From: an uncultured bacterium
Lineage (GTDB): Bacteria; Babelota; Babeliae; Babelales; Babelaceae
Reading direction: 5' to 3'
Assembly (NCBI GenBank): GCA_963713855.1
Contig: OY970209.1
Span: 416,001 to 480,000, forward strand
Length of the DNA: 64,000 nucleotides
Positions 1-64,000 of the stretch are shown here, piece after piece. The notes under the pieces are model-generated. The model made no database searches. It was not told the origin of the DNA and saw only the letters and a list, made by a program, of their open reading frames with translations. The position numbers and the translations under genes were made by a program. The stretch's first letter is position 1. Each line of letters opens with the position of its first letter.

Positions 1-67
1 GTTTATCGTTATCGGTAAGGGCAATCCGTGTTTGCCAAAGATTGTCGTTAATTAAAATTTTTTTCAT
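1..67 (-). CDS. N-terminus of a probable ribonuclease E/G family protein (continues beyond the left edge)
   Basis: Manual translation from ATG at 67: MKKILINDNLWQTRIALTDNDK, resembling the Rne/Rng N-terminal 'ILIN...TRVA' pattern; only 22 codons visible. Confidence 0.6.
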   Translation of the reverse strand, partial: MKKILINDNLWQTRIALTDNDK

Positions 68-217
68 AATCTGTCAGATGTTATCGCATTGCAAATTTGT
101 ATTCGTATACTACTAGCATACCGTATATCTACCACAATAAGTAGAAAATTAAAAAAAATTGTGTTAAAGTGCCTCATGCATAAGAATGTCTACCCCAACC
201 ATACCGGAGATAGTTGC

Positions 218-928
218 ATGGAAAAAAGATTTCTTCTGGCCGGGTTAGCAATGTTAGCTATTCCTGGTTGTGGATGCCGCAATGAAAGAGGTCATGTAAG
301 GCACATAATCTGCAAGGAAGAGCCAGCCTGTATCGAAACCTGTGCTAGACCAGACTCGTTGGAACAAAATGTAATGCCGGATCGAAAGTCACAAAGGTCT
401 CAACCTGCCTCAGGTGAAGATATTGAAGGATTTGCATTTGAAGAGCCTGGCAACACTTTTAAGCTCCTCGATGAAACGGGTACTGCCCCAATGCCTGGTA
501 CTCCAGAAGAACGCGAAGCGTGGTTTGATGAAAGAGCTGAGGCTGCTCAGAAACACGGCTTTAAAACAATCTACTTTGGCTTTGCTGAGCACAATCTTCG
601 AAAAGACCAAGAAGAAGCGCTCGAGCAAAATCTTAAAAAGATACATGCGGCCACAAAAAAAGGAACAGTCTTAGTTGAGGGCCATGCTTGTAGCTTTGGT
701 GGTAATCGCGAGTATAATATACACCTTTCGCATGAGCGAGCAAAGGCAGTTAAGGATTTCCTCGTTGAGCGCGGTATACCTGAAGAAAAGCTTAAAGTGG
801 TTGGTAGGGGCAACGACATGAAAATTGTTCGTGAAGGTGATTGCGAACAGCAAGCACCAAACCGTCGCGTTGAGTTTCATCTGTTAGGAGAGGGCCAAAA
901 AGAGCCTATGGCTCAAGAGCCAGCTTAA
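218..928 (+). CDS. OmpA/Pal-family peptidoglycan-associated lipoprotein
   Basis: Start moved to ATG 218 (GGAG upstream); lipobox-like IPG-C; OmpA-C motifs TIYF, VEGHA, YNxxLSxxRAxAV, NRRVEF. Confidence 0.88.
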   Translation: MEKRFLLAGLAMLAIPGCGCRNERGHVRHIICKEEPACIETCARPDSLEQNVMPDRKSQRSQPASGEDIEGFAFEEPGNTFKLLDETGTAPMPGTPEEREAWFDERAEAAQKHGFKTIYFGFAEHNLRKDQEEALEQNLKKIHAATKKGTVLVEGHACSFGGNREYNIHLSHERAKAVKDFLVERGIPEEKLKVVGRGNDMKIVREGDCEQQAPNRRVEFHLLGEGQKEPMAQEPA

Positions 929-933
929 TAGCA

Positions 934-2049
934 TTGCTTACCATGTTTAGCACTTATAAAAAAAACAGAAGGAGAGCGTCAAAGCTCTCCTTCTGTTTTT
1001 TGAGTATATGCGCTGGTTTTTCTCAACTATTTCCCGGCGATTTTGCTAGTGCATTGAGAAAAAAAATCAAAAGAGACCCTCCGCCCTGGATGAGTGCGCA
1101 AATAGATACCGATTTAAGGCACTATAAAACTGGTATTACAAGAGCCGATATAGATGCTACCAAGTCTTCAATTATGTCTTATGCTCGTTGCAAGATAGGA
1201 GATAAGGGGATAACGATAGAAAGCAATGCCAAAAACGGTATTTCGCGCAATCGGCTAGATTTATTAAAAAGGGTCTTGCATAAGCTTCATAGGGCAGTAA
1301 AGCTTCCCAAACTCGATTTTTTAGTTGATCTTTTTGATGCGAGCGGATGTAAGGTAAAAAGAGCACCCGTTTTTTGTATCAGCAAGCATACCGACGATAC
1401 GCATGTAGTTCTAATGCCAGATTTCATAAAGTTTATGTGGGCTTCTACCTATATAAGTGACGTTTATCGGGGCAATAAGAGCTTTTCTTGGCATAGTAAA
1501 AAGCCACAAGCCTTGTGGCGGGGTTCGACGACTGGAGCGTTGGTTGATCATACGGATTTTGAACGTTTAAATCGTTCTAAATTGGTAGCACTTTCTCTTG
1601 AACATCCTAACCAGCTTAATGCACGTTTTTCTACAGTAACAAGGAATGATCGAAGGCTTGAAAAAATACTTAGGCAAAGGGGCATGTATAGCGATCATCT
1701 TTCTATGGCAGATCATCTTAAATATAAATATATACTCGCAGTTGACGGTAATACGTGGGCAAGTTCATATTTTTGGCAACTTTTTGGCAATTCTCTCATC
1801 TTAAAACAAGCCTCACCTTTTTCAGAGTGGTACCACGCAGCACTTAAAGCCTATACGCACTACGTGCCCTTTAATCGTGACCTGTCTGATCTTATAGAAC
1901 GTATTTCTTGGGCAAAAAAGAATGATAGAAAAGTGCGAGAGATAGTAAGGCAGGCTAACAACTTTGCTCGCTCGTATCTTAAAGAAGTAGATCTCTATTA
2001 CTATTTCTATCTGGCTCTGCGTGAGTACGAAAAGTTGCAGCGTTTCTAG
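934..2049 (+). CDS. Glycosyltransferase family 90 (CAP10/POGLUT-like)
   Basis: Motifs WRGSTTG, KYKYILAVDGN, EWYHAALKAYTHYVP, WAKKND; basic then hydrophobic N-terminus; paralog of 19850-20992; exact start uncertain. Confidence 0.82.
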   Translation: MLTMFSTYKKNRRRASKLSFCFLSICAGFSQLFPGDFASALRKKIKRDPPPWMSAQIDTDLRHYKTGITRADIDATKSSIMSYARCKIGDKGITIESNAKNGISRNRLDLLKRVLHKLHRAVKLPKLDFLVDLFDASGCKVKRAPVFCISKHTDDTHVVLMPDFIKFMWASTYISDVYRGNKSFSWHSKKPQALWRGSTTGALVDHTDFERLNRSKLVALSLEHPNQLNARFSTVTRNDRRLEKILRQRGMYSDHLSMADHLKYKYILAVDGNTWASSYFWQLFGNSLILKQASPFSEWYHAALKAYTHYVPFNRDLSDLIERISWAKKNDRKVREIVRQANNFARSYLKEVDLYYYFYLALREYEKLQRF

Positions 2050-2081
2050 GGACTGTGCTCAAATAAAAATCAGGGAAAAAT

Positions 2082-2296
2082 ACGCCTACGCGGCTAGCGG
2101 CAGGACATTGTCCTGCACCTGTTGCTTCTTTTGCGTCTTACATAATTATTGTGTATGAGATAGACCGGTTCCGGTCTATCTCATTAGGCACATTTACCAG
2201 AAAAGGAAATCCCTTTCTGGTAAATTAAACAACCATAAAAAATTTAAGCAGGGTGTGGGTCAAGGGCGTCTGCCCTTGCGCCCGCCGCGTAGGCGT
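2082..2296. repeat. Structured dispersed element, copy 1 (terminal inverted repeats plus four internal hairpins; MITE-like or ncRNA)
   Basis: acgcctacgcggc 2082-2094 pairs with gccgcgtaggcgt 2284-2296; hairpins at 2100-2116, 2155-2184, 2192-2225 and 2261-2278; clear homolog at 14970-15265. Confidence 0.9.
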
Positions 2297-3685
2297 CTAT
2301 TTTCCTACACAAAATTCTTTAAAAACCGTGTCCAAAGCCGCTTCGCTAATACTTTTTCCCGTAAGCTCAGTGCTTATTTCAAGAGCATTTTTAAGATGTA
2401 CCGAAACAAGCTCGTAATGAATGGTTCCGGACAGTAAATCGCAGATAATTTTTAGCTGTTCATCCAGAGCGGATAGCACTCTATGGTGGCGAGCATTAAG
2501 AAGGAAGGGAAGTTCTTGAGATTCCTTAAAAAGTTTTAGAACACATTGTTCGATGTGTTTTTCTATAAGCTCGGCATCTTTTTTTTGAATGCCAGAAACC
2601 TTTATTGCTGCTAATGTTGTAAAAGGGTCTTGCTTATATTCAGCTAAATCAGCTTTATTTTGCACAAGTATGCATTTATGGGGGTATTTATCGATAAGCG
2701 ACGTATACAAGATGCGCTCTTCGACCGTTAAGGGACGCGAGCCATCAAAGACAAGGAGGATACAATCAGCCTTTTGCGCTTCCGAAAGTGAACGCTGTAC
2801 CCCTTCTTGTTCAATCACGTCTTTCGTTTGCCGAATGCCGGCAGTGTCTATGAGTGTCCAAGAAGATCCTCTTACGCTTATGGTCGCTTCAACAGTATCT
2901 CTTGTTGTTCCTGGAAATTGGCTTACGATGGATCGGTTGTGGCCGATAAGATTGTTAAAGAGTGATGATTTGCCCGCGTTTACGGAGCCGATGAAGGCTA
3001 TGCGGATACCTTGACGTATTTGCTGATGCAGGTCAAATGTTTTTTTAAGATCGTGCACTCGTGTACGTATTTTTATAAGGTGCTCGTGTATGCGTGTACC
3101 AAATTCCTCTTCCTCATCAAGAAATTCAAAGCTTGCTTCACACCACGAAAGTGCTCTTAAAAGCTCCTCTTCGCATTCACGCACCCATCGCGAAAAGCTA
3201 CCTTCGAGCTGACAAAGTGATTTTTTAAGAGCTTGCTGCGTTTGAGCATGGATAAGCTCGTTAATCGCTTCTGCTTCCAGAAGATCTAATTTGCCATTGA
3301 AAAATGCTCTTTGAGAAAACTCTCCCTCTTGGGCAGGACGCGCTCCTTGCGCGATTGCAGCATCTAAAATAGCTTCAACAATATATTGATTGTTGTGACA
3401 GGTAATCTCGACCGTGTCTTGTCCGGTAAATGTGCGGGGAGCACGCATTATCGAAAACATCACCTGATCAATTGTGTTGCCGGATGTATCTTGTATAGCC
3501 CCAAAATGAATAGTATGGCTTTCGACCTGCGTTATGCTTTTTCGGGATGCAAGCACGCCTATAGCCCCTACAATACAACAAGCATCATTGCCTGATAAGC
3601 GTATAATGGCAAGAGCCCCACTGCCTTGTGGCGTAGCTTGGGCTATGATTGTTTGGTCATCGCGGCTCTGTAGCTTGTGTATCAT
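2297..3685 (-). CDS. mnmE: tRNA modification GTPase MnmE/TrmE
   Basis: TIIAQATPQGSGALAIIRLSG, GSVNAGKSS, PGTTRD, DTAG, NKAD and C-terminal FCVGK. Confidence 0.97.
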   Translation of the reverse strand: MIHKLQSRDDQTIIAQATPQGSGALAIIRLSGNDACCIVGAIGVLASRKSITQVESHTIHFGAIQDTSGNTIDQVMFSIMRAPRTFTGQDTVEITCHNNQYIVEAILDAAIAQGARPAQEGEFSQRAFFNGKLDLLEAEAINELIHAQTQQALKKSLCQLEGSFSRWVRECEEELLRALSWCEASFEFLDEEEEFGTRIHEHLIKIRTRVHDLKKTFDLHQQIRQGIRIAFIGSVNAGKSSLFNNLIGHNRSIVSQFPGTTRDTVEATISVRGSSWTLIDTAGIRQTKDVIEQEGVQRSLSEAQKADCILLVFDGSRPLTVEERILYTSLIDKYPHKCILVQNKADLAEYKQDPFTTLAAIKVSGIQKKDAELIEKHIEQCVLKLFKESQELPFLLNARHHRVLSALDEQLKIICDLLSGTIHYELVSVHLKNALEISTELTGKSISEAALDTVFKEFCVGK

Positions 3686-4286
3686 GAGCGATGTGGGTCA
3701 GTATAATTTTGTGCCCCTTAAATCCCGCCTTAAAGGCTTGCTTAAGGCTTTCAATGATAAGTGCCGCAAAGCTTGCTAGAAGCCTTTTTTCCTGGGCCTG
3801 TTGCTCGCACAGTGGTCTATTAAACATGATCCGGAGATAAAAATTTGAAGGCTCAATAGTAAATTGCACATTGTCTAAGTGCATGATGTTAAGTGTTTGC
3901 CTGACCCAGTCTTTGACAAAAGCTATGGTGGCATCATCCCAGAGTGTTTTGCGTTCTTTCCTTTCAGTAGCTTGTTTAGGAACAGCTTTTACCGGGGAAG
4001 GTCTTCGGGCTTCTGGGTGTGGCTCCGCATGTTTTGCAGCTTCGGACTGCTTCTGGTCTGCAGGTTTATGCACGGTCATTCTTTTAGGGTGCAATGCCTG
4101 GGGTTTTGATGCAGGGGTCACTTCAAAGTAAAGAGCTACCTTTGCTGATCGTATGGTAAACCCTAAGAAGTTTTTATGTGCTTCCTCTAAGACTTTTATA
4201 GTAAATTCTGCTGGTTTTCCAGCATTTTGCCAAGCTTGTTCTATTGCTTTGGCTATTGAAGAGGCTTCTTGCATAACAGATTTCAT
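3657..4286 (-). CDS. jag: Jag/KhpB (EloR)-like protein: Jag_N domain plus a degenerate KH-like region, no R3H domain
   Basis: SIAKAIEQA...IKVLEEAHKNFLGFTIRSAKV is Jag_N-like; canonical position directly upstream of mnmE. Confidence 0.75.
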   Translation of the reverse strand: MKSVMQEASSIAKAIEQAWQNAGKPAEFTIKVLEEAHKNFLGFTIRSAKVALYFEVTPASKPQALHPKRMTVHKPADQKQSEAAKHAEPHPEARRPSPVKAVPKQATERKERKTLWDDATIAFVKDWVRQTLNIMHLDNVQFTIEPSNFYLRIMFNRPLCEQQAQEKRLLASFAALIIESLKQAFKAGFKGHKIILTHIAHDTQATEPR

Positions 4287-4383
4287 ACCTAAATATTCCT
4301 TTTATGATAGTTGCTGTAAAGGCAGAACTATAAAGCAGATAAACTGGAAAAAGACACAGGCATCAAGAAACGCTCAGTATTAC

Positions 4384-4459
4384 TGGAGCGGGAAACGGGA
4401 TTTGAACCCGCGACCTTTGCCTTGGCAAGGCAACGCTCTGCCAACTGAGCTATTCCCGC
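4384..4459 (-). tRNA. tRNA-Gly(GCC)
   Basis: Reverse complement GCGGGAATAGCTCAGTTGGCAGAGCGTTGCCTTGCCAAGGCAAAGGTCGCGGGTTCAAATCCCGTTTCCCGCTCCA; cloverleaf, anticodon GCC, encoded CCA. Confidence 0.97.
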
Positions 4460-4627
4460 AACAACATCTTAATAATAAGTAATTCTGCCATAGATGTCAA
4501 ACCGCCAAGATCGTTTAAAAGGCCCCTTGCGTGCTTAAAAACATTAAGAAATTTCAAAGCAATTCTTTGATAACTTGTACATATCGGTTAAGCTGGTGCA
4601 GTGGTATTTATTTTTGGAGAGAAAAAT

Positions 4628-5236
4628 ATGATCGCGTATGTCGCGGGAACAATTCATGAAGCTCGCATTCAAAATGACTCCGTTCTTGCTGTAACAATTG
4701 TTGCACAATCGATAGGGTTTAGCATACAAATACCATCACGCGTGCCTGTCAAAATTGGGGGACTTTTGACCCTCGAGGTGTATACCCATTACACACAGGA
4801 GCACGGTACTCTATTATTTGGGTTTCAAACTACTGATGAAAAAGCCCTTTTTTCGCTTATTTTAAGCTGTTCCGGTATCGGGCCTAAGTTAGCTCTCGGT
4901 TTAGTTAACGCTTTCACACCAAGCACCTTCAAAGGGGCAATCATGAGTAACAATATCAAGCTCTTAAGTTCTGTCGATGGTGTAGGCGCCAAAAAAGCTG
5001 AAAGCATCATCATGCAGCTCAAGGACAAGGTTTCTAAGATGGCCGTAGCCCATGAAGTCGAAAATCCAGAATTACTGCGATTTAAACAATTGCATGACGC
5101 TTTTGGTGGGCTTGGTTACTCTCGCCTCGAGATTAATGACGTGCTTGAACATTTAAAAGGCGAAGATTTTCTCTTCAAAGCCCAATTTCCAGATCTTCTA
5201 CGAAAAGGACTCGCGTTTTTGTCCTCAAGAGCTTAG
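4628..5236 (+). CDS. ruvA: Holliday junction branch migration protein RuvA
   Basis: MIAYVAG start; LFGF, SGIGPKLAL, GVGAKKAESII, LGYS motifs. Confidence 0.95.
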   Translation: MIAYVAGTIHEARIQNDSVLAVTIVAQSIGFSIQIPSRVPVKIGGLLTLEVYTHYTQEHGTLLFGFQTTDEKALFSLILSCSGIGPKLALGLVNAFTPSTFKGAIMSNNIKLLSSVDGVGAKKAESIIMQLKDKVSKMAVAHEVENPELLRFKQLHDAFGGLGYSRLEINDVLEHLKGEDFLFKAQFPDLLRKGLAFLSSRA

Positions 5237-5514
5237 CTGATCGGCTTTTTAAAGGCCTTTCGAAGCTCTACCTTGGCTTTCTCTAGCCTTTTTTTATCAG
5301 CAGCTTTGAGTTTTTTGCCCGCTCTATTGATATAGAGGTTCAACATCGACATGGCTGACTGAAACTTAGTACCCTTCGTTCGAGAACTTTCATACACAGC
5401 TTTTTTTAGACCTTTGGCTATGCCTTCCGGATCTAGTGTAAAAATGCCCTCAGGAAGGTCCATAGCATTAGATGTGCGAGCAACTCGCTGAATCCACAAT
5501 GTTTTTTTATTCAT
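5233..5514 (-). CDS. DUF3175-like small basic protein
   Basis: SNAMDLPEGIFT...FQSAMSMLNLYINRAGK...LEKAKVELRKAF matches my recollection of DUF3175. Confidence 0.75.
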   Translation of the reverse strand: MNKKTLWIQRVARTSNAMDLPEGIFTLDPEGIAKGLKKAVYESSRTKGTKFQSAMSMLNLYINRAGKKLKAADKKRLEKAKVELRKAFKKPIS

Positions 5515-5687
5515 AACTTTTCCTTTTGGCTTAGGCTTTCTTTTAATTTAAAATAGACATAATATTGAAGTAAAGTATTTTATTTTGCTATCTTATTAAA
5601 AGAAAGGTTCTTCTTGAATAGAAATGCCTTCGTATTGGGCTTTGATAGCCTTTGAAAGATCTTAGAAAGAAAAAAAAGGAGATAGTA

Positions 5688-6038
5688 ATGAAAAAATTTT
5701 TAAGTTTAGCTTTTATCGGAGCTTTATTAAGCTCAGCGTCATTAGTTCGAGCAGTCGAGTTTGTATTTCATAATGACATGGATAAAGATGTAGTGCTTCA
5801 TCCAAACTATGATTCGACTCTTTGTACTACAAATCCGTTCAGAATTAACAAAAAATCATCCTACACTTTTGATGCCGGTAAGGCTTGTTACATGGTATTA
5901 AAATCTATAGATCTAACGGTGCCTGATAATCCTCACCTAATTGGTACTATAGATGACTTACCGCACGACATTTTTGGTAGTTATTCTATAACCATCAAAG
6001 AAGAAAACAACATGCTTACGGCAACTTTCAAGAAGTAA
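5688..6038 (+). CDS. Small secreted protein, tandem paralog 1
   Basis: RBS AAGGAG; signal peptide ending VRA; two Cys; LTVPxNPxL and IxEENN motifs shared with the two neighbours. Confidence 0.85.
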   Translation: MKKFLSLAFIGALLSSASLVRAVEFVFHNDMDKDVVLHPNYDSTLCTTNPFRINKKSSYTFDAGKACYMVLKSIDLTVPDNPHLIGTIDDLPHDIFGSYSITIKEENNMLTATFKK

Positions 6039-6192
6039 TGTTTTAAGTAGTTGAGTTAGGTCTATCTAGGCACTTTTTCGTTTTATCCGACCTTGATCTC
6101 TAATTTAAAAGGTGAGTTTGTAGTGTTGGATACTTGAGGGGTGAAGATATGACGGATTTAATTGGATCTAAACATACAAAAAGGAGATGGTA

Positions 6193-6555
6193 ATGAGTAA
6201 ATATGCCTTAGGTTTAGCTTTTATCGGAACTTTATTAGGCTCAGCGTCATTCGTTCAAGCTGACGATTTTACGTTTTACAACAAAACCGATAATGATGTA
6301 ATGGTTCATCCGAACTTCAGTTCGGACTATTGTAGTAATAATGCGCCGTCATTTATGGTGCCCAAAAAATCATCGCACCATTTTGATCCAGGGCAAACAG
6401 GGTGTTACCTATTATTAACATCCATGGACCTAACGGTTCCCGGTAATCCGCATCTTGTTGGCAACGTGCATGATTTACCCCGTGGTATGTTTGGCACCTA
6501 TTTTATATCGATTACTGAAGAGAACAACGCGCTTATTGGTAGTTTTAATAAGTAA
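6193..6555 (+). CDS. Small secreted protein, tandem paralog 2
   Basis: RBS AAGGAG; signal peptide ending VQA; same conserved motifs. Confidence 0.85.
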   Translation: MSKYALGLAFIGTLLGSASFVQADDFTFYNKTDNDVMVHPNFSSDYCSNNAPSFMVPKKSSHHFDPGQTGCYLLLTSMDLTVPGNPHLVGNVHDLPRGMFGTYFISITEENNALIGSFNK

Positions 6556-6767
6556 TATTTTAAATGGCTGAGTAGGCAGCTATTCAGCCGCTTCTTACTT
6601 TTTATCGACCTAGATCTGCGGTAAATAATTTGAAAGTTCATAGTGTTTGATATTTGAGAAGTTTGGAGGAAGATGATTTTTATTTAAGCCGCTTCTTTTG
6701 GCTTACCTTTCTGTTTAGTCGAAATAGAAATAATATTGAATTAAAATGTTTAAAGAAGGAGACGGCG

Positions 6768-7142
6768 ATGAATAACTATGCATTAAGTTTAGCTTTTATT
6801 GGAGTTTTATTAAGCTCGGTGTCTTTAGTTCAAGCGCGCGATATTGTGTTTTACAACCAAACCGATAAAGACGTGAAGGTTCGTCCGACCTACGACTCGG
6901 CTCGTTCGATGCACGACTTGTTGTATTGTAGCACGGTGCCATTTATAGTACCAAAAAAATCGTGGAAAGAGTTTCATGCAGGAAGTTGTTCCCAAGATCC
7001 GAAAGCCATATTTCTAACGGTGCCCGGCAATCCTCAGCTTTCTGGCTATGTACATGATTTACCACTAAGCAATTATGGCTCCCCCTATATAACCATTAAC
7101 GAGGAAAACAACGCAATTGCAGGTTACTCTGGTGTAACCTAG
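6768..7142 (+). CDS. Small secreted protein, tandem paralog 3
   Basis: Start moved to ATG 6768 after AAGGAG; signal peptide ending VQA; same motifs. Confidence 0.85.
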   Translation: MNNYALSLAFIGVLLSSVSLVQARDIVFYNQTDKDVKVRPTYDSARSMHDLLYCSTVPFIVPKKSWKEFHAGSCSQDPKAIFLTVPGNPQLSGYVHDLPLSNYGSPYITINEENNAIAGYSGVT

Positions 7143-7159
7143 CTCCATTTTGATACCTT

Positions 7160-9367
7160 CTATCCAATAAGGGGGTGATTTTTTTGTTCATTTTCAAAAC
7201 ATTGTTGCGTGCTTAAAGCTGTCACATCTATCGCCTGTGTTAAAAGGCGTGGTGCATGTAATTCAAGGCCGAGTTGAATAATAAGATCTATAAATTCCAT
7301 TGGCCTTAGTCCCCATTCTGCAGCTTGATGAAATAAGCACGTTGCGGGTGTAAGTCCTGGAAGCGTGTTGAGTTCCAAAACGATGACACGGTCAGTTTTT
7401 GTGGGGCTCATAGCGGCCGATTGATAAAAGCAATCGATTCGCGCGTATCCGGCGCAACCTGTCACTTTATAGGTATCTTCTATTGTTTTTAATACTAGCG
7501 TTGTTGCAGTTGCCGGTATCGGTGCCGGTGTTTGGTTTTCCCCTGCACCTGGCAAAAACTTTTCTTCTATAGACAAAACACCAGCTTGCGCAACTGTCAT
7601 GCTCGGTGGTAATGCTCGGCAGATACTATTACCCACAACTCCGACACTCAGCTCCAAACCTTCAATGCACTCTTCTATTAGTACCGCATTTTTGCCCGCA
7701 CCAAACACTTCATTAATCGCTTTTTTAAGCGCTGAAGCATTGGTAACTTTTGCGACCATAACGCTGCACCCGTCATCATGCGGTTTTACAATAAGGGGGA
7801 AGGGCGGCAAGCCGTGCTTTTCGGGATCATTATGCCACTCTTTCGCTTCAATAAGTACACCCGCTGGTACAGGTATACCGTGCTCTTTTAAAACTTGTTT
7901 TGTTTTCCATTTATCCATACAAAGAGCGCTTGCAAGAACGCCTGAGCCGTTATAAGGTATGCCGAGCGTTTCCAGTAATCCTTGTATAGAGCCGTTTTCG
8001 CCATGTCCTCCGTGCAACGCTACGAATGCAAAATCGATAAGATTCGGTAAGTCTTGCCAAGAGATTTTCATTGAAGAGGTAAGCTCAGCTTCTATCTCAG
8101 CAGTTGTGTTACGCACCAGCAGTCGTTGGTCGATGCAAAACAATTCTAAGTTTGAGCTTAAGAATAGCGGGATAGCCGCATATTTTTGTGGAGAAAGCTT
8201 ATAAATCACATTCCGCCCGGAGGCAAGAGAAATTTCTTTTTCGTTTGATTGGCCGCCTAAAAGAATACCAACGCGCATTTTTTTTGCGTCTGTAATTTTA
8301 GTGTCGTGTTTTAGGTTTTCTGCATTTTTAAGCATAGTGTACGTATGTAATTCGGTGGCTATAAGGTGGTTGATAAATTGGGTATGGCTCATATTTATCT
8401 CGGCCGCTTGCAGGAATGCAAGACTTGCTGGATCCATGCCAGAAAAAGTATTTGGGTCAATAATAACGACCCGATTATCATGTGTCAAAATACCATCAAT
8501 GCGTCCCAAGTTGTGTATACTCAAGGCTGACATAACGCGAAGGCATGTGTCTTTAATACGCTGCTCGGCTTCTTTTGTGCATCGTGCCGGTGTACGTTTT
8601 AAAGTTTTACCAGGCATGTATTTCTGCTCGTAATCAAAAAAGTCAGATCCCTCATTCAGGACTATCTCAGTTGGAGGAAGCGGTAAAAGAGTTTTTTTAG
8701 CGTAATCGGTAATGACAATGCACGAAAATTCCATGCCGCGTACATATTCTTCTATAAGCACTTTTTGCTGTATTCCCGGTGTGATAGTTCGTGCTTTTAT
8801 GATAGCACTTTGTAGTTCATGTTCGTTTTTTACCACGGTTATACCTAAGCTCGATCCCTCATGGCAAGGCTTTACGATGCAGGGAAATCCAAAAGGTGGC
8901 GTAGAAATGTTTTTATCATAAGGCTCGACGATAACTGCGTTTGGAACATCGATGTTTGCAGATTTTAAAAAAGTCCGCTGCATCACTTTGTCCATGCTTA
9001 GAGCGCTTGAAAATACTTTGGATCCGAAATAGGGGATGCCAAGAATTTCAAGAAAGCCTTGTATCGATCCATCCTCCGCGTACCTTCCATGCTGAGCTAT
9101 ATACATAAAATCAATGATCTGCTTAAGTGCATCCCATGCAACCGGCTCGGCTTCAGCTTCGAGCCGATGTTCAAAGTCACTTGTTTTACCGCGGTGCAAA
9201 AAATGGATTGGCATTTTATAGAGAGTGCCCGTTTTTGTTTGAAAAAGGGGAACAACGCGATAGCACGAGGTATCAAGATGATCGCACACCGTTCTTCCAG
9301 AATTCAATGAGACTTCGCGTTCTTGAGATTTACCACCCATAAGAACGCCAATGCGTAGACTGTGCAT
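7160..9367 (-). CDS. ddl: D-alanine--D-alanine ligase family protein with two tandem Ddl domains
   Basis: Two copies of GGxSxE(R/K)E(V/I)SLxSG, HGxxxE(D/N)GSIQG, MDK, IVKP; EY/EC ATP-grasp segments; start probably MHSLRIG at 9367. Confidence 0.9.
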   Translation of the reverse strand: MHSLRIGVLMGGKSQEREVSLNSGRTVCDHLDTSCYRVVPLFQTKTGTLYKMPIHFLHRGKTSDFEHRLEAEAEPVAWDALKQIIDFMYIAQHGRYAEDGSIQGFLEILGIPYFGSKVFSSALSMDKVMQRTFLKSANIDVPNAVIVEPYDKNISTPPFGFPCIVKPCHEGSSLGITVVKNEHELQSAIIKARTITPGIQQKVLIEEYVRGMEFSCIVITDYAKKTLLPLPPTEIVLNEGSDFFDYEQKYMPGKTLKRTPARCTKEAEQRIKDTCLRVMSALSIHNLGRIDGILTHDNRVVIIDPNTFSGMDPASLAFLQAAEINMSHTQFINHLIATELHTYTMLKNAENLKHDTKITDAKKMRVGILLGGQSNEKEISLASGRNVIYKLSPQKYAAIPLFLSSNLELFCIDQRLLVRNTTAEIEAELTSSMKISWQDLPNLIDFAFVALHGGHGENGSIQGLLETLGIPYNGSGVLASALCMDKWKTKQVLKEHGIPVPAGVLIEAKEWHNDPEKHGLPPFPLIVKPHDDGCSVMVAKVTNASALKKAINEVFGAGKNAVLIEECIEGLELSVGVVGNSICRALPPSMTVAQAGVLSIEEKFLPGAGENQTPAPIPATATTLVLKTIEDTYKVTGCAGYARIDCFYQSAAMSPTKTDRVIVLELNTLPGLTPATCLFHQAAEWGLRPMEFIDLIIQLGLELHAPRLLTQAIDVTALSTQQCFENEQKNHPLIG

Positions 9368-9503
9368 GCTTATTTTTTCTTCCATGAAAGATATACTCAA
9401 AAAGTGTATCATCAACATATGTAGTGTCACAAGAAAAAACTTGTGAGTATTTGCTTCCACTTGTTACTCTATAAATCGATAAAGAACATAAGGATTTTTT
9501 GTA

Positions 9504-10088
9504 ATGCTTCCCGACACTCTTTTTTGGATAGATTTGGAAATGACAGGGTTAGATCCTGATCGCGACACTATTATCGAAATTGCAAGTGTGGTAACGCAAA
9601 GTACTCTCGAATTTATCGCGCAAGGGCCTTCCTTTGTGATTCATCAACCTGACTCCATTCTTGATGCCATGGATGACTGGAATAAAAATCAGCACAGAAA
9701 ATCAGGCCTATGGTCCCAAGTACAAGCGTCCACCGTGACGTTACCTCAGGCATACGAGGCCACCTTAGCTTTTGCGACTCAGTACTGTAGACCTCGTATT
9801 ACGCCAGTATGCGGAAACTCCGTATACCAAGATCGTGCATTTTTAAGAAGACTCATGCCAGAGCTTGATCGCTATTTCCATTACCGGATCATCGATGTCA
9901 CCACGGTTAAAGAACTCGTACGTCGCTGGTATCCAAAAGATAAGTGTGTTTACTTTGAAAAAAGCACCGACCACAGAGCACTTTCAGATGTATATGCTTC
10001 AATAGAAGAACTAAAGCACTACCGTAAGCACTTTTTCAGAACTGTCGCTGAGCTAGAAGGCTTGCAAGAAGCCCAACCCACGTTTTAA
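9504..10088 (+). CDS. orn: Oligoribonuclease
   Basis: WIDLEMTGLDP, CGNSVYQDRAFL, HYRIIDV, HRALSD. Confidence 0.97.
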   Translation: MLPDTLFWIDLEMTGLDPDRDTIIEIASVVTQSTLEFIAQGPSFVIHQPDSILDAMDDWNKNQHRKSGLWSQVQASTVTLPQAYEATLAFATQYCRPRITPVCGNSVYQDRAFLRRLMPELDRYFHYRIIDVTTVKELVRRWYPKDKCVYFEKSTDHRALSDVYASIEELKHYRKHFFRTVAELEGLQEAQPTF

Positions 10089-10488
10089 CTGAAGCGAATG
10101 TGTTAAACTCTTCGCGCAATACCGTCTCAATTAAAAACCACTCAATTTTGCTTGACTCAGTCATATTCCAAACAAGGTTTGCTTTTTCGTCAGCAATCCC
10201 CGCATAGATAATGTCTATATGTTCTTTTTGGCCTTCTTTTATAACGTTACGCTGTATGCCAAAAGGCCTAACCATTCCACCGCTTACAGGAGCTTTTTCG
10301 CCAATAAGAGTAACTGTTAAGCCAGTTTCTTCTAAGCACTCGCGCAAGGCGGCATCTTCGGGGGTTTCATTGGCATCTATTTTGCCACCTGGTGGTAACC
10401 ATTTGCGGAGCTTCTTGTGATCAATACACACTGTTTTTGTAAAATCTTCGTTAAAAACGTAGACCGTAACGCAAAGCAGTCTTTCCAT
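10036..10488 (-). CDS. NUDIX hydrolase
   Basis: Nudix box GGKIDANETPEDAALRECLEETGL. Confidence 0.92.
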   Translation of the reverse strand: MERLLCVTVYVFNEDFTKTVCIDHKKLRKWLPPGGKIDANETPEDAALRECLEETGLTVTLIGEKAPVSGGMVRPFGIQRNVIKEGQKEHIDIIYAGIADEKANLVWNMTESSKIEWFLIETVLREEFNTFASVKTWVGLLASLLAQRQF

Positions 10489-10490
10489 GC

Positions 10491-11639
10491 TTATTCAAAA
10501 AGTAGAGTTTGAGCGGTAATTTCAAAGTAAGCATTTGCGTTTGACGGCACTGTAGCGTTTTCAGTAACTTGAGGTATAAGTGGCATTTGTTGTTCTTGCT
10601 GCCCTGGCCAAGTGCTCATTATCTCATTTTGCAGTTTTTCAAGTCTTAAAAGCAATTCTTTTACGTCAATGCCGTGTTTTTTAGCATAAGCTTTTACGAT
10701 TTGCTTTTTAATCTTTTTCCACCCATATTTTACAAGATCTCTAAAGCGCTCATGATCTCTATGCAAGATGTCAGTAATGCTGTGACGATTAGGAAGCTCG
10801 TGATCGTGATAATAAACTCTACCCTGATTATCGACGCTTACGGCGTTGCCCATAGTCCAATATCCGGTGTAAGCGGTAAGACGTACCAGAGAAGTAAGAA
10901 TTTCTTCATCCAATGCTAGGGGCGACTCTGAAAGAGGCGTTAATGGTCCGAGATAAAGCTCTACTACAACGTAGTTTGTATCTTCAACTTCGAGCGGTCG
11001 ACCCGGTATATGTACTAAATGGGTTTCTGGTATATGAATGTTTGTTATACCGAAAGTGCGTAATGCTTCTCGGGCGCGTAGATAGATCATAGCCCGGCTT
11101 ATGTTCTGGTACACTCTGCCATACAAAGGCTCTGCGTTAAATCGCTGCCATTCTTCTTGGGTTAAGATGCGCCCATAAGGGGTGTTGCTTTTTGTCCAGT
11201 GACCCGCATCCATAGATGCTAAGGTGTCAACGACATTTTGACGAGAAATAGCTACTTTCGATCGTTTTATAACCCATGCATTATCAACGTTGATGATATA
11301 AGAATGTCGATTTTCAATAAGAGGTACGTTGTTATCGACGAGTTCTTTGTCGATACCGGCAGCAAGCGCTTTTCGTTCTTCTGCTGAACCCGTAAAGAAG
11401 ATCTCTAGATGATCTGCTCCAGAAAGTATATGACCGATACCGTATCTTTCGATGAAGCCTTCTATCTGGCCTCTTACGTCGGGATCAAGCAAAGCCTCTT
11501 TTTCAAGTAGTTCAAGAAGATTTGAAGATGTGATTTCCTCACCGTTATACGTGCCGTACGATTCTTCCTTGGGTTGATGCATCCCATAAGCTGTTGAACA
11601 TGCTATTAAAATGAAGGTTGCTATATATCTATAGTTCAT
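10491..11639 (-). CDS. Secreted hypothetical protein, possible kinase-like fold (paralog B)
   Basis: Start moved to MNYRY at 11639 by alignment to the adjacent paralog; signal peptide; long identical blocks shared with 11629-12816. Confidence 0.8.
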   Translation of the reverse strand: MNYRYIATFILIACSTAYGMHQPKEESYGTYNGEEITSSNLLELLEKEALLDPDVRGQIEGFIERYGIGHILSGADHLEIFFTGSAEERKALAAGIDKELVDNNVPLIENRHSYIINVDNAWVIKRSKVAISRQNVVDTLASMDAGHWTKSNTPYGRILTQEEWQRFNAEPLYGRVYQNISRAMIYLRAREALRTFGITNIHIPETHLVHIPGRPLEVEDTNYVVVELYLGPLTPLSESPLALDEEILTSLVRLTAYTGYWTMGNAVSVDNQGRVYYHDHELPNRHSITDILHRDHERFRDLVKYGWKKIKKQIVKAYAKKHGIDVKELLLRLEKLQNEIMSTWPGQQEQQMPLIPQVTENATVPSNANAYFEITAQTLLFE

Positions 11640-12816
11640 TACGTTCCTTAATGAGTTTTTGACTCTCAAGCTCGACGCCAGAAAGATCAGGTGTATGAGC
11701 AACATTTTCTTGTGTCGTAACATTTGTTGTATGCTCTTCTTGACTGGAAGCTTGACGCACCAGGCTATCCATTATCTCTTCCTCTAGAAGATGCAAATTA
11801 TCAAGAAGCTTCGTTCCATCCACCGTGTAACTTAAACCACAACTATTAATTGCTTTAACATAGATGTTAATAACTTGTTCTTCGAGTTGGAGCCACCCAT
11901 ATTTAACAAGGTTTCTAAAACGAACGTGATCTCTATGCAAGATATCGGTAATGCTGTGACGATTAGGAAGCTCGTGGTCATGATAATATACGCGTCCCAA
12001 GTTATCGACGCTTACAGCATCTCCCATTGTCCACCAGCCTGTGTAAGCGGTAAGGCGTACGAGTGAAGTGTGGACTTCTTCATCTATCGCAATCGCTGGA
12101 AAAAGAGCTAACGGCGTTAATTCTCCAACGTGGCGTTCAACAACAACGTAATTTCTATCCTCGACCTCATAAGGTCTTCCTGGAATATGTACCAGATGAG
12201 TTTCAGGTATGTGAATGTTCGAGATTCCTAGCTTTAGTAGTCCTTCGCGTGCTCTCAAATAAACCATCGCCCGACTAACATTTTGATAGATCCTGCCGTT
12301 AAAAGGTTCGGCGTTAAAACGTGACCATTCCTCTCGACTTAAGAGACGCAAATATTCGCCTGGGTCTTGGGTAAAGCTTGGCTGACCAATTGTTGCAAAT
12401 GTATCACAAACGTTTTGGCGACCAAGATGTACTTTTGAACGTTTTATTAACCATTTATTATCAACGTTAATGATAAAGGAATTGGGAGCCGCGATAAGTG
12501 GAATCTTTTTGTCTTTTAATTCGCTCTCTATATCATCTGCAAGTTTTGTGCGTTCTTCTTCAGTACCCGTGAAAAATAGTTCTTGGTGGTCTGCTCCGGA
12601 TAAGATATGTGCTATGCCAGATGTTTCAATAAATTCTTCTAAGCTCTTTCTTACTTGAGGATCAAGCGGTGCTTCTTTTTCAAGAAGTTCTAAAAGATTA
12701 AAGGGCGTAATTTCTTCATCTTGATAGGTACCATAAGAAACTTTTTTAGGTTGCTGCATACCCTGCGCTACTGTGAATGTTGCTAAAACAATTGCAGCTG
12801 CGTATCTGTAGTTCAT
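11629..12816 (-). CDS. Secreted hypothetical protein, possible kinase-like fold (paralog A)
   Basis: GAGG RBS; signal peptide; shared HIPETHLVHIPGRP and YYHDHELPNRHSITDILHRDH blocks. Confidence 0.82.
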   Translation of the reverse strand: MNYRYAAAIVLATFTVAQGMQQPKKVSYGTYQDEEITPFNLLELLEKEAPLDPQVRKSLEEFIETSGIAHILSGADHQELFFTGTEEERTKLADDIESELKDKKIPLIAAPNSFIINVDNKWLIKRSKVHLGRQNVCDTFATIGQPSFTQDPGEYLRLLSREEWSRFNAEPFNGRIYQNVSRAMVYLRAREGLLKLGISNIHIPETHLVHIPGRPYEVEDRNYVVVERHVGELTPLALFPAIAIDEEVHTSLVRLTAYTGWWTMGDAVSVDNLGRVYYHDHELPNRHSITDILHRDHVRFRNLVKYGWLQLEEQVINIYVKAINSCGLSYTVDGTKLLDNLHLLEEEIMDSLVRQASSQEEHTTNVTTQENVAHTPDLSGVELESQKLIKERNEL

Positions 12817-12870
12817 TAGTTTCCTCTATTAACATCATATGAGAACAGTATATCACAGCTTTTACGGCGG

Positions 12871-14844
12871 TTACATACTCAAGGGGTTTGGAGTAAAAAA
12901 GTGACTGCTTTCAAATGCGTGACTTTGCAGTTCCCTATAAAGCCTTATAATCTCATTGATGTTTGCGCCTTTCAGGTACAACTTCCGAATATGCACATTC
13001 TGTATCTTATGTACTGGTGGTTGCGAGGGCCCCAGTAACTGAAGTGTACTTTTTTGAGCGTCAATGAAAGCTAGAAGCAATGTAGCTGCTCTATCCGCTT
13101 CTGCGTCAACGATTGTTTCGTTTCGGTGACGCATTTCGATCTCTGCAAATCGAGTGAGTGGGGGATAAGATACTTGGGCTCTTTGTGCAGTTTCGTAGGT
13201 ATAAAAATCTAAGTACTTTGTTTCGGTCAAATATGACCAGAGCGGATGGTCAAGCATGGTTTGTGCTATGACGAGGCTTTCAGGGTGGTATCTGCCCGCT
13301 CTACCTGCAACCTGAATAAGCTGCTGTAACGTAATTTCTGCTGCGTTATACGACGGCATACCTAAATGCATATCCGCCCAAATAATGCCCACAAGCGTAA
13401 CATTTGGAAAGTGGTATCCTTTGGTAATTGTTTGAGTTCCCACCAGTATATCGAGCTTTTGGCTTTCAAAGTCCTCCATCGTCTTTTGCCACATGCGTCG
13501 ATTAACCGTTGTATCTAAATCTGCTCGGGCAATGCGAGCTTTTGGAAACAGTTTTTGCAGAATGCTTACTATTTGCTGAGTACCGATGCCTTTTTTGATA
13601 AACTCTTTCTTTGCACAGGAGGTACAAGAAGAAGGAGTCTCTTTCTGCAACGTGCAGTAATGGCAGCGAAGTATATTTCCTTCGTGGAGGGTCAGAGAAA
13701 CCGAACATGAAGAGCAGCTTATTATAAAGCCGCACGACCCACACTGAATGAAAAAGCTGTATCCCCTTCTATTTATAAAAATGAGCGACTGTTCACCCTT
13801 TTTAAGTCTTTCGCCAAGTGCAGCCTCAAGCTCTTTACTGATCCAAAAAGATGTTCTTTTGACTATGTTTTTAAGCTTTACAATCTTAAGTTGTGGAAAC
13901 GCACCCTCAAAACGGTTATGAAGCGTTAATAACTTCCAGTTTTTTGTATGTGTGTTATAGAGCGAGCTGATTGATGGTGTTGCCGATCCAAGAAGAATAG
14001 GTATTTTATGGGCTGCAGCTCTCATAAGAGCAGCTTCTTTACTGTTTATTTTAGGGTGCTTTTTTTCTTGATAACCCTGCTCATGTTCTTCATCAACAAT
14101 AATAAGGCCGAGATCGGGCAGTGGAAGCAGTATCGGTAAATGAACACCAATTACAAGCGCACGCTGGTTGTTTTTGATAGCTTTCCACAGCTGCTTTTTT
14201 TCAGAAGCGCTTGTTGCTGAATGAAATCCAAAAATAGGCACTCTGTTGCCAAAATATTTCTTGAGCATCGTACTAAATTGAACAGCTAATGAGACTTCTG
14301 GAAGCATCAAAATCACCGATTTTGATAAAGCATGTGCGTGCTCAATGAGTGTTTGATAAATGATTGTTTTGCCCGAGCCTGTAACCCCATGAAGTAAAAA
14401 TGTCCCATGTTGAGAGTTTGTGATTGTGGGCAAGATTGAATCTACGACTCTTTGTTGTTCAGCCGTAAGAACAGGGCGAACAAGTAGCCCGTCGGAGCCA
14501 TTACCCATAACAGTGGGATCTTTCTGTTCCTTTTGTTGCAAAAAGCTTGAAAGCCTTTGATAAAGTACCCGAGGGTCAAGTACGTAGTAGCTGCTTAGAT
14601 TTTTTAAAAACGACTGGTACCGATCTTCGTTAAGACCGCTCTCATAACCATGAAGCTCTTTAATAGCGTACGACGGTGTTACCAAAAGCTCTTTACATTT
14701 GGTTTCTATAATGGCTAGCTCGAGCCTATTTTGCAAAGGAACCGTTACAATCATTCCTGCTTTAGGCTCCAAAGGCGAATCTAAGGGAATTTTATAAGTA
14801 AGCCTTCCTTGCCAGCCGTTAAGAAGCCTAACCGTAATATACAT
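12871..14844 (-). CDS. priA: Primosomal protein N' (PriA helicase)
   Basis: LLHGVTGSGKT, DEEH, GSATPS, NRRGYS, four CxxC, ILVGTQ, QVAGRAGR; start probably ATG 14844. Confidence 0.96.
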   Translation of the reverse strand: MYITVRLLNGWQGRLTYKIPLDSPLEPKAGMIVTVPLQNRLELAIIETKCKELLVTPSYAIKELHGYESGLNEDRYQSFLKNLSSYYVLDPRVLYQRLSSFLQQKEQKDPTVMGNGSDGLLVRPVLTAEQQRVVDSILPTITNSQHGTFLLHGVTGSGKTIIYQTLIEHAHALSKSVILMLPEVSLAVQFSTMLKKYFGNRVPIFGFHSATSASEKKQLWKAIKNNQRALVIGVHLPILLPLPDLGLIIVDEEHEQGYQEKKHPKINSKEAALMRAAAHKIPILLGSATPSISSLYNTHTKNWKLLTLHNRFEGAFPQLKIVKLKNIVKRTSFWISKELEAALGERLKKGEQSLIFINRRGYSFFIQCGSCGFIISCSSCSVSLTLHEGNILRCHYCTLQKETPSSCTSCAKKEFIKKGIGTQQIVSILQKLFPKARIARADLDTTVNRRMWQKTMEDFESQKLDILVGTQTITKGYHFPNVTLVGIIWADMHLGMPSYNAAEITLQQLIQVAGRAGRYHPESLVIAQTMLDHPLWSYLTETKYLDFYTYETAQRAQVSYPPLTRFAEIEMRHRNETIVDAEADRAATLLLAFIDAQKSTLQLLGPSQPPVHKIQNVHIRKLYLKGANINEIIRLYRELQSHAFESSHFFTPNPLSM

Positions 14845-14969
14845 AACGTACTTTCTAAAACTGATACTTAAAAAGGTACAGAGTACCTCCAATAAAAGCA
14901 AATACTTGACTATCAAGCACTTTTTTCTTTAGGTACTAGTCCTTAGATAGTGAGTGAAAGAGAAATAGG

Positions 14970-15265
14970 CGCCTACGCGGCGAGCGGCAGGACCCTCCAC
15001 TAATCGCCCTCTGCGAGGGCTGTTGCGGACCAATCATGCCTTACTTGGCATGGTATGGTTCCTGCACCTGTTGCTTGTTTTGCATGTTACATACTTATTG
15101 TGTATGAGATAGACCGGAAAATCCGGTCTATCTCATTAGCACATATACCAGAAAGGGAACCCCTTTCTGGTATATTAAATAACCATAAAAAGTTTAAGAA
15201 GGGTGTGGGTCAATGGGTCATAAAGCCTGGGTCAAGGGCACGCCCTTGCGCTCGCCGCGTAGGCG
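14970..15265. repeat. Structured dispersed element, copy 2 (expanded)
   Basis: Perfect 17-bp terminal IR cgcctacgcggcgagcg (14970-14986 / 15249-15265); same hairpins as copy 1, with an insertion in the loop of the first hairpin and another just before the last hairpin. Confidence 0.9.
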
Positions 15266-15300
15266 TATTCTTCTCCCATTTTTATGTAGCACAGAAAAAA

Positions 15301-15828
15301 TTAGGTCAGCGGTTTTTCTATAAAATCTAGGGCCGCCTTAGCAGCTTGATCAATGAGCACTTTAACCTCGTCCGGTGACTGGTTAAATTGTTCAAGGACG
15401 AAAATAGAAACGTTTTCAGGTTTTTCAGGTCTTCCAGTACCCACGCGTAAACGTACAAAGTCGCTTCCAGCAAAGGTAACGATAGACTTAAGTCCGTTAT
15501 GCCCTCGTGCGCTTCCACCGTGTTTTACCGCGACTTTTCCAAACGGTAACTCAAGCTCGTCATGCACCACAAGCATCTCTTCAGGCTTTATCCCCTGTTT
15601 TGTTAAAAAAGGAATGACTTGGCCCGACGCGTTCATGAATGTTTGGGGCTTTACAAGAAGAAGAGAATGCCCAGCGTGAGAAGTTTGCGCTATTTCCATA
15701 GTTTCGCGCTGTCGCCACGTAGCACCAAGTTGTTGTGCAATCGCATCTAGCACACGAAACCCAATACTGTGTCGGGTGACGTAATATTTCGTGCCTGGGT
15801 TTCCTAGACCAATAATTACTTTAATCAT
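15301..15828 (-). CDS. pth: Peptidyl-tRNA hydrolase
   Basis: GLGNPG, TRHSIGF, KPQTFMNASG, VVHDEL, GHNGLKS. Confidence 0.97.
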   Translation of the reverse strand: MIKVIIGLGNPGTKYYVTRHSIGFRVLDAIAQQLGATWRQRETMEIAQTSHAGHSLLLVKPQTFMNASGQVIPFLTKQGIKPEEMLVVHDELELPFGKVAVKHGGSARGHNGLKSIVTFAGSDFVRLRVGTGRPEKPENVSIFVLEQFNQSPDEVKVLIDQAAKAALDFIEKPLT

Positions 15829-15888
15829 GCATTCATCTCTAAGTATCAGCAAGTGGGGGGCTCTAAAATCCCCCCATCTTTGTGATCT

Positions 15889-16548
15889 TTAGGACTTTGC
15901 GGCTGGTTTTTCAAGTCCTGACGGTAATGCGGGAAGAGGAGACTTTTTTTCCGCTTTCTTTTTAGCTTCATATTCTCTATTGAGTAAATCAATAACGTCC
16001 TGAGTGATATTAGCCTTAGGATCAACGTCAAGCGCTATATCTGCTGGAAGGACCGCTCCGAGCTTTTTTTGAACTCTGAGATCTTTAGAAGCCTTTTTAA
16101 TATTTTCGTGCATGTCCATCTGGAGTTTTTGAACAGCGCGAGAATAGTATTTTTGAAGGTTCTTAATTTCGCTTGTAATTTCAGCCTCTTTAACAGCAAG
16201 AGCTTGTGTTTTGCTGTCGCGTGATTCTTCCGTAGTCCACTTACTGTTTGAAGGGTTATCTAATTCAGCCTTAGCTTTTTGGTATTCCTTTTGTTCAGCC
16301 TCAATTTTTGCATTTTTGGCCTCTAGTTCTGTTTGCAGTGCCTTGGCTTCATCGCGCCATTCATGCACTTCAGCTTCGGTCACATTTGGTGTCATTATTC
16401 TTGCTATTTCGACAAAAGCAACAGGCAAGTTGGAGGCCAAGACCGACGCGGGTACCGATGGCGCAGGAACTAGCTCTGAGCCTTTTTGAGCAAAGCTTCC
16501 GGTAGCTATTGATAGAAGAGCGATGGTCAATGTGTATCTAGAATTCAT
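15889..16548 (-). CDS. OmpH/Skp-like periplasmic chaperone
   Basis: Signal peptide, VAFVE strand, long coiled coil, C-terminal NITQDVIDLLN. Confidence 0.7.
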   Translation of the reverse strand: MNSRYTLTIALLSIATGSFAQKGSELVPAPSVPASVLASNLPVAFVEIARIMTPNVTEAEVHEWRDEAKALQTELEAKNAKIEAEQKEYQKAKAELDNPSNSKWTTEESRDSKTQALAVKEAEITSEIKNLQKYYSRAVQKLQMDMHENIKKASKDLRVQKKLGAVLPADIALDVDPKANITQDVIDLLNREYEAKKKAEKKSPLPALPSGLEKPAAKS

Positions 16549-16612
16549 ATAATTATTCCTCGTACAGGGATTAATAACCTATAGGCTTTACCTATTCTCT
16601 TACAAAGTATCG

Positions 16613-19276
16613 TTATTTAGACGTTGCGTCAATGGTCCCTCCCTTAAAAATGCGGCTCAATGCTTTACGGCATTCCTCAACAGCAAGTATCGAAGAGCTT
16701 ATGAGCCCCGCCTCAAACCACTGATTAACGCTCAAAGGAACTGTATGGAAAAGCAATTGTAGTAAGGGTACGTAAACAACCGCTATTTGAAGTGCTATAA
16801 CTAAACACGTCGCAGCTATTAACCAGCGATTAGTGAACAAACCCTTTTGGGCAATCGAAAAGCGCTCGGACCTACAGTTCCACGCATTAAACCACTGGAA
16901 CATAGCCATGCACACAAGTACCATTGTTTGAGCAGTTTCTATGCCAACAGAAAGCCAACGGTGATAAATAAAAAGTGAACCAATCGTCATAACTGCAGCA
17001 TCTATGCCAATTTTTGAAAGGATTGATGAATCAAAAAGTCTTCCTTTTGAATCTTTCCATCGGCTCGAAAGTAAGCCGGGTTCCTCGGGCTCCTGGGACA
17101 GCGCAACGTCAAGAAAACCGTCCGTTACCACGTTAAGCCAGAGTATTTGAGCAGCTCTTAAAGGTAATGGAAGGTTTTGAACAAACGCATAGATAACGAC
17201 AGCGACTTCGCTTAAGTTTGTTGAAAAAAAATACCAAATGACGCGCCGAAGCGTCGAAAAAATATGGCGTCCCTGCTCTATAGCTCGTACGATGCTGGAA
17301 AAGCTATCATCAAGAAGAACGATATCAGCCGCTTCTTTAGCAACATCCGTGCCCGCCACTCCCATGGCTATTCCTATGTCCGCTGCTGTTAATGAAGGAA
17401 CATCGTTAACGCCGTCGCCAGTCATGCCAACGATATGTCCCATATTGCGTAAAACTTTAATAAGCGCAAGTTTATTTTCAGGTGTAACTCGGGCAAAAAC
17501 TCGTATCTTTTCAAGATCCAGTAATGGAAGTTGTTCTTCAAAGGGACCATCAAGCTCGTGCGCGCTAACAGCGATCTCCCCCGGCTCGAGGATTCCTGTT
17601 TTAAGGGCAATTGTTTGAGCGGTTATTTTGTGGTCGCCAGTAGCCATAATTATTCTTACACCAGATGCTCGGGCCTTTCTTACCGCCATTTCGGCATCGG
17701 ATCGTAAAGCATCCTCAAGTCCTAAAAGTCCGAGAAAAGTAAAATGTCCTTTGTAGCTTTCAAATATTTTTTCCCAATCATCCTCGGCAAAAGGCTGATC
17801 CGCGCGCAAAATAGCTAAGCCAACGGTACGTAATCCACCAGTCAAAAAAGTTTGAAGTGATTTTAATGCATTATCAGGAACGAATGTGCATATTCCAAAG
17901 ACGGACTCAGGAGAGCCGGATGCAATGATAACGTATTCTTTGCCGTGCTTGAAAAACCCAGCTTTAAGCCGTTTTGTAAAACTGAATGGTATTTCATGAA
18001 GTTTTGAATATAGTTCGCGCGAAGCGTTAAGCTTGTATGCTAGCACTCCCAGTGCAGCTTCTGTCGGCTCGCCCTTTATCGTAAAGCTTTTAGTTGCTGG
18101 ATCGTATTTTTTTTCAGATGAGTCCATAAGAAGGGCTGCTTCAGCTAAAGGCATAAGATCGCGAAGTTCTTCTTTTTGGATTACAGCATCCTTATTCAAT
18201 ACATGCCCTTTAGGAACATAACCTTCTCCCGTAATTGTATAAAGAGTGCCATTCGAAAATAAGCATCGTACAGTCATTTCATTTCGTGTTAGCGTTCCCG
18301 TTTTGTCAATGACGATGGTATCCGCTCGCCCGAGCGCTTCACCCGCTTGTAGGCGTTTTACAAGAACATGCCGGCGGGCAAGCCTTCGAGCACCGGTAAT
18401 AAGAGCAATGGTAAAAACGATAGGAAGTCCCTCAGGCACAATGCCAATAAAAAGGGCAATAACAAGAGCAAGAAGATCACTGAGTGTTTTGCCCATTGCT
18501 ATGCCAGTAACAAGAAGTACTACGCACAGGATAAGTGCAAGAATAACGATGCTTTGCGAGAGCCTATGAAGTTCAATTTGTAAGGGGCTATCTTCATGCT
18601 GATGTTCTTGGGTTAGCCTTTGTATATGGCCTATTTGGGTCAAACCACCAGTAGCTACTACAATAGCCTCTGCCCACCCCGAAGTAACGGTTGTTCCTCG
18701 AAAGATCATGTTTGTCTGTTCGAAGATCGAACTTTCCCCAGCTAAAGTATCGCTATTTTTCTCAACACTGACCGATTCGCCTGTAAGAATAGATTCGTTT
18801 ACCCGCAGATTTTGCGCGCGAACAAGTCGTGCATCAGCAGGTATTTGGTCCCCCTCTTGCAAGATAATTAAATCTCCAGGCACTAGTTCTTGAGCATCAA
18901 TGACTTGCCGAGTCGACCTAATGACAATAGCAAAGAGCGGCACGAGTTTTTTAAGTTGTTCGAGGGTTTTTTGGGCATTTCTCTCATAGAATGTGCCAAT
19001 AAGCGCATTACAAAAAACGACAATAAGCGTGACAATGGCGTCGGTATAGTTGCCTAAAAGTATGATTAAAAAAGCTGCTATGAGCAGAAAATAAATAAGC
19101 GGGTCTTTAAATTGGTTAAAGAAAATTTTAAATAACGAGGGCAATGGCGCTTCGGGAAGCTTATTGAGCCCGTAAGTCTTAAGTCTTTGCTTAACTTGGT
19201 CAATAGAAAGACCAGTAACATCGTCGGTGTTAAAAAGCTTTATAAGCTCTTCCCGTTTTAAGGTATATACTTTCAC
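16613..19276 (-). CDS. P-type cation-transporting ATPase (type IIA/Ca2+-like)
   Basis: TGES, PEGLP, DKTGTLT, TGD, GDGVND motifs; about 10 TM segments. Confidence 0.95.
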   Translation of the reverse strand: MKVYTLKREELIKLFNTDDVTGLSIDQVKQRLKTYGLNKLPEAPLPSLFKIFFNQFKDPLIYFLLIAAFLIILLGNYTDAIVTLIVVFCNALIGTFYERNAQKTLEQLKKLVPLFAIVIRSTRQVIDAQELVPGDLIILQEGDQIPADARLVRAQNLRVNESILTGESVSVEKNSDTLAGESSIFEQTNMIFRGTTVTSGWAEAIVVATGGLTQIGHIQRLTQEHQHEDSPLQIELHRLSQSIVILALILCVVLLVTGIAMGKTLSDLLALVIALFIGIVPEGLPIVFTIALITGARRLARRHVLVKRLQAGEALGRADTIVIDKTGTLTRNEMTVRCLFSNGTLYTITGEGYVPKGHVLNKDAVIQKEELRDLMPLAEAALLMDSSEKKYDPATKSFTIKGEPTEAALGVLAYKLNASRELYSKLHEIPFSFTKRLKAGFFKHGKEYVIIASGSPESVFGICTFVPDNALKSLQTFLTGGLRTVGLAILRADQPFAEDDWEKIFESYKGHFTFLGLLGLEDALRSDAEMAVRKARASGVRIIMATGDHKITAQTIALKTGILEPGEIAVSAHELDGPFEEQLPLLDLEKIRVFARVTPENKLALIKVLRNMGHIVGMTGDGVNDVPSLTAADIGIAMGVAGTDVAKEAADIVLLDDSFSSIVRAIEQGRHIFSTLRRVIWYFFSTNLSEVAVVIYAFVQNLPLPLRAAQILWLNVVTDGFLDVALSQEPEEPGLLSSRWKDSKGRLFDSSILSKIGIDAAVMTIGSLFIYHRWLSVGIETAQTMVLVCMAMFQWFNAWNCRSERFSIAQKGLFTNRWLIAATCLVIALQIAVVYVPLLQLLFHTVPLSVNQWFEAGLISSSILAVEECRKALSRIFKGGTIDATSK

Positions 19277-19401
19277 AGTGGCCTTTTAGAAATAAGATTT
19301 TCTTTAAATGTACCATTATCTGACTAAAAAAAGTAGCTCGTACGGGCTTAATATAGAAGTGGTCTAAAGTTTTTGCAAAGTGATTAACGGGAATTGGTTC
19401 A

Positions 19402-19680
19402 TCAAGTGTATGGAACATTGGGCGCCGGAAATCGGGTTTTATAACGTGAGGACCATTGTAACAATGCTCTATGCGACACGTCGATAGCAAGCAACTGGGC
19501 CCCTTTTTGTAGTGCTCGTTTTTGCAGCTTTTTGAACTTATTGCGCGTAAGTGCTTTTAGTGCTTGTTGGAAAAGGTGTAAATGTGCTTGGACGTAGTAG
19601 CTGTACTTTTCATTACCATCTTGCTCTGCCGAATATGCGTACGTGGTAAAGCAACATATAAAAAAAAGTTTTTTGAGCAT
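19402..19680 (-). CDS. Small hypothetical protein with signal peptide
   Basis: MLKKLFFICCFTTYAYSA signal-like N-terminus; no recognisable domain. Confidence 0.55.
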   Translation of the reverse strand: MLKKLFFICCFTTYAYSAEQDGNEKYSYYVQAHLHLFQQALKALTRNKFKKLQKRALQKGAQLLAIDVSHRALLQWSSRYKTRFPAPNVPYT

Positions 19681-19849
19681 TCCGAGTCCCATAAGCATAG
19701 TATATGAGTGTAAGTCTACATGTTTTTTTTAAAGACGAATAGGTTTACATTTTCATGATTTGCCGGAGCGCTAAAACGCGCTACTTTACCAAGAGACTGT
19801 GGACAGCTAAAATGATAGGGGCAGTTTAGAATTATGCAAAGGAAGCTCT

Positions 19850-20992
19850 ATGTATAAAAAGTTGTTAAGTGTGTTGCTATTTATTATAGTCATTTTACAG
19901 GTCGACGTGAGTTTTGGTCAATCCTCCTATAAGGAACGCTTGGTTGCTTTAGTAGAAGATAACCGAATACCTGTATGGATGTCCGAGCAGATTAAGAGCG
20001 ATCTAGAGCCTTTTAAAGCGAACCGTATACCGCTTGAGTCGATTTGCGAGACCTCCCCGAAGTGGCAGACCTCGGGTGTTGTTCGCTATACTATCAAAGA
20101 GGGAAAATTAACAATACATCCTTCTCCGCTTTGTTCAACTCTCAGTGTACTTGAATCGAGATGCAAGCAGTATAATGCTATTGTTAAAGCGTTAACCGAT
20201 ACAATACGCGTACCTGATGTTGAATTCACCGTATATCTGGGGGATGGGTTTATAGGCGGAAATTCACACACCCTGCCAGGGCCTATATTTGGTTTTTCGA
20301 AAGACAAAAATTTAGACACGAATGCTCTATTAGTTCCAGACTTTCATGCATTAGAGATCTATCCGCCGCTTATTGAGGATGTTGAAATAGGAAATAGGGC
20401 ATATCCTTGGCATGTCAAAGTCAATAAGGCCTTTTGGAGAGGAGCTAGCACCTGTAATTATCTCGACATAACTCTGAGTAATTATACCGCTTGCCCCAGG
20501 CTCAAATTAGTAGAAATAGCACGTATCAATTCTGATTTGATTGACGCTGGTTTAACCATGTGTGTACAAATGGATGAAGAGACCAGAAAGCTATTCTCAA
20601 ACTATCTCGTATCTTCAGTATCCGTGAGTGAGCACCTTAAATATAAGTACCTCATTTTAACAGATGGTAACGGAGCCGCTTATCCACGGGGGTTTTGGCA
20701 TTTATTTGGTAATTCTGTTGTTTTTAAGCAAAAGTCGGACAGTGTACAATGGTTCTATCGAGGCTTGAAACCATTTGTGCATTTTATTCCTTTTAATGAA
20801 GATTTTAGCGATTTAATTGAAAAGATACAATGGGCAACGAACCATGATGCAGAAACCCGTTTTATCGCAGCTCAAGGCCGCGCCTTTGCTCTAAACAATC
20901 TATGCTTAGAAAATAACTTGTTTTATTTGTATATCTTACTCAAGGAATTTTCTGCACTACAACAAGCCAGTAATTATAAGCAAGAGCTATAG
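19850..20992 (+). CDS. Glycosyltransferase family 90 (CAP10/POGLUT-like)
   Basis: FWRGAST, HLKYKYLILTDGN, QWFYRGLKPFVHFIP; signal peptide. Confidence 0.85.
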   Translation: MYKKLLSVLLFIIVILQVDVSFGQSSYKERLVALVEDNRIPVWMSEQIKSDLEPFKANRIPLESICETSPKWQTSGVVRYTIKEGKLTIHPSPLCSTLSVLESRCKQYNAIVKALTDTIRVPDVEFTVYLGDGFIGGNSHTLPGPIFGFSKDKNLDTNALLVPDFHALEIYPPLIEDVEIGNRAYPWHVKVNKAFWRGASTCNYLDITLSNYTACPRLKLVEIARINSDLIDAGLTMCVQMDEETRKLFSNYLVSSVSVSEHLKYKYLILTDGNGAAYPRGFWHLFGNSVVFKQKSDSVQWFYRGLKPFVHFIPFNEDFSDLIEKIQWATNHDAETRFIAAQGRAFALNNLCLENNLFYLYILLKEFSALQQASNYKQEL

Positions 20993-21002
20993 ACTCGAAG
21001 TT

Positions 21003-21725
21003 TTATCGTTTTATTATTATGCAGAGGCTAGGGTAAAAATGGATAGATTCTATGTGTTCTTGGTGGTAATTTAAACTACGATTCACTTCTTCTGGCCATT
21101 TTGTTTTATCAGCCGATCCACATCGGGCGCAGCCATAATTAAGATCATCAATGAGGTTCTGAAAAAATCGTATAGCGGACGCGGCCCCTGCTTTTGGATT
21201 GCTAGTACTTCCCTCAGAACCGAAATCCTTCCAGTAGGACGTATGCAAGTCCTCTACGACATACACACCTCCACTTTTTAAAAAAGGGAATAGGGTTTGA
21301 AAACTTAAAATTTGTGCCCCCATAAAATGACAACCGTCGTCAATAATAATGTCAAATTCGCCACCTGATTGAGCGGCGACTTCGAGTAACTCTGCTTTAT
21401 CGTGCTGATTAGCTTTATGGAGTTTGCATTTAGATGTAAGACCCTGCAAATGTTCCCAGCATTTATCATTGATATCCATAAAGTGTAACTCTTGCGCATG
21501 GGGAAAATAATCTTGCCACATACGGGCTGAGGCACCTTGCCAAAATCCTATCTCTAATAATTTTATTGGTTTATCTTTAAAACGGCTAAAATAGCTATCA
21601 TATATGAGTGTGTAACGATGAAAAAGAGGACCTTTATCCGAACCATAGCGATCAGCTAAATCATCGAGTTCACACGCTTGCATTGATGTTATAAAAAAGA
21701 GAGAGAATAGTGATATAATTTTCAT
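21003..21725 (-). CDS. SAM-dependent (sugar O-)methyltransferase
   Basis: GSDK, LLEIG, FDIIIDDGCH, GGVYVVEDLHTSYW; signal peptide ending MQA. Confidence 0.88.
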   Translation of the reverse strand: MKIISLFSLFFITSMQACELDDLADRYGSDKGPLFHRYTLIYDSYFSRFKDKPIKLLEIGFWQGASARMWQDYFPHAQELHFMDINDKCWEHLQGLTSKCKLHKANQHDKAELLEVAAQSGGEFDIIIDDGCHFMGAQILSFQTLFPFLKSGGVYVVEDLHTSYWKDFGSEGSTSNPKAGAASAIRFFQNLIDDLNYGCARCGSADKTKWPEEVNRSLNYHQEHIESIHFYPSLCIIIKR

Positions 21726-21737
21726 TGCATTTTCATT

Positions 21738-22451
21738 TCAATCTTGCGTTGAACAGGTATCACCGGTACATAGTATAGGTTTTTCGATCCACCAAAAACG
21801 GGGCTGCAGTGGATGAACATTAACCTTTAAGTTATTTTCAGCGCAAAATTGATTTATTGCTTGTGGAACTCCTGGCCACACTGTAGCATAATCATCGCCT
21901 GCAATAATTCCTCCACCACGGATTTTAGGATACCATGCTCTTAAATCAGCAATCACATATCCATAATTATGATTGGCGTCAATGAAAACGAAGTCAAGTT
22001 CTCGCTCTTTAAAGTGATCGACAGCGTTTAGCGAGGTATCCCTTAATAATTCAAATCGCGAGCCAAACAGCGAAAATTGAAGCTTTACTCTCCAGTAAAG
22101 AATATCAAAGTACTTTTGAGGTAATGGTGTGGTAGCCGGATCTTGGTAGTCGATAAAAGGGTCTATGCCATATAACTTGTCCACTTTGGTATGCTCGAGC
22201 AAATATTTACAATGAGCCCCGGTTAAAATACCTACTTCACAGCCAATGCTCAGGCCTAACCGATTGATAAGATCTGCAAAAAGACTGTGGTAGGGCTCTT
22301 CATGATCAATCTGTTCAATAACTTTTAGTGCTTGTATGATTTCTGATTCTGAAAATCCTGTAATTTGTGCATAATCGGTTACAGCAAGCTTACCTGGTAA
22401 AAGGTGGCAAAAACTTAATCCCAAGACAAATAATATTTTTCTGGCTAACAT
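21738..22451 (-). CDS. Class I SAM methyltransferase (Methyltransf_24-like)
   Basis: CEVG, LDFVFIDANHNY, GGIIAGDDY; start moved to MLARK (AGGAG RBS), hydrophobic N-terminus. Confidence 0.88.
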   Translation of the reverse strand: MLARKILFVLGLSFCHLLPGKLAVTDYAQITGFSESEIIQALKVIEQIDHEEPYHSLFADLINRLGLSIGCEVGILTGAHCKYLLEHTKVDKLYGIDPFIDYQDPATTPLPQKYFDILYWRVKLQFSLFGSRFELLRDTSLNAVDHFKERELDFVFIDANHNYGYVIADLRAWYPKIRGGGIIAGDDYATVWPGVPQAINQFCAENNLKVNVHPLQPRFWWIEKPILCTGDTCSTQD

Positions 22452-22488
22452 GTCTCTCCTTTTTTTGAGCATCTTCATAGGTAACTCA

Positions 22489-23772
22489 TTAAGCTCGATT
22501 TTTAAAGGCTGAAGATAACTTATTGAAAAACTTTTTTGATTTCGTGATAAGACCCTTATCCGTAATAGCATTCTTATTACCAAGTGTAAAGCGGCTAGGT
22601 TTTATAAGATTAATAAATTTTTGCTTTATTGCACCATCACTGTAGCGTAAAACCCATCTTCTTCTCTGTGGAGCTTGCGATAAGTAATGCCCATAGTTAT
22701 CATATACGCGTCGCAAAGCTTTCTTGGCATCACGTATATGGGCATTGAAATTGTTACCAGAATAAGTATTAAAAAATGGATGGTACATCTTTTCAATCAA
22801 GGGAGCAGGAACGCACGCAGCAAGACCCGATGAGCAGATAGTTGAATGAGCGGTATGATCACTTAAAACAACCGGTATGCCAAGAGCAAAAGCTTCACGT
22901 GGTAAGATGGAAAATCCTTCGCCTTTGGAAAAACTAGCAACAACATCGATAGATTTTAAAAGGTCTATGTATTCAGCCTCACTCAGGCTTTTAAAAATGC
23001 ACTTTACATTAGTAAGCTTTAAACGATTGATTAATTCTTGGATTTTTTTTACCGTTTCGCGCTCCTGGGGATGCCCTGTGACACGACCGTGCATTATGAG
23101 TCTTACACCGGGGTTATTGCTAAACTCTTCAGCAAATGCTTTAAGAAGAAGCAGATGATTTTTTCGTTCATAAAAACCTGCAGATAAGCCGAAGGTAAAA
23201 GGAGTATGCGCTCTTTTTTTTAAAGGCTGCTCAAGCAGTTTTTGAAGATAAAGACCGCAGGGTAAAACAAATATCGGGATTTCTACGCCCGCTTTTTCAA
23301 AGACTGAAACGAGGAATTTATCAGGTACTACTAATGCATCGAATTTATTATTAATAATGCTTACCCATGAAGGGGGCGGTGCGTCTGTTTCTATCATTAA
23401 GTAAGCAATCTTAATTTTAGAAGAGGATAGAGCATCTTCCGGCTTTTCAGCAAGTCCAAGTAAATCGATGAAAAAAGCAACTCTGCCGGGCCTTTCAGGT
23501 CTGCTTACTATTTCCTGAACTGCGGGAGAGACGTTTTGGAGATCGATTGCTTGAGGATTAGTCGCTTTAAAATTTATTTTCAAGTCCTTGTATAAATGAT
23601 CCATTACCCAAATAGGTATTCGATATAGTCCGTCACAATACTTCAGTTTTCCGACTATCGTTACGTCATAATCAAACGGTTTACGTTTAGGTAAAGTTTT
23701 TCTGGGTTTAGAAGTCGAACCCAGGCTTACCTTACCGAGTATCAGAATGAAAACGAAGAGCTTAAAATTCAT
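22489..23772 (-). CDS. GT-B glycosyltransferase (GT4-like)
   Basis: ERKN, KGEGFSILPREAFALGIP; signal-like N-terminus; paralog of 59560 and 62099. Confidence 0.88.
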   Translation of the reverse strand: MNFKLFVFILILGKVSLGSTSKPRKTLPKRKPFDYDVTIVGKLKYCDGLYRIPIWVMDHLYKDLKINFKATNPQAIDLQNVSPAVQEIVSRPERPGRVAFFIDLLGLAEKPEDALSSSKIKIAYLMIETDAPPPSWVSIINNKFDALVVPDKFLVSVFEKAGVEIPIFVLPCGLYLQKLLEQPLKKRAHTPFTFGLSAGFYERKNHLLLLKAFAEEFSNNPGVRLIMHGRVTGHPQERETVKKIQELINRLKLTNVKCIFKSLSEAEYIDLLKSIDVVASFSKGEGFSILPREAFALGIPVVLSDHTAHSTICSSGLAACVPAPLIEKMYHPFFNTYSGNNFNAHIRDAKKALRRVYDNYGHYLSQAPQRRRWVLRYSDGAIKQKFINLIKPSRFTLGNKNAITDKGLITKSKKFFNKLSSAFKNRA

Positions 23773-23787
23773 GTTTTTAAGGTGCCT

Positions 23788-25344
23788 TCATGTTTTTCTT
23801 AGTATTGGGTTCTTAAAAAATAAGCCTACTTTTTTAGGGCTATAGATTGTGCTAGCCCATGCTTGAGTAAATTGACCTATGGATGCAAAATTGAGTTTAT
23901 TAAGAGTCTCTAAGACATAATTAGTTTTATAGAGTATTGAACCTAGTTTATTTGGTTGTGGCCAGATGTGCTTGCCATGGTGCAACTGCCATGCCATTGT
24001 GTCGTTGCCTAAGAAGGCAGCATTTTTATCAAGAACAGTACTTGCTGGTTGACTCAGGTGTAGGTAAAAGCCTAGAGCAAATGTTTTCTCTAGTTGCTTA
24101 ATGCATTCGTTAAGATTGAGCGCATGTGTATTAATGTAGCTATCTGTCGACAATACCACATGTTTTCTAGCAGCTTTGAGTATTTTTCGTAACGAGTTTT
24201 TTAGTGCATCTCTATTAGCGGAGTGGTTACGTGTAAAATTAACTTTTGAAAAATCCTTACGCATTCCCGCATACCGTTTAGCAACAGAATTTTTAGAACA
24301 CTCATAGAGAACGTGTATTTTTCCTACGCCACGTACATTCTTTTGCACTGCTTTTAGACATTTACTAAGTGCTTGGGGATTATTATGAGATAGTAAAATA
24401 ACATCAGCTCTTGCGTGATCAAATTGCTTGCTTATTCCAACGGGTAATTGTGCTAATGGCTGGTATTTTTCCCATGTTCTTACAAGTTGATTTATGTTCC
24501 ATTGCGCTCCTCGGTTTTCATCTTTTCCGTTGCCTTGGTTTTGTTGGCTTAATGGGTTTTGCCAGTTCCAACGATAGAGAATCTTATCTATAAACTTGCT
24601 GTGATGACTGACCATCTCCAAAATAGGGTACATAAAACAAGAATCTGCTGATGGCGATAATGGCTTAAAACTGCCCTCATAAAGTAGATCTTCGAGTTTA
24701 ATCTTTTTAAATATACATGCGTAAAATGAACGAGGATGAAACCAATCCCAAACATAGGGCACAGCTGGATCCCAATGATCTTGTCTATAGCTATGCGCTT
24801 TTATGACAGCATCGGGTATTGCTACAAAAGGCTTTTCCCAAGGCCCTGGAGGAACATGGGGTTCAAATGACATTAAGCCATAGGTCATCCATATGCCAGG
24901 TGTTTTGTAAGCATCGTTAATCGTCGCAAATACAGTATCTTCAGAAAAGTAATCATCACCATCGATATTCAATAAAATTTCATCATCATTGCATAGATGT
25001 GCTGCGCGATAATGATTGGCCAGCTGGCTTTGCCATTCTTCGTTTCTTACAAGAGTGCATTTATGCTCTAATTTATGTTCTTTAAAATACTCTTCAACTA
25101 AATTGGGAGTATTATCCGTAGAAGCATCATCTACGTAAATGAGGCGATAGTTGTGATATTTTTGAGAAAAGATAGAATCAAGGTTTCGTCGGTACCATCG
25201 GGCATTGTTATATGAAGTGACAACGACAGCAATAGGATGCTCTTGAGGATTTTGCTTAGCAGCTAATTTGTTATCTAAACTAAAAAAACATGCAGATAAA
25301 AAGAGAAAAATACTATTGATTTGAAGCTTTGTCTTACTCGTCAT
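23788..25344 (-). CDS. GT2 glycosyltransferase with a second, degenerate C-terminal domain
   Basis: VVVTSYNNA, YVDDASTD, IDGDD; N-terminal hydrophobic segment. Confidence 0.88.
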   Translation of the reverse strand: MTSKTKLQINSIFLFLSACFFSLDNKLAAKQNPQEHPIAVVVTSYNNARWYRRNLDSIFSQKYHNYRLIYVDDASTDNTPNLVEEYFKEHKLEHKCTLVRNEEWQSQLANHYRAAHLCNDDEILLNIDGDDYFSEDTVFATINDAYKTPGIWMTYGLMSFEPHVPPGPWEKPFVAIPDAVIKAHSYRQDHWDPAVPYVWDWFHPRSFYACIFKKIKLEDLLYEGSFKPLSPSADSCFMYPILEMVSHHSKFIDKILYRWNWQNPLSQQNQGNGKDENRGAQWNINQLVRTWEKYQPLAQLPVGISKQFDHARADVILLSHNNPQALSKCLKAVQKNVRGVGKIHVLYECSKNSVAKRYAGMRKDFSKVNFTRNHSANRDALKNSLRKILKAARKHVVLSTDSYINTHALNLNECIKQLEKTFALGFYLHLSQPASTVLDKNAAFLGNDTMAWQLHHGKHIWPQPNKLGSILYKTNYVLETLNKLNFASIGQFTQAWASTIYSPKKVGLFFKNPILRKT

Positions 25345-25641
25345 TAGTTCCCTATCGTGCATATACGCCTTAAGACTTTTAAAACTTGGATGACTATAAT
25401 TTACCTGGATAATTATAATATACCTGGAATCTACAGCGCAAGATTGTTCTTAAGTCGGTACTTCTATTCCCTCCAATGAAGAGGGGGATGGTAAGATATC
25501 TAATTGAGGTAATGGTCGAATGAAAATTGAGGATTACGGTGTAAAGTTCTTGATAGGTACAAAATCGTAGTATGTTGAAACTTTTAATCATTCATGCTAA
25601 GAATCTAATGACAATGCTTTTGCGTAGGTGGAAGGAAGATA

Positions 25642-27336
25642 ATGGCATTTATAAAACGAGCTTTTCTTTTATTTGTTATTGGTATACAAAGTTTTTTTTT
25701 AGAAGCCATCAGTATCGAACCTTCCATTAATACGTTAATACCAGAAAAACCATTGGTTGTGGTTATTACTTCCTATAATAATGCTCAATGGTTCGCTAAG
25801 AACTTGGAATCAGTTTTAACGCAAAATTATAAAAATTATAGAGTTATCTATATCGACGATGGTTCGCCGGATGGAACTGCTCAACTTGTAGATGGTTATA
25901 TCAAGGAACATAAGGAGGAACACCGTTTTCTTCTCATTAAAAATAGCCAAAATATTGGACAAATGGCCAATCACTATAAAGCAGTTTGCTACTGTGCTGA
26001 TGATGAGATCGTTGTTCACTTGGATGGTGATGATTTTCTTATCGATAAAAATGTCTTAAAAGTTGTCAACACTATATACAGCACTCATGATGCCTGGCTT
26101 ACTTATGGTCAAGCAAGTCTGTGGCCCTTACTAGAAGAAGTATGGCCTGCTACTGAGGTAGACGTCAAAATAGAGGAAGCTATCGCAAGCAATAAATTTA
26201 GAAAAGAATGGATGTATGGACACTTAAGGACTTTTAAGGCAGCTCTTTTTAAACAGATAAAACTACAAGACTTAATCCATAAGAACAGCTTTAAAACTAT
26301 GTCTCCAGCTCCAGATGTAGCATTTATGTATCCTATGCTTGAGATGGCTGGCACACATGGATATTACGTTAAAACCCCTTTGTACTTATGGAATCGTAGT
26401 AATCCTAACAGTCAGCATAATCTTAATTTGGCTGCCGTTTTTGATCTTTTGTATACCATTCAAGCATGGGAGCCCTATCAGCGCCTTGTCACGCTAAAAC
26501 CTTCTTTTAATAGTAGTAAAAACCAGCTTAAAGCGGATGTTTTCCTCTTTGCTCATGAAATTACCAGTGGCAATCCTGCTTTAGCGAGTTTAAAATTAAA
26601 GGCAAATGACCTTGGCAAAATAACACTGTTTTATGATAAAGCTAAACCTCAGCAAATCGTTGATATGAAGAAAAAGCATCCCAAGGTAGCTTTGATACCT
26701 TTTGCTGACAAGTCATTAAAAACTTTCCAGACATGCCTTCTGAATACCCCGAGTGATCACCTTATTCTTATGAAGGATAACGTGTCTCTAAAAAACAGTA
26801 CGGATATGAAAAAAGCGATTTGTTCACTTGAGACGACCTTTGCGCAAGGGTTTTACTTTGACATAGATGGCGCTTATTTAGAGGCAAGGAGTTTTTCTTA
26901 TGTCGAGCCATTTGATCATTTAATTGGTTGGCAGCCAGAAACGAACCCATTAAATGCGAACGATTTAAATATGATCATGTATCGAAAGCGAGATATTCAA
27001 CAGCAAGTAGCATTAATGCATGGGCAACAAAAGCCATTCTCATATTTTGTTCTACCATTTCAACCTAGACAGCTGCTTGTTGGATGGAAAAATAGTCCTA
27101 TAAAGGTCGTTAAAACCGAAGTTAACAATAACAGGAAGGCAGTTAAGAGTAAAACTCCTAATAAAAAAATAGAAAAGCCCAAAAATAAGAAGAAAATGGT
27201 TGAGAGTAAACTACCCGGCAAGAAAATAGAAAAGAACAAAAGCGATAATAAGGACGCGGTAAAGAATAAAGCCGCTAAGAAGAAGGCAGCAAAGAACAAA
27301 AGCGATAACAAAAAATTGAAAAGGGGTAATAGATGA
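25642..27336 (+). CDS. GT2 glycosyltransferase with a Lys-rich C-terminal tail
   Basis: VVITSYNNA, YIDDGSPD, LDGDD, HLRTF; signal peptide; paralog of the divergently transcribed neighbour. Confidence 0.88.
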   Translation: MAFIKRAFLLFVIGIQSFFLEAISIEPSINTLIPEKPLVVVITSYNNAQWFAKNLESVLTQNYKNYRVIYIDDGSPDGTAQLVDGYIKEHKEEHRFLLIKNSQNIGQMANHYKAVCYCADDEIVVHLDGDDFLIDKNVLKVVNTIYSTHDAWLTYGQASLWPLLEEVWPATEVDVKIEEAIASNKFRKEWMYGHLRTFKAALFKQIKLQDLIHKNSFKTMSPAPDVAFMYPMLEMAGTHGYYVKTPLYLWNRSNPNSQHNLNLAAVFDLLYTIQAWEPYQRLVTLKPSFNSSKNQLKADVFLFAHEITSGNPALASLKLKANDLGKITLFYDKAKPQQIVDMKKKHPKVALIPFADKSLKTFQTCLLNTPSDHLILMKDNVSLKNSTDMKKAICSLETTFAQGFYFDIDGAYLEARSFSYVEPFDHLIGWQPETNPLNANDLNMIMYRKRDIQQQVALMHGQQKPFSYFVLPFQPRQLLVGWKNSPIKVVKTEVNNNRKAVKSKTPNKKIEKPKNKKKMVESKLPGKKIEKNKSDNKDAVKNKAAKKKAAKNKSDNKKLKRGNR

Positions 27337-28184
27337 TAAAAAGGTTGTTTTTGTTGATGCTTATGATGTTTTTATCTGCTACTATAGAGCAGTCCCTGAT
27401 TGCCAAAAATAACAAGTCAACGTCCCAGGCCAAGATACTGTATCTTGATCTAATCAAGAAGTCTTTGATTAACCATATTTACCAAGATGCCGGCTTAGAT
27501 TATGCTCACGGTGAAGTAAAACCCTATGATTCAGCAGTCAGAGAACAAGGAAAAGATTGGCCAGTTCGTGCTCATACCATGATTGGCTTGAAGCGCTTGG
27601 ACAATCTGCAGGCCTGTATTGAAAGTGTTTTGAAAAATAATGTTCCGGGGGACCTTATAGAAACGGGGGTATGGCGTGGAGGGGCGACTATTTTAATGCG
27701 AGCTGTTCTTAAAGCTTATGGTGTTACTAATCGTAACGTATGGGTTGCTGATTCTTTTCAAGGCTTGCCAAAACCCGATACTGAAAAATATCCTGAGGAC
27801 TCTTTTCTTGCTCAAAACAATATCCAAGATATTAAAGAACTTGCTGTTGGCTTAGAAGAGGTAAAATCTAACTTTAGAAAATATGACCTTTTGGATGGTC
27901 GCGTAAAGTTTTTAAAAGGATGGTTTAAAGACACTTTACCATCGGCACCTATAAAGAAATTGGCTGTACTTCGCCTCGATGGAGATCTCTATGAATCTAC
28001 CATACTGGCTCTTAGGCACTTGTATCCCAAGCTGTCTATTGGAGGATACGTTATTATAGATGATTACAATGGCCTAGATGATGCATGTAAAAAAGCAGTA
28101 AACTATTATCGTAAAAAGCATCACATTACTGAACCAATTATCAAGATTGACAGTGAAGGGATCTTCTGGCAAAAGAAAAAATAG
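27333..28184 (+). CDS. TylF/MycF/NovP-family sugar O-methyltransferase
   Basis: AHTMIGLKRLDNL, PGDLIETGVWRGG, ADSFQGLP, GWFKDTLP, LRLDGDLYEST, IIDDY; signal peptide. Confidence 0.95.
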   Translation: MIKRLFLLMLMMFLSATIEQSLIAKNNKSTSQAKILYLDLIKKSLINHIYQDAGLDYAHGEVKPYDSAVREQGKDWPVRAHTMIGLKRLDNLQACIESVLKNNVPGDLIETGVWRGGATILMRAVLKAYGVTNRNVWVADSFQGLPKPDTEKYPEDSFLAQNNIQDIKELAVGLEEVKSNFRKYDLLDGRVKFLKGWFKDTLPSAPIKKLAVLRLDGDLYESTILALRHLYPKLSIGGYVIIDDYNGLDDACKKAVNYYRKKHHITEPIIKIDSEGIFWQKKK

Positions 28185-28241
28185 TTGATTGACACAAAAC
28201 GTATATATACTTGTTGTGATTCTCAATAAAAAGAGGCAGTA

Positions 28242-29231
28242 ATGAAATCAATAAGGTCTTATTTTACGAGGATTATTGGAGCACTCCTTATAAGTTTTAC
28301 CTTACAAGTAAGGTGTGCTCAAGCGCCCACGTTCCTCGTGTTTGGGGGAAAAAGTGGTTGGATTGGGCAAAAGATAGTCAAATTACTTGAAGAACAGGGC
28401 CATAAGGTAGCTGTTGCACAGTCACGTCTTGAAAATCGACAAGATGTCGAAAAAGAGATTGAAACGGTACAACCAAAGTACGTTATTAACGCAGCGGGCC
28501 TCACTGGTAGGCCAAATATAGACTGGTGTGAAGACAACCAACCAGCAACTATTAGAGCAAATATTATAGGAGCATTAACTCTTGTTGATGTTTGTTTTTT
28601 GCGAGGTATCCATGTTACGAACTTTGGTACTGGTTGCATTTACGAATACGATAAGGATCACGCCCTTAACAGTGGCATCGGTTTTAAAGAAGAAGACACT
28701 CCTAATTTTACGGGTTCTTTTTATTCAAAAACGAAAGTTATGCTTGATGAACTCTTCAAATCGTATAATAACGTTTTAAATTTAAGATTACGTATGCCTA
28801 TTTCTGATGATTTACATGGGCGTAGTTTTATAACTAAAATTGTACATTACGATAAGGTAATTGACGTTCCTAATTCGATGAGCGTGCTTTCTGATCTTTT
28901 ACCCATTGCAATAAAGATGACGGTAAAAGAATTAAAAGGTAACTACAATTTTGTAAATCCGGGAGCTATATCGCATTCGGAGATATTAGATCTCTACAAA
29001 ATTTTTATAGATCCAAGTTTTACTTATAAAATCTTTACTGTTGCTGAACAGGACACCATCCTTAAAGCCCGTCGCTCTAATAACGAGCTTGATGTAAGTA
29101 AGCTTCTTAAAGAATTTCCCGAGATACCACCCATTAAAGATTCTATAAAGGAGATGTTTAAAAGAATGAAAAACAGCAAAACGACATTAGATGAGCTTCT
29201 TAAAAACGATTATCACATAATTGGCACCTAA
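28242..29231 (+). CDS. Eukaryote-type bifunctional NDP-4-keto-6-deoxyglucose 3,5-epimerase/4-reductase (NRS/ER, UER1-like)
   Basis: GWIG, NAAGLTGRPNIDWCE, TGCIYEYD, SGIGFKEEDTPNFTGSFYSKTK, LRLRMPIS, RSNNELD motifs of plant NRS/ER; extra signal peptide. Confidence 0.9.
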   Translation: MKSIRSYFTRIIGALLISFTLQVRCAQAPTFLVFGGKSGWIGQKIVKLLEEQGHKVAVAQSRLENRQDVEKEIETVQPKYVINAAGLTGRPNIDWCEDNQPATIRANIIGALTLVDVCFLRGIHVTNFGTGCIYEYDKDHALNSGIGFKEEDTPNFTGSFYSKTKVMLDELFKSYNNVLNLRLRMPISDDLHGRSFITKIVHYDKVIDVPNSMSVLSDLLPIAIKMTVKELKGNYNFVNPGAISHSEILDLYKIFIDPSFTYKIFTVAEQDTILKARRSNNELDVSKLLKEFPEIPPIKDSIKEMFKRMKNSKTTLDELLKNDYHIIGT

Positions 29232-29254
29232 AAGTATTGCAGTGAAGGTAACTA

Positions 29255-30427
29255 ATGAAGCGCTTTAATTTCTTTTTTATAATGAGCACCGTACAACTAT
29301 TTTCATGGGCAGCGATCAACAATGCTTATGAATGTTCTCTTAATGGGCAAGTTGGACTTGCTGACTTAGAAATGGTATCTACTGGAAATGCTACCAATCA
29401 TAAAACAGTTCTCATAACTGGTGGCGCAGGGTTTATTGGAAGCAATTTCCTGCGCTATATGTTTGACAAATATCCAAGCTACCATTTTATAGTCCTAGAC
29501 TTGCTCACGTATGCTGGATCTCTCGACAACATACCGGACTATATTAAGTTTTCTAAGCGCTTTGAATTTAGCTATGGCTCAGTGACCAATATTCCCCTTG
29601 TTGATTCTCTCATGCAAAAAGCCGATTATGTGGTACATTTTGCCGCTGAAACACATGTTACTCGTAGTATAGCCGACGACGCTGTGTTCTTTGAATCTGA
29701 TGTACTTGGGTCGCGCGTTCTTATGTCGAATCTTGTTAAACATGCTCATAAGGTAGAACGGTATATCCATATATCGACCTCAGAGGTATATGGCACTGCT
29801 CTAGTAGAACCTATGACCGAAGAACATCCTTTAAATCCTCGTTCTTCTTATGCTGCTGCAAAGGCTGGTGGCGATAGGCTTGTGCATGCTTATTGGTGTA
29901 CCTATGATATTCCGGCAGTTATTGTAAGACCCTTTAACAATTATGGGCCTCAGCAGCATCCTGAAAAAATGATGGCGCGCTTTATTACCAGCGCTATTAG
30001 AGAGCAGCCATTAACCATTCATGGGACGGGGCTGCAAGCACGTGATTGGCTACACACCAATGATACCTGCGCTGCTTTAGATGCTGTCTTACACGCCAAA
30101 GATTTTTCTAAAATAAAAAATCAAGTGATCAATCTTGGTACCGGTAAAGCGGCATCTGTTTTGGCTATTGCCAAAATGATTCTTAGCTTTTTTAATAAGT
30201 CTGAGGAGTTAATTAGCCACATATTAGATCGTCCAGGTCAGGTAGTAAATCACATTTCGTCAATCGAAAAAGCAAAGAAACTATTGGACTGGCAAGCAAA
30301 TGTGCAACTGGAAGAAGGCTTAAAAGAAGTGTGTGAGTGGTATGTTAATAATGTCGATCATTGGAAAAAAGCTGAGTTTATGAAGCGCATACCTTTACGC
30401 TTTAATAGCACTTTAGTTATCCAATAA
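29255..30427 (+). CDS. NDP-glucose 4,6-dehydratase (RmlB-like SDR)
   Basis: TGGAGFIGSNF, DLLTYAG, HFAAETHV, STSEVYG, YAAAK, NNYGPQQHPEK; ~50-aa N-terminal extension. Confidence 0.9.
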   Translation: MKRFNFFFIMSTVQLFSWAAINNAYECSLNGQVGLADLEMVSTGNATNHKTVLITGGAGFIGSNFLRYMFDKYPSYHFIVLDLLTYAGSLDNIPDYIKFSKRFEFSYGSVTNIPLVDSLMQKADYVVHFAAETHVTRSIADDAVFFESDVLGSRVLMSNLVKHAHKVERYIHISTSEVYGTALVEPMTEEHPLNPRSSYAAAKAGGDRLVHAYWCTYDIPAVIVRPFNNYGPQQHPEKMMARFITSAIREQPLTIHGTGLQARDWLHTNDTCAALDAVLHAKDFSKIKNQVINLGTGKAASVLAIAKMILSFFNKSEELISHILDRPGQVVNHISSIEKAKKLLDWQANVQLEEGLKEVCEWYVNNVDHWKKAEFMKRIPLRFNSTLVIQ

Positions 30428-30464
30428 CTAAAAAAAGCTAAGATCAGGAAAATGGCATCATCTT

Positions 30465-31031
30465 TTATTGTAAAGATAGTGTATCGAGGAATTTTTTAAA
30501 GGATTCGAGCGCTTTGATTCGTTGATTCCATTGTTTCTTTTCATCATAGAGCATTTCTGCATACGTTTTTAGGCAGTTATCTGGTTGAAAGACGCTTGCC
30601 CAACCGAATCCAAAAGTGCCGCGAGGCTCTACAATTCTGCCACCTGTAGCTCCGGAAAAGATGTGTATAGCGTTATCATGAGAAACATACGCAAGAACGG
30701 TCTCCGCCATCGCAGCACCATTTCCCATACGTAAGGCTAGCTCATAAAGCCCATGAGCACCCAGTTCTTGTAAAAACCACTTTATAAGAGGGCCAGGAAG
30801 CCGATTAAGTCCGCTAAAGTAGAGCGAAGTGTCTTCTAATATGAAATTACTGTAACCAGCTGCTTGGGCTTGTTCTATTTTGTGGTGGATGATCTTGAGA
30901 GGGTCAACGGCTTGTATTTCTTCAAGGTCTAGCGGGACTTGCTCTATAGAAAGGCTGGTATCGCTTAAGAATGAGGCAATTTCTTCAAATTTGCCTTGAT
31001 TGCTTGTAAGGACGATAAGATGATTCTTCAT
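30465..31031 (-). CDS. Non-canonical purine NTP pyrophosphatase (HAM1/ITPA/RdgB family)
   Basis: TSNQGKFEE, LEEIQ, EDTSL, LPGPLIKWF, PRGTFGFGW, TYAEM. Confidence 0.9.
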   Translation of the reverse strand: MKNHLIVLTSNQGKFEEIASFLSDTSLSIEQVPLDLEEIQAVDPLKIIHHKIEQAQAAGYSNFILEDTSLYFSGLNRLPGPLIKWFLQELGAHGLYELALRMGNGAAMAETVLAYVSHDNAIHIFSGATGGRIVEPRGTFGFGWASVFQPDNCLKTYAEMLYDEKKQWNQRIKALESFKKFLDTLSLQ

Positions 31032-31047
31032 AAAAACCTGAATAAAA

Positions 31048-31423
31048 TGGTGGAGGCGATGGGAATCGAACCCATGTCCGCAATACCTAGACCTTAAAGC
31101 ACTCCATGCTCAGTCCCTGGTTATACAGCGCATCTACCCCAAAGACAAGATCTGATGCACAGTCTTATTTTGTATAATATCAAGCTACAAAGCAAGAAAA
31201 CCTCACTTGATAGTCACATCTTATTACTACGAGTTGGCTCAATTGATGGACACATCAAGACAACAAGCGCTTAGTGCCCTTAGGCAAAAGCTGGGACAGC
31301 CATGCTGCTGCCCCCTACGGTATGTTCGCCGTTTATTGTTTAGATTCTTTTTTTACGAGCACTGAATCAAAGCTCGGCATGCACTCCAAGATTTCAATAC
31401 CACGTCGAAGCCAGTACGCCCCC
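31048..31423 (-). ncRNA. ssrA: tmRNA
   Basis: 5' GGGGGCGTACTGGCTTCGAC; 3' T-arm GGGTTCGATTCCC and CCTCCACCA end; tag ORF 31330-31280 GEHTVGGSSMAVPAFA*; smpB ~570 bp upstream on the same strand. Confidence 0.95.
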
Positions 31424-31498
31424 GTGTCTTTCAAAAGTACCTAAAAATTGCCATTTTGTCAAGATATGCTTGTCAGAATAGTGATCAGTGCTGCCATA

Positions 31499-31705
31499 TT
31501 AGAGAATCTTTTTATTAATGATAGCGTCTATGTTAGACCAGGCACCAATATTTCCTTTAGAGCGGTGCCAATTTCTATCGCCGCCATAAATTACATAAGA
31601 ATCATCGGCTGATGCATAGTTTATTAATTCCTGCTCTAAGCTTCGATGTATCACGAAACTCCTCCGTTGGTCCTTAGAAGATATATATGATGTTCTTATC
31701 AACAT
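31499..31705 (-). pseudogene. Possible C-terminal remnant of an AAA/DUF4143-type ATP-binding protein gene
   Basis: Tail SYVIYGGDRNWHRSKGNIGAWSNI resembles C-termini I recall for that family; the upstream AT-rich sequence has no long open frame. Confidence 0.35.
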
Positions 31706-31992
31706 ACCAAATTATTTTTTGAATACGACTACTTTAAATGTGCGTAAAATTAGGCATTATAATATAATTATTTCTATTATAGAACATTTGTCGTAGTCAA
31801 ATGTTCTATTCTTTGATTTAAGTATTTCTTGTCATCCGTTTAGATTCGATAACGTCTATAAAAGTACCTAACAAGGCCTCATCGTAGAAAAAGAGTGTTT
31901 TCAATAACTACAATGTTGTTAAAAAAACAATTAACGTTAGAGAATGTCGACTATCACGTCGCCAGTCATGAGTCTAAAAAGCGTAAGCATAC

Positions 31993-32448
31993 TCAATAGC
32001 GATAGGTTTTTTTAAGTTCTCGTCGAGTTTCTCGTTGGATATCCCGTTCCCTGATTTCCTCTTTTTGCTTATGGGCTTTTTTATGTTTTGCAATGCCGAG
32101 ATCGATCTTAAGAAAGCCTTTCTCGTTAAAGTACATTTTAAGCGGGACGAGAGTTACACCCTTTCGTGAAATGTCGCCGACAAGTCGTGTAAGCTCTTTT
32201 TTTCTGACAAGAAGCTTTCGCGTCTTGGTTGTGTCTTCTTTTTTAAAATAGGCGTGCGAATAGGGGCTTATGTGACAATTAAGTAAAAAAAGCTCTCCAT
32301 TTCTCACATGCGCAAAGCATCCAGTAAGGTTTACCTGACCAGCTCGCGCCGATTTGACTTCATCGCCTGTTAATACTATTCCAGCCTCGAGTCGATCAAT
32401 AATCTCGTAATCGTGGAAGGCTTTTTTATTTTGTGCAACAATCTTCAT
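31993..32448 (-). CDS. smpB: SsrA-binding protein SmpB
   Basis: NKKAFHDY, EAGIVLTGDEVKS, RKLL, LVPLKMYF. Confidence 0.97.
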   Translation of the reverse strand: MKIVAQNKKAFHDYEIIDRLEAGIVLTGDEVKSARAGQVNLTGCFAHVRNGELFLLNCHISPYSHAYFKKEDTTKTRKLLVRKKELTRLVGDISRKGVTLVPLKMYFNEKGFLKIDLGIAKHKKAHKQKEEIRERDIQRETRRELKKTYRY

Positions 32449-32547
32449 ATAAGCTTAGTTATTTTTATACAGTCCTCATTTAAGTATATACACAATACCC
32501 CAGAAGTTGAATAAAACGTAACTAGGTGGGCTACCAAAGAGTGCACC

Positions 32548-33243
32548 TTTCTTGCAACAGCAAACGCCAATTCGAATGACATAACACTCTTTAAGATAAC
32601 TGGGGGAGCTTTAAGTGGCGGTACTTCTCAATTATTACCTTCGGGTTCTGTTAATCCTCGATCAATACTTTTTTTCCCTGCCACAGCAGGTACAGGTTTA
32701 TTTCTTGCGACATGCAACAGCGCTTCTAATGATATAACCATATTCGATGTAAATGCAGGAATAGTGAGTAACAGTCGCTCGTACCCGTTACCTCAGAATG
32801 CTACCAATCCCCAGTCAATAGCTTCTTCAATAGATGGCAAATATCTTGCCACGGCCAATAGCAACTCGAGCAGCGTTAAGTTCTTTAATGCTACTTCGTT
32901 AAGTCAAGCACTATCTCAGTCGTTACCCGCTAATTCGAGCTACTGTGTAGGAATAGCCTTTGCCTCCAATAGCGCTTATGTTCTAACAGCTAATTATGAT
33001 TCAAATGACGTATCGGTTGTACCCCTTCTTCTAGGTGCAGTGTCGGAGGGCGACGCAGGTGATGGTTAAGGCAGTGATCTACCTTTAGGCGTCATCATAG
33101 GAACTTCTGTAGGTGTTCCTTTGGGTCTAGCCGTTTTAGCAGCTGGAACGAGTATAGTTGGTTTATTGGTTTACAATTACTTGCACAGGCATCGCGCAGG
33201 CAGCGTTAATTTTGACGGAAACGAATCCTCACAAGCTCTTTGA
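32548..33243 (+). pseudogene. 5'-truncated beta-propeller surface protein cassette with an in-frame stop before the TM anchor
   Basis: One frame from 32548 (FLATANANSNDITLF...) with no start codon or signal; TAA at 33067-33069; continues GSDLPLGVIIGTSVGVPLGLAVLAAG...YNYLHRHRAGSVNFDGNESSQAL*; collinear with the C-terminus of 50811-54113. Confidence 0.88.
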
Positions 33244-33395
33244 ATTTTTCAGCATCACTAAACTTTTTTGCGTCCGATTCAAAACCTTTGTGCTAAGAAA
33301 AAGCACCAAAATAGGTTGTTCTCATTGTCAAATTCGTGATTTTAGGGTATTCTATGATTTTAAGTACATCTTTGTAAATTACTTAAAGCAATAGC

Positions 33396-34070
33396 ATGAA
33401 AAAAAATATACTATTCCTTACCTTTCTTTGTTTCACGCCATATTTAATGGGGGCTCTTCCTAAAGCGACTAAAGAACCCGTCTATCTTCTTGAGCTTGAT
33501 TTTCCAGATAGCGTCAGCAAGGATACAGCTGGTATTAGCTCTGTGTATCACGGAATGAGTGTTCCTTTTGAAGATGGTTTGTGTCAATTGCCTGAGCGTA
33601 AGCTTAAAACTTTTTTTTCGCTTATTTTTACTGAGACTATTGAGCGCAAGAGTAATGGCACGTGTCATTTTATTGAACGGATCGCGGATGCGCCGTGTAA
33701 ATGGTATAATCTGACCCTGCACTTGAAGGAATCTGAAGATGCTTCGCATTATGAATACAACTGGCAAGTAGAAGAGCTTTTAAAAAGCCAGATGCCTTTA
33801 CGCATACCAGAGCACGCTGGTATTATCGTCCAGCTTCCCGCCGATTATGTTGCTGGAATTAGTGATGAGGAAGATGTCACGCGAAAAGGGTATTTCGTTT
33901 TACATTTGCCTAAAATATTATTACGCAAAGATCTTACCCAAGAAGAGATGACGGAAAAGCTTGATGAAATAGCGCGTGACAAATTAAAGGTACGAGTTTT
34001 TTGCCCTCTCGTACAATCTGAGACTAAAAAACATGCCCACTGTAGAGTACGCCATATACCACAACGTTGA
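33396..34070 (+). CDS. Hypothetical protein with signal peptide
   Basis: MKKNILFLTFLCF N-terminus; 224-aa ORF whose stop abuts the tsaD start. Confidence 0.75.
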   Translation: MKKNILFLTFLCFTPYLMGALPKATKEPVYLLELDFPDSVSKDTAGISSVYHGMSVPFEDGLCQLPERKLKTFFSLIFTETIERKSNGTCHFIERIADAPCKWYNLTLHLKESEDASHYEYNWQVEELLKSQMPLRIPEHAGIIVQLPADYVAGISDEEDVTRKGYFVLHLPKILLRKDLTQEEMTEKLDEIARDKLKVRVFCPLVQSETKKHAHCRVRHIPQR

Positions 34071-35095
34071 CGCAAAAGATGATTGTTTTAGGTATCGAAA
34101 CTTCTTGTGATGAAACAGCTGCTGCCATCTACCAAACGGGCGAAGGAATCATTTCTAGTTATCTTTTTTCACAAACTGAGCAGCATAAGCGATACGGTGG
34201 TGTTGTACCAGAAATAGCGTCAAGAGCACAGATCGAAAAAATACGAGATATGGTCAATAGCGCGATTAAAGGGGCTCAACTGACCTTAAACGATATCGAT
34301 GTCATTGCTGTAACTCATACTCCTGGACTTCCTGGATCCCTTCTTGTTGGTCTTTCTTTTGCTAAAGCTCTTTCTTACGCTATGAATAAGAAGCTTGTAG
34401 GTGTTAATCACCTGGAGGCACACGCTTTTTCTGCGCTTATTGAGCATGACGTGCCATTTCCCTTTTTATGCTTGACAGCTTCTGGTGGTCATACTGCTCT
34501 TTATAAAATAGAAGCTCTTGGAAAGTACGAAGTGCTTGGCAAAACGACCGATGACGCTGCAGGCGAAGCTTTTGATAAAGTTGCCAAAATGATGCACTAT
34601 CCCTATCCTGGAGGGCCAATTATAGAGCGACTAGCAGAGAAAGTGCAGTTTCAAGATTTTTTTCATTATCCGCGACTTAAAAAGCCCTCGCTTGATTTTA
34701 GTTTTTCAGGTCTTAAAACGGCTGTGTTATACGATCTTGTCAAAAAAACTGCCTACGATTTAAAAACAAAAACGTTTACCGCTCGCGATGATGTTCAGCT
34801 TCATGAGTGTGTTGCAAGTTCGCTTCTTGTATGTATCGCTGATATCTTTGTCGATCGTGTAAAAAGAGCTCTTTTGGCGCATCCCGAAGTTAAGGCTCTT
34901 ACCTTTGTGGGAGGGGTTGCCTGCAATCGTTATATTAAAGATCGTCTGCAAACACTTTCAAAAGCCAATGGGTTACCGTTTTTTACGCCCTCAATGAGCT
35001 ATTGCACAGATAACGCAGCTATGGTAGCATTTGTCGGACATTACAAAGCACAACAAGGGCTTTACGCCGATATGACACTAGATATCACTTATTAA
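34067..35095 (+). CDS. tsaD: tRNA N6-adenosine threonylcarbamoyltransferase TsaD
   Basis: [56 protein letters not shown]. Confidence 0.97.
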
Positions 35096-36408
35096 GGTGT
35101 TGGACTTGTAGCTCCGCCGCCTTTTTTGTTCATGGTTTCAAGAAATTCTTCATTTGTTTTGGTCTTTTTAATCTTATCTATAAGTACTTCCATACCTTCT
35201 ACTGTGTTCATGGTAGATAAGAACTTCCGGAGCACGCGTACGCGATTAAGTTCAGTTTCAGGCATTAAAAGCTCCTCACGGCGCGTACCTGAAAGAAGAA
35301 GGTCAAATGCAGGAAATATGCGAAGATTTGAAAGCTTACGGCTCATATGTATTTCCATATTACCCGTGCCTTTGAACTCTTCAAAGATGACCTCATCCAT
35401 GCGAGATCCGGTCTCTATCAAAGCGCTTGCAAGAATGGTAAGTGAGCCACCTTCTTCGGTATTACGTGCTGCACCAAAAAAACGCTTAGGTCTTTGGAGT
35501 GCGTTGGCGTCAATACCGCCTGTTAGTATTTTTCCCGATGCCGGGGCTATTGTATTATAAGCGCGGGCAAGCCTCGTGATAGAATCGAGAAGAATGACGA
35601 CGTCAAGGCCAACTTCGACAAGTCTTTTTGCTTTTTCAAGCACTATCTCAGCAACCTGTACGTGCCGCTCTGCAGCTTCGTCAAAAGTAGAGCTAATAAC
35701 TTCAGCACGCGCCCCTTTGACAAACCGCCTCATGTCAGCAACTTCTTCCGGTCTTTCGTCAACGAGTAACACAATAAGGTAGACCTCCGGGTGATTTGCA
35801 ACAAGGGCTTGAGCTATCTCTTTTAAAAGCATAGTCTTACCCGTTTTTGGTGGGGCTACGATGAGGCCTCGCTGGCCGCGTCCAATAGGTGAAAAAAGAT
35901 CCATTATTCGTGTTGAAACGAAGGTGGGATCAGCTTCAATGTTGAACTTTTTTTCAGGATGCAAAGGTGAAAGTCGATCAAAACAGAGTCTATCGCCTGC
36001 CACTGCAGGATCCTGAAAATCTATTTTGTCGATCTTCAAAAGCGCAAAATATTTTTCTCCCTCTTTAGGTTTTCTAATAACACCTGAGACAGTGTCTCCA
36101 GTTCGCAAATTAAAACGCCTAATTTGTGAAGGAGAAACATATACGTCATCCGGCCCGGAAACATAGTCAAATTGAGCAGAGCGTAAAAAGCCAAAGCCGT
36201 CCGGAAGCCTTTCTAAAACACCCTCAACATGAATCTCTTTGTCGGGATGCTGCTCTAAATCCATTATGTGTTGGACCAATTGTTCCTTGTTCATAAAGGT
36301 TGAGCCGATAATACCTAATCGACGAGCTTGAATCAGAAGGTCGTTGAGAGTATGCCCGCGTAATTCCTGTCCCCGGTTTTGTAAAGCAGTTTTAGTCCCC
36401 TCTTCCAT
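35092..36408 (-). CDS. rho: Transcription termination factor Rho
   Basis: [58 protein letters not shown]. Confidence 0.98.
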
Positions 36409-36531
36409 AAGTCTCCTTATCTTAATATGCACATAAAAAGGCAGTCTTGGGGTTTTTCTGCCTAAGTGATAATAGTTTTTTTCTTTTCTTTAACGAGAAA
36501 AGCACAGTATAGAGGTAACGGGTAAGCCTCT

Positions 36532-37428
36532 TTATGCTAGGCGCTTATTTTTATCTTTATAGAGCAATAACATGATTGGGCTTGCAATTGCAATCGATGA
36601 GTATGTACCGAAAACTATACCTACTAAAAGTGCTAAGGCAAACGTGCGCAATGCTGGGCCCCCAAAGATAAGAAGAGCGAGCACTACCAATGCTGTCGCT
36701 AAGCTTGTAAGCAAGGTCCGACGCAATGTCTCGTTGATACTTATATTGACGATATTTTCCATCGATTCATTGTGAATACGCTTAACATTTTCCCGGATGC
36801 GCGCAAAAATAACAATAGTGTCATTAATAGAATAACCAAGAATAGCTAAAATGGCGGCAATTACGTTTGTTGATATCTCATAATCGAATATAAGGAAAAA
36901 TCCTAAAATAACGATTGCATCGTGAAATAGAGATACCAGAACACCGACGCCATATGCTAAAGACCAAAATCTCCACCAGGTATATAAAAGCATGAGTATG
37001 AGCGCCAAAATAATGGCTTTAAGAGATTTTTGCCACTGAGCGGCGCCTTCGCCCTGTCCAACGGCGTTAACTTCCTTGATCTCAATTGTATTGCCAGGTA
37101 GGTTTTCTTTGAGTACTTCTTCTATTTTTTTCGAAAGACCCTGCGTGTCACCTGAATATTCTCTTACTCGTACAAGGATTTCTGTTGAAGAAAAGTCTCT
37201 TGCTATAGCACCTTTGATACCTGCCCGATCAAGGATTTGTACTACTTGCTCACTATGAATTGGTTGCGAAAAACCAAGTAACACTTGAATACCACCCGTA
37301 AAATCAACGCTATAGATTAAACCATAGCCACGAGTTTGCGTCTTATAGATATAGTCTGCGGCAAAAAGACCAAAGACACCTAGAGAGAACAATGCATAAA
37401 GCCAACGGTACTTAAGAAAGTTAATCAT
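36532..37428 (-). CDS. secF: Protein translocase subunit SecF
   Basis: VDFTGG, HD in TM helix, GYSINDTIVIFARIREN, GTYSSIAIASP. Confidence 0.95.
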   Translation of the reverse strand: MINFLKYRWLYALFSLGVFGLFAADYIYKTQTRGYGLIYSVDFTGGIQVLLGFSQPIHSEQVVQILDRAGIKGAIARDFSSTEILVRVREYSGDTQGLSKKIEEVLKENLPGNTIEIKEVNAVGQGEGAAQWQKSLKAIILALILMLLYTWWRFWSLAYGVGVLVSLFHDAIVILGFFLIFDYEISTNVIAAILAILGYSINDTIVIFARIRENVKRIHNESMENIVNISINETLRRTLLTSLATALVVLALLIFGGPALRTFALALLVGIVFGTYSSIAIASPIMLLLYKDKNKRLA

Positions 37429-37473
37429 AATCTCCCCAGTTCTTCTCCTGCATCGTAGAGTAAGCTCTAAAAT

Positions 37474-37722
37474 TTATATAACCGAAACGTATTTTCTGCC
37501 TTTGGGACCAAAGTGAAACTTGATAACCCCAGGTGCTACGGCAAAAATAGTATAGTCACCACCAAGTCCAACATTTCTTCCGGGGTGGATATGCGTACCA
37601 CGTTGACGCACGATTATTTCCCCGCCATTAACGTTTTGACCATCAAAAAGCTTGACGCCCAGTCTTTTACCAATACTATCGCGTCCGTTTGAGGTTGATC
37701 CACCAGATTTACTCGTTGCCAT
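37474..37722 (-). CDS. rpmA: 50S ribosomal protein L27
   Basis: [39 protein letters not shown]. Confidence 0.98.
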
Positions 37723-38174
37723 CGTAATTTCTCCTGTGCCGCATCTAAAAAAGTTGTTTTAATATGAATGAATAAAAAGATGGGAATCGCTATCAGTATG
37801 CGTTAATTTCAGTTGAAAGTCAAAATCCCTCCTGAATGAAGGGGCACTTTTAAAGCAGTTTTATGTCGCCAACTTTTTGGATACCCAAAAAAAGGTTGCA
37901 GCCGAGTAGACAGCAAAACCTATAATGTAGAATAACACCTTTTGGAAAGGATTTCTACGGCAATTGTAAAAAACCCGACGTCCCAGGAAACTTTTTGAGG
38001 ATAGACATAACTGATTGACTGTTCTATCATAAAAGCTGGATTTTTATGTAAAAAGTCTCAAAATTTGTCTTTGATAGCTCAAAAAGCCGCCTAACGGCGC
38101 ATTGATGTACGAATAAAATAGTCTTTATCGAGGGACGATAGCTTATGCAGATAGCCCATAACATAAGGAGAAGT

Positions 38175-38339
38175 ATGATGGTCATACAATTAGTTGCTTT
38201 AGCGGCTTTTACGCTTATTTCCGCGCAAAGCCTTGCTTTTAGATCAGTCGGTGCTGCGCGGAAGTATCCTCTGCCAATTTACGGCAAATCTAGGCCGACG
38301 CCGCCTCAGCCACCACCACCAACGCCGCGGGCCAACTAA
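38175..38339 (+). CDS. Small secreted basic, Pro-rich peptide
   Basis: AAGGAG RBS before ATG ATG; signal peptide ending SLA; mature FRSVGAARKYPLPIYGKSRPTPPQPPPPTPRAN. Confidence 0.6.
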   Translation: MMVIQLVALAAFTLISAQSLAFRSVGAARKYPLPIYGKSRPTPPQPPPPTPRAN

Positions 38340-38418
38340 GTATTTGCCTTCCATTCTTGTCGTCGTTCGATTCTTTGTGGTACAAAGGTAAATAGTCTTT
38401 GTAAGAAAGGAATCGAGA

Positions 38419-38778
38419 ATGAACCGCGTGGTATTGAGCTTCAGTGCTTTAGGGGTACTATTTATCTGCTTCCCACTTTTTGGCGCGGTTAGCCATCCGC
38501 GTGCAGGAATGGTTCGTAGAATGCGCATGGAAGGAAAAGGTGCTCCAAGCCTTTCTCGTTTTCGCAGAATCGAGGAGGTACAGGGTTTTATAAGAAATAT
38601 GCCCAACAAAGTCCTACGGCACGAAGACCGCTTTTTTCTTGTAAATGGGGAGGGAGATAGGCAGCCTCTGATAGTTGTAGATTCTGCCAAAGCAAAACCT
38701 TCAGGGCATCTTTTTTATGTAGGTAGTTTTCGTGATCTTCAAAATGGTAAAATGCTTAGAGCTTATATAGAAAACTAG
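38419..38778 (+). CDS. Small secreted basic hypothetical protein
   Basis: AAAGGA RBS; hydrophobic N-terminus; fills the gap before the convergent polA. Confidence 0.65.
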   Translation: MNRVVLSFSALGVLFICFPLFGAVSHPRAGMVRRMRMEGKGAPSLSRFRRIEEVQGFIRNMPNKVLRHEDRFFLVNGEGDRQPLIVVDSAKAKPSGHLFYVGSFRDLQNGKMLRAYIEN

Positions 38779-38782
38779 ACTA

Positions 38783-41518
38783 TTACTTTGTAACTTGCTG
38801 CCAGTCAGTGCCTGTGCGTGTTGTGACAACCAGTGGCACCTTCCAGCTTACAATGTGTTCAAGAACATCTTTAACAAGTCCCTCTAAGGCGGTAAGCTCG
38901 TCAATCGGCGTTGTTAAAAGTAGTTCGTCATGTATTTGTATAACTAATTTTGCGCCCATATTCTTTTCTTTAATAGCTTGGGCTAGAGAAAGCATGCCTA
39001 ACTTCATGAGCTCTGCCTGGCTTCCTTGAATGACCGTGTTGATAGCAATCCGCTTAGCAAGCTCATACGCATTTCTATTTTTTTCTCGAATGCCGGGAAC
39101 AGGGCGTGATCTGCCCCACAGTGTACGTACAAAACCATTTTGAGTCGCCTCTTCTATGACTTTATCCATCCAAGCTACAACACCGGGGTATTGTGCAAAG
39201 TAGCGCTCGATGTATTTTTCGGCGTTCTTGTAAGAAATTTCAAGGTCCTTTGAAAGGCTATAGGCTGATAATCCGTATAAAATGCTAAAATTAATTCGCT
39301 TTGCAAGCGATCTTTGGTCAGGTTTTACCTGGTCAGACTGTATTTCAAAAAGCCCGGCAGCTGTAAGTGTGTGAATATCCTGCTTTTTAAGAAAGGACTC
39401 CATGAGCTTTGCGTCATTAGACACGTGTGCAAGTACGCGTAGTTCTATCTGGGAGTAATCTGCCGACAGGAAAGCGCGGCCTTCCGGAGCTTTAAATGCT
39501 GAGCGTACTGCTATAGAGCCGGAAACCGTTCCAGTGGGCACGTTTTGTAAGTTTGGCTCGGAGCTTGCGAGTCTTCCCGTTGCTGTCGAGGTTTGGCTAA
39601 ATGAGGTGTGAATGCGGTGAGTGTAGGGATTAATCGTAGCCTTGAGCCCCTCAAGATAAGTGCTTTTTACCTTAAAAAGTTCACGATATTTTAAAATAAG
39701 GGCTGGTACGGGATGCTCTTTAGCAAGCTGCATAAGGACATCAGCATCGGTCGAGTAGCCAGTTTTATTTGTGGTCTTTTTAATGGGCTTTAGACATAAC
39801 ACCGTAAATAAAAGCTCTTCGAGTTGACGCGGCGAATTGAGGTTGAGTTCTTGCCAGCCTGACGGTAAAAGCGTATGGATGTCTTTTTCTATGGCCTCTA
39901 GTGCATGATCGGCATGTGACGTGAGCGATTGAAGCGTCCCTTTGTCTATGGGCATACCTTCACTTTCCATGTTTACAAGCACCTTGATGAGCGGCATTTC
40001 TATGCTTTTAAAGAGGGATTCTTGGTCCTGTTCTTTTAGTTTTTCCTGCAAAATAGGTACGAGTGTTAACGTTTGGTGAGCATCGGCTGCAGCGTACTTA
40101 ACGGCAATATCAACCGGAACGTAAGAAAAATCTTTCAAATGATTTTTAATAACCACGTCCTGGAAACTGAGCATTTTTTGACCAAGGTAGAATTCTGAGA
40201 GAAATTTTAAGTTTGTGCGCTGGCCCTCTTTGCCAACAAGATGGGCGGCAATGAGCGTATCAAAAACGACGCCCTGAAGATCAAACCCGTGGTGCTTTAG
40301 TACAAGCGCATCAAAATTTGCATGATGAAGGTACTTTTTAATCGATGGATTTGCAAGGATTGGCCCGAGTATGCTGTGTACCATTTTCTTGTCTAATTGG
40401 GCAACATCGGTCTTATGCGCAATTGGTATATAATAAGCTGTTCCAACTTGGGCACAAATAGAAATGCCAACTAATTCTGCTTCCATCGGTCTTAAGCTGT
40501 TAGTTTCAGTGTCTAGGGCACAAAATCCTTGATCTTCTATCTCTTTGCAAATCCTTCTAAGATCTTCAACAGTGGTAACGGCACTCAATTGAGCAACGGA
40601 TGATACCGGCACGAGGTTGCTTTCTTCTATCTGCTCGTGCTGGGGAAACTCCTTTAAAAGGGAGGTAAAGTGAAGCCGAGCAAAAAAGTCCCCAGCTTGA
40701 TACCATTGCTTTTTTCCAAAAGCGTACGATTGGAGAGTCGCATCAAGCTTGTAGTAGTGGAGTAGAAAAAGCTGGTAGCTGATAAATGCGGATTCTTTGT
40801 CCGCTTCAAGTAATTGGCGAGTTCGTTCTTTCGGCACTTTTGCCAGGTTGTTATAAAGGTCTTCAAGCGAATCAAAGGCATTTACTAACTCTTGAGCAGT
40901 TTTAGCGCCAACGCCCTTCACACCTGGGATATTGTCGCTTGAGTCTCCAAGAAGAGCAAAATAAAAAACGAGTTTGTCGATAGGTATGCCATATTTAGCT
41001 TCAACCACAGCAACATCTAAAATTGATTCTTGAAATGGGTCATAAATAAAGATTTTATCGCTTAAAGCTTGGCGCATGTCTTTATCCGAGGTGACAAAAA
41101 GAACCGAGTGACCTTCTTTAACAAAGTCCTGACTAAGAGAATAAAGAATATCATCAGCCTCTATGCCCGGTCGTTCTACCTGCTGCAGATTTATAGCAGA
41201 GGCAAACTCCTTAACCAAAGCTCTTTGGTTATTAAGGTCTTGGGGAGAAGCTTGTCGTTGAGCTTTATAGCTGCTGTAAAGCTCATGCCGCACCGTTGGC
41301 TTTTCTGGTCCTGGATCCCATACGATCGCGCAGTATTGTGGATCTAATTCGTTAAAGAGCCTTTTGAGCATTCTGCAAAAGCCGTATACAACGCTTACCG
41401 GTTGCCCCTCAGGTGTATGCATGGGTGGTAAGCTATAATAGGCTCTATATAAAAATGAGGATCCGTCAATAAGTACGATGCTTTGCGGATCAGGTAAAGA
41501 GATCTTTTTTTTGGCCAC
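38783..41518 (-). CDS. polA: DNA polymerase I
   Basis: LIDGSSFLYRAYY, EADD, LGDSSDNIPGVKGVGAKTA, DTET, TGRLASSEPNLQN, DYSQIELR, QIHDEL. Confidence 0.98.
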   Translation of the reverse strand: MAKKKISLPDPQSIVLIDGSSFLYRAYYSLPPMHTPEGQPVSVVYGFCRMLKRLFNELDPQYCAIVWDPGPEKPTVRHELYSSYKAQRQASPQDLNNQRALVKEFASAINLQQVERPGIEADDILYSLSQDFVKEGHSVLFVTSDKDMRQALSDKIFIYDPFQESILDVAVVEAKYGIPIDKLVFYFALLGDSSDNIPGVKGVGAKTAQELVNAFDSLEDLYNNLAKVPKERTRQLLEADKESAFISYQLFLLHYYKLDATLQSYAFGKKQWYQAGDFFARLHFTSLLKEFPQHEQIEESNLVPVSSVAQLSAVTTVEDLRRICKEIEDQGFCALDTETNSLRPMEAELVGISICAQVGTAYYIPIAHKTDVAQLDKKMVHSILGPILANPSIKKYLHHANFDALVLKHHGFDLQGVVFDTLIAAHLVGKEGQRTNLKFLSEFYLGQKMLSFQDVVIKNHLKDFSYVPVDIAVKYAAADAHQTLTLVPILQEKLKEQDQESLFKSIEMPLIKVLVNMESEGMPIDKGTLQSLTSHADHALEAIEKDIHTLLPSGWQELNLNSPRQLEELLFTVLCLKPIKKTTNKTGYSTDADVLMQLAKEHPVPALILKYRELFKVKSTYLEGLKATINPYTHRIHTSFSQTSTATGRLASSEPNLQNVPTGTVSGSIAVRSAFKAPEGRAFLSADYSQIELRVLAHVSNDAKLMESFLKKQDIHTLTAAGLFEIQSDQVKPDQRSLAKRINFSILYGLSAYSLSKDLEISYKNAEKYIERYFAQYPGVVAWMDKVIEEATQNGFVRTLWGRSRPVPGIREKNRNAYELAKRIAINTVIQGSQAELMKLGMLSLAQAIKEKNMGAKLVIQIHDELLLTTPIDELTALEGLVKDVLEHIVSWKVPLVVTTRTGTDWQQVTK

Positions 41519-41531
41519 AGTAATTTACCGA

Positions 41532-41680
41532 AAAATGTTTGAATGTGCTTATAGTATCAGCATAATACGCTGCTTTTAAAAGTAAAGGTACGCTTTTTCT
41601 TTACCCTACCAAGGATGTATGGGCTTTCACGTAAAAATATGAAATGGTGGGAAGGCCTGATCACGTGATAAAACTAATGA
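41532..41680. repeat. ~150-bp direct repeat, copy A (polA upstream region)
   Basis: aaaatgtttgaatgtgctta...tacgctgcttttaaaagtaaag.tacgctttttctttaccc...gaaggcct.atcac.tgataaaac.aatga also present at 44382-44528. Confidence 0.92.
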
Positions 41681-41814
41681 CACTCGATAAGCTCGCCAAT
41701 CAATTTCACTGCTGAAAGCTTCCAACAAGAAGGTATCTGATACTTTTTTCGTTGACTTGAAATTGTGGGGTTGTTATGTTTAAGCGATTTCTTGTTCAAA
41801 ATTAAGGAGAAATA

Positions 41815-44172
41815 ATGAATAAATATTTTACTCGATGTCTTATTTTATGCCTTGCGTTTTTCGGCCTGCTTCATCATAATCTTAGAGCTGCATGCTATGG
41901 AAATGGTGTATCTTACCCACTTCCAAATTTTTGGGGCTCACAGCTAATTCAAAGTCTAGGTGCAGGTGCAGGTGCATTCTCGCCCGACGGTTCATCTTTT
42001 GTTCTCGTGACTTCTGGAAATAGTGGGACCAGTTTAACGACCTATTCCGTATTGCCATGTGGGGCTTTGGCTGGAGGTCGTAGTTATTTAGTGCCTGGTT
42101 CTGCCGGAGATCCGGTACTGTTCTCTCCAAATGGTAAATCGGTTGGAATGGTAACTAATTTGAACAATGCTAATGCCGCCTTCAACCTCTATAATGTTAA
42201 TGCTGATGGGACGCTTGGTCCCTCAACGGTGTATTCGCTGCCTAATGCAGTTTTTATGTCGTTTTTTCAGGATGTTAATAACGACCCATGGTTTATGTGG
42301 ATAAGTACAACCGAGATGGGATACTATAGGGTAGATGCTAATGGAAACTTGTATGTTCCCATTCCCCCGTATGTTTTTTCATTGAATCAAAGTCTTTCTG
42401 GTCAATTCTATCTTTCTCCCAATGGTGGCTATTTAGTAAATGTCACTGCCCCTAACACCGTAACGATCTATCAAATCGGCCCTCAGGTCCCTATTAATAA
42501 TGGAACATCGTATACGATTCCAGGGTTGAGCAGCTTTGTCTTTTCTCCTGACAGTGCTTATCTTTTTGCCATGTTTCTTAATAATGGACAATCTCCTAGT
42601 AATTCTGCTGCTGCTATTTACCCGGTGGAAACGGGTGGTACTTTAGGTTCGCCAACTTATTATCCGCCACCAATGATTAATGGAAAATATGTGGGGTACC
42701 CGTTCTGGGCATCTTTTTCTTCTGACGGAACGAATATTCTTGTTGCAAATTTTGATGGTATCCACACCACTACTTTTTTGTCGTATCCGTTTAGTAATGG
42801 GACGCTTTCTACCAATAATGTTACATCTTTTCCTGGAGCAGCTCCTCTAGCATCTTCGCCAAACAATGCATTTGTTGTCGGTAATGGAATTTCGAATGTT
42901 ATTCTTTATGTGCTTTCTTGTCCGACACCACCACCACAAAACACTTGCTGCTTATCTGGACCAACTTTTTCCTCGTGGCCCAGCCCAATTTCTAGCCAAA
43001 GCTCTCAGAGTCAGCTCAATCAGATTGCTCTTTCTCCAAACAATACGCAGCTAGCTGTATCCCTTGGCGATAACGGTGCTGGTACATTTAACGGTATGAT
43101 TCTATTTGATATAAGTGCAGCTGGAGTTGGAGCAAATACTCAATATCCTATTTCTATTAGTGAAAATGCTCCAGCTAATATTATATTTTCTGCCGATGGA
43201 ACTAAGCTTTTTGCCTCAGGATCGGCGCTACCATCAGCCAATGTTATATCAATATATGATATAAAGAATGGGGCGTTAAGCCTTAGCGGATCTTCCTATC
43301 CTCTTCCTGCAAATTGTATCGTTTGGGGAAACTTAGCAACTTCCCCCGATGGTCAGTATCTTGCGGCAGGAACCAATGGCAAAGGAAACCCTAATGGTTA
43401 CGGTTTTCTAGTTAGCGCTGGAACGACTCTATTAGGCAACTACGGTGGGTACGACGAAGTGAGCGGAGACTATCCAACAGGGGTTTATGTGCAAGTTGTT
43501 GCTGCAGACAGTCAATTGTTTGCAAGCATTCTTTCACTACATTACGGATCTAATCCGACAGGGCACGGCGTTCAATTGCTACAGCCAGTATCCCCAGCTC
43601 TGGGAGTTGACATCATATCAAGTGATTTTGAACTTCCGAATTCCAACACATTCTCATCTGCTATTTCAAAAAACGGATATTTTCTTGCGACGATGAATGA
43701 TGGGGGAATTATCATATATAATCTCGTAAGCGGGGCTTATGGTTCGGATGTTCTCAATGGTACGTATCCGTTACCTACAAATACAGCAGTGACCGGAAAA
43801 ATTGGAGCTTTTTCGCCAGACGGCTCATGCCTTACGGTTATTGAAACAGAACCTTCAAATCAAATAACTGTCTATCCGGTTAACGCGTGTGGCGTGTTAG
43901 GTAATCCAGTTTCATATCCGCTAACCGCCCAGGCTGTTCCAAATTCATTGACTTTTTCGTCAGACGGATCGTTTCTTGTTGGGGCTAATAATAACGGGAT
44001 CAGTCTCTTTAACGTTGCTTCATGCCCAGTGGTAAGTGGTTCCGGCTCGGGTAGTGGTTCAGGCTCATCGGCAACGGGCGAGGCATCGACCCTTCTTAAT
44101 AATAAGCTCACGATTATTATGCTTGTTTTAAAAAGCCTGCAATCTCTTTTGTACGGGCAACAACCTCATTAA
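41815..44172 (+). CDS. Secreted/surface beta-propeller repeat protein (about 14 blades)
   Basis: Signal peptide; ~44-aa repeats with FSPDG/SYPLP motifs, 7 on each side of a CPTPPPQNTCC linker; Gly/Ser linker and hydrophobic C-terminal tail. Confidence 0.85.
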   Translation: MNKYFTRCLILCLAFFGLLHHNLRAACYGNGVSYPLPNFWGSQLIQSLGAGAGAFSPDGSSFVLVTSGNSGTSLTTYSVLPCGALAGGRSYLVPGSAGDPVLFSPNGKSVGMVTNLNNANAAFNLYNVNADGTLGPSTVYSLPNAVFMSFFQDVNNDPWFMWISTTEMGYYRVDANGNLYVPIPPYVFSLNQSLSGQFYLSPNGGYLVNVTAPNTVTIYQIGPQVPINNGTSYTIPGLSSFVFSPDSAYLFAMFLNNGQSPSNSAAAIYPVETGGTLGSPTYYPPPMINGKYVGYPFWASFSSDGTNILVANFDGIHTTTFLSYPFSNGTLSTNNVTSFPGAAPLASSPNNAFVVGNGISNVILYVLSCPTPPPQNTCCLSGPTFSSWPSPISSQSSQSQLNQIALSPNNTQLAVSLGDNGAGTFNGMILFDISAAGVGANTQYPISISENAPANIIFSADGTKLFASGSALPSANVISIYDIKNGALSLSGSSYPLPANCIVWGNLATSPDGQYLAAGTNGKGNPNGYGFLVSAGTTLLGNYGGYDEVSGDYPTGVYVQVVAADSQLFASILSLHYGSNPTGHGVQLLQPVSPALGVDIISSDFELPNSNTFSSAISKNGYFLATMNDGGIIIYNLVSGAYGSDVLNGTYPLPTNTAVTGKIGAFSPDGSCLTVIETEPSNQITVYPVNACGVLGNPVSYPLTAQAVPNSLTFSSDGSFLVGANNNGISLFNVASCPVVSGSGSGSGSGSSATGEASTLLNNKLTIIMLVLKSLQSLLYGQQPH

Positions 44173-44185
44173 TAGTTTTTTCTTA

Positions 44186-44220
44186 CGAGCGCCGGAAAGA
44201 TGTAGTCTTTCCGGCGCTCG
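44186..44220. terminator. Perfect 15-bp hairpin downstream of the propeller gene
   Basis: cgagcgccggaaaga-tgtag-tctttccggcgctcg; no adjacent U-tract on +. Confidence 0.6.
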
Positions 44221-44381
44221 GTCCGCCGCTAGCGAGCGAAAGCTGGAAAACAAATGGTGATCGACGTTGTCTTTAGCTCCGGCTATCCAGCATTTGTTTT
44301 TCATAGTAAGGCTCTTGATCGCCAACTTTTGCCGCAATTTTGAGAAAGACAAGTTAACGTAAAAACATTTGTGTTTTACTG

Positions 44382-44528
44382 AAAATGTTTGAATGTGCTT
44401 ACATTGTCAACATAGTACGCTGCTTTTAAAAGTAAAGATACGCTTTTTCTTTACCCGACCAGGGGCGTATGCTACCTTCTTCAAATACGAAACAAAATGA
44501 AGGCCTCATCACATGATAAAACCAATGA
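44382..44528. repeat. ~150-bp direct repeat, copy B (includes the ankyrin gene start)
   Basis: Aligns with 41532-41680; ends in atgataaaaccaatga, the first codons of the 44513 ORF. Confidence 0.92.
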
Positions 44529-46426
44529 ACATACTTGCGTTATTTTGTTTAATGTCTTTTGTTTGCGGGCACATAAAAGCTATGGAGGCGCGGGACCCCG
44601 CCAAACAGGCAGCTGAAAAAAAAACTAAAAAAAAGAAAGAACTATCACGTGCCAAAAAAGAGAGGCGAAGACGCAGTTGTAGTAAGTCTTTGGCGGAAGA
44701 GGCGCGCAAGGTGCACAAGGAGGCAAGGCCAAAAAAAGCTGCTTCTTTATCGGCCGAATCTGGAAGTTCGTGCTCTATAACTCCGGACATTTCACCACGC
44801 GAGCTTCCACAGCTTTTAAGATACGTGGCCGAAGATAATGTCAACGCTGTAGAACAACATGCAGAAGATTTAAGAAACGACCCACCTGTTGACGACGAGG
44901 GAAATGGCCCCTTTCATTTTGTTAGATCTGTCAGCATGTTTCGCGTTTTACTCAGAATACGCAGCATAGCTCTTGATGCACGAAATAACCAAAATGAAAC
45001 ACCCTTACATCGCGTTGCCTCGAACGGCTTGAGCGCGGTCGTACAAGAATTTCTTCAATTCATAACAGATTTTAATGTCCAAGATGCTAGTGGAAACACA
45101 CCTTTGCATCGCGCTTTTCAGTCAGGACATGGGGATACTGCAAGATTGCTGCTTATTGGTAATTCGAGCGGTGCTAGCAATGTCCATCTAACAAATACGG
45201 CGTCGCAGACGCCTTTAACGCTAGCGCTACTTGGTGGGCATTTTGTTGAAGCTCTTTTAATATTGCACATGCATTACCCAACAAATGCATTTGCAACGGA
45301 GTTAAACGCTCGTGATTCGGCCCACAATCTTCCCCTTTTTCTCGCTCTTCGAAGACCTTTTGCAGCCGACCAAAGTAGGGAAAGCTCACATGAACAGTCT
45401 GAAACGGTAAAGACTGAAGGTGAGGAACCACGTGTGAATGAAACTCCAAGTCCTGACCAATTAAGATTAGAGCTTATAACCGCCCTGCTTGCCGCTGGTG
45501 CCCGTGTTGACCTTGACGATGAGCTCGGTTCAGTTTTGCATCGAGTTCCTACTGCAGAAATTGCAGAAGTACTGCTTACTCACATGGAGAGCGTAGCCAG
45601 GTCTGAAAGCAGGCGTGATAGGGGAGTTGATAGACGTTGCAATGGAAACCTAAATACCCCTCTTCATGATGCTATAAGCCCGGCCATTGTAGAAGTATTG
45701 GTACGTCATAAAGCTAATATAAATGCTCGAAATGGGTGTGGTGATTATTTGCCAATCGAAGCAGCAACCGATGAATCGATAGTACGAAAGCTTATTGAGC
45801 TTGGAGCTGAAGTGCCTTTGAACTTTGTGCGTAAAGGACGGCGAGAAAAGCTTATTGCAGTTCTTAGTAAAGATACCTATAAGGATAAAAACGGTAATAC
45901 GCTGCTCCATATGACACCCAGCCAGGAGATAGCAAAATTGTGTCTTGATGGTGGCTTAAGTCACGATGTTACAAATAGGGAAGGTCAGACTCCCTTGCAT
46001 GTCACACAAAATCTTGAAGTAGCCGAGCTTTTAGTACAAAGTGGTGCTCTTGTTAATGCTCTTGATAACCATGGAAACACCCCCTTGCACATGGTAAATG
46101 ATCCTGAGATTTTTGAACTACTTGTAAGCTCTGGTGCTGATGTGCGAGCAGTCAATTTAGCTGGACTATCCGTATACCAAACGGCAAATAATCCGACAAT
46201 AAGGGGAAGATTGGAGGATTTACTCGGCATTGCGCCTGTGCGTACGCGCGAAGTTGAAGAAAGGCCTATAATTCCGCAGATTGTGAATGCACAACAGGTG
46301 CTTGCATCTTCTAATAACACGGTTGAAACGCGAAGACAAAGGCGAGGCTTAGGAAGTTTGCGCATTCCTGGAATGAGAAGTTTATTGCCGGGAAAGTCGT
46401 CTTCTTTAGGTAATAAAAATAAGTAA
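44513..46426 (+). CDS. Secreted ankyrin-repeat protein with a basic NLS-like segment
   Basis: Repeated (G)xTPLH motifs; signal peptide ending IKA-ME; KKTKKKKELSRAKKERRRR. Confidence 0.92.
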   Translation: MIKPMNILALFCLMSFVCGHIKAMEARDPAKQAAEKKTKKKKELSRAKKERRRRSCSKSLAEEARKVHKEARPKKAASLSAESGSSCSITPDISPRELPQLLRYVAEDNVNAVEQHAEDLRNDPPVDDEGNGPFHFVRSVSMFRVLLRIRSIALDARNNQNETPLHRVASNGLSAVVQEFLQFITDFNVQDASGNTPLHRAFQSGHGDTARLLLIGNSSGASNVHLTNTASQTPLTLALLGGHFVEALLILHMHYPTNAFATELNARDSAHNLPLFLALRRPFAADQSRESSHEQSETVKTEGEEPRVNETPSPDQLRLELITALLAAGARVDLDDELGSVLHRVPTAEIAEVLLTHMESVARSESRRDRGVDRRCNGNLNTPLHDAISPAIVEVLVRHKANINARNGCGDYLPIEAATDESIVRKLIELGAEVPLNFVRKGRREKLIAVLSKDTYKDKNGNTLLHMTPSQEIAKLCLDGGLSHDVTNREGQTPLHVTQNLEVAELLVQSGALVNALDNHGNTPLHMVNDPEIFELLVSSGADVRAVNLAGLSVYQTANNPTIRGRLEDLLGIAPVRTREVEERPIIPQIVNAQQVLASSNNTVETRRQRRGLGSLRIPGMRSLLPGKSSSLGNKNK

Positions 46427-46436
46427 AAGAAAGGCT

Positions 46437-49028
46437 TTATGAAGATGCTTTAAGCCATTCTTGTAGTTTATTAATAAATGTTTGGTCAAGGTAAGAAGCG
46501 CTTGCCCGGAGGCTCGTCTTGCTTCCTCCACCGCTTAAGCCTTGCTTTTTAAGCCATTCTAAAACTTTTTGAAGATCGACCTTGCTTGTAAGTTCTGGTG
46601 ATAAGGCTATCAAAATGGTTGTTTTTTCAGGGGTAGGGGCGGTTAAGACGTACATGCCTTGCTGACTTTTGATAAGCACTTCTGCGATATCACGAAGTTC
46701 TTCCGGCTGAGTTTGCGGTAATGGCAGGTACAAAAACGGTATGCCACCCACGTCACTCATGGTTTTGAGCCATGCCGGCTTACTCAGCTGCCACACGTTC
46801 TTTTTAAGCTCTTTGATTTTTGTTGTGCTTTCTTTAAGCTGTTCCTGTTGCTTTTTAAACGAATGTAATACGTCCACAGTTTTTACTTTAAGTGCTTGGC
46901 TTAAGCTTTTTGCGATGTTAAAGCTTTCTTGAAATAGCGTAATCGCTTTAGGTCCTGTAACAGCTACAACGCGCCTATTTCCAGCTGAAAGCGCCGATAC
47001 TTCTGTTATTTTAAAAGATCCAATATCACCAGTATAGCGTACGTGTGTTCCCCCACAAAGCTCCTTTGAAAATCCTGGGACATCGATGACGCGTACGGAT
47101 TCAGGATTGTATTTTTCACCAAAGATAGCAATTACCCCGTGGCCAATGGCGGACTGATAGTCGGTAGTATAAGTGTTAACTGGTATGTTTTCCATTATCT
47201 TAGCATTTACGCGATCTTCGATTACCGTTATTTGGTCGGGAGTCAAATTTTCGTGATACGTAAAATCAAACCGGAGGTAATCGGGAGTTACAAGTGACCC
47301 TGACTGTCTTACTTGTTTTCCGAGTAATTCGATAAGTGCTGCCTGTAAAAGGTGCGTAGCCGTATGATTTTTCATGGTATCAAGGCGCGAAGAAGCTTCT
47401 ACTAAAAGCGTTACCTCTTGGCCTTTTTTAAGCGTGACAGGAGCTACTATTTTAGCAGCAATACCTTTATCAATCTTCTTAAGCTCTAAAAGCGGCGTCG
47501 CTTTCCCGTCAACCGTGACGGCTCCTTTATCACTTATCTGTCCTCCGCATTCTGCAAAAAATGGTGAGTGTTTTGTCACAATAAAGCACTCTTCCCCCGC
47601 TTTACAGCTTTCAACATATGCGTTATCACGGATGATCGCGCTAATTGATGTCGTTGAAGTAAGGCTTTCATAACCTATAAATTCAGTTACTTGTGATTCT
47701 TCGCCTCCGGCAATTGTTGTGGGTGTGAGCTTTTTACCGGACTGCATTCGCTGCTTTTCCATTTCTGATTCAAAGCCTTCTATATCAACGGTAAGTCCGC
47801 GTTCATGGGCAAGCACTTTGGTAAGTTCTAAAGGAAAGCCAAAGGTATCGTAGAGCTTAAAAGCATCAGCGCCAGAAATACGATCTTTACGCTCTTTTTC
47901 CGCTTCACGTGCGTACTTTTCAAAAACGTCGCGTCCTGTTGTCAGGCTATGTTCAAAGCGTTCTATCTCGCTTTCAATCATTTTTTTTATCATAACGCGA
48001 TTAGTAACAATCTCTGGGTACAAAGCACCCATTGACGAGGCCAAAGGATCAACAAGTGACGCGAATACGTTGATATCCCCAAGCTTTTGTGCAAAGAGAG
48101 CTGCTCGTCGGATAATTTTTCTTAAAACGTATCCTCGGCCTTCATTTGATGGTGTGCCTCCATCCGCGATAGCAAATGCTGATGAACGTATATGATCGGC
48201 TAAAACTCTAAATGCTGCCTTATCTACACTGTCATACTTTTTACCCGTTACAGTTTCTATTTGTGCCATGAGTGGAGCAAATAGATCAGTATCAAAGACC
48301 GACTCTTTATTTTGCATGAGTGCTGTAAGCCGTTCAAGACCCATACCCGTGTCCACGCCTTTTTGAGCAAGTGGTACGTCCGAACCATCTACTTGACGAT
48401 CGTATTGCATAAAAACTAAGTTCCATATTTCAAGAAAGCGGTCGCAGGAGCAACCTGGAGCACAACTTACTAGTTGGCAACCTTCCTGCTGGCCGCGGTC
48501 AACATAGATCTCGCTACAAGGTCCACAAGGGCCTGTGTCACCCATTTGCCAAAAGTTATCTGCCTCACCAAGACGTATTATGCGAGATTCGGGTAACCCG
48601 ATGACATTTTTCCAGAGGTTGTGTGCTTCATCATCTTTGTAATAAACGCTTGCGTACAAACTCTGTGCTGGTATCGAAAGTGTTTGGGTTAAAAACTGCC
48701 AAGCATATTCTATGGCCTCCTTTTTAAAGTAGTCTCCGAAAGAGAAGTTGCCCATCATCTCAAAGAATGTCAGATGCCTTTTAGTAAATCCGACATTTTC
48801 TAAGTCGTTATGTTTACCACCAGCACGGATACATTTTTGGATAGATACAGCTCGCGTGTATGACCTTGTTTCTTTGCCTAAAAAAATATCTTTAAATTGG
48901 TTCATGCCCGCATTGGTAAAAAGAAGTGTTGGGTCTTCCATTGGAATAAGAGATGAGCTAGGCACGCGTGTGTGGCCTTTGCGTATAAAAAAGTCGAAAA
49001 ATTTTTCTCTTATCATATTTGACGTCAT
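46437..49028 (-). CDS. alaS: Alanine--tRNA ligase
   Basis: DPTLLFTNAGMNQFK, GPCGPCSEI, DTGMGLER, HTATHLL, ELCGGTH. Confidence 0.98.
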   Translation of the reverse strand: MTSNMIREKFFDFFIRKGHTRVPSSSLIPMEDPTLLFTNAGMNQFKDIFLGKETRSYTRAVSIQKCIRAGGKHNDLENVGFTKRHLTFFEMMGNFSFGDYFKKEAIEYAWQFLTQTLSIPAQSLYASVYYKDDEAHNLWKNVIGLPESRIIRLGEADNFWQMGDTGPCGPCSEIYVDRGQQEGCQLVSCAPGCSCDRFLEIWNLVFMQYDRQVDGSDVPLAQKGVDTGMGLERLTALMQNKESVFDTDLFAPLMAQIETVTGKKYDSVDKAAFRVLADHIRSSAFAIADGGTPSNEGRGYVLRKIIRRAALFAQKLGDINVFASLVDPLASSMGALYPEIVTNRVMIKKMIESEIERFEHSLTTGRDVFEKYAREAEKERKDRISGADAFKLYDTFGFPLELTKVLAHERGLTVDIEGFESEMEKQRMQSGKKLTPTTIAGGEESQVTEFIGYESLTSTTSISAIIRDNAYVESCKAGEECFIVTKHSPFFAECGGQISDKGAVTVDGKATPLLELKKIDKGIAAKIVAPVTLKKGQEVTLLVEASSRLDTMKNHTATHLLQAALIELLGKQVRQSGSLVTPDYLRFDFTYHENLTPDQITVIEDRVNAKIMENIPVNTYTTDYQSAIGHGVIAIFGEKYNPESVRVIDVPGFSKELCGGTHVRYTGDIGSFKITEVSALSAGNRRVVAVTGPKAITLFQESFNIAKSLSQALKVKTVDVLHSFKKQQEQLKESTTKIKELKKNVWQLSKPAWLKTMSDVGGIPFLYLPLPQTQPEELRDIAEVLIKSQQGMYVLTAPTPEKTTILIALSPELTSKVDLQKVLEWLKKQGLSGGGSKTSLRASASYLDQTFINKLQEWLKASS

Positions 49029-49528
49029 AAATCACCTGTTGCCAAAACTGCTGTAAGGCATGTATATAAACGAGCTAAATCCTCAGAAACCGGTTTTGTA
49101 TCGGCCAAGGTAACCAAAAAACTTGTATCACTTTTGTAGCGTGGTAAAACATGAAGATGTATATGTTCTGGGATACTGCCTCCTGCTGCGTTACCGCCCA
49201 TGTTCATACCTATATTAAATCCATCGGGATGCACGCTTTTTGAAAGTAAGCGAACCCCTTTATTTGCAGCCTCCATAAGCTCGCATCGCGCGCCCTCATT
49301 CAACTGAGTTAAGCTATCCATATGAGCGTACGGTGCAATGAGAAGATGTCCGCCATTATACGGGTAAAGGTTAAGCATGGTAAAGGTGTATCTTCCTCGC
49401 CAGAGTATAAAATTTTCCTTGTCCCTTGTGGTATCGTGACCAAGAGAACAAAAGACACATTTTGTTGGATTTTTTTTGCCATCTTGCGTTGCATAAGGGC
49501 TACGCCAGGGGGCATACAAAGTATTCAT
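49025..49528 (-). CDS. HIT family hydrolase (Ap4A phosphorylase-like)
   Basis: LYAPWR, CVFC, LNLYPYNGGHLL, HIHLHVLPR. Confidence 0.93.
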   Translation of the reverse strand: MNTLYAPWRSPYATQDGKKNPTKCVFCSLGHDTTRDKENFILWRGRYTFTMLNLYPYNGGHLLIAPYAHMDSLTQLNEGARCELMEAANKGVRLLSKSVHPDGFNIGMNMGGNAAGGSIPEHIHLHVLPRYKSDTSFLVTLADTKPVSEDLARLYTCLTAVLATGDL

Positions 49529-49560
49529 ACCTGTTTAGTATACCCCTTTTACAGCAACTC

Positions 49561-50559
49561 TCAAGAAGCCGCTTTTTGTTCTACTGGTTTTTTATAATTT
49601 GAGCTCAATTTTGCTGAAAGGTCACGCATGCGCTTAAGCGATGCTCGAGCATCCGTTCCTTCTGCCTGGTTGACCTGCTCATTTTGAATGATGGTTGGTA
49701 TGAGTGATAGGTTAAAAGGGCCATCTCTATCAGCGTCAACGACAAATAAAAATGATCGGTCATTTCGCTCATTTCGATCTATAGCATAGTCATCAACAAA
49801 GTCACCCGTTTGATAGAGTATGAGCTTTCCTTTATACCATTCATAGCCTTGAAACGTATGGTTGCTGTGACCGTGAAGTATATCTGCACCCGCATCAATC
49901 ATGCGATGCGCAAAGCTTTTAAACCTTGTAGATGGCTCTTTTTGCCAATTCGGTCCCCAGTGCAAAGTGACAATAAGAAGATCGACTTCTTTTTTAAGCA
50001 ACCTGATTGCTTTTTCTGCATCCTCAATATCAAAAAAGTGTGTTCCTGGACCCGGGCCTGCTTTCCAAGATGGCTCATTGTCTGTATATCCCACTATGCC
50101 GATTTTAAGACCCTTCCTTTGTATTAATACAGGCTTTGCTGCCTCTCTATCATTCATTCCGGCGCCTGTGTGTTGAATTCCGGCTCTATTCAAGGTATTA
50201 AGCGTGTCCTTAAGGCCCTCAATTCCAAAATCAAGAATGTGATTGTTTGCGATATTAACAATGTTAATGAATCCCGCAATTAAAGCATTTACATGCTCAG
50301 GATCAGCTTTAAAATTAAAGACTTTCGGCGTGGGGTGCGTACTACGCGTAAAAGTAGTTTCCAAATTAGCTATGTTGAGATCATTTGCTTTGAGAAAAGG
50401 TAGCATTGTTCCCCAGACGTAAGTGGGCTCTTTGTCCTTGGTATTCGTGTTGACAAGCCTTCCAAGCATAACATCACCGGCAAATCCGATACGTACTGCA
50501 GGTACACTTATATGACTGAAAAAGGCTAAAAGTAACAGCGCAAATAAGCAATAAATCAT
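49561..50559 (-). CDS. CapA/PgsA-family metallophosphoesterase
   Basis: GDVMLGR, ANLET, ANNHILDFG, LHWG, GHSNH. Confidence 0.92.
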   Translation of the reverse strand: MIYCLFALLLLAFFSHISVPAVRIGFAGDVMLGRLVNTNTKDKEPTYVWGTMLPFLKANDLNIANLETTFTRSTHPTPKVFNFKADPEHVNALIAGFINIVNIANNHILDFGIEGLKDTLNTLNRAGIQHTGAGMNDREAAKPVLIQRKGLKIGIVGYTDNEPSWKAGPGPGTHFFDIEDAEKAIRLLKKEVDLLIVTLHWGPNWQKEPSTRFKSFAHRMIDAGADILHGHSNHTFQGYEWYKGKLILYQTGDFVDDYAIDRNERNDRSFLFVVDADRDGPFNLSLIPTIIQNEQVNQAEGTDARASLKRMRDLSAKLSSNYKKPVEQKAAS

Positions 50560-50810
50560 ATAAAACTCTCACCAAATTCTGTTTATAAGCCTAATGAAAA
50601 GTGGGATGGAAATGCAAGATAGTGCAACAAATCAATGTGCCAATTGCGCACGATGTGTGCAACTTTGAATGGCCGATTTTTTTATTAGAAATTGTTAGTT
50701 CGATTTAATTACAAAATCGGGATGTTGACCGCCATTGCTCTAAATGTTTATTAATGATATGTTTGAGTCACTTTTTCATCTAGAGTTCCTCAAGATTAAG
50801 GAGATGTATC

Positions 50811-53800
50811 TTGATTTCACTGTGCTTAAAAAAGCTCATAATATCTGCAATCTTTGTCCTATTTCCGACATACAACTATGGTATCTGTAGGCTTGTAGGA
50901 ACAAGTTCGGTATCGCCGACAGGCTTGGCTCCTGTCGCGATAGCATTTTCTCCAGACAGCAAAAGTGTAGCTACTGCTAATACTAACTCGAACAATGTAA
51001 CGGTGTTTTCGATAAGCACAGGAACCCCAAGTAGCTACCCGCTACCAATAGATTCTGCCGCTCCTTATTCGGTCTCGTTTTCTCCAAACGGGCTTTTTCT
51101 TGCAACTGGGAATCTTAATTCTGCTAACGCGACACTCTTTCAAGTAGGTGCGGGCGACGTTCTCTCAAATGGGACTTCTTATAGTCTGCCGGTAGGAACG
51201 ACAAACCCGCGCCCAAGCGCTTTTTCTCCCAATGGAGCATACTTTGCAACTGCTACTGCTGCCGCATTTCCACAAACAAACAATGTGACAGTATTTCAAG
51301 TGAGCGCTGGTGGAAATCTTTTTGGGGCAACTTCCTACGCGTTACCCGGCAATGCTGGTGTTGTAGGAATGGCATTTTCACCTAACGGATTATACCTTGC
51401 AGTTACTGATGCAAGTAGCGTCACCGTATTTCAAGTTGGTGCGGGCGGAGTATTGTCGGGAGCACTTTCTTATCCATTGCCAGCGGGCTCAAGTACGATA
51501 TATTCATTAGCATTTTCCCCCGATAGCTTATATCTTGCTACGGCAAATAATGGAAGCACCGATGTCACTATATTTCAAGTAGGCGCTGGCGGAGTATTAT
51601 CGGGAGCGTTATCGTATCCACTTCCAGCAGGCGCAACAAGTGTTTATTCTGTAGCATTTGCGCCCAGCGGCTCCACACTTGCTACCGCTAACTTGGGCTC
51701 AAGCAATGTCACGGTATTTCAAGTAGGAGCTGGGGGAGCTTTATCGGGGGCAACAAACTATGCACTGCCCGGCGGTGCATTTAGCCCTGGTGCTCTTGCC
51801 TTTTCGCCAAATGGTTCTTACCTTGCTACTGCAAATATCAATACCTACAACATCACGGTGTTTGATGTTGGCGCAGGGGGAGTACTATCTGCTCCTGTTA
51901 ACCATGCACTGCCGAGCACCCCAGCAATGCCCGACTCGATAGCTTTTTCTCCCAATGGCCTCTATCTTGCAACTGCCAATAAAACTTCCAATGATGTGAC
52001 GATGTACAACGTGGCAACGGGAGGAACTTTGACGGGCGGCACCTCATACCCTTTACCTTCCGGCTCTAGTGATCCTTTGTCAGTAGCTTTTTCGCCAAAT
52101 GGCTCCTATCTTGCAACTGCCAATGATATCTCGAACAATGTGACGATTTTTCAAGTAGGGTCGGCAGGTGCGTTATCGGGAGCTATTTCATACAATTTAC
52201 CTGCCGGCTCTTCGCCTGTATCAGCAGTATTCTCGCCAAATGGCGCATATCTTGCAACTGCTAACATTAACGGGAATAACGTCACGATATTTCAGGTCGG
52301 AGCTGGTGGAGTACTTTCAGGTGCACTTTCGTATGCTTTGCCTGTAGGCTCGACTGAACCGCAATCAGTTGCTTTTTCGCCTAATGGCCTCTATCTTGTA
52401 ACGGCCAATTTTGGCACAACTTCGAATAACGTAACAGTTTTTCAAGTTGGGGCAGGAGGGGCTTTATCTGGAGCCATTTCCTATGCTTTACCTGCTGGTT
52501 CTCTGTGGACGGGTTCAGTGGCGTTCTCGCCCGACGGGTTATACCTCGCCACTTCTAATTTTAAGAGCAATGACGTTACAATCTTTCAAGTTGGCGCAGG
52601 TGGAGTGTTATCGGGGGCAATTTCGTATCCTTTACCTAACGGCTCGCTCTTTCCTCTTTCAGTAACCTTTTCAACTGATGGCACGTCACTTGCAGTGAGT
52701 GCTGACCCGACCATTGTGCTTTTTAATGTGGCATCGGGTGGCGTACTGACGGAAGGTGCTGCATACGCTTTAGCAGGTGGATTTACCTTCCCGTTTGCAG
52801 CAGCTTTTTCATCGGATGATTCATACATCGTTACGACGAACAATAACCCCTACGTGACGACCATCCTCAAATGTGGGACCTTTCAAAGTCCGTTAAGCTC
52901 TATTTCCTTGCCTTCCGGATCTAAAGGCCCCGAAGCGATTATGTTTTCAAGCAATGGCAACTACCTTGCCACTGCAAACTATAACTCCCACGATGTAACA
53001 GTATTTGGAATCAATGCAACTTCTAGCGTTTTGCCAGGAGTTTCTTATCCGCTTCCTGCCACTTCTTTTGGTCCTTTTGGCTTAGACTTTTCATCGGATA
53101 GTGGTTTTCTGGTTACGGCTAATAAAAACTCAAGCGATATTACTCTCTTTAAAGTAGTATCAGGGCAGCTTTTGGCAGGTAGTTCGTACAAGCTTCCGGC
53201 AGCTTCAACTGCGCCTGTCGCGGTAGTTTTTTCTCCTAATGACGCTTACATTGCTACAGCAAATAGTGTTTCTAATGATGTTACTCTTTTTGCATTTACG
53301 GGCGGTACACCGCAAAATCCGACTTCGTATTTGCTTCCAGCAACCTCGAGTCAACCAACCGCTTTAACTTTTACGCCAGACAATAACTTTTTGGTTACGG
53401 CCAATACGAAATCACAAGACATCACCATGTTTCAGGTAGCAAGTGGAGCATTAACAAATGGCGTTTCGCAGGCGCTGCCCACATCTTCGACTGCACCCTC
53501 ATCGGTTACTTCATTCTTTGATAGCAATGGAAATATCATCGTTGTAGTAGCTAATAGTGGTTCTGATAACATTTCTCTCTTTCTTATTAGTGGCAATACC
53601 TTGTCCGCTGGCCAGTCTCGACAATTACCGCTTGGCAATGCACAGCCAGGCTCTATCGCTCTTTCTCAAAACGCAACTTTATTCGCGACAGCTAATAGTG
53701 CATCAAGCACCATTTCCCTCCTTGACGCGACAAACGGAATAGTGTCCAATTCAACTTCGTACTTTTTACCAAATAACTCCCAGCAATGTACTTCAATAGC

Positions 53801-54113
53801 GTTTTCTCCTGTTTCTACAGCTAATGGAACCTTGCTTGCTACGGCAAATTTCTTGTCTGATGATATATCTATTTCCTCGGTGTTTGGAGCAGGAAGCACG
53901 GGCTACGGAAGTACAGGTGGTAGTAATAGTGGAGATGGTAGCTCAACAAATATTGCCGTCATTGTAGGTCCCGTTGTTGGTGGTGTTGTGGGTCTTACCG
54001 CACTCGCAGTAACGGCCATAGCAGCTTTTGCAGCTTATAAATATTTTTCGATGCGATATCGAGGAATCGGAAGTGTCAATTTTGGACCGGAAACGGCGGA
54101 TAGCAACCTATAA
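50811..54113 (+). CDS. Large beta-propeller surface protein (about 21 blades) with a C-terminal single TM anchor
   Basis: AAGGAG RBS with TTG start; signal peptide; ~44-aa repeat SVAFSPNGxYLATANxxSNxVTxFQVGAGGxLSGAxSYxLP; Gly/Ser linker, TM IAVIVGPVVGGVVGL..., short tail containing GSVNF. Confidence 0.9.
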   Translation: MISLCLKKLIISAIFVLFPTYNYGICRLVGTSSVSPTGLAPVAIAFSPDSKSVATANTNSNNVTVFSISTGTPSSYPLPIDSAAPYSVSFSPNGLFLATGNLNSANATLFQVGAGDVLSNGTSYSLPVGTTNPRPSAFSPNGAYFATATAAAFPQTNNVTVFQVSAGGNLFGATSYALPGNAGVVGMAFSPNGLYLAVTDASSVTVFQVGAGGVLSGALSYPLPAGSSTIYSLAFSPDSLYLATANNGSTDVTIFQVGAGGVLSGALSYPLPAGATSVYSVAFAPSGSTLATANLGSSNVTVFQVGAGGALSGATNYALPGGAFSPGALAFSPNGSYLATANINTYNITVFDVGAGGVLSAPVNHALPSTPAMPDSIAFSPNGLYLATANKTSNDVTMYNVATGGTLTGGTSYPLPSGSSDPLSVAFSPNGSYLATANDISNNVTIFQVGSAGALSGAISYNLPAGSSPVSAVFSPNGAYLATANINGNNVTIFQVGAGGVLSGALSYALPVGSTEPQSVAFSPNGLYLVTANFGTTSNNVTVFQVGAGGALSGAISYALPAGSLWTGSVAFSPDGLYLATSNFKSNDVTIFQVGAGGVLSGAISYPLPNGSLFPLSVTFSTDGTSLAVSADPTIVLFNVASGGVLTEGAAYALAGGFTFPFAAAFSSDDSYIVTTNNNPYVTTILKCGTFQSPLSSISLPSGSKGPEAIMFSSNGNYLATANYNSHDVTVFGINATSSVLPGVSYPLPATSFGPFGLDFSSDSGFLVTANKNSSDITLFKVVSGQLLAGSSYKLPAASTAPVAVVFSPNDAYIATANSVSNDVTLFAFTGGTPQNPTSYLLPATSSQPTALTFTPDNNFLVTANTKSQDITMFQVASGALTNGVSQALPTSSTAPSSVTSFFDSNGNIIVVVANSGSDNISLFLISGNTLSAGQSRQLPLGNAQPGSIALSQNATLFATANSASSTISLLDATNGIVSNSTSYFLPNNSQQCTSIAFSPVSTANGTLLATANFLSDDISISSVFGAGSTGYGSTGGSNSGDGSSTNIAVIVGPVVGGVVGLTALAVTAIAAFAAYKYFSMRYRGIGSVNFGPETADSNL

Positions 54114-54140
54114 ACACTTGACTTTTGGTTACGATACTAG

Positions 54141-54434
54141 ATAGTATTAAAGTTACAAGCTTTCTATAACTTGCCTATCGGTTCTCATGGTCCACAGGGA
54201 ATAGTGTTCTCGCCCGATGATTTATTCATTGCCACTGCCAACTATGACCAAACAGCTCCAGGAACACCTAATGTCACCATATTTACGACGGTCGGATGCT
54301 CAGCGCCTGCACCAGGCACTTCTACAGGTTCGGCCTCAGGCGGATCTTCCTCAAGCGCAAATGAGGCACTGCGGACTAAGTGGTTTGTCTCCGAACTACT
54401 ATCTTCTATGTAACTGACAATAATGTTCTTATAA
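54141..54434 (+). pseudogene. Orphan last-blade plus C-terminal tail cassette of the propeller family
   Basis: FYNLPIGSHGPQGIVFSPDDLFIATANY...GC, Ser/Gly linker, stop at 54411-54413, then in-frame LTIMFL*; tail resembles that of 41815-44172; no RBS or signal peptide. Confidence 0.75.
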
Positions 54435-54447
54435 GAAGTGCATTTTA

Positions 54448-54482
54448 ACTGAAAGCGGTAGGTTCAACCTACCGCTTTCAGT
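54448..54482. terminator. Long inverted repeat between convergent genes (probable bidirectional terminator)
   Basis: actgaaagcggtaggtt-c-aacctaccgctttcagt, flanked by AT-rich sequence. Confidence 0.75.
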
Positions 54483-54517
54483 ATATTTTCAGCGATTTTG
54501 ATTCATTAAGGATAGCG

Positions 54518-55453
54518 CTACTTTTGGCTGACCGATTTTTGATACGGGATGCATGCTCTGTGCTTATACGCATAGCGTAGGCCACGTTTATACCCTTTAA
54601 GCCAATCTCTGTTCCTGGCGACAAAAGCAGCTTCCAGAAATAGGCCGCATATACTCCAAAAATATGCTAGTATTCGCCATTTATTTACTGGATAGAAGTT
54701 TTTAAAAAAAAGATAGGTATAGTTTGCTATAAACATGGCTTTATTTTCTATAACGGAGTCACGTCCTAAGGGACTTTCCCGGTGATCGAGTACTGCGCGG
54801 GGATTAAAAAAAAGTGGCCATGAGCGAGATATCCTATAGGAAAAATCGCAATCTTCCATGTATGCATAGAAGGTCAATGCTTCGTCAAAGCTATACTTCT
54901 TAAAAACGGCTGAGCGAACCGCCATGCAGCCGTTCAAAACTTCTACTGGCTTAAAATGTTGACTTCCGTAAGCATGGGTGGGCATGCCTGAGCTTGTAAA
55001 ATAACCATGGCTATAATTTCGTTGGAGTAAAAAAATCGCACGTGCAGTATTTACCCATGGCCTATAAGCGCTTATGGGTGCGATTGAGCCCATTCCACCA
55101 GCATAGGAAGGATAATCAATAAAGCTTCTGTTCATTTCTTCTAAATAGTAAGGCGAGAGAATTACATCATCATCGAAAAAGTACAAAATCTCGCCCGACG
55201 CGTGCTTGACGCCCTGATTTCTTTGATAGGTAAGGCCTGGTGCAGTATGACGATAAATGAGTTTTGCTAAAAAAAATTCTTTAGTCCACAGGGGCTTAAT
55301 AAGAGCGTTTTCTATAACTGGGGTTGAGCTGCTATCGATAATAACGATTTCCGTAGGAGCTACTGTTTGTCGTTGCAGTGAGGTGAGCATATGCGCAAGG
55401 TCGGAAGGCCTATTGCGCGTACAAATGATAACGCTTGTTTCTAAACTTCTCAT
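54518..55453 (-). CDS. GT2 glycosyltransferase (no signal peptide)
   Basis: SVIICTRNR, RNQG, FFDDD, FDE...EDCDFSYR. Confidence 0.92.
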   Translation of the reverse strand: MRSLETSVIICTRNRPSDLAHMLTSLQRQTVAPTEIVIIDSSSTPVIENALIKPLWTKEFFLAKLIYRHTAPGLTYQRNQGVKHASGEILYFFDDDVILSPYYLEEMNRSFIDYPSYAGGMGSIAPISAYRPWVNTARAIFLLQRNYSHGYFTSSGMPTHAYGSQHFKPVEVLNGCMAVRSAVFKKYSFDEALTFYAYMEDCDFSYRISRSWPLFFNPRAVLDHRESPLGRDSVIENKAMFIANYTYLFFKNFYPVNKWRILAYFWSICGLFLEAAFVARNRDWLKGYKRGLRYAYKHRACIPYQKSVSQK

Positions 55454-55566
55454 AGGTACCTTTATACCCTAACATTGGATGCTGTTGAAGCTGTCGAATT
55501 ATCTTAAGAATAGAACAATTCGAAAGACTTGCAAGAGAGCTCTTTACGCGCAAGCTAAAAGCATTA

Positions 55567-56286
55567 TCAGTGAGTTGTGCTATAGGCAAATCGTGACAGC
55601 GCGGGAAACTCGTTCGGTTTTTCTCGTAACCTTTTTATAGTCGCCGATTCGATTATTCGGCCGTTATCCATAAGATGTACAGTTCCTTCAAGGACCTCTA
55701 CAAGCCTCATGTCGTGCGTAGCTACAAGGACCGAGTATCCCTCTTTGGCGAGTGACTGTATGTGTCCTGCTACGGCATTGGTCAGCAATGGGTCAAGTGA
55801 AGAAGTTGGTTCATCCATGCATATAATCTGCGGCTTTAAAGCCAGAGCACGCGCAATGCTTAAACGTTGCTTTTGCCCTCCAGATAGCTGGCTCACTGCT
55901 AGCTGAGCTTTATCAAGAAGGCCATAATTTCTTAAAAGCTCGTGTGCACGCTTCTTGGCGTCGGATTTACTCGCTTTAGCTCCCTTCTCCATTGCGAGGG
56001 TAATATTTTCTTCGACGCTCAAATGGGGAAAAAGGTTGAATTGTTGAAAGATCATACCAACAAGGTGTTTAGTATGCATGGTTTCTTTATTGAGTGGTTG
56101 GCCGTTGTACGTAATAGTACCGCTATCCGCTTGCTCTAAATTATTGAGTATCCGTAAAAGCGTTGATTTTCCGACCCCGGAGGCTCCAAGTAATAATACG
56201 ACCTCACCTTTGTTGAGCGTCAACGAGACATCGGTGAGAATATGTTTTGAGTTAAAAGTTTTGCTAATGTTTTGAATCTTGAGCAT
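55567..56286 (-). CDS. Polar amino acid ABC transporter ATP-binding protein
   Basis: GASGVGKST, FQQFNLFPH, LSGGQKQR, MDEPTSSLDP. Confidence 0.95.
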   Translation of the reverse strand: MLKIQNISKTFNSKHILTDVSLTLNKGEVVLLLGASGVGKSTLLRILNNLEQADSGTITYNGQPLNKETMHTKHLVGMIFQQFNLFPHLSVEENITLAMEKGAKASKSDAKKRAHELLRNYGLLDKAQLAVSQLSGGQKQRLSIARALALKPQIICMDEPTSSLDPLLTNAVAGHIQSLAKEGYSVLVATHDMRLVEVLEGTVHLMDNGRIIESATIKRLREKPNEFPALSRFAYSTTH

Positions 56287-56932
56287 GCCATCCCATCTTT
56301 TTTTCAAAAAGTGTAACTGAAAGCGAAAGTAATGAGGTCATTATGAGATATAAAAGGGCCGCGGCGCAAAATATCGATATAACGTCGTATGTTTGATTAA
56401 TAATTGATCGAGATTCTTTGTAAAGTTCCATAACTCCTATAACCGAAGCCAAGCTGGAATCTTTAATAAGCGTAATCATTTCACCAGCGAGTGCAGGAAG
56501 CACTATCCGAAGAGCTTGGGGCAAAATAATATAGCGAGCAACTTGAAGTTTATTCAAACCAAGTACATAGCCAGCTTCCCATTGCTCTTTACCAATGGCG
56601 CTAATACCTGATCGTATAATCTGGCTAACATAAGCACTGCTGTTAATTCCTATAGCTACTACGGCGGTGGCCAACGCGGAAAGCGTTATGCCAAATTGCG
56701 GCAGAACGTAATAAAGAAATGTTATATGGATAAGCATAGGAGTGCCGCGTATAAGGCCAACATAAGCGCTTACAAGTTTTGAAAAAAAAGGCATTTTGCT
56801 TGCTTGCACAAATCCGAGAATGGTTCCCAATATAAAACCGATAGACCATGATCCCAAGGCGATCAGAAGGGTTATACGTGCCCCTTTTAGAAGTTGGGGA
56901 AGTGACGCTATAATGAGGTTGTAATCAATCAC
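56264..56932 (-). CDS. Polar amino acid ABC transporter permease
   Basis: IRGTPML, SAYVSQIIRSGI, ILPQA, LIKDSSL. Confidence 0.95.
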   Translation of the reverse strand: MIDYNLIIASLPQLLKGARITLLIALGSWSIGFILGTILGFVQASKMPFFSKLVSAYVGLIRGTPMLIHITFLYYVLPQFGITLSALATAVVAIGINSSAYVSQIIRSGISAIGKEQWEAGYVLGLNKLQVARYIILPQALRIVLPALAGEMITLIKDSSLASVIGVMELYKESRSIINQTYDVISIFCAAALLYLIMTSLLSLSVTLFEKKMGWHAQDSKH

Positions 56933-56953
56933 AAAATAACCTTTCTCAAACTT

Positions 56954-57709
56954 TTACCAAGCTAGATGCCATTTTTCTCTTAATTTTTTTAATGTCCCAT
57001 CTTTCTGCATTGCATCTAAAACCTTATTAATGTTATCAAGAAGTTCGGGATGCTTTTTTGAAACTGCCAGAGCATAGCTATCAGCGGCTTCGGGTATGGT
57101 AAAAATGGTAAAGGCCTCAGTGCCATGCTGATCAAAAAAGGGTTGAACAGCGCTTCTTGAAGAAACATAGGCGTAGCCGCGTTGCATCTTAAGAGCAAGA
57201 AATGCCTCTGCAGGTGTCGAAAGTCGCTTTAGTACGATGTCCTTTTGAGCCTCCATAAATGTCTCTGCTGTAAAGCCATCGTTGACAATAATTTCTTTAT
57301 CTTTTAAATCAGAAAGCCTTTGAATCGCCGGTGCACCTGAAAGGGTTATAACCACAAGCGGATCAGCCTCTATATACGGCTGTGTAAAAAACATCTTTTC
57401 AGCTCTTTTTGGAGTCGGTGTCATACCAGCGGCAAGAACCTGTACTCTGTTGGTCACGAGTTCTAGCAGTAAACCATCAAAAGCTAAGTCTCTATACTCA
57501 ACTTCCTTTTTCAGGCGATGGGCAATCTCATTAGATAAATCTATATCAAATCCTTGTAGAGTACCATCTTTAATAAATTCGAATGGAGGGAACGAGGCAT
57601 TGGTGCCAATTACAAGTTTTGACGAGTTTGTATTTTTACTCTTATTCTTTACGAGGCATAATGCAAAAGCTGTAGCTACTAAAGTGACAATGATAAAGTG
57701 TTTATTCAT
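56954..57709 (-). CDS. Amino acid ABC transporter substrate-binding protein (probably arginine)
   Basis: FPPFEF, GFDIDL, GMTPTPKR, DGTLKKLREKW; start moved to MNKHF, overlapping the argR stop. Confidence 0.92.
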   Translation of the reverse strand: MNKHFIIVTLVATAFALCLVKNKSKNTNSSKLVIGTNASFPPFEFIKDGTLQGFDIDLSNEIAHRLKKEVEYRDLAFDGLLLELVTNRVQVLAAGMTPTPKRAEKMFFTQPYIEADPLVVITLSGAPAIQRLSDLKDKEIIVNDGFTAETFMEAQKDIVLKRLSTPAEAFLALKMQRGYAYVSSRSAVQPFFDQHGTEAFTIFTIPEAADSYALAVSKKHPELLDNINKVLDAMQKDGTLKKLREKWHLAW

Positions 57710-58175
57710 TAATTGCTTCCTTCGATCTAAAGTGCAACAGCGTGCATACAAGCTCGTAGACCTTAGCGGTTTGGTTCGTTGATTTTGGTAGAATGAAAAC
57801 AACATTCTCACCAGCAAGCGTCGCTAAAATGTGCTTGTTGTTCATGGAGTCTAAATAATCACCGACAAATGCCGCCCATCCCCCCATCGTCTTTACGACG
57901 ACAGTGGTTTGATTGTACAGTATGTCTTGTACCCCAAGGCGCAAGATCTCTTTTTGGGTGTGGTTTTCGGAAAGCTCATACACAAAAGTATCTTTATACT
58001 TACGTTTAGCAATACCCAGATCATGAAGGTCCCGAGAAATAATCGACTGATTTGAGACAATCGCGTATTTTTCATACAGAAGCTTTACAAGCTGCGCTTG
58101 GTCTTCTATAGGATACTTCACAATAATTGATTTAAGAGCCTCCTGTCTTTCGTGTACGCCCTTCTTCCTTTTCAC
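57702..58175 (-). CDS. argR: Arginine repressor
   Basis: RQEALKSII, QAQLV, QSIISRDLHDLG, VVVKT, ILATLAGEN; GTG at 58175 preceded by AAGGAAAGG. Confidence 0.9.
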   Translation of the reverse strand: MKRKKGVHERQEALKSIIVKYPIEDQAQLVKLLYEKYAIVSNQSIISRDLHDLGIAKRKYKDTFVYELSENHTQKEILRLGVQDILYNQTTVVVKTMGGWAAFVGDYLDSMNNKHILATLAGENVVFILPKSTNQTAKVYELVCTLLHFRSKEAINE

Positions 58176-58185
58176 ACCTTTCCTT

Positions 58186-58241
58186 ATTGAATAAATATTC
58201 ACTATTATCTGAATAATAATTCTTTACCTATAAACTGTCAA
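58186..58241 (-). promoter_or_regulatory. Sigma70 promoter overlapped by tandem ARG boxes
   Basis: ARG boxes atTGAATaaatATTCAct (58186-58203) and tcTGAATaataATTCTtt (58208-58225); minus-strand TTGACA (58241-58236), 17 bp, TATTAT (58218-58213). Confidence 0.85.
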
Positions 58242-58321
58242 GAGATTTATTGGCTTATTAACCAGGCTTTTAAGAAATACTTAAAGTATAAGTAAACATT
58301 GTCAACATTTGAGAAACTTAT

Positions 58322-59464
58322 TTAAGAATTTAAATCTCTCGACGGGTTGTTCGCCTCTTTAAGTTGTGCCTTATCGGCATCGACCATGAGTTGGATGAGC
58401 TTTTCAAACGAGACTTTGGGCCTCCAGCGCAATTTTTTAAATGCTTTTGAAGGTTTTGCCTTGCGTGTGTAATCGGTTGGTCTAAAAAATGCTGGGTCTA
58501 TCTTTATAAGTGTTGTGCCGGTTGCGGGATCTATGCCTATTTCATCTACTCCTTTATTTTTCCAAAGCACATTAATGCCGATGTGTTTGAATGCTTTCTC
58601 GATAAATTCGCGCACCGTATGCATTTTTCCAGTAGCTATTATGTAGTCATCGGCTTCTGGTTGTTGAAGACATCGCCACATTGCTTCAACGTAATCTTCT
58701 ACATACCCCCAATCGCGAGCGGCATCAAGGTTTCCGACGGAGAGTATCTCTTTTGCGCCAAGTGCTTTTTTAGCCACGGCTTTGCTAATTTTTCGAGTTA
58801 TAAAATGTTCTTCGCGAAGCGGTGATTCGTGGTTAAAGAGAATCGCATTACAAGCATAGAGCTTATAGGATTTTCTATACAGTTCTATCATCTGATGGGC
58901 GGAGAGTTTTGATATACCGTAAGGGGAGGTTGGTCCATATGCCGACTGTTCATGTTTACTGGTTTTGTAAGGCTTTCCAAAAATCTCTCCCGTTGATGCC
59001 TGGCATATACGTATAGGTTTACCGCGCAGAGCTTCGAGGAGAACTACAACATTTAAGCTGTTTGCTTCAAACGTTTCTAAGGGTTTTTTAAAGGACACTG
59101 AAACACTGCTTTGCGCAGCAAGGTTGTATACCTCATCCGGTTTTATGTCTTCAATAAGGCTTTTGACGTACGTCGCATCATTTAAAGCCCCGTAGTGGAT
59201 AAAAAGACGCTTTTTTGACTCAGGATGTGTCTTGTAAATGGTATCGATTGCAGCTTTTTGCGAAGAGGGTCGTACGCTTCCATGGACTTCATATCCCTTA
59301 TCCATGAGCATCTTAAGAAGATATGAGCCGTCTTGACCATTAGCTCCCAACACGAGAGCTTTTTTAAGCCGTGCTTGGATCGCTTTAGGTTCGTTAGCCC
59401 ATACCGTATTAAATAAAGCATACGTAGCGATGAGTATTAACGACGTCGGTACAGTCTTTGTCAA
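58322..59464 (-). CDS. GDP-mannose 4,6-dehydratase-like SDR with N-terminal signal-like peptide
   Basis: KALVLGANGQDGSYL, YNLAAQSSV, QASTGE, SPYGISK, LFNHESP, FITRKI, GNLDAARDWG; start uncertain (TTG 59464 proposed). Confidence 0.88.
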   Translation of the reverse strand: MTKTVPTSLILIATYALFNTVWANEPKAIQARLKKALVLGANGQDGSYLLKMLMDKGYEVHGSVRPSSQKAAIDTIYKTHPESKKRLFIHYGALNDATYVKSLIEDIKPDEVYNLAAQSSVSVSFKKPLETFEANSLNVVVLLEALRGKPIRICQASTGEIFGKPYKTSKHEQSAYGPTSPYGISKLSAHQMIELYRKSYKLYACNAILFNHESPLREEHFITRKISKAVAKKALGAKEILSVGNLDAARDWGYVEDYVEAMWRCLQQPEADDYIIATGKMHTVREFIEKAFKHIGINVLWKNKGVDEIGIDPATGTTLIKIDPAFFRPTDYTRKAKPSKAFKKLRWRPKVSFEKLIQLMVDADKAQLKEANNPSRDLNS

Positions 59465-59559
59465 GCTAAAGCCCTTCTCGTATGTATTGGCTTGTTTATT
59501 AGATAAGTTATAATGCATGCAAGTCCATAAAATCGGATGATCAAGCATGTACTAATGGT

Positions 59560-60858
59560 TCAATTGCCATTATGCTCCTTGCCGTTATTTACTACAAGAT
59601 CAGGGTAGAGTGAAATATAAAGGTTTAAAAGCCTTCTATCTGTTGTAGTCATTAAACTCTCTCCGATTGTGTTTGTTGCTCCCATTTCAATATGCGAAGG
59701 CCGAATAAGTGTGTAAAAGAGAGGCGCCAAAGACGAGCGTAAAAATTGACGTGCCCATGTTCTTCCATTCAATGCCTTATTTTTATAAAAACGATAATCC
59801 TTATACATCTCGCGTAGGGCTTTGGCTAAATCATCTACAGTGCAGGTATGAAAATGTCCGCACATTTCATTGAATTCCTTAAAACGCGCTTTTACAAGCT
59901 TGTTTGCAGGGACCTTCAGAACGCCTGGAGCTTGTGTAATGCTTTTATGGACCGTGTGGTCCGTGACAATGCACGGTATTCCCGCCGCAAGGGCTTCTCT
60001 AGGCGTTAATGAATAGCCTTCGCCGGCTGAAGGCCAAACATAGGCGTCAAGTGAAGCGATAAATTCGATGTAGTCATCCCGTTTTAAAGTCTCGGCGTTA
60101 ATATAAACGTTTTTCAGTTTCAATTGGTTAATAATTTTGGTAATTTTAGGCTTGTCGGCTCCCCAGCTGCCATGTATTTTGAGCATGACGTTAGGGTTGT
60201 TCTTAAACGCTTGAGCGAAAGCGTGTAAAAGTACCTCGTAATTTTTTCGTTCGCTAAAGCCTGCTGAAATGCCAAAAATAAACGGATTTTTTGGCATTTC
60301 TCTCGTTTGGCGAGCTAAAAGCTTTTCTAGATAAATGGGCAAAGGAATGCAGAAGATAGGCCTTGTTACCCCAGATTCTTGGTAAATACCTATAAGTGCA
60401 GGGTCAGGCACTACTATAGCATCAAACGATTCATTGATAGCTTGTACCCACATGCGTGGCAGCTTTGTGGCTTCAAACATTGAGTAGGCGATTTTTATGT
60501 GCGATGAAGGTGTTTTGCGGTAAAAGGGTCTATTTTTATAGCCGATCACATCAGTAAACAGCGAAACTGGTCCAAGGATTCGACTATCAAGAGATATTGA
60601 TGATAGTTTGAAGGGTATATCCTCTTTAAACATTCCTTGTACCGGGCTTGGAAGAGCAGTGCGCGATCGAACGACGTTAACGGAGAAACGATCTTTTAAG
60701 ATATCGGTAATAATGGTAGAAACAAGCGGCGCGGTAGTTTCAGTGCCAATAAGCCCTACCACATTTACGTCATGCGTAACGCGTTTTTTGCGGCGCTTGC
60801 TCCCTTCAAGATTTACCGTTGCTATAAGAAGAGCGATTAAGCAAAACAGATAGTTCAT
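59560..60858 (-). CDS. GT-B glycosyltransferase (GT4-like)
   Basis: YSMFEAT, ERKN, GEGYSLTPREALAAGIP; signal peptide. Confidence 0.88.
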   Translation of the reverse strand: MNYLFCLIALLIATVNLEGSKRRKKRVTHDVNVVGLIGTETTAPLVSTIITDILKDRFSVNVVRSRTALPSPVQGMFKEDIPFKLSSISLDSRILGPVSLFTDVIGYKNRPFYRKTPSSHIKIAYSMFEATKLPRMWVQAINESFDAIVVPDPALIGIYQESGVTRPIFCIPLPIYLEKLLARQTREMPKNPFIFGISAGFSERKNYEVLLHAFAQAFKNNPNVMLKIHGSWGADKPKITKIINQLKLKNVYINAETLKRDDYIEFIASLDAYVWPSAGEGYSLTPREALAAGIPCIVTDHTVHKSITQAPGVLKVPANKLVKARFKEFNEMCGHFHTCTVDDLAKALREMYKDYRFYKNKALNGRTWARQFLRSSLAPLFYTLIRPSHIEMGATNTIGESLMTTTDRRLLNLYISLYPDLVVNNGKEHNGN

Positions 60859-60867
60859 AGTGTTCCC

Positions 60868-62055
60868 TTATGATCGAATAGCAGCTACCGCTTGAGAGTC
60901 TAAAGTTTGATATGGTTTTCTGGAGCATATGAATCGTAACTTCTGACGTATGGCCTTGAGACCAATCGTATTAGTCGTTATAAGCGGATTACTCCAGTTA
61001 TAGACGTAAAGTGGTTTTTTGATATAGCGATAGTGTTTGTATCCCGTCATCTCAATCATAGGCAACATATAAGCGACATCTTCAGCATATTGAAATGGAC
61101 GTCCATTTTTGTCAAGCAAATCGGCTCTGCTAATTTTTCTAAAAAGTCCTGCAAAAAATGAGCGTAAATGATGTATTGTCCAGTAGAGCTTTTTTCTGCA
61201 CTCTGATCTAATTTTTCCCTGCTCCTTGAAGTAGTTTTTATTAATAGGCCGACAAAAAGCTGGTTGGGTTAAGCTCGGGTAAGTAATTGATTGACCGTAT
61301 GTCAGCAATAGAGAAGGGGTGCGATTATATATTTTATTGAGAAACGTTAACACTTGGTCATCGTAAAGCCAATCATCACCGTCCAATGTGACGAGGATAG
61401 TATTGTCAGGACAAAAACGTTCAACCGCGTAGAGGTAATTTCCTAGGCAATATTTCTTTTCGGTATTCTGTATAAAAATCCATCGCTCAAAATTATCCGC
61501 ATTTCGCTTAACAAGATTCTTTGCAAGATTAAAAGTATTGTCTTTTGAAAGATCGTCCATGTAGATAGCCGTGTAGTGAGGATATTTTTGATTTAAAACT
61601 GATTCGATGTTCTTTTTATACCAACGAGCGTTGTTATAACTCGCGATTAAAATAGTAAAGTGCTGATTTTTTTCAGGATTTCTTTCGCGAGCTCTCGTCA
61701 TTTGGTGACCTAAAAGTGACGTTGCTTGACGCATATTTTTAAGGCGAGAAAGACTTAAAGGCGTATGATCAAGGGCATCAACTTTCGTGAGCGGAGCATT
61801 TTTGTTAATAAGGTATAAAGCAGCGGGTTCTTGATTTTCATAAAGCGCGTGATGTAAGGCGGTTCTTCCTTGTAAATCGCACTCTTTAATGGCATTTTTG
61901 TTTAACGCAAGTATTTCTTGCATCGCTTTAACGTCGCCAATGCTTGCCGCTTTCATAAGAGGTGTCATTTTTGCCGATTGTGCTTGTATATTTTGACAAT
62001 GCGCGAACGCAAGTATGATTGGGAGTGTAATACGTATGTGAAAGTATAACCTCAT
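60868..62055 (-). CDS. Ankyrin-repeat / GT2 glycosyltransferase fusion with signal peptide
   Basis: Start moved to MRLYF; TPLMKAA, GRTALHHA, HTPLSLS ankyrin motifs followed by ILIASYNNA, MDDLSKD, LDGDD, HLRSF. Confidence 0.88.
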   Translation of the reverse strand: MRLYFHIRITLPIILAFAHCQNIQAQSAKMTPLMKAASIGDVKAMQEILALNKNAIKECDLQGRTALHHALYENQEPAALYLINKNAPLTKVDALDHTPLSLSRLKNMRQATSLLGHQMTRARERNPEKNQHFTILIASYNNARWYKKNIESVLNQKYPHYTAIYMDDLSKDNTFNLAKNLVKRNADNFERWIFIQNTEKKYCLGNYLYAVERFCPDNTILVTLDGDDWLYDDQVLTFLNKIYNRTPSLLLTYGQSITYPSLTQPAFCRPINKNYFKEQGKIRSECRKKLYWTIHHLRSFFAGLFRKISRADLLDKNGRPFQYAEDVAYMLPMIEMTGYKHYRYIKKPLYVYNWSNPLITTNTIGLKAIRQKLRFICSRKPYQTLDSQAVAAIRS

Positions 62056-62098
62056 ACAGCATCCTTCTACAGCAAGCCGGCTGTGCTCCTTGCTATTC

Positions 62099-63367
62099 TT
62101 ACGTTGCGCGTCTGGCTTTTCGATTGTATTTTTCAATCAAAGCGTCAGAGGTGGTCATAAGATAGCTACTTGTTATTTCATTACGGGAACCTTTAAGGAC
62201 TTTTTTAGGCCTTAAAAGAGTGTGATAACGTTCTCTCAGGGCATCAAAGGTGTAGTGCGTTGCCCATTTTCTTCGTTCACCAGCTTTTTCGAGGTAATGT
62301 GAATAATTTTCGGCGACGGTGCGTAGAGCTTTACGGACATCTTTGATTAGGCAATTAAAATTATTGCCAACGTCAACGCGGTAAAATTCTTTTTCGCTGG
62401 GTTGTACTAAAGGACACGGTACTGCATATACAAGGCCCGTTTTACATATGGTCTTATGGGCAGTGTTATCTGATAAAATGCAAGGTAATCCCAGAGCTAG
62501 GGCCTCACGAGGCGTAATAGAAAAGCCTTCCCCTTTTGATAGTAACACGTAGCAATCAATGTTGCGCATAAAACGAACGTACTTTTCCCAGGGCAGTTCT
62601 CCAATGAGAAGTTGTACGTTATTTAACTTAAGTTTTTCTATTTTTTTTCTTAGCTCGTTACTGGTCCCTTGCCACATGCTATGAATTTTAAGAACGTAGC
62701 GCGGATTATTGCCATATTCAGCAGCAAAGGCATCAATAAGCATGCCAACATTCTTATTACGGGACAAAGCTGCTGATACACCAAAGGTAAAAGGCGTTCC
62801 AGGTTCTGTTTTAAGGGGAGCTTTTAGAAAATCATCTAAGTACACAGCAAGTGGCAACACAAAAATAGGTATTCTTACGCCGCTAGCTTTATAGACCTCT
62901 ATAAAAAAGTCATCGGGAACAAGAACTGCATCGAAATGTTTATTGAGTATGCCCACCCATGGACCTGGTATGCGCGTTGATTCACACATTGACACAGCTA
63001 GACGTATGCGAGACTGGGGCATTTTACGTGATGGGGTAATCTCAGGCGACCAAAGATTGTCCGTGAGTATTGAAATGTGGTCGCTGGTTCGTCTCTTTTT
63101 ATGTAACGCTACCTTTGTCACGCTTGCTGGCAAGTCTTCCAAGCTTGTAAAATGGGGTCGTGTATCAACGAACTTCACGTTAAAGTTTTTTGAAAACATA
63201 TCAATAAAACTAGTGGTCACGCGACCGAGCCCATTAGCAAACTTAAGGGCTCCAACAATGTTGACGTCTACTTGTTGCTTTCTCTGTTTTTCCGGATAAG
63301 AATGACAAAAAAAGGTATTGAAAATAATAAAGAGTGAGATGTGAAAGGCATAATGAATGTGGCGCAT
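62099..63367 (-). CDS. GT-B glycosyltransferase (GT4-like)
   Basis: SMCEST, RNKN, KGEGFSITPREALALGLP; signal peptide. Confidence 0.88.
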   Translation of the reverse strand: MRHIHYAFHISLFIIFNTFFCHSYPEKQRKQQVDVNIVGALKFANGLGRVTTSFIDMFSKNFNVKFVDTRPHFTSLEDLPASVTKVALHKKRRTSDHISILTDNLWSPEITPSRKMPQSRIRLAVSMCESTRIPGPWVGILNKHFDAVLVPDDFFIEVYKASGVRIPIFVLPLAVYLDDFLKAPLKTEPGTPFTFGVSAALSRNKNVGMLIDAFAAEYGNNPRYVLKIHSMWQGTSNELRKKIEKLKLNNVQLLIGELPWEKYVRFMRNIDCYVLLSKGEGFSITPREALALGLPCILSDNTAHKTICKTGLVYAVPCPLVQPSEKEFYRVDVGNNFNCLIKDVRKALRTVAENYSHYLEKAGERRKWATHYTFDALRERYHTLLRPKKVLKGSRNEITSSYLMTTSDALIEKYNRKARRAT

Positions 63368-63525
63368 GATGTACCGTCTTTCCTCCTTTACACAAAATTA
63401 TAGCTAAGACTACATCCAAATGGAATAGATTGATACCAATTTTGTCTTAAAAGCTTGTTTACAATGCAATGCTATTTTTGATACTATCGCGCTGTATGGT
63501 ATAGAGTGAGGAGACCGCACTGCTT

Positions 63526-64000
63526 ATGATGTATAGCTATTTTTTTATGATAAGTATTTTAGGGATTGGCTTAACTTCTCATTCTCTTAGTCTTGGAGGG
63601 TACAGAAAAAAAAGCGCAGTTGGTCCTAAAAAAGCGCTTATTTGGGGGATTACCGGACAGGATGGCTCGTATTTGACCGAGTTCCTTCTTGATAAGGGGT
63701 ACGAAGTACACGGGGTAGCTCGACGCGCTTCTTCACCAAATACTGATAACATCGATCACCTACTAAGTGATAAGCGTTATAAAAAAAGATTAAAGCTCCA
63801 TTACGGTGACTTATCCGATGCGGGCAATACGCGAAGCGTGCTCCAGGAAGTTATGCCTGATGAGATTTTTAACCTCGCAGCTCAAAGTCACGTTGGCATT
63901 TCATTTGAAGAGCCAGAGTATACTGCGCAAATAGATGGTCTTGGTACTCTGAGGATTTTGGAAGCGATTCGCAGCCTTAATTTGAAGGATAAAGTTAAGT
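63526..64000 (+). CDS. gmd: GDP-mannose 4,6-dehydratase (partial, runs off the right edge) with N-terminal signal-like peptide
   Basis: Manual translation [63 protein letters not shown]...HYGDLSD...NLAAQSHV; absent from the ORF track because it has no stop in the window. Confidence 0.92.

Follow-up and report, generated by a model that had tools for sequence, protein, structure and literature searches.

The 64,000-nucleotide stretch of DNA analysed here (the window) harbours two copies of a non-coding, hairpin-rich element, each built from an inner cassette and outer ends that we term A and B. Copy 1 follows a glycosyltransferase family 90 gene (934–2049, plus strand; PF05686), whose TAG stop codon (2047–2049) overlaps both a YTAG target and the first base of the element. 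The TA of this CTAG target (2047–2048) is a likely 2-bp target duplication, judging by the parent insertion sequence (IS) described below, which has TA on both sides. Outer end B (2049–2082, plus strand), in which the left inverted repeat of an IS5/IS427-type element survives in degraded form, leads into the inner hairpin cassette (2083–2295, genome 418083–418295; plus strand, the probable leading strand), present here as the B-left isomer. The cassette opens with a left end unit that is common to repeats of other phyla (2083–2119, plus strand) and comprises a 12-nt head, a hairpin (2100–2116) and ACC. Hairpins H2 (2155–2184; 14-bp stem, 2-nt loop) and H3 (2192–2225; 15-bp stem with one A-C mismatch, 4-nt loop) follow, and an inverted right end unit (2258–2295, minus strand; hairpin 2261–2278, head 2284–2295) closes the cassette. 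On this side outer end A is missing and mnmE (2297–3685, minus strand) ends, its stop codon (2297–2299) abutting the cassette, which sits between convergent genes.

Copy 2 lies between pth and priA (12871–14916 as the longest ORF, minus strand), the latter being downstream of it on the minus strand. It begins next to the TA of a TTAG target (14930–14931) with outer end A (14932–14969, minus strand), which contains the right inverted repeat together with approximately the last nine codons and the stop of an IS5/IS427-type transposase. The inner hairpin cassette (14970–15265, genome 430970–431265; plus strand, again the probable leading strand) is the A-left isomer. A two-hairpin module of ~65 nt (14994–15059) occupies the loop of its first hairpin, followed by H2 (15104–15136), H3 (15143–15175) and the right end unit (15230–15265, minus strand; hairpin 15233–15248, head 15249–15265). 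Outer end B (15266–15298, minus strand) has a degraded tip, with no YTAG in the expected place. The stop codon (15301–15303) of pth (15301–15852, minus strand) lies 35 nt away from the inner cassette and is separated from the tip of end B by a few bases.

Much of what the original prediction described at these two sites is borne out. The four hairpins occur in both copies in the order proposed, the compensatory A-T to T-A change between copies 1 and 2 is present, and so is the ~65-nt insertion of copy 2, which is shared by 4 of the 21 copies found in the genome (see below). The perfect inverted repeats of 13 bp (2082–2094/2284–2296) and 17 bp (14970–14986/15249–15265) are likewise real, but they are internal and not terminal as had been supposed. 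The TA dinucleotides noted near the ends exist but belong to the outer segments, the likely target duplication lying further out at YTAG. Proximity to the stop codons of translation genes holds for mnmE and pth, but the link does not extend to the 21 copies as a whole.

A dispersed repeat with IS5-type outer ends

A BLASTN search of the 1.52-Mb genome placed the repeat at 21 dispersed loci, in place of the two copies first claimed; the window holds two of these. All 21 copies lie between called ORFs or overlap gene ends only. Their inner part measures 213–313 bp (one copy is truncated), and the 21 cores have a median identity of 88%. In intact copies the element continues for 33–38 bp beyond the inner inverted repeats on either side, the inner 12-nt head being flanked in each copy by a conserved segment, either A (~38 bp) or B (~33 bp). 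A scan of viral contigs and metagenome contigs, a collection from which the source genome and its nearest relatives may be missing, returned no matches to the element pattern, copy 2 gave only chance matches in BLASTN against plasmids and phages, and we found no description of the 21-copy repeat in the open-access literature.

Among the IS5-family elements of relatives is one in a sister species (G001), an IS5/IS427-type element of 809 bp (locus L262) that carries a DUF4096 ORF followed by a DDE_Tnp_1 ORF. It is bounded by TA on both sides, its inverted repeats match at 11 of 14 positions, and its DUF4096 ORF carries a premature stop. At its left end this IS agrees with the majority B end in 22 of 23 nt; the majority A end corresponds to the right end together with the last transposase codons, 22 of 30 nt being identical. 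The scores of these matches (42 for B and 32 for A) lie above the 99.9th percentile obtained from 3,000 random windows (29 and 26, respectively), and no other locus in a set of 28 related IS5 loci scores higher. With the IS as BLASTN query, three B ends were matched independently (E 0.007–0.024). Of 214 phylum genomes, two contain the B-end pattern itself, namely the source genome and the sister species, the latter once, at the L262 IS. This IS fits the IS427 group as tabulated in PMC3281130, where members such as IS1248 and ISPaes1 span 832–865 bp, with inverted repeats of 12–21 and direct repeats mostly of 2. The matching IS, at ~810 bp, falls within the ~0.8–0.9 kb of that group and, like its members, has two overlapping ORFs, inverted repeats that are short and imperfect, and 2 bp duplicated at its flanks.

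The repeat is short, non-coding and multi-copy, and by way of the L262 ends it has terminal inverted repeats in common with a transposase-bearing IS, all of which are features of MITEs. Since its outer ends match an IS5-type element, the repeat is more likely a miniature transposon than a gene for an RNA. Searches of the source genome (91% complete) for DDE_Tnp_1 and DUF4096 gave no matches and found no IS5-type transposase; because of this, and of the premature stop in the putative parent, mobility by an L262-type transposase is something that we infer.

Evidence for insertion at a preferred target comes from the sequences adjoining the outer ends. YTAG adjoins 25 of 41 outer ends, against a background of 7%, and is absent from 16; both ends have it in 9 of 20 copies, and at 7 ends, copy 1 included, its TAG is the stop codon of a gene. 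Duplication of TA at YTAG is likely. The sister species offers no empty site that can be read at the nucleotide level, being too distant at a median protein identity of 52% to the source genome. The sites of the repeats differ between the two species. A gene end is shared with a repeat of the sister species at 1 of the 21 sites, where rough arithmetic gives about one by chance, and three gene intervals are conserved there without the motif. The mnmE–OmpA interval also holds a repeat in the sister species, but beside the other gene. The original prediction had left open a choice between a mobile element and a structured RNA; 21 dispersed copies, IS5-family ends, YTAG and the differing sister-species sites favour non-autonomous mobile DNA.

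Orientation and origin of the inner cassette

The inner cassette is a repeat separate from the IS5 shell. Its inner end consists of the head, a short GC-rich hairpin and ACC, the far end is the same unit inverted, and the middle holds two long hairpins and exchangeable modules. In the sister species, counted in 80 of 81 stretches, 94 exact head motifs form 53 clusters, 27 of them with both ends, and the cassettes are free-standing, none having A or B ends. Matches to the end unit are present in 6 of 261 genomes of the phylum (two of them single hits), and G001, G067 and G068 carry it in multiple copies. When species genomes were scanned more widely, 113 loci emerged, some of them in Clostridia, Binatus-type deltaproteobacteria, Planctomycetota and Chloroflexaceae. 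The interiors of these loci differ and some form tandem arrays; among the 36 of 113 loci read by eye, one was a chance hit inside a gene.

Core and shell behave differently with respect to replication. Among 20 scored copies 13 are A-left and 7 B-left, the window having one of each. Scored against GC skew, 19 of 21 cores lie on the leading strand (p=2e-4), compared with 8 of 21 shells (p=0.38). The polarity of the core holds at all 11 sites with convergent neighbours, where the flanking genes set no preferred direction. A dnaA motif search of the ORF set found nothing, so origin and terminus are placed by the GC skew of the 1.52-Mb genome alone (minimum at 395,569, maximum at 1,196,910). Beyond the source genome the picture is mixed: the polarity of 25 of 41 cores in the sister species is not significant (p=0.21, with a noisy skew), and the counts in other phyla (10/23, 14/19 and 3/18), scored by local skew and confounded by relatedness and gene strand, are inconsistent. 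A KOPS- or Chi-like polar word was considered as the cause of the core polarity and rejected, the mean leading fraction being only 0.54–0.55 and the best 0.73.

The history of the core can also be compared with that of the shell. On the core tree the isomer label needs six changes (shuffled mean 6.0), with 2 of 17 branches starred and most of the tree unresolved. Copies e1197393 and e1503951, separated by 306 kb, carry the same core sequence as opposite isomers within unlike shells. Substitutions from the majority sequence amount to 16% and 22% in the shells, 8–12% in the linkers and 1–7% in the stems. The core is younger than the shell, and since a randomly oriented IS5 shell surrounds this younger, fork-oriented core, insertion can be separated from later turnover.

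We consider it probable that the repeat is a composite IS5-derived MITE, spread into YTAG by a transposase that is now lost, whose core was later flipped and overwritten by a replication-linked process. A free hairpin repeat of the sister-species kind would have taken the place of an IS427-type element's interior. The IS transposase, acting in trans, would then have spread this composite with TA duplication and in random orientation. The surviving copies would be mainly intergenic, often in TAG stop codons, and the shell would have decayed once the transposase was lost. Through their inverted ends of 12–17 bp, the cores may meanwhile have inverted and converted one another in single-stranded DNA at the fork, one orientation being preferred. 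The nested repeat offers a case in which replication-polarised inversion or gene conversion of bacterial repeats can be put to the test.

Alternatively, the two layers could have been assembled in two steps, empty IS5 MITE shells coming first and the cassette being an independent single-strand element inserted on the lagging-strand template by an unknown HUH enzyme. Such a scheme would explain a random shell with a polarised core directly, and it can draw on the free cassettes that the sister species carries without A or B ends. The orientation of IS200/IS605 elements is described as following the lagging-strand template (PMC5027513), and REP dimers nested in longer palindromes appear in PMC3733652. 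Moreover, some 3,000 plasmid records contain a ~25-nt match (92–96%) to the Planctomycete form of the end hairpin, beside the relaxosome genes nikA or mobC, the single-hit E-values being weak (0.1–5). However, neither an empty A+B shell nor a shell-less core was found in the 1.52-Mb source genome, solo A or B ends do not rise above background, and the same genome gave no matches to PF01797 (Y1 transposase) or to a MOBP relaxase domain. The motif was also not found near 10 Y1 loci from four other genomes or near 12 relaxase loci, and in 80 of the 113 end-unit loci no recurrent mobile gene stood beside it among the matches listed. We regard this two-step order as distinctly unlikely.

The wide occurrence of the end unit deserves a comment of its own. 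A GC-rich hairpin beside nikA/mobC has a role in R64 transfer termination. The Planctomycete end unit resembles, over ~25 nt, the MOBP plasmid transfer-origin hairpin beside these genes (L317 and L318), although the element of the source genome differs in having no plasmid match and no relaxase domain found in its genome. Tentatively, and against the balance of probability, the cassette could represent an undescribed cross-phylum class of REP-like repeats, with head-plus-hairpin ends from relaxase (oriT-type) substrates, whose members move or overwrite one another in single-stranded form at the fork. If so, the randomly oriented IS5 shell would be a built-in control exposing fork-coupled turnover. 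The end motif is multi-copy in several phyla and no enzyme was found beside the loci examined.

Fold, covariation and the RNA alternative

A multi-copy structured ncRNA or a cis-acting RNA, for example a bidirectional terminator or stabiliser, under selection on its fold would account for several further observations. First, both copies fold strongly, with z-scores of -11.2/-11.8 (plus/minus strand) for copy 1 and -11.9/-11.7 for copy 2, no shuffle folding equally well in either case. Second, H2 and H3 contain Watson-Crick compensatory changes. Third, linkers are less conserved than stems, with 61 changes in 687 for the linkers against 10 in 560 for H2. Fourth, the neighbouring genes are convergent at 11 of 21 copies, compared with 19% genome-wide (p=7e-4). 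Lastly, in several pairs of related genomes the related repeats have stayed at orthologous positions.

Several findings argue against an RNA. The plus and minus strands fold equally, and the stem mismatches are balanced between G-T on the plus strand (4) and A-C (5), so that the structural signal expected of one transcribed strand (G-U bias and conserved loops) was not found. Loops occur in both orientations, with reverse-complement variants in H2 (7 versus 2 copies) and twice in H3 (6 versus 1 and 1 versus 1), and the compensated pairs are strand-symmetric as well (13 cells, including alignment shifts in three copies). The core is flipped relative to its neighbours in different copies, and it follows replication direction even where these are convergent. 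Promoter scans at both window copies and in the core revealed no promoter-like site, and terminator-like hits at the copies are near chance. Rfam 15 at gathering score identified only tmRNA and a tRNA in the window, the best value at copy 2 (E 0.1) lying below that score. Given the flipped loops, the lack of a G-U strand bias and the lack of an Rfam match, we judge a structured RNA to be very unlikely.

Selection on structure, which the original prediction had read from the compensatory changes, is not needed to produce them, because arm-to-arm conversion at the DNA level would give the same result. Flipped loops and compensated pairs would be the expected trace of DNA-hairpin inversion combined with such conversion. 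The stems still change less than the linkers, and since conversion alone does not account for how little H2 changes, the stems, H2 especially, may be under some constraint. Any role as terminator or in mRNA stability is at most putative and would be secondary to the MITE nature of the repeat. More generally, arm conversion in DNA can produce what looks like RNA covariation, which is a pitfall in screens for structured RNAs.

An active invertible switch, in which a site-specific recombinase flips the core at the inner inverted repeats and so controls neighbouring genes, can be set aside as highly improbable: both isomers exist, but the 19:2 bias in replication direction is not expected of a switch, the core has no promoter-like site, and a search for tyrosine recombinase domains gave only one in the source genome and another in G001.

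Relation to known repeat families

Set against known systems (see also PMC3184786), the repeat has the testable features of a MITE, its target duplication being putative, and does not belong with REP sequences or IS200/IS605 elements, although it resembles the latter in its replication bias. As a MITE the 21-copy repeat would be ordinary selfish DNA, and the notable part is the nesting. The IS-derived MITEs outlined in PMC10969869 are, like the repeat, short, non-coding, multi-copy and intergenic, with stable predicted folds. In contrast to them, it does not enclose the remains of a deleted transposase; its interior is a hairpin cassette of unrelated sequence that has inverted ends of its own, is found in both orientations and has a replication polarity.

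Inverted hairpin units around a structured spacer are also seen in REPINs, BIMEs and the REP dimers of Anabaena variabilis (GTAG-15) and Halothiobacillus neapolitanus (CGTC-1) reported in PMC3733652. The nested dimers of that report resemble the repeat further, in that a second, longer imperfect palindrome encloses the pair (the empty form was not found). The repeat differs from REP and REPIN sequences by lacking a GTAG/CGTC tag at the foot of the hairpin, as GTAG occurs inside the 12-nt head with no palindrome after it. In addition, its outer palindrome is traced to IS5 ends, and the source genome has no RAYT (Y1) gene flanked by the repeat.

With IS200/IS605 elements, as presented in PMC5027513, the repeat shares hairpin ends and an orientation tied to replication direction (19 of 21 cores), but it differs in having outer inverted repeats and a likely TA duplication, and no Y1 transposase with its ends. 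The IS200 elements of the sister species have end hairpins that differ from the cassette ends. The IS200/IS605 family is not known to have outer inverted repeats or a TA duplication.

Modular cargo has precedents among MITEs, and the Neisseria Correia elements are modular in a way comparable to BrickBuilt. The BrickBuilt MITE of Porphyromonas gingivalis, as given in PMC4596501, is present in ~20 intergenic copies with modular repeat cargo, a likeness to the repeat in both respects. The cargo of BrickBuilt and Correia elements consists of minisatellite or simple indel modules, whereas that of the present repeat is a flipping multi-hairpin cassette.

Copies of the element in the contig, and free-standing cassettes in the sister species

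Of the 21 copies of the composite repeat, 16 fall within the first 580 kb of the contig (1.52 Mb in all), a stretch that includes the inferred origin. At several copies (genome positions 319794, 480704, 65350, 4683 and 22306) the adjoining gene terminates within an outer segment of the element, which provides its last codons and stop. In the copies at genome positions 561508 and 570927, the hairpin module that the core usually carries at its right end is also present at the left one, pointing to end-to-end conversion. In the sister species, many of the free-standing cassettes are adjoined at one end by degenerate tandem pentamers of the GAATT/GAATC/GAATA type, in runs of two to five units (for example at C2:118813-119191, C2:124683 and C2:921591). 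These runs resemble a short tail joined on at the junction.

The end unit in other genomes and a similar hairpin on plasmids

Orthologous intergenic sites are occupied by related repeats in pairs of related genomes, as seen for the locus pairs L053/L089, L070/L110, L066/L073, L120/L127, L086/L105 and L077/L130. In L066/L073, the only one of the six pairs to be read, the ends of the repeat are conserved and the interior differs. The end unit also occurs in head-to-tail arrays, one with a 39-bp period in a Clostridiaceae genome (L067:2501-2653) and a second, with a period of about 25 bp, near position 2501 of L117.

Over about 25 nt, the Planctomycete end hairpin (query L086:2400-2545) is nearly identical to a hairpin that thousands of enterobacterial plasmids carry beside nikA or mobC, in the region of their transfer origin (L317:1201-1225 and L318:1201-1225). 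The E-values of the single hits are weak (0.1–5).

Other genes in the window

The window holds two similar glycosyltransferase-90-like genes (934-2049 and 19850-20992), the first of which adjoins copy 1 of the element and has no match in the sister species. On the minus strand, positions 10491-12816 carry a tandem pair of paralogous ORFs of about 400 aa each, and the 410-aa member likewise has no match in the sister species. Three small paralogous ORFs (122–162 aa) stand in tandem at 5652-7142; their starts are signal-peptide-like, and they have an internal motif in common. A 766-aa ORF at 7160-9460 appears, as judged by eye, to be a fusion of two D-Ala-D-Ala-ligase-like halves.

What the first reader, a model, noticed from the sequence alone, without database searches (positions are those of the whole stretch)
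19850..30427. Glycosylation cluster in which every enzyme, including nucleotide-sugar synthesis enzymes and SAM methyltransferases, has a signal-like N-terminus
Seen: all nine genes (GT90, two methyltransferases, GT4-like, two GT2, TylF, NRS/ER, 4,6-dehydratase) begin with a basic-then-hydrophobic extension before the catalytic fold, e.g. MKSIRSYFTRIIGALLISFTLQVRCA and MIKRLFLLMLMMFLSA. No wzx/wzy, wzm/wzt or initiating phosphoglycosyltransferase gene is visible in the window. Established: these families use NDP-sugars, NAD(P)H and SAM, which are cytosolic, and bacterial homologs normally lack signal peptides. Inference: a complete pathway for a (methyl-)rhamnose-containing glycan may be exported to work in host cytoplasm or at the inclusion surface on host metabolites, conceptually like giant-virus glycosylation. 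Membrane tethering on the cytoplasmic side is the alternative.
Basis: partly seen in the sequence, partly recalled or inferred. Interest (0 to 1): 0.85.

Follow-up and report, generated by a model that had tools for sequence, protein, structure and literature searches.

The report
Exported rhamnose-glycan pathway with cofactor supply
In a small bacterium that likely lives inside protists, all nine enzymes of a sugar-chain gene cluster, and separate copies of the enzymes predicted to supply their cofactors, carry secretion-type leaders, so the sugar coat is likely built outside the bacterial cytoplasm from host supplies, though export has not been measured.

Summary
Observation confirmed; two starts need refining (22451; probably 25344). 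The genome looks like Babelota (Dependentiae). About 46% of its proteins have such leaders by my rough rule, so leaders alone are not surprising; the chemistry is.

The rhamnose synthase NRS/ER has a leader in 43 of 45 GTDB loci (Babelota and environmental Chlamydiae), 0 of 80 viral and 0 of 72 eukaryote-like homologs; the leader-bearing bacterial enzymes form one clade. The leaders look like cleavable Sec peptides, not cytoplasmic tethers.

Added here: cofactor enzymes come as one plain plus one leader-bearing copy (G6PD in 5 of 5 multi-copy genomes; NDK in all 5 pairs read in full); the only NAD kinase, PGM/PMM and ManC also carry leaders; no SAM synthetase was found.

Best reading: a Sec-exported pathway working in the periplasm or vacuole lumen on host metabolites, building a methylated rhamnose-type coat.

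Against: no standard predictor, no export data; a WecA-like initiator exists elsewhere in the genome; the dehydratase lacks RmlB's catalytic Asp. This scan reported the leader pattern before on other Dependentiae and chlamydial DNA; my literature searches found no description.

The parts
19850..20992 (+). GT90 glycosyltransferase with N-terminal leader; closest solved relatives are ER-luminal protein O-glucosyltransferases (POGLUT2, POGLUT1, Rumi)
   Evidence: Pfam PF05686 E 2e-37, residues 46-374; PDB 9w47 E 1e-30; leader score 4.0
21003..21725 (-). SAM methyltransferase (Methyltransf_24) with leader
   Evidence: PF13578 E 4e-8; leader 2.6; homologs beside NRS/ER in other genomes also carry leaders
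21738..22451 (-). SAM methyltransferase (Methyltransf_24) with leader; start corrected to 22451
   Evidence: PF13578 E 3e-14; ribosome-binding site and leader
22489..23772 (-). GT4 glycosyltransferase with leader; one of six close leader-bearing paralogs in the genome; the one leader of the nine with a basic stretch after the hydrophobic core
   Evidence: PF00534 E 2e-13; paralogs; anatomy
23788..25344 (-). GT2 glycosyltransferase with leader, followed by a second, degenerate GT-A-like domain (start 25344, or 25362)
   Evidence: PF00535 E 5e-18; C-terminal half matches stand-alone leader-bearing proteins of relatives, E 8e-16, and lacks their DD motif
25642..27336 (+). GT2 glycosyltransferase with leader and a lysine-rich C-terminal tail
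   Evidence: PF00535 E 1e-19; 29 K/R in the last 70 residues
27333..28184 (+). TylF/NovP-type sugar O-methyltransferase with leader
   Evidence: PF05711 E 9e-99; NovP 2wk1 E 2e-87, MycF 4x7u E 3e-81; found in 5 of 61 genomes, leaders visible on the relatives' copies
28242..29231 (+). Eukaryote-type NDP-4-keto-6-deoxyglucose 3,5-epimerase/4-reductase (NRS/ER) with leader
   Evidence: PDB 4qqr E 1e-107, mimivirus L780 7jid E 1e-63; leader conserved; tree
29255..30427 (+). RmlB-like NDP-sugar 4,6-dehydratase with leader; S-T-S-E in place of T-D-E
   Evidence: TIGR01181 302 bits, under the 365 cut-off; alignment to 6bi4; motif shared by homologs
58322..63367 (-). Second leader-bearing glycosylation cluster: GMD-like, GT4, ankyrin-GT2 fusion, GT4; continues beyond the window with GMD, more GT4s, methyl- and sulfotransferases
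   Evidence: the GMD-like leader does not pass my rule from the called start
943..2049 (+). Second GT90 with leader

Best explanation
The nine genes encode a sugar-chain pathway whose enzymes carry Sec-type leaders and are likely exported from the bacterial cytoplasm into the periplasm or the lumen of the host vacuole, where they would use host-derived nucleotide sugars, SAM and NAD(P) to build a probably O-methylated, rhamnose-type glycan on the bacterium's own surface. Shown: leaders, families, conservation, SecY/SecDF/YidC/signal peptidase I, two sets of type II secretion parts, no TatC, MetK or LpxC hit, and paired plain/leader-bearing G6PD, NDK and thioredoxin reductase. Inferred: (1) Sec export of unfolded chains, cleavage, and cofactor loading outside; (2) dehydratase then NRS/ER turn an NDP-hexose into NDP-L-rhamnose or an analogue, consuming NADPH that the leader-bearing G6PD and NAD kinase regenerate; (3) GT2, GT4 and GT90 transfer sugars and three methyltransferases cap them; (4) the acceptor is a surface protein or a WecA-primed lipid, giving a coat in place of LPS. 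I put about 0.8 on 'works outside the cytoplasm' and 0.55 on this whole reading.
For: NRS/ER leader in 102 of 116 close homologs by rule, 111 with an extension of 15 or more residues (4 long duplicated-domain hits of 120 dropped); 43 of 45 GTDB loci, 39 by rule and 4 by eye; 0 of 80 viral loci and 0 of 72 eukaryote-like proteins. Leaders diverge (31% identity) while cores keep 70%; n-region positive in 94%, downstream flank more positive than the n-region in 4%, signal-peptidase-like site in 93 of 98, lipobox 2, twin-arginine 0; same anatomy as the genome's ankyrin and propeller leaders. Machinery. G6PD: exactly one leader-bearing copy in each of 5 genomes with two or more intact copies. NDK: 8 leader-bearing copies, all in two-copy genomes, none in 19 single-copy genomes read. 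Sole NAD kinase, PGM/PMM, ManC, IlvE and isopentenyl-phosphate kinase carry leaders. No MetK, no LpxC. 114 of 142 ORFs around NRS/ER in nine relatives pass the rule. Precedent for secreted housekeeping enzymes using host UDP-glucose in a vacuole: PMC4829429, PMC9251005.
Against: No export, cleavage or glycan has been measured, and no standard predictor was run. Nearly half of this proteome has leaders (44% in C. destructans). A conventional leaderless set exists too: GalU, GlmU, GalE, a second epimerase, three GT4, one GT2 and a WecA-like initiator, and two relatives have a Wzx or Wzx-like gene near the cluster. How UDP-glucose, SAM and NADP reach the compartment is unknown; the only UDP-glucose pyrophosphorylase found has no leader. 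Leader-bearing G6PD is rare (6 of 37 ORFs read), and genomes such as G011 and G020 have NRS/ER but no G6PD hit, so in-house NADPH supply is not general. The dehydratase lacks the RmlB Asp. The genome is 91% complete, so absences are not proven.
Confidence: 0.55

Rival explanations
1. The enzymes pass through Sec and then type II secretion into the host cytosol, where they glycosylate host molecules or decorate the bacterium from outside, as giant viruses do in their factories.
For: Same leader class as the ankyrin proteins thought to reach amoebal cytoplasm (PMC4378268 passages); an ankyrin-GT2 fusion with leader; two secretins, two E ATPases, two F proteins; substrates are abundant in host cytosol; mimivirus uses the same two-enzyme rhamnose route (PMC9614988 passages); C. 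destructans replicates in host cytoplasm.
Against: Leader-bearing G6PD, NAD kinase, NDK and PGM/PMM would be redundant in host cytosol; two thioredoxin reductase-thioredoxin fusions and several NDK copies have long anchor-like N-termini that would hold them on the bacterial membrane; B. massiliensis grows in a vacuole; NRS/ER is redundant if the protist host has its own.
Confidence: 0.25
2. The leaders are uncleaved anchors or targeting tags that hold the enzymes on the cytoplasmic face of the inner membrane, or on internal membranes of the replication body, where they use the bacterium's own pools.
For: It removes the cofactor problem; leaderless GalU and a WecA-like initiator exist; UppS has an anchor-like N-terminus in 17 of 30 loci read and is normally cytoplasmic; the GT4 leader has a basic downstream flank; internal membranes appear during B. 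massiliensis development.
Against: Uncharged stretches of the nine leaders are 9-16 residues, too short for a span; charge bias predicts N-in/C-out; cleavage-like sites in 93 of 98 NRS/ER homologs; anatomy matches presumed secreted proteins; a tether would not explain plain plus tagged copies of G6PD and NDK.
Confidence: 0.13
3. The extensions are not translated or have no function (start mis-calls, or relics in a genome that tags most accessory genes).
For: High genome-wide rate; two of nine genes have a usable downstream ATG.
Against: NRS/ER has no in-frame start between the leader and its first Rossmann strand; leader properties are kept across two phyla while their sequence diverges; cytosolic genes lack them.
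Confidence: 0.05

Closest known systems
Chlamydia trachomatis glycogen enzymes in the inclusion lumen (PMC4829429, abstract and section 8 read; PMC9251005, abstract read)
   Same: Housekeeping sugar enzymes, including a phosphoglucomutase, gained a secretion signal and work in a vacuole on host UDP-glucose.
   Different: Those use type III signals and, per the paper, have no Sec peptide; the product is storage glycogen; the nucleotide-sugar-making GlgC was not a secretion substrate. Here the leaders are Sec-type and cover NAD(P)H- and SAM-dependent enzymes and their cofactor supply.
Giant-virus glycosylation clusters, mimivirus R141 + L780 UDP-rhamnose route (PMC9614988, passages read)
   Same: Two-enzyme rhamnose route (4,6-dehydratase + bifunctional epimerase/reductase), clustered with variable GTs and sugar methyltransferases, for a coat on an intracellular parasite of protists.
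   Different: Viral enzymes are made in host cytosol and have no leader (0 of 80); the bacterial NRS/ER is closer to eukaryote-like sequences than to most viral ones.
Signal-peptide-rich secretome of Babelota (PMC6561590, PMC4378268, PMC4776705; passages read)
   Same: 44% of C. destructans proteins have signal sequences; Sec plus type II secretion, two gspD copies, no LPS in Babeliales; this genome matches.
   Different: The passages describe ankyrins, proteases, nucleases and hydrolases; term searches gave no 'glycosyl' hit about glycosyltransferases, and no 'rhamnose' hit in the two papers searched for it.
Bacterial rmlABCD O-antigen/capsule clusters (Wzx/Wzy or ABC-dependent; recalled)
   Same: RmlB-like dehydratase, GT2/GT4, sugar O-methyltransferases in one variable locus.
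   Different: No RmlA, NRS/ER in place of RmlC+RmlD, no flippase or polymerase at the locus, all enzymes with leaders.
Eukaryotic ER/Golgi lumen glycosylation (recalled, except the PDB matches)
   Same: Leloir GTs of luminal families (GT90; GT6, GT10, GT47, RXYLT1-like in relatives) acting outside the cytosol; luminal NADPH made by a signal-bearing G6PD relative (H6PD, recalled).
   Different: Eukaryotic NRS/ER has no leader (0 of 72); no nucleotide-sugar transporter was identified here.

Membership tests
Sec/SPase I substrate | Positive n-region, short hydrophobic core, small residues at -1/-3 | tested here: met
   By own rules: n-charge >=1 in 8 of 8 scored leaders of the nine and 94% of 98 NRS/ER homologs; cleavage-like site in 93 of 98. 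The dehydratase leader is under threshold.
Sec/SPase I substrate | Called by SignalP 6 or Phobius; cleaved and exported in vivo | not testable with these tools
   No such predictor or proteomics available.
Sec/SPase I substrate | SecY and signal peptidase I in the genome | tested here: met
   SecY, SecD, YidC, SecF, PF10502.
Tat substrate | Twin-arginine motif and TatC | tested here: not met
   0 of 98 NRS/ER leaders; no PF00902 hit in a 91% complete genome.
Cytoplasm-facing membrane anchor | About 19-residue hydrophobic span with the more positive flank on the C-terminal side | tested here: not met
   0 of 8 scored leaders have an uncharged stretch of 19 or more; C-flank more positive than the n-region in 1 of 8 (GT4) and 4% of NRS/ER homologs.
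NRS/ER (UER1, L780) epimerase/reductase | Full-length similarity with NADPH-binding glycine motif, catalytic Cys and YxxxK | tested here: met
   4qqr E 1e-107 over residues 30-313; G-C and Y...K columns invariant in 20 sequences.
NRS/ER (UER1, L780) epimerase/reductase | Forms NDP-L-rhamnose | not testable with these tools
   Needs an enzyme assay.
RmlB dTDP-glucose 4,6-dehydratase | TIGR01181 above cut-off and the T-D-E / YxxxK catalytic set | tested here: not met
   302 bits against 365; S-T-S-E instead of S-T-D-E, Ser in all 19 of 30 homologs where the motif was read. It may still dehydrate with Glu alone, as GMD and LegB do (recalled).
TylF/NovP sugar O-methyltransferase | PF05711 above cut-off and full-length match to solved members | tested here: met
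   330 bits against 23; NovP and MycF E < 1e-79.
Wzx/Wzy or ABC-dependent polysaccharide locus | Flippase/polymerase or Wzm/Wzt and an initiating transferase | tested here: not met
   None in the window; no Wzx or Wzy family hit among 110 membrane proteins scanned and no PF02397. A WecA-like gene, MurJ, a MATE protein and six ABC-2 permeases lie elsewhere.
Babelota (Dependentiae) | Phylogenetic placement by marker genes | tested here: inconclusive
   Not placed by a marker tree. Inferred: order-level relatives share NRS/ER loci with records titled Babeliales/Dependentiae, named homologs, 1.52 Mb, two secretins, ATP/ADP translocases, about 49 ankyrin proteins, no LpxC.

The most novel reading that the evidence does not exclude
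Babelota, and environmental Chlamydiae that share the genes, run a second metabolic compartment outside their cytoplasm, a bacterial 'Golgi lumen' in the periplasm or vacuole. It is stocked through Sec with nucleotide-sugar synthases, glycosyl-, methyl- and sulfotransferases and its own NADPH, NTP, sugar-phosphate and thiol-reducing enzymes, arose by repeated gain of signal peptides on duplicated housekeeping genes, and builds a variable coat that replaces LPS.
Probability: 0.35. Interest if true: 0.92.

Novelty: new variant of a known kind. Interest (0 to 1): 0.77.

Why it matters
Nucleotide-sugar interconversion, NADPH-dependent reduction and SAM-dependent methylation are taken to be cytoplasmic in bacteria (established knowledge). 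A whole pathway and its cofactor supply routed through Sec would break that rule and explain part of the unexplained 44-46% secretome of Babelota. It also suggests what covers LPS-less Babeliales, and shows two phyla of protist symbionts sharing a eukaryote-type enzyme after it gained a signal peptide. It is testable: the cultured Vermiphilus pyriformis carries the leader-bearing dehydratase + NRS/ER pair, and the plain/leader paralog pairs of NDK and G6PD give built-in controls.

Tried and rejected
Start mis-calls: rejected for NRS/ER and unlikely for the rest. Tat or lipoprotein route: rejected. 'No initiating transferase in the organism': rejected, WecA-like gene found. 'All housekeeping enzymes of the phylum are tagged': rejected; PGM-family leaders in only 2 of 30 loci, both in this genus, G6PD in 6 of 37. 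Direction of transfer between Babelota and Chlamydiae: the quick tree suggested nesting, but the AU test does not reject Babelota as one clade (p 0.525), so no donor is claimed. Two long-branch viral rows fell inside the bacterial clade in the quick tree; they and 42 other rows were left out of the careful tree (42 of 86 rows used). Heuristic false positives (GalE, GlmU, G6PD copy a, GT14, ThyA, RNase HII, LysRS) were set aside because the hydrophobic stretch is the domain's first strand or an over-long start. NRS/ER in PLSDB plasmids: no match at E 1e-20. A structure prediction of mature NRS/ER had not finished, so no model was used. No complex prediction was sent, as no binding is claimed. 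Literature searches found no paper on signal peptides of Babelota or chlamydial nucleotide-sugar enzymes; the library lacks most subscription papers and I read no supplements, where SignalP/Phobius tables for B. massiliensis and C. destructans may list such enzymes.


Full report
Observation. The nine ORFs between 19850 and 30427 are as described, and Pfam gives GT90, two Methyltransf_24, GT4, two GT2, TylF and two SDR sugar enzymes. Each starts with a short basic stretch and a hydrophobic core before the catalytic domain. The second methyltransferase starts at 22451 and the first GT2 probably at 25344. No SignalP-type tool was available, so I used my own rule: a 9-residue uncharged window with mean Kyte-Doolittle of at least 2.2 near the start, after a non-negative n-region. 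Eight of nine pass; the dehydratase scores 1.67. A start caller blind to leaders chose downstream ATGs for two genes; homologs with leaders and an overlapping stop/start argue for the upstream starts.

Organism and baseline. The genome is one 1.52-Mb contig, 91% complete. Named NRS/ER homologs and titled GTDB loci point to Babeliales/Dependentiae; this placement is inferred, not made with a marker tree. The rule fires on 562 of 1,222 called proteins (46%) and on 1.4% of 3,855 internal control segments. C. destructans has 44% by Phobius (PMC6561590, passages). So leaders are common here. They are not universal: none of 18 cytosolic genes of the window has one, and GalU, GlmU, GalE, a second epimerase, three GT4 and one GT2 lack them.

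The leaders are conserved and were gained in bacteria. Of 120 hits to NRS/ER, 4 long duplicated-domain proteins were dropped; 102 of the other 116 pass the rule and 111 have an extension of 15 or more residues. A GTDB scan gave 45 loci, mostly Babelota and environmental Chlamydiae; 39 pass, 4 more show a leader by eye, and the 2 without group with giant-virus sequences. None of 80 viral loci and none of 72 eukaryote-like proteins has a leader; the eukaryotic label is inferred from ~1-kb contigs and a few eukprot/MMETSP names. In a careful tree of 42 of the 86 rows, the 26 Babelota and chlamydial enzymes form one clade (99/98) whose nearest rows are eukaryote-like; the direction of transfer is unresolved (AU p 0.525). 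A 2011 survey found only four bacterial homologs of this domain (PMC3220709, passages).

Anatomy favours export. In 98 of 103 NRS/ER leaders scored, the n-region is positive in 94%, the downstream flank is the more positive side in 4%, a signal-peptidase-like site occurs in 93, a lipobox in 2 and a twin-arginine motif in 0. Leaders share 31% identity against 70% for the cores, and match the genome's ankyrin and propeller leaders. In the nine genes the uncharged stretch is 9-16 residues, short for a membrane span. The genome has SecY, SecD/F, YidC and signal peptidase I, two secretins, two E ATPases, two F proteins, BamA and OmpA, and no TatC hit.

The cluster is part of something larger. Pfam scans of 393 leader-candidate proteins (repeat proteins, short and very long proteins left out) and follow-up show leaders on a second glycan cluster at 58322-63367 and beyond (GMD, five more GT4, an ankyrin-GT2 fusion, methyl- and sulfotransferases), on ManC, two GT32, two GT28-like proteins, and on the only PGM/PMM, NAD kinase, IlvE and isopentenyl-phosphate kinase found. 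Three enzymes come as plain plus tagged copies: NDK, G6PD (the plain copy beside a gnd-like gene) and thioredoxin reductase. Relatives repeat this. All 5 genomes with two or more intact G6PD copies have exactly one tagged copy, and 2 single copies are tagged. All 8 tagged NDKs lie in two-copy genomes; in the 5 pairs read in full one copy is tagged; none of 19 single copies read is tagged (4 of 30 loci were missed by my motif). The PGM leader is confined to this genus, 2 of 30 loci. No MetK or LpxC hit was found. Around NRS/ER in nine relatives, 114 of 142 ORFs pass the rule, among them UDP-glucose dehydrogenases, PseB-like and UXS-like enzymes and GT10, GT32 and GT47 proteins. The cluster is patchy: NRS/ER has strong hits in 10 of 61 genomes and TylF in 5 of 61, and neither was found in the same-genus genome.

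Likely chemistry. NRS/ER matches Arabidopsis 4qqr (E 1e-107) and mimivirus L780 (E 1e-63) with catalytic columns intact; L780 needs NADPH (PMC9614988, passages). TylF matches NovP and MycF, sugar O-methyltransferases; GT90 matches ER-luminal POGLUT enzymes. The dehydratase is RmlB-like but under the family cut-off and has S-T-S-E for T-D-E, as do its homologs, so its substrate is open. No RmlA was found among three nucleotidyltransferase hits. An O-methylated rhamnose-type glycan is the best guess.

Where it works. I commit to the periplasm or vacuole lumen (0.55). Tagged G6PD, NAD kinase, NDK and PGM make sense only in a space cut off from both cytosols' enzymes; anchor-like thioredoxin reductases would stay on the bacterial membrane; B. 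massiliensis grows in a vacuole (PMC4378268, passages); Babeliales lack LPS and have a degenerate outer membrane (PMC4776705, passages). These steps are inference. Host cytosol through type II secretion remains a real rival (0.25), helped by the ankyrin-GT2 fusion. A cytoplasmic tether (0.13) and untranslated or idle leaders (0.05) fit worse.

Results against. Export is unmeasured. A WecA-like initiator, MurJ, a MATE protein and six ABC-2 permeases exist elsewhere in the genome, though no Wzx, Wzy or PF02397 hit; two relatives have Wzx or Wzx-like genes near the cluster. The sole GalU is leaderless. Some NRS/ER genomes have no G6PD hit. UppS carries an anchor-like N-terminus in 17 of 30 loci, of unclear orientation, which shows that some extensions may be tethers.

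Known and new. The closest tested precedent is C. trachomatis, whose glycogen enzymes and PGM enter the inclusion by type III secretion and use host UDP-glucose; that paper states they lack Sec peptides (PMC4829429, abstract and section 8; PMC9251005, abstract). Giant viruses use the same two-step rhamnose route without leaders. Six literature searches found no report of Sec-tagged nucleotide-sugar or cofactor enzymes in Babelota or Chlamydiae; supplements were not read. This scan noted the leader pattern before in at least eight findings on other genomes; those are AI notes, seen after most of my tests, and are not independent support.

Verdict. Real, conserved, probably exported; destination and product unproven. 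New variant of a known kind; interest 0.77.

Noticed in passing
window 60868-62055 (-): Leader + ankyrin repeats + GT2 domain in one protein: a candidate host-directed glycosyltransferase.
   Followed up: partly
window 58322-59518 (-) and G000:C1:479526-480704 (+): Two GMD-family genes; the window copy is under the GMD cut-off (382 against 415 bits) and no GDP-fucose synthase appeared among the SDR paralogs, so it may be a GDP-D-rhamnose-forming reductase (function is a guess).
   Followed up: partly
G000:C1:1044404-1045282 (+) and 781248-782045 (+): Isopentenyl-phosphate kinase with a leader and UppS with an anchor-like N-terminus (17 of 30 Babelota loci): polyprenyl carrier synthesis might occur on the outer face from host isoprenoids.
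   Followed up: partly
G000:C1:499880-501331 (-) and 1283902-1285359 (-): Two thioredoxin reductase-thioredoxin fusions with N-terminal anchors, besides a plain thioredoxin reductase at 1318738.
   Followed up: partly
G000:C1:979276-980754 (-); L301: The only PGM/PMM-family gene has a leader in both genomes of this genus and no separate GlmM was found, leaving leaderless GalU and GlmU without an obvious cytosolic sugar-1-phosphate source.
   Followed up: partly
G000:C1:835097-836215, 369375-370184, 492420-493163, 716643, 817818, 1500901: Leaders on IlvE, two sulfotransferases and three GNAT acetyltransferases, which need PLP, PAPS or acetyl-CoA.
   Followed up: no
window 23788-25344 and 25642-27336: Both GT2 proteins carry a second GT-A-like domain; in the first it lacks the DD motif of stand-alone homologs; the second ends in a lysine-rich tail.
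   Followed up: partly
L020, L026, L027, L158, L176, L177: Some NRS/ER copies sit beside a leader-bearing PseB-like UDP-GlcNAc dehydratase instead of the RmlB-like one, suggesting an N-acetylated product.
   Followed up: no
L180, L181: Two GTDB records labelled as bacteria hold leaderless NRS/ER genes that group with giant-virus sequences; probably misbinned viral contigs.
   Followed up: partly
window 7160-9385 (-): D-Ala-D-Ala ligase with two tandem ligase units in one ORF.
   Followed up: no
window 19850-30427: Cluster G+C is 38.1% against 41.4% for the genome, in keeping with a mobile, patchy locus.
   Followed up: no
window, tRNA-Gly near 4384-4459 and tmRNA near 31048-31423: The cluster ends just before a Ham1 gene, tmRNA and smpB; no integration site was sought.
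   Followed up: no
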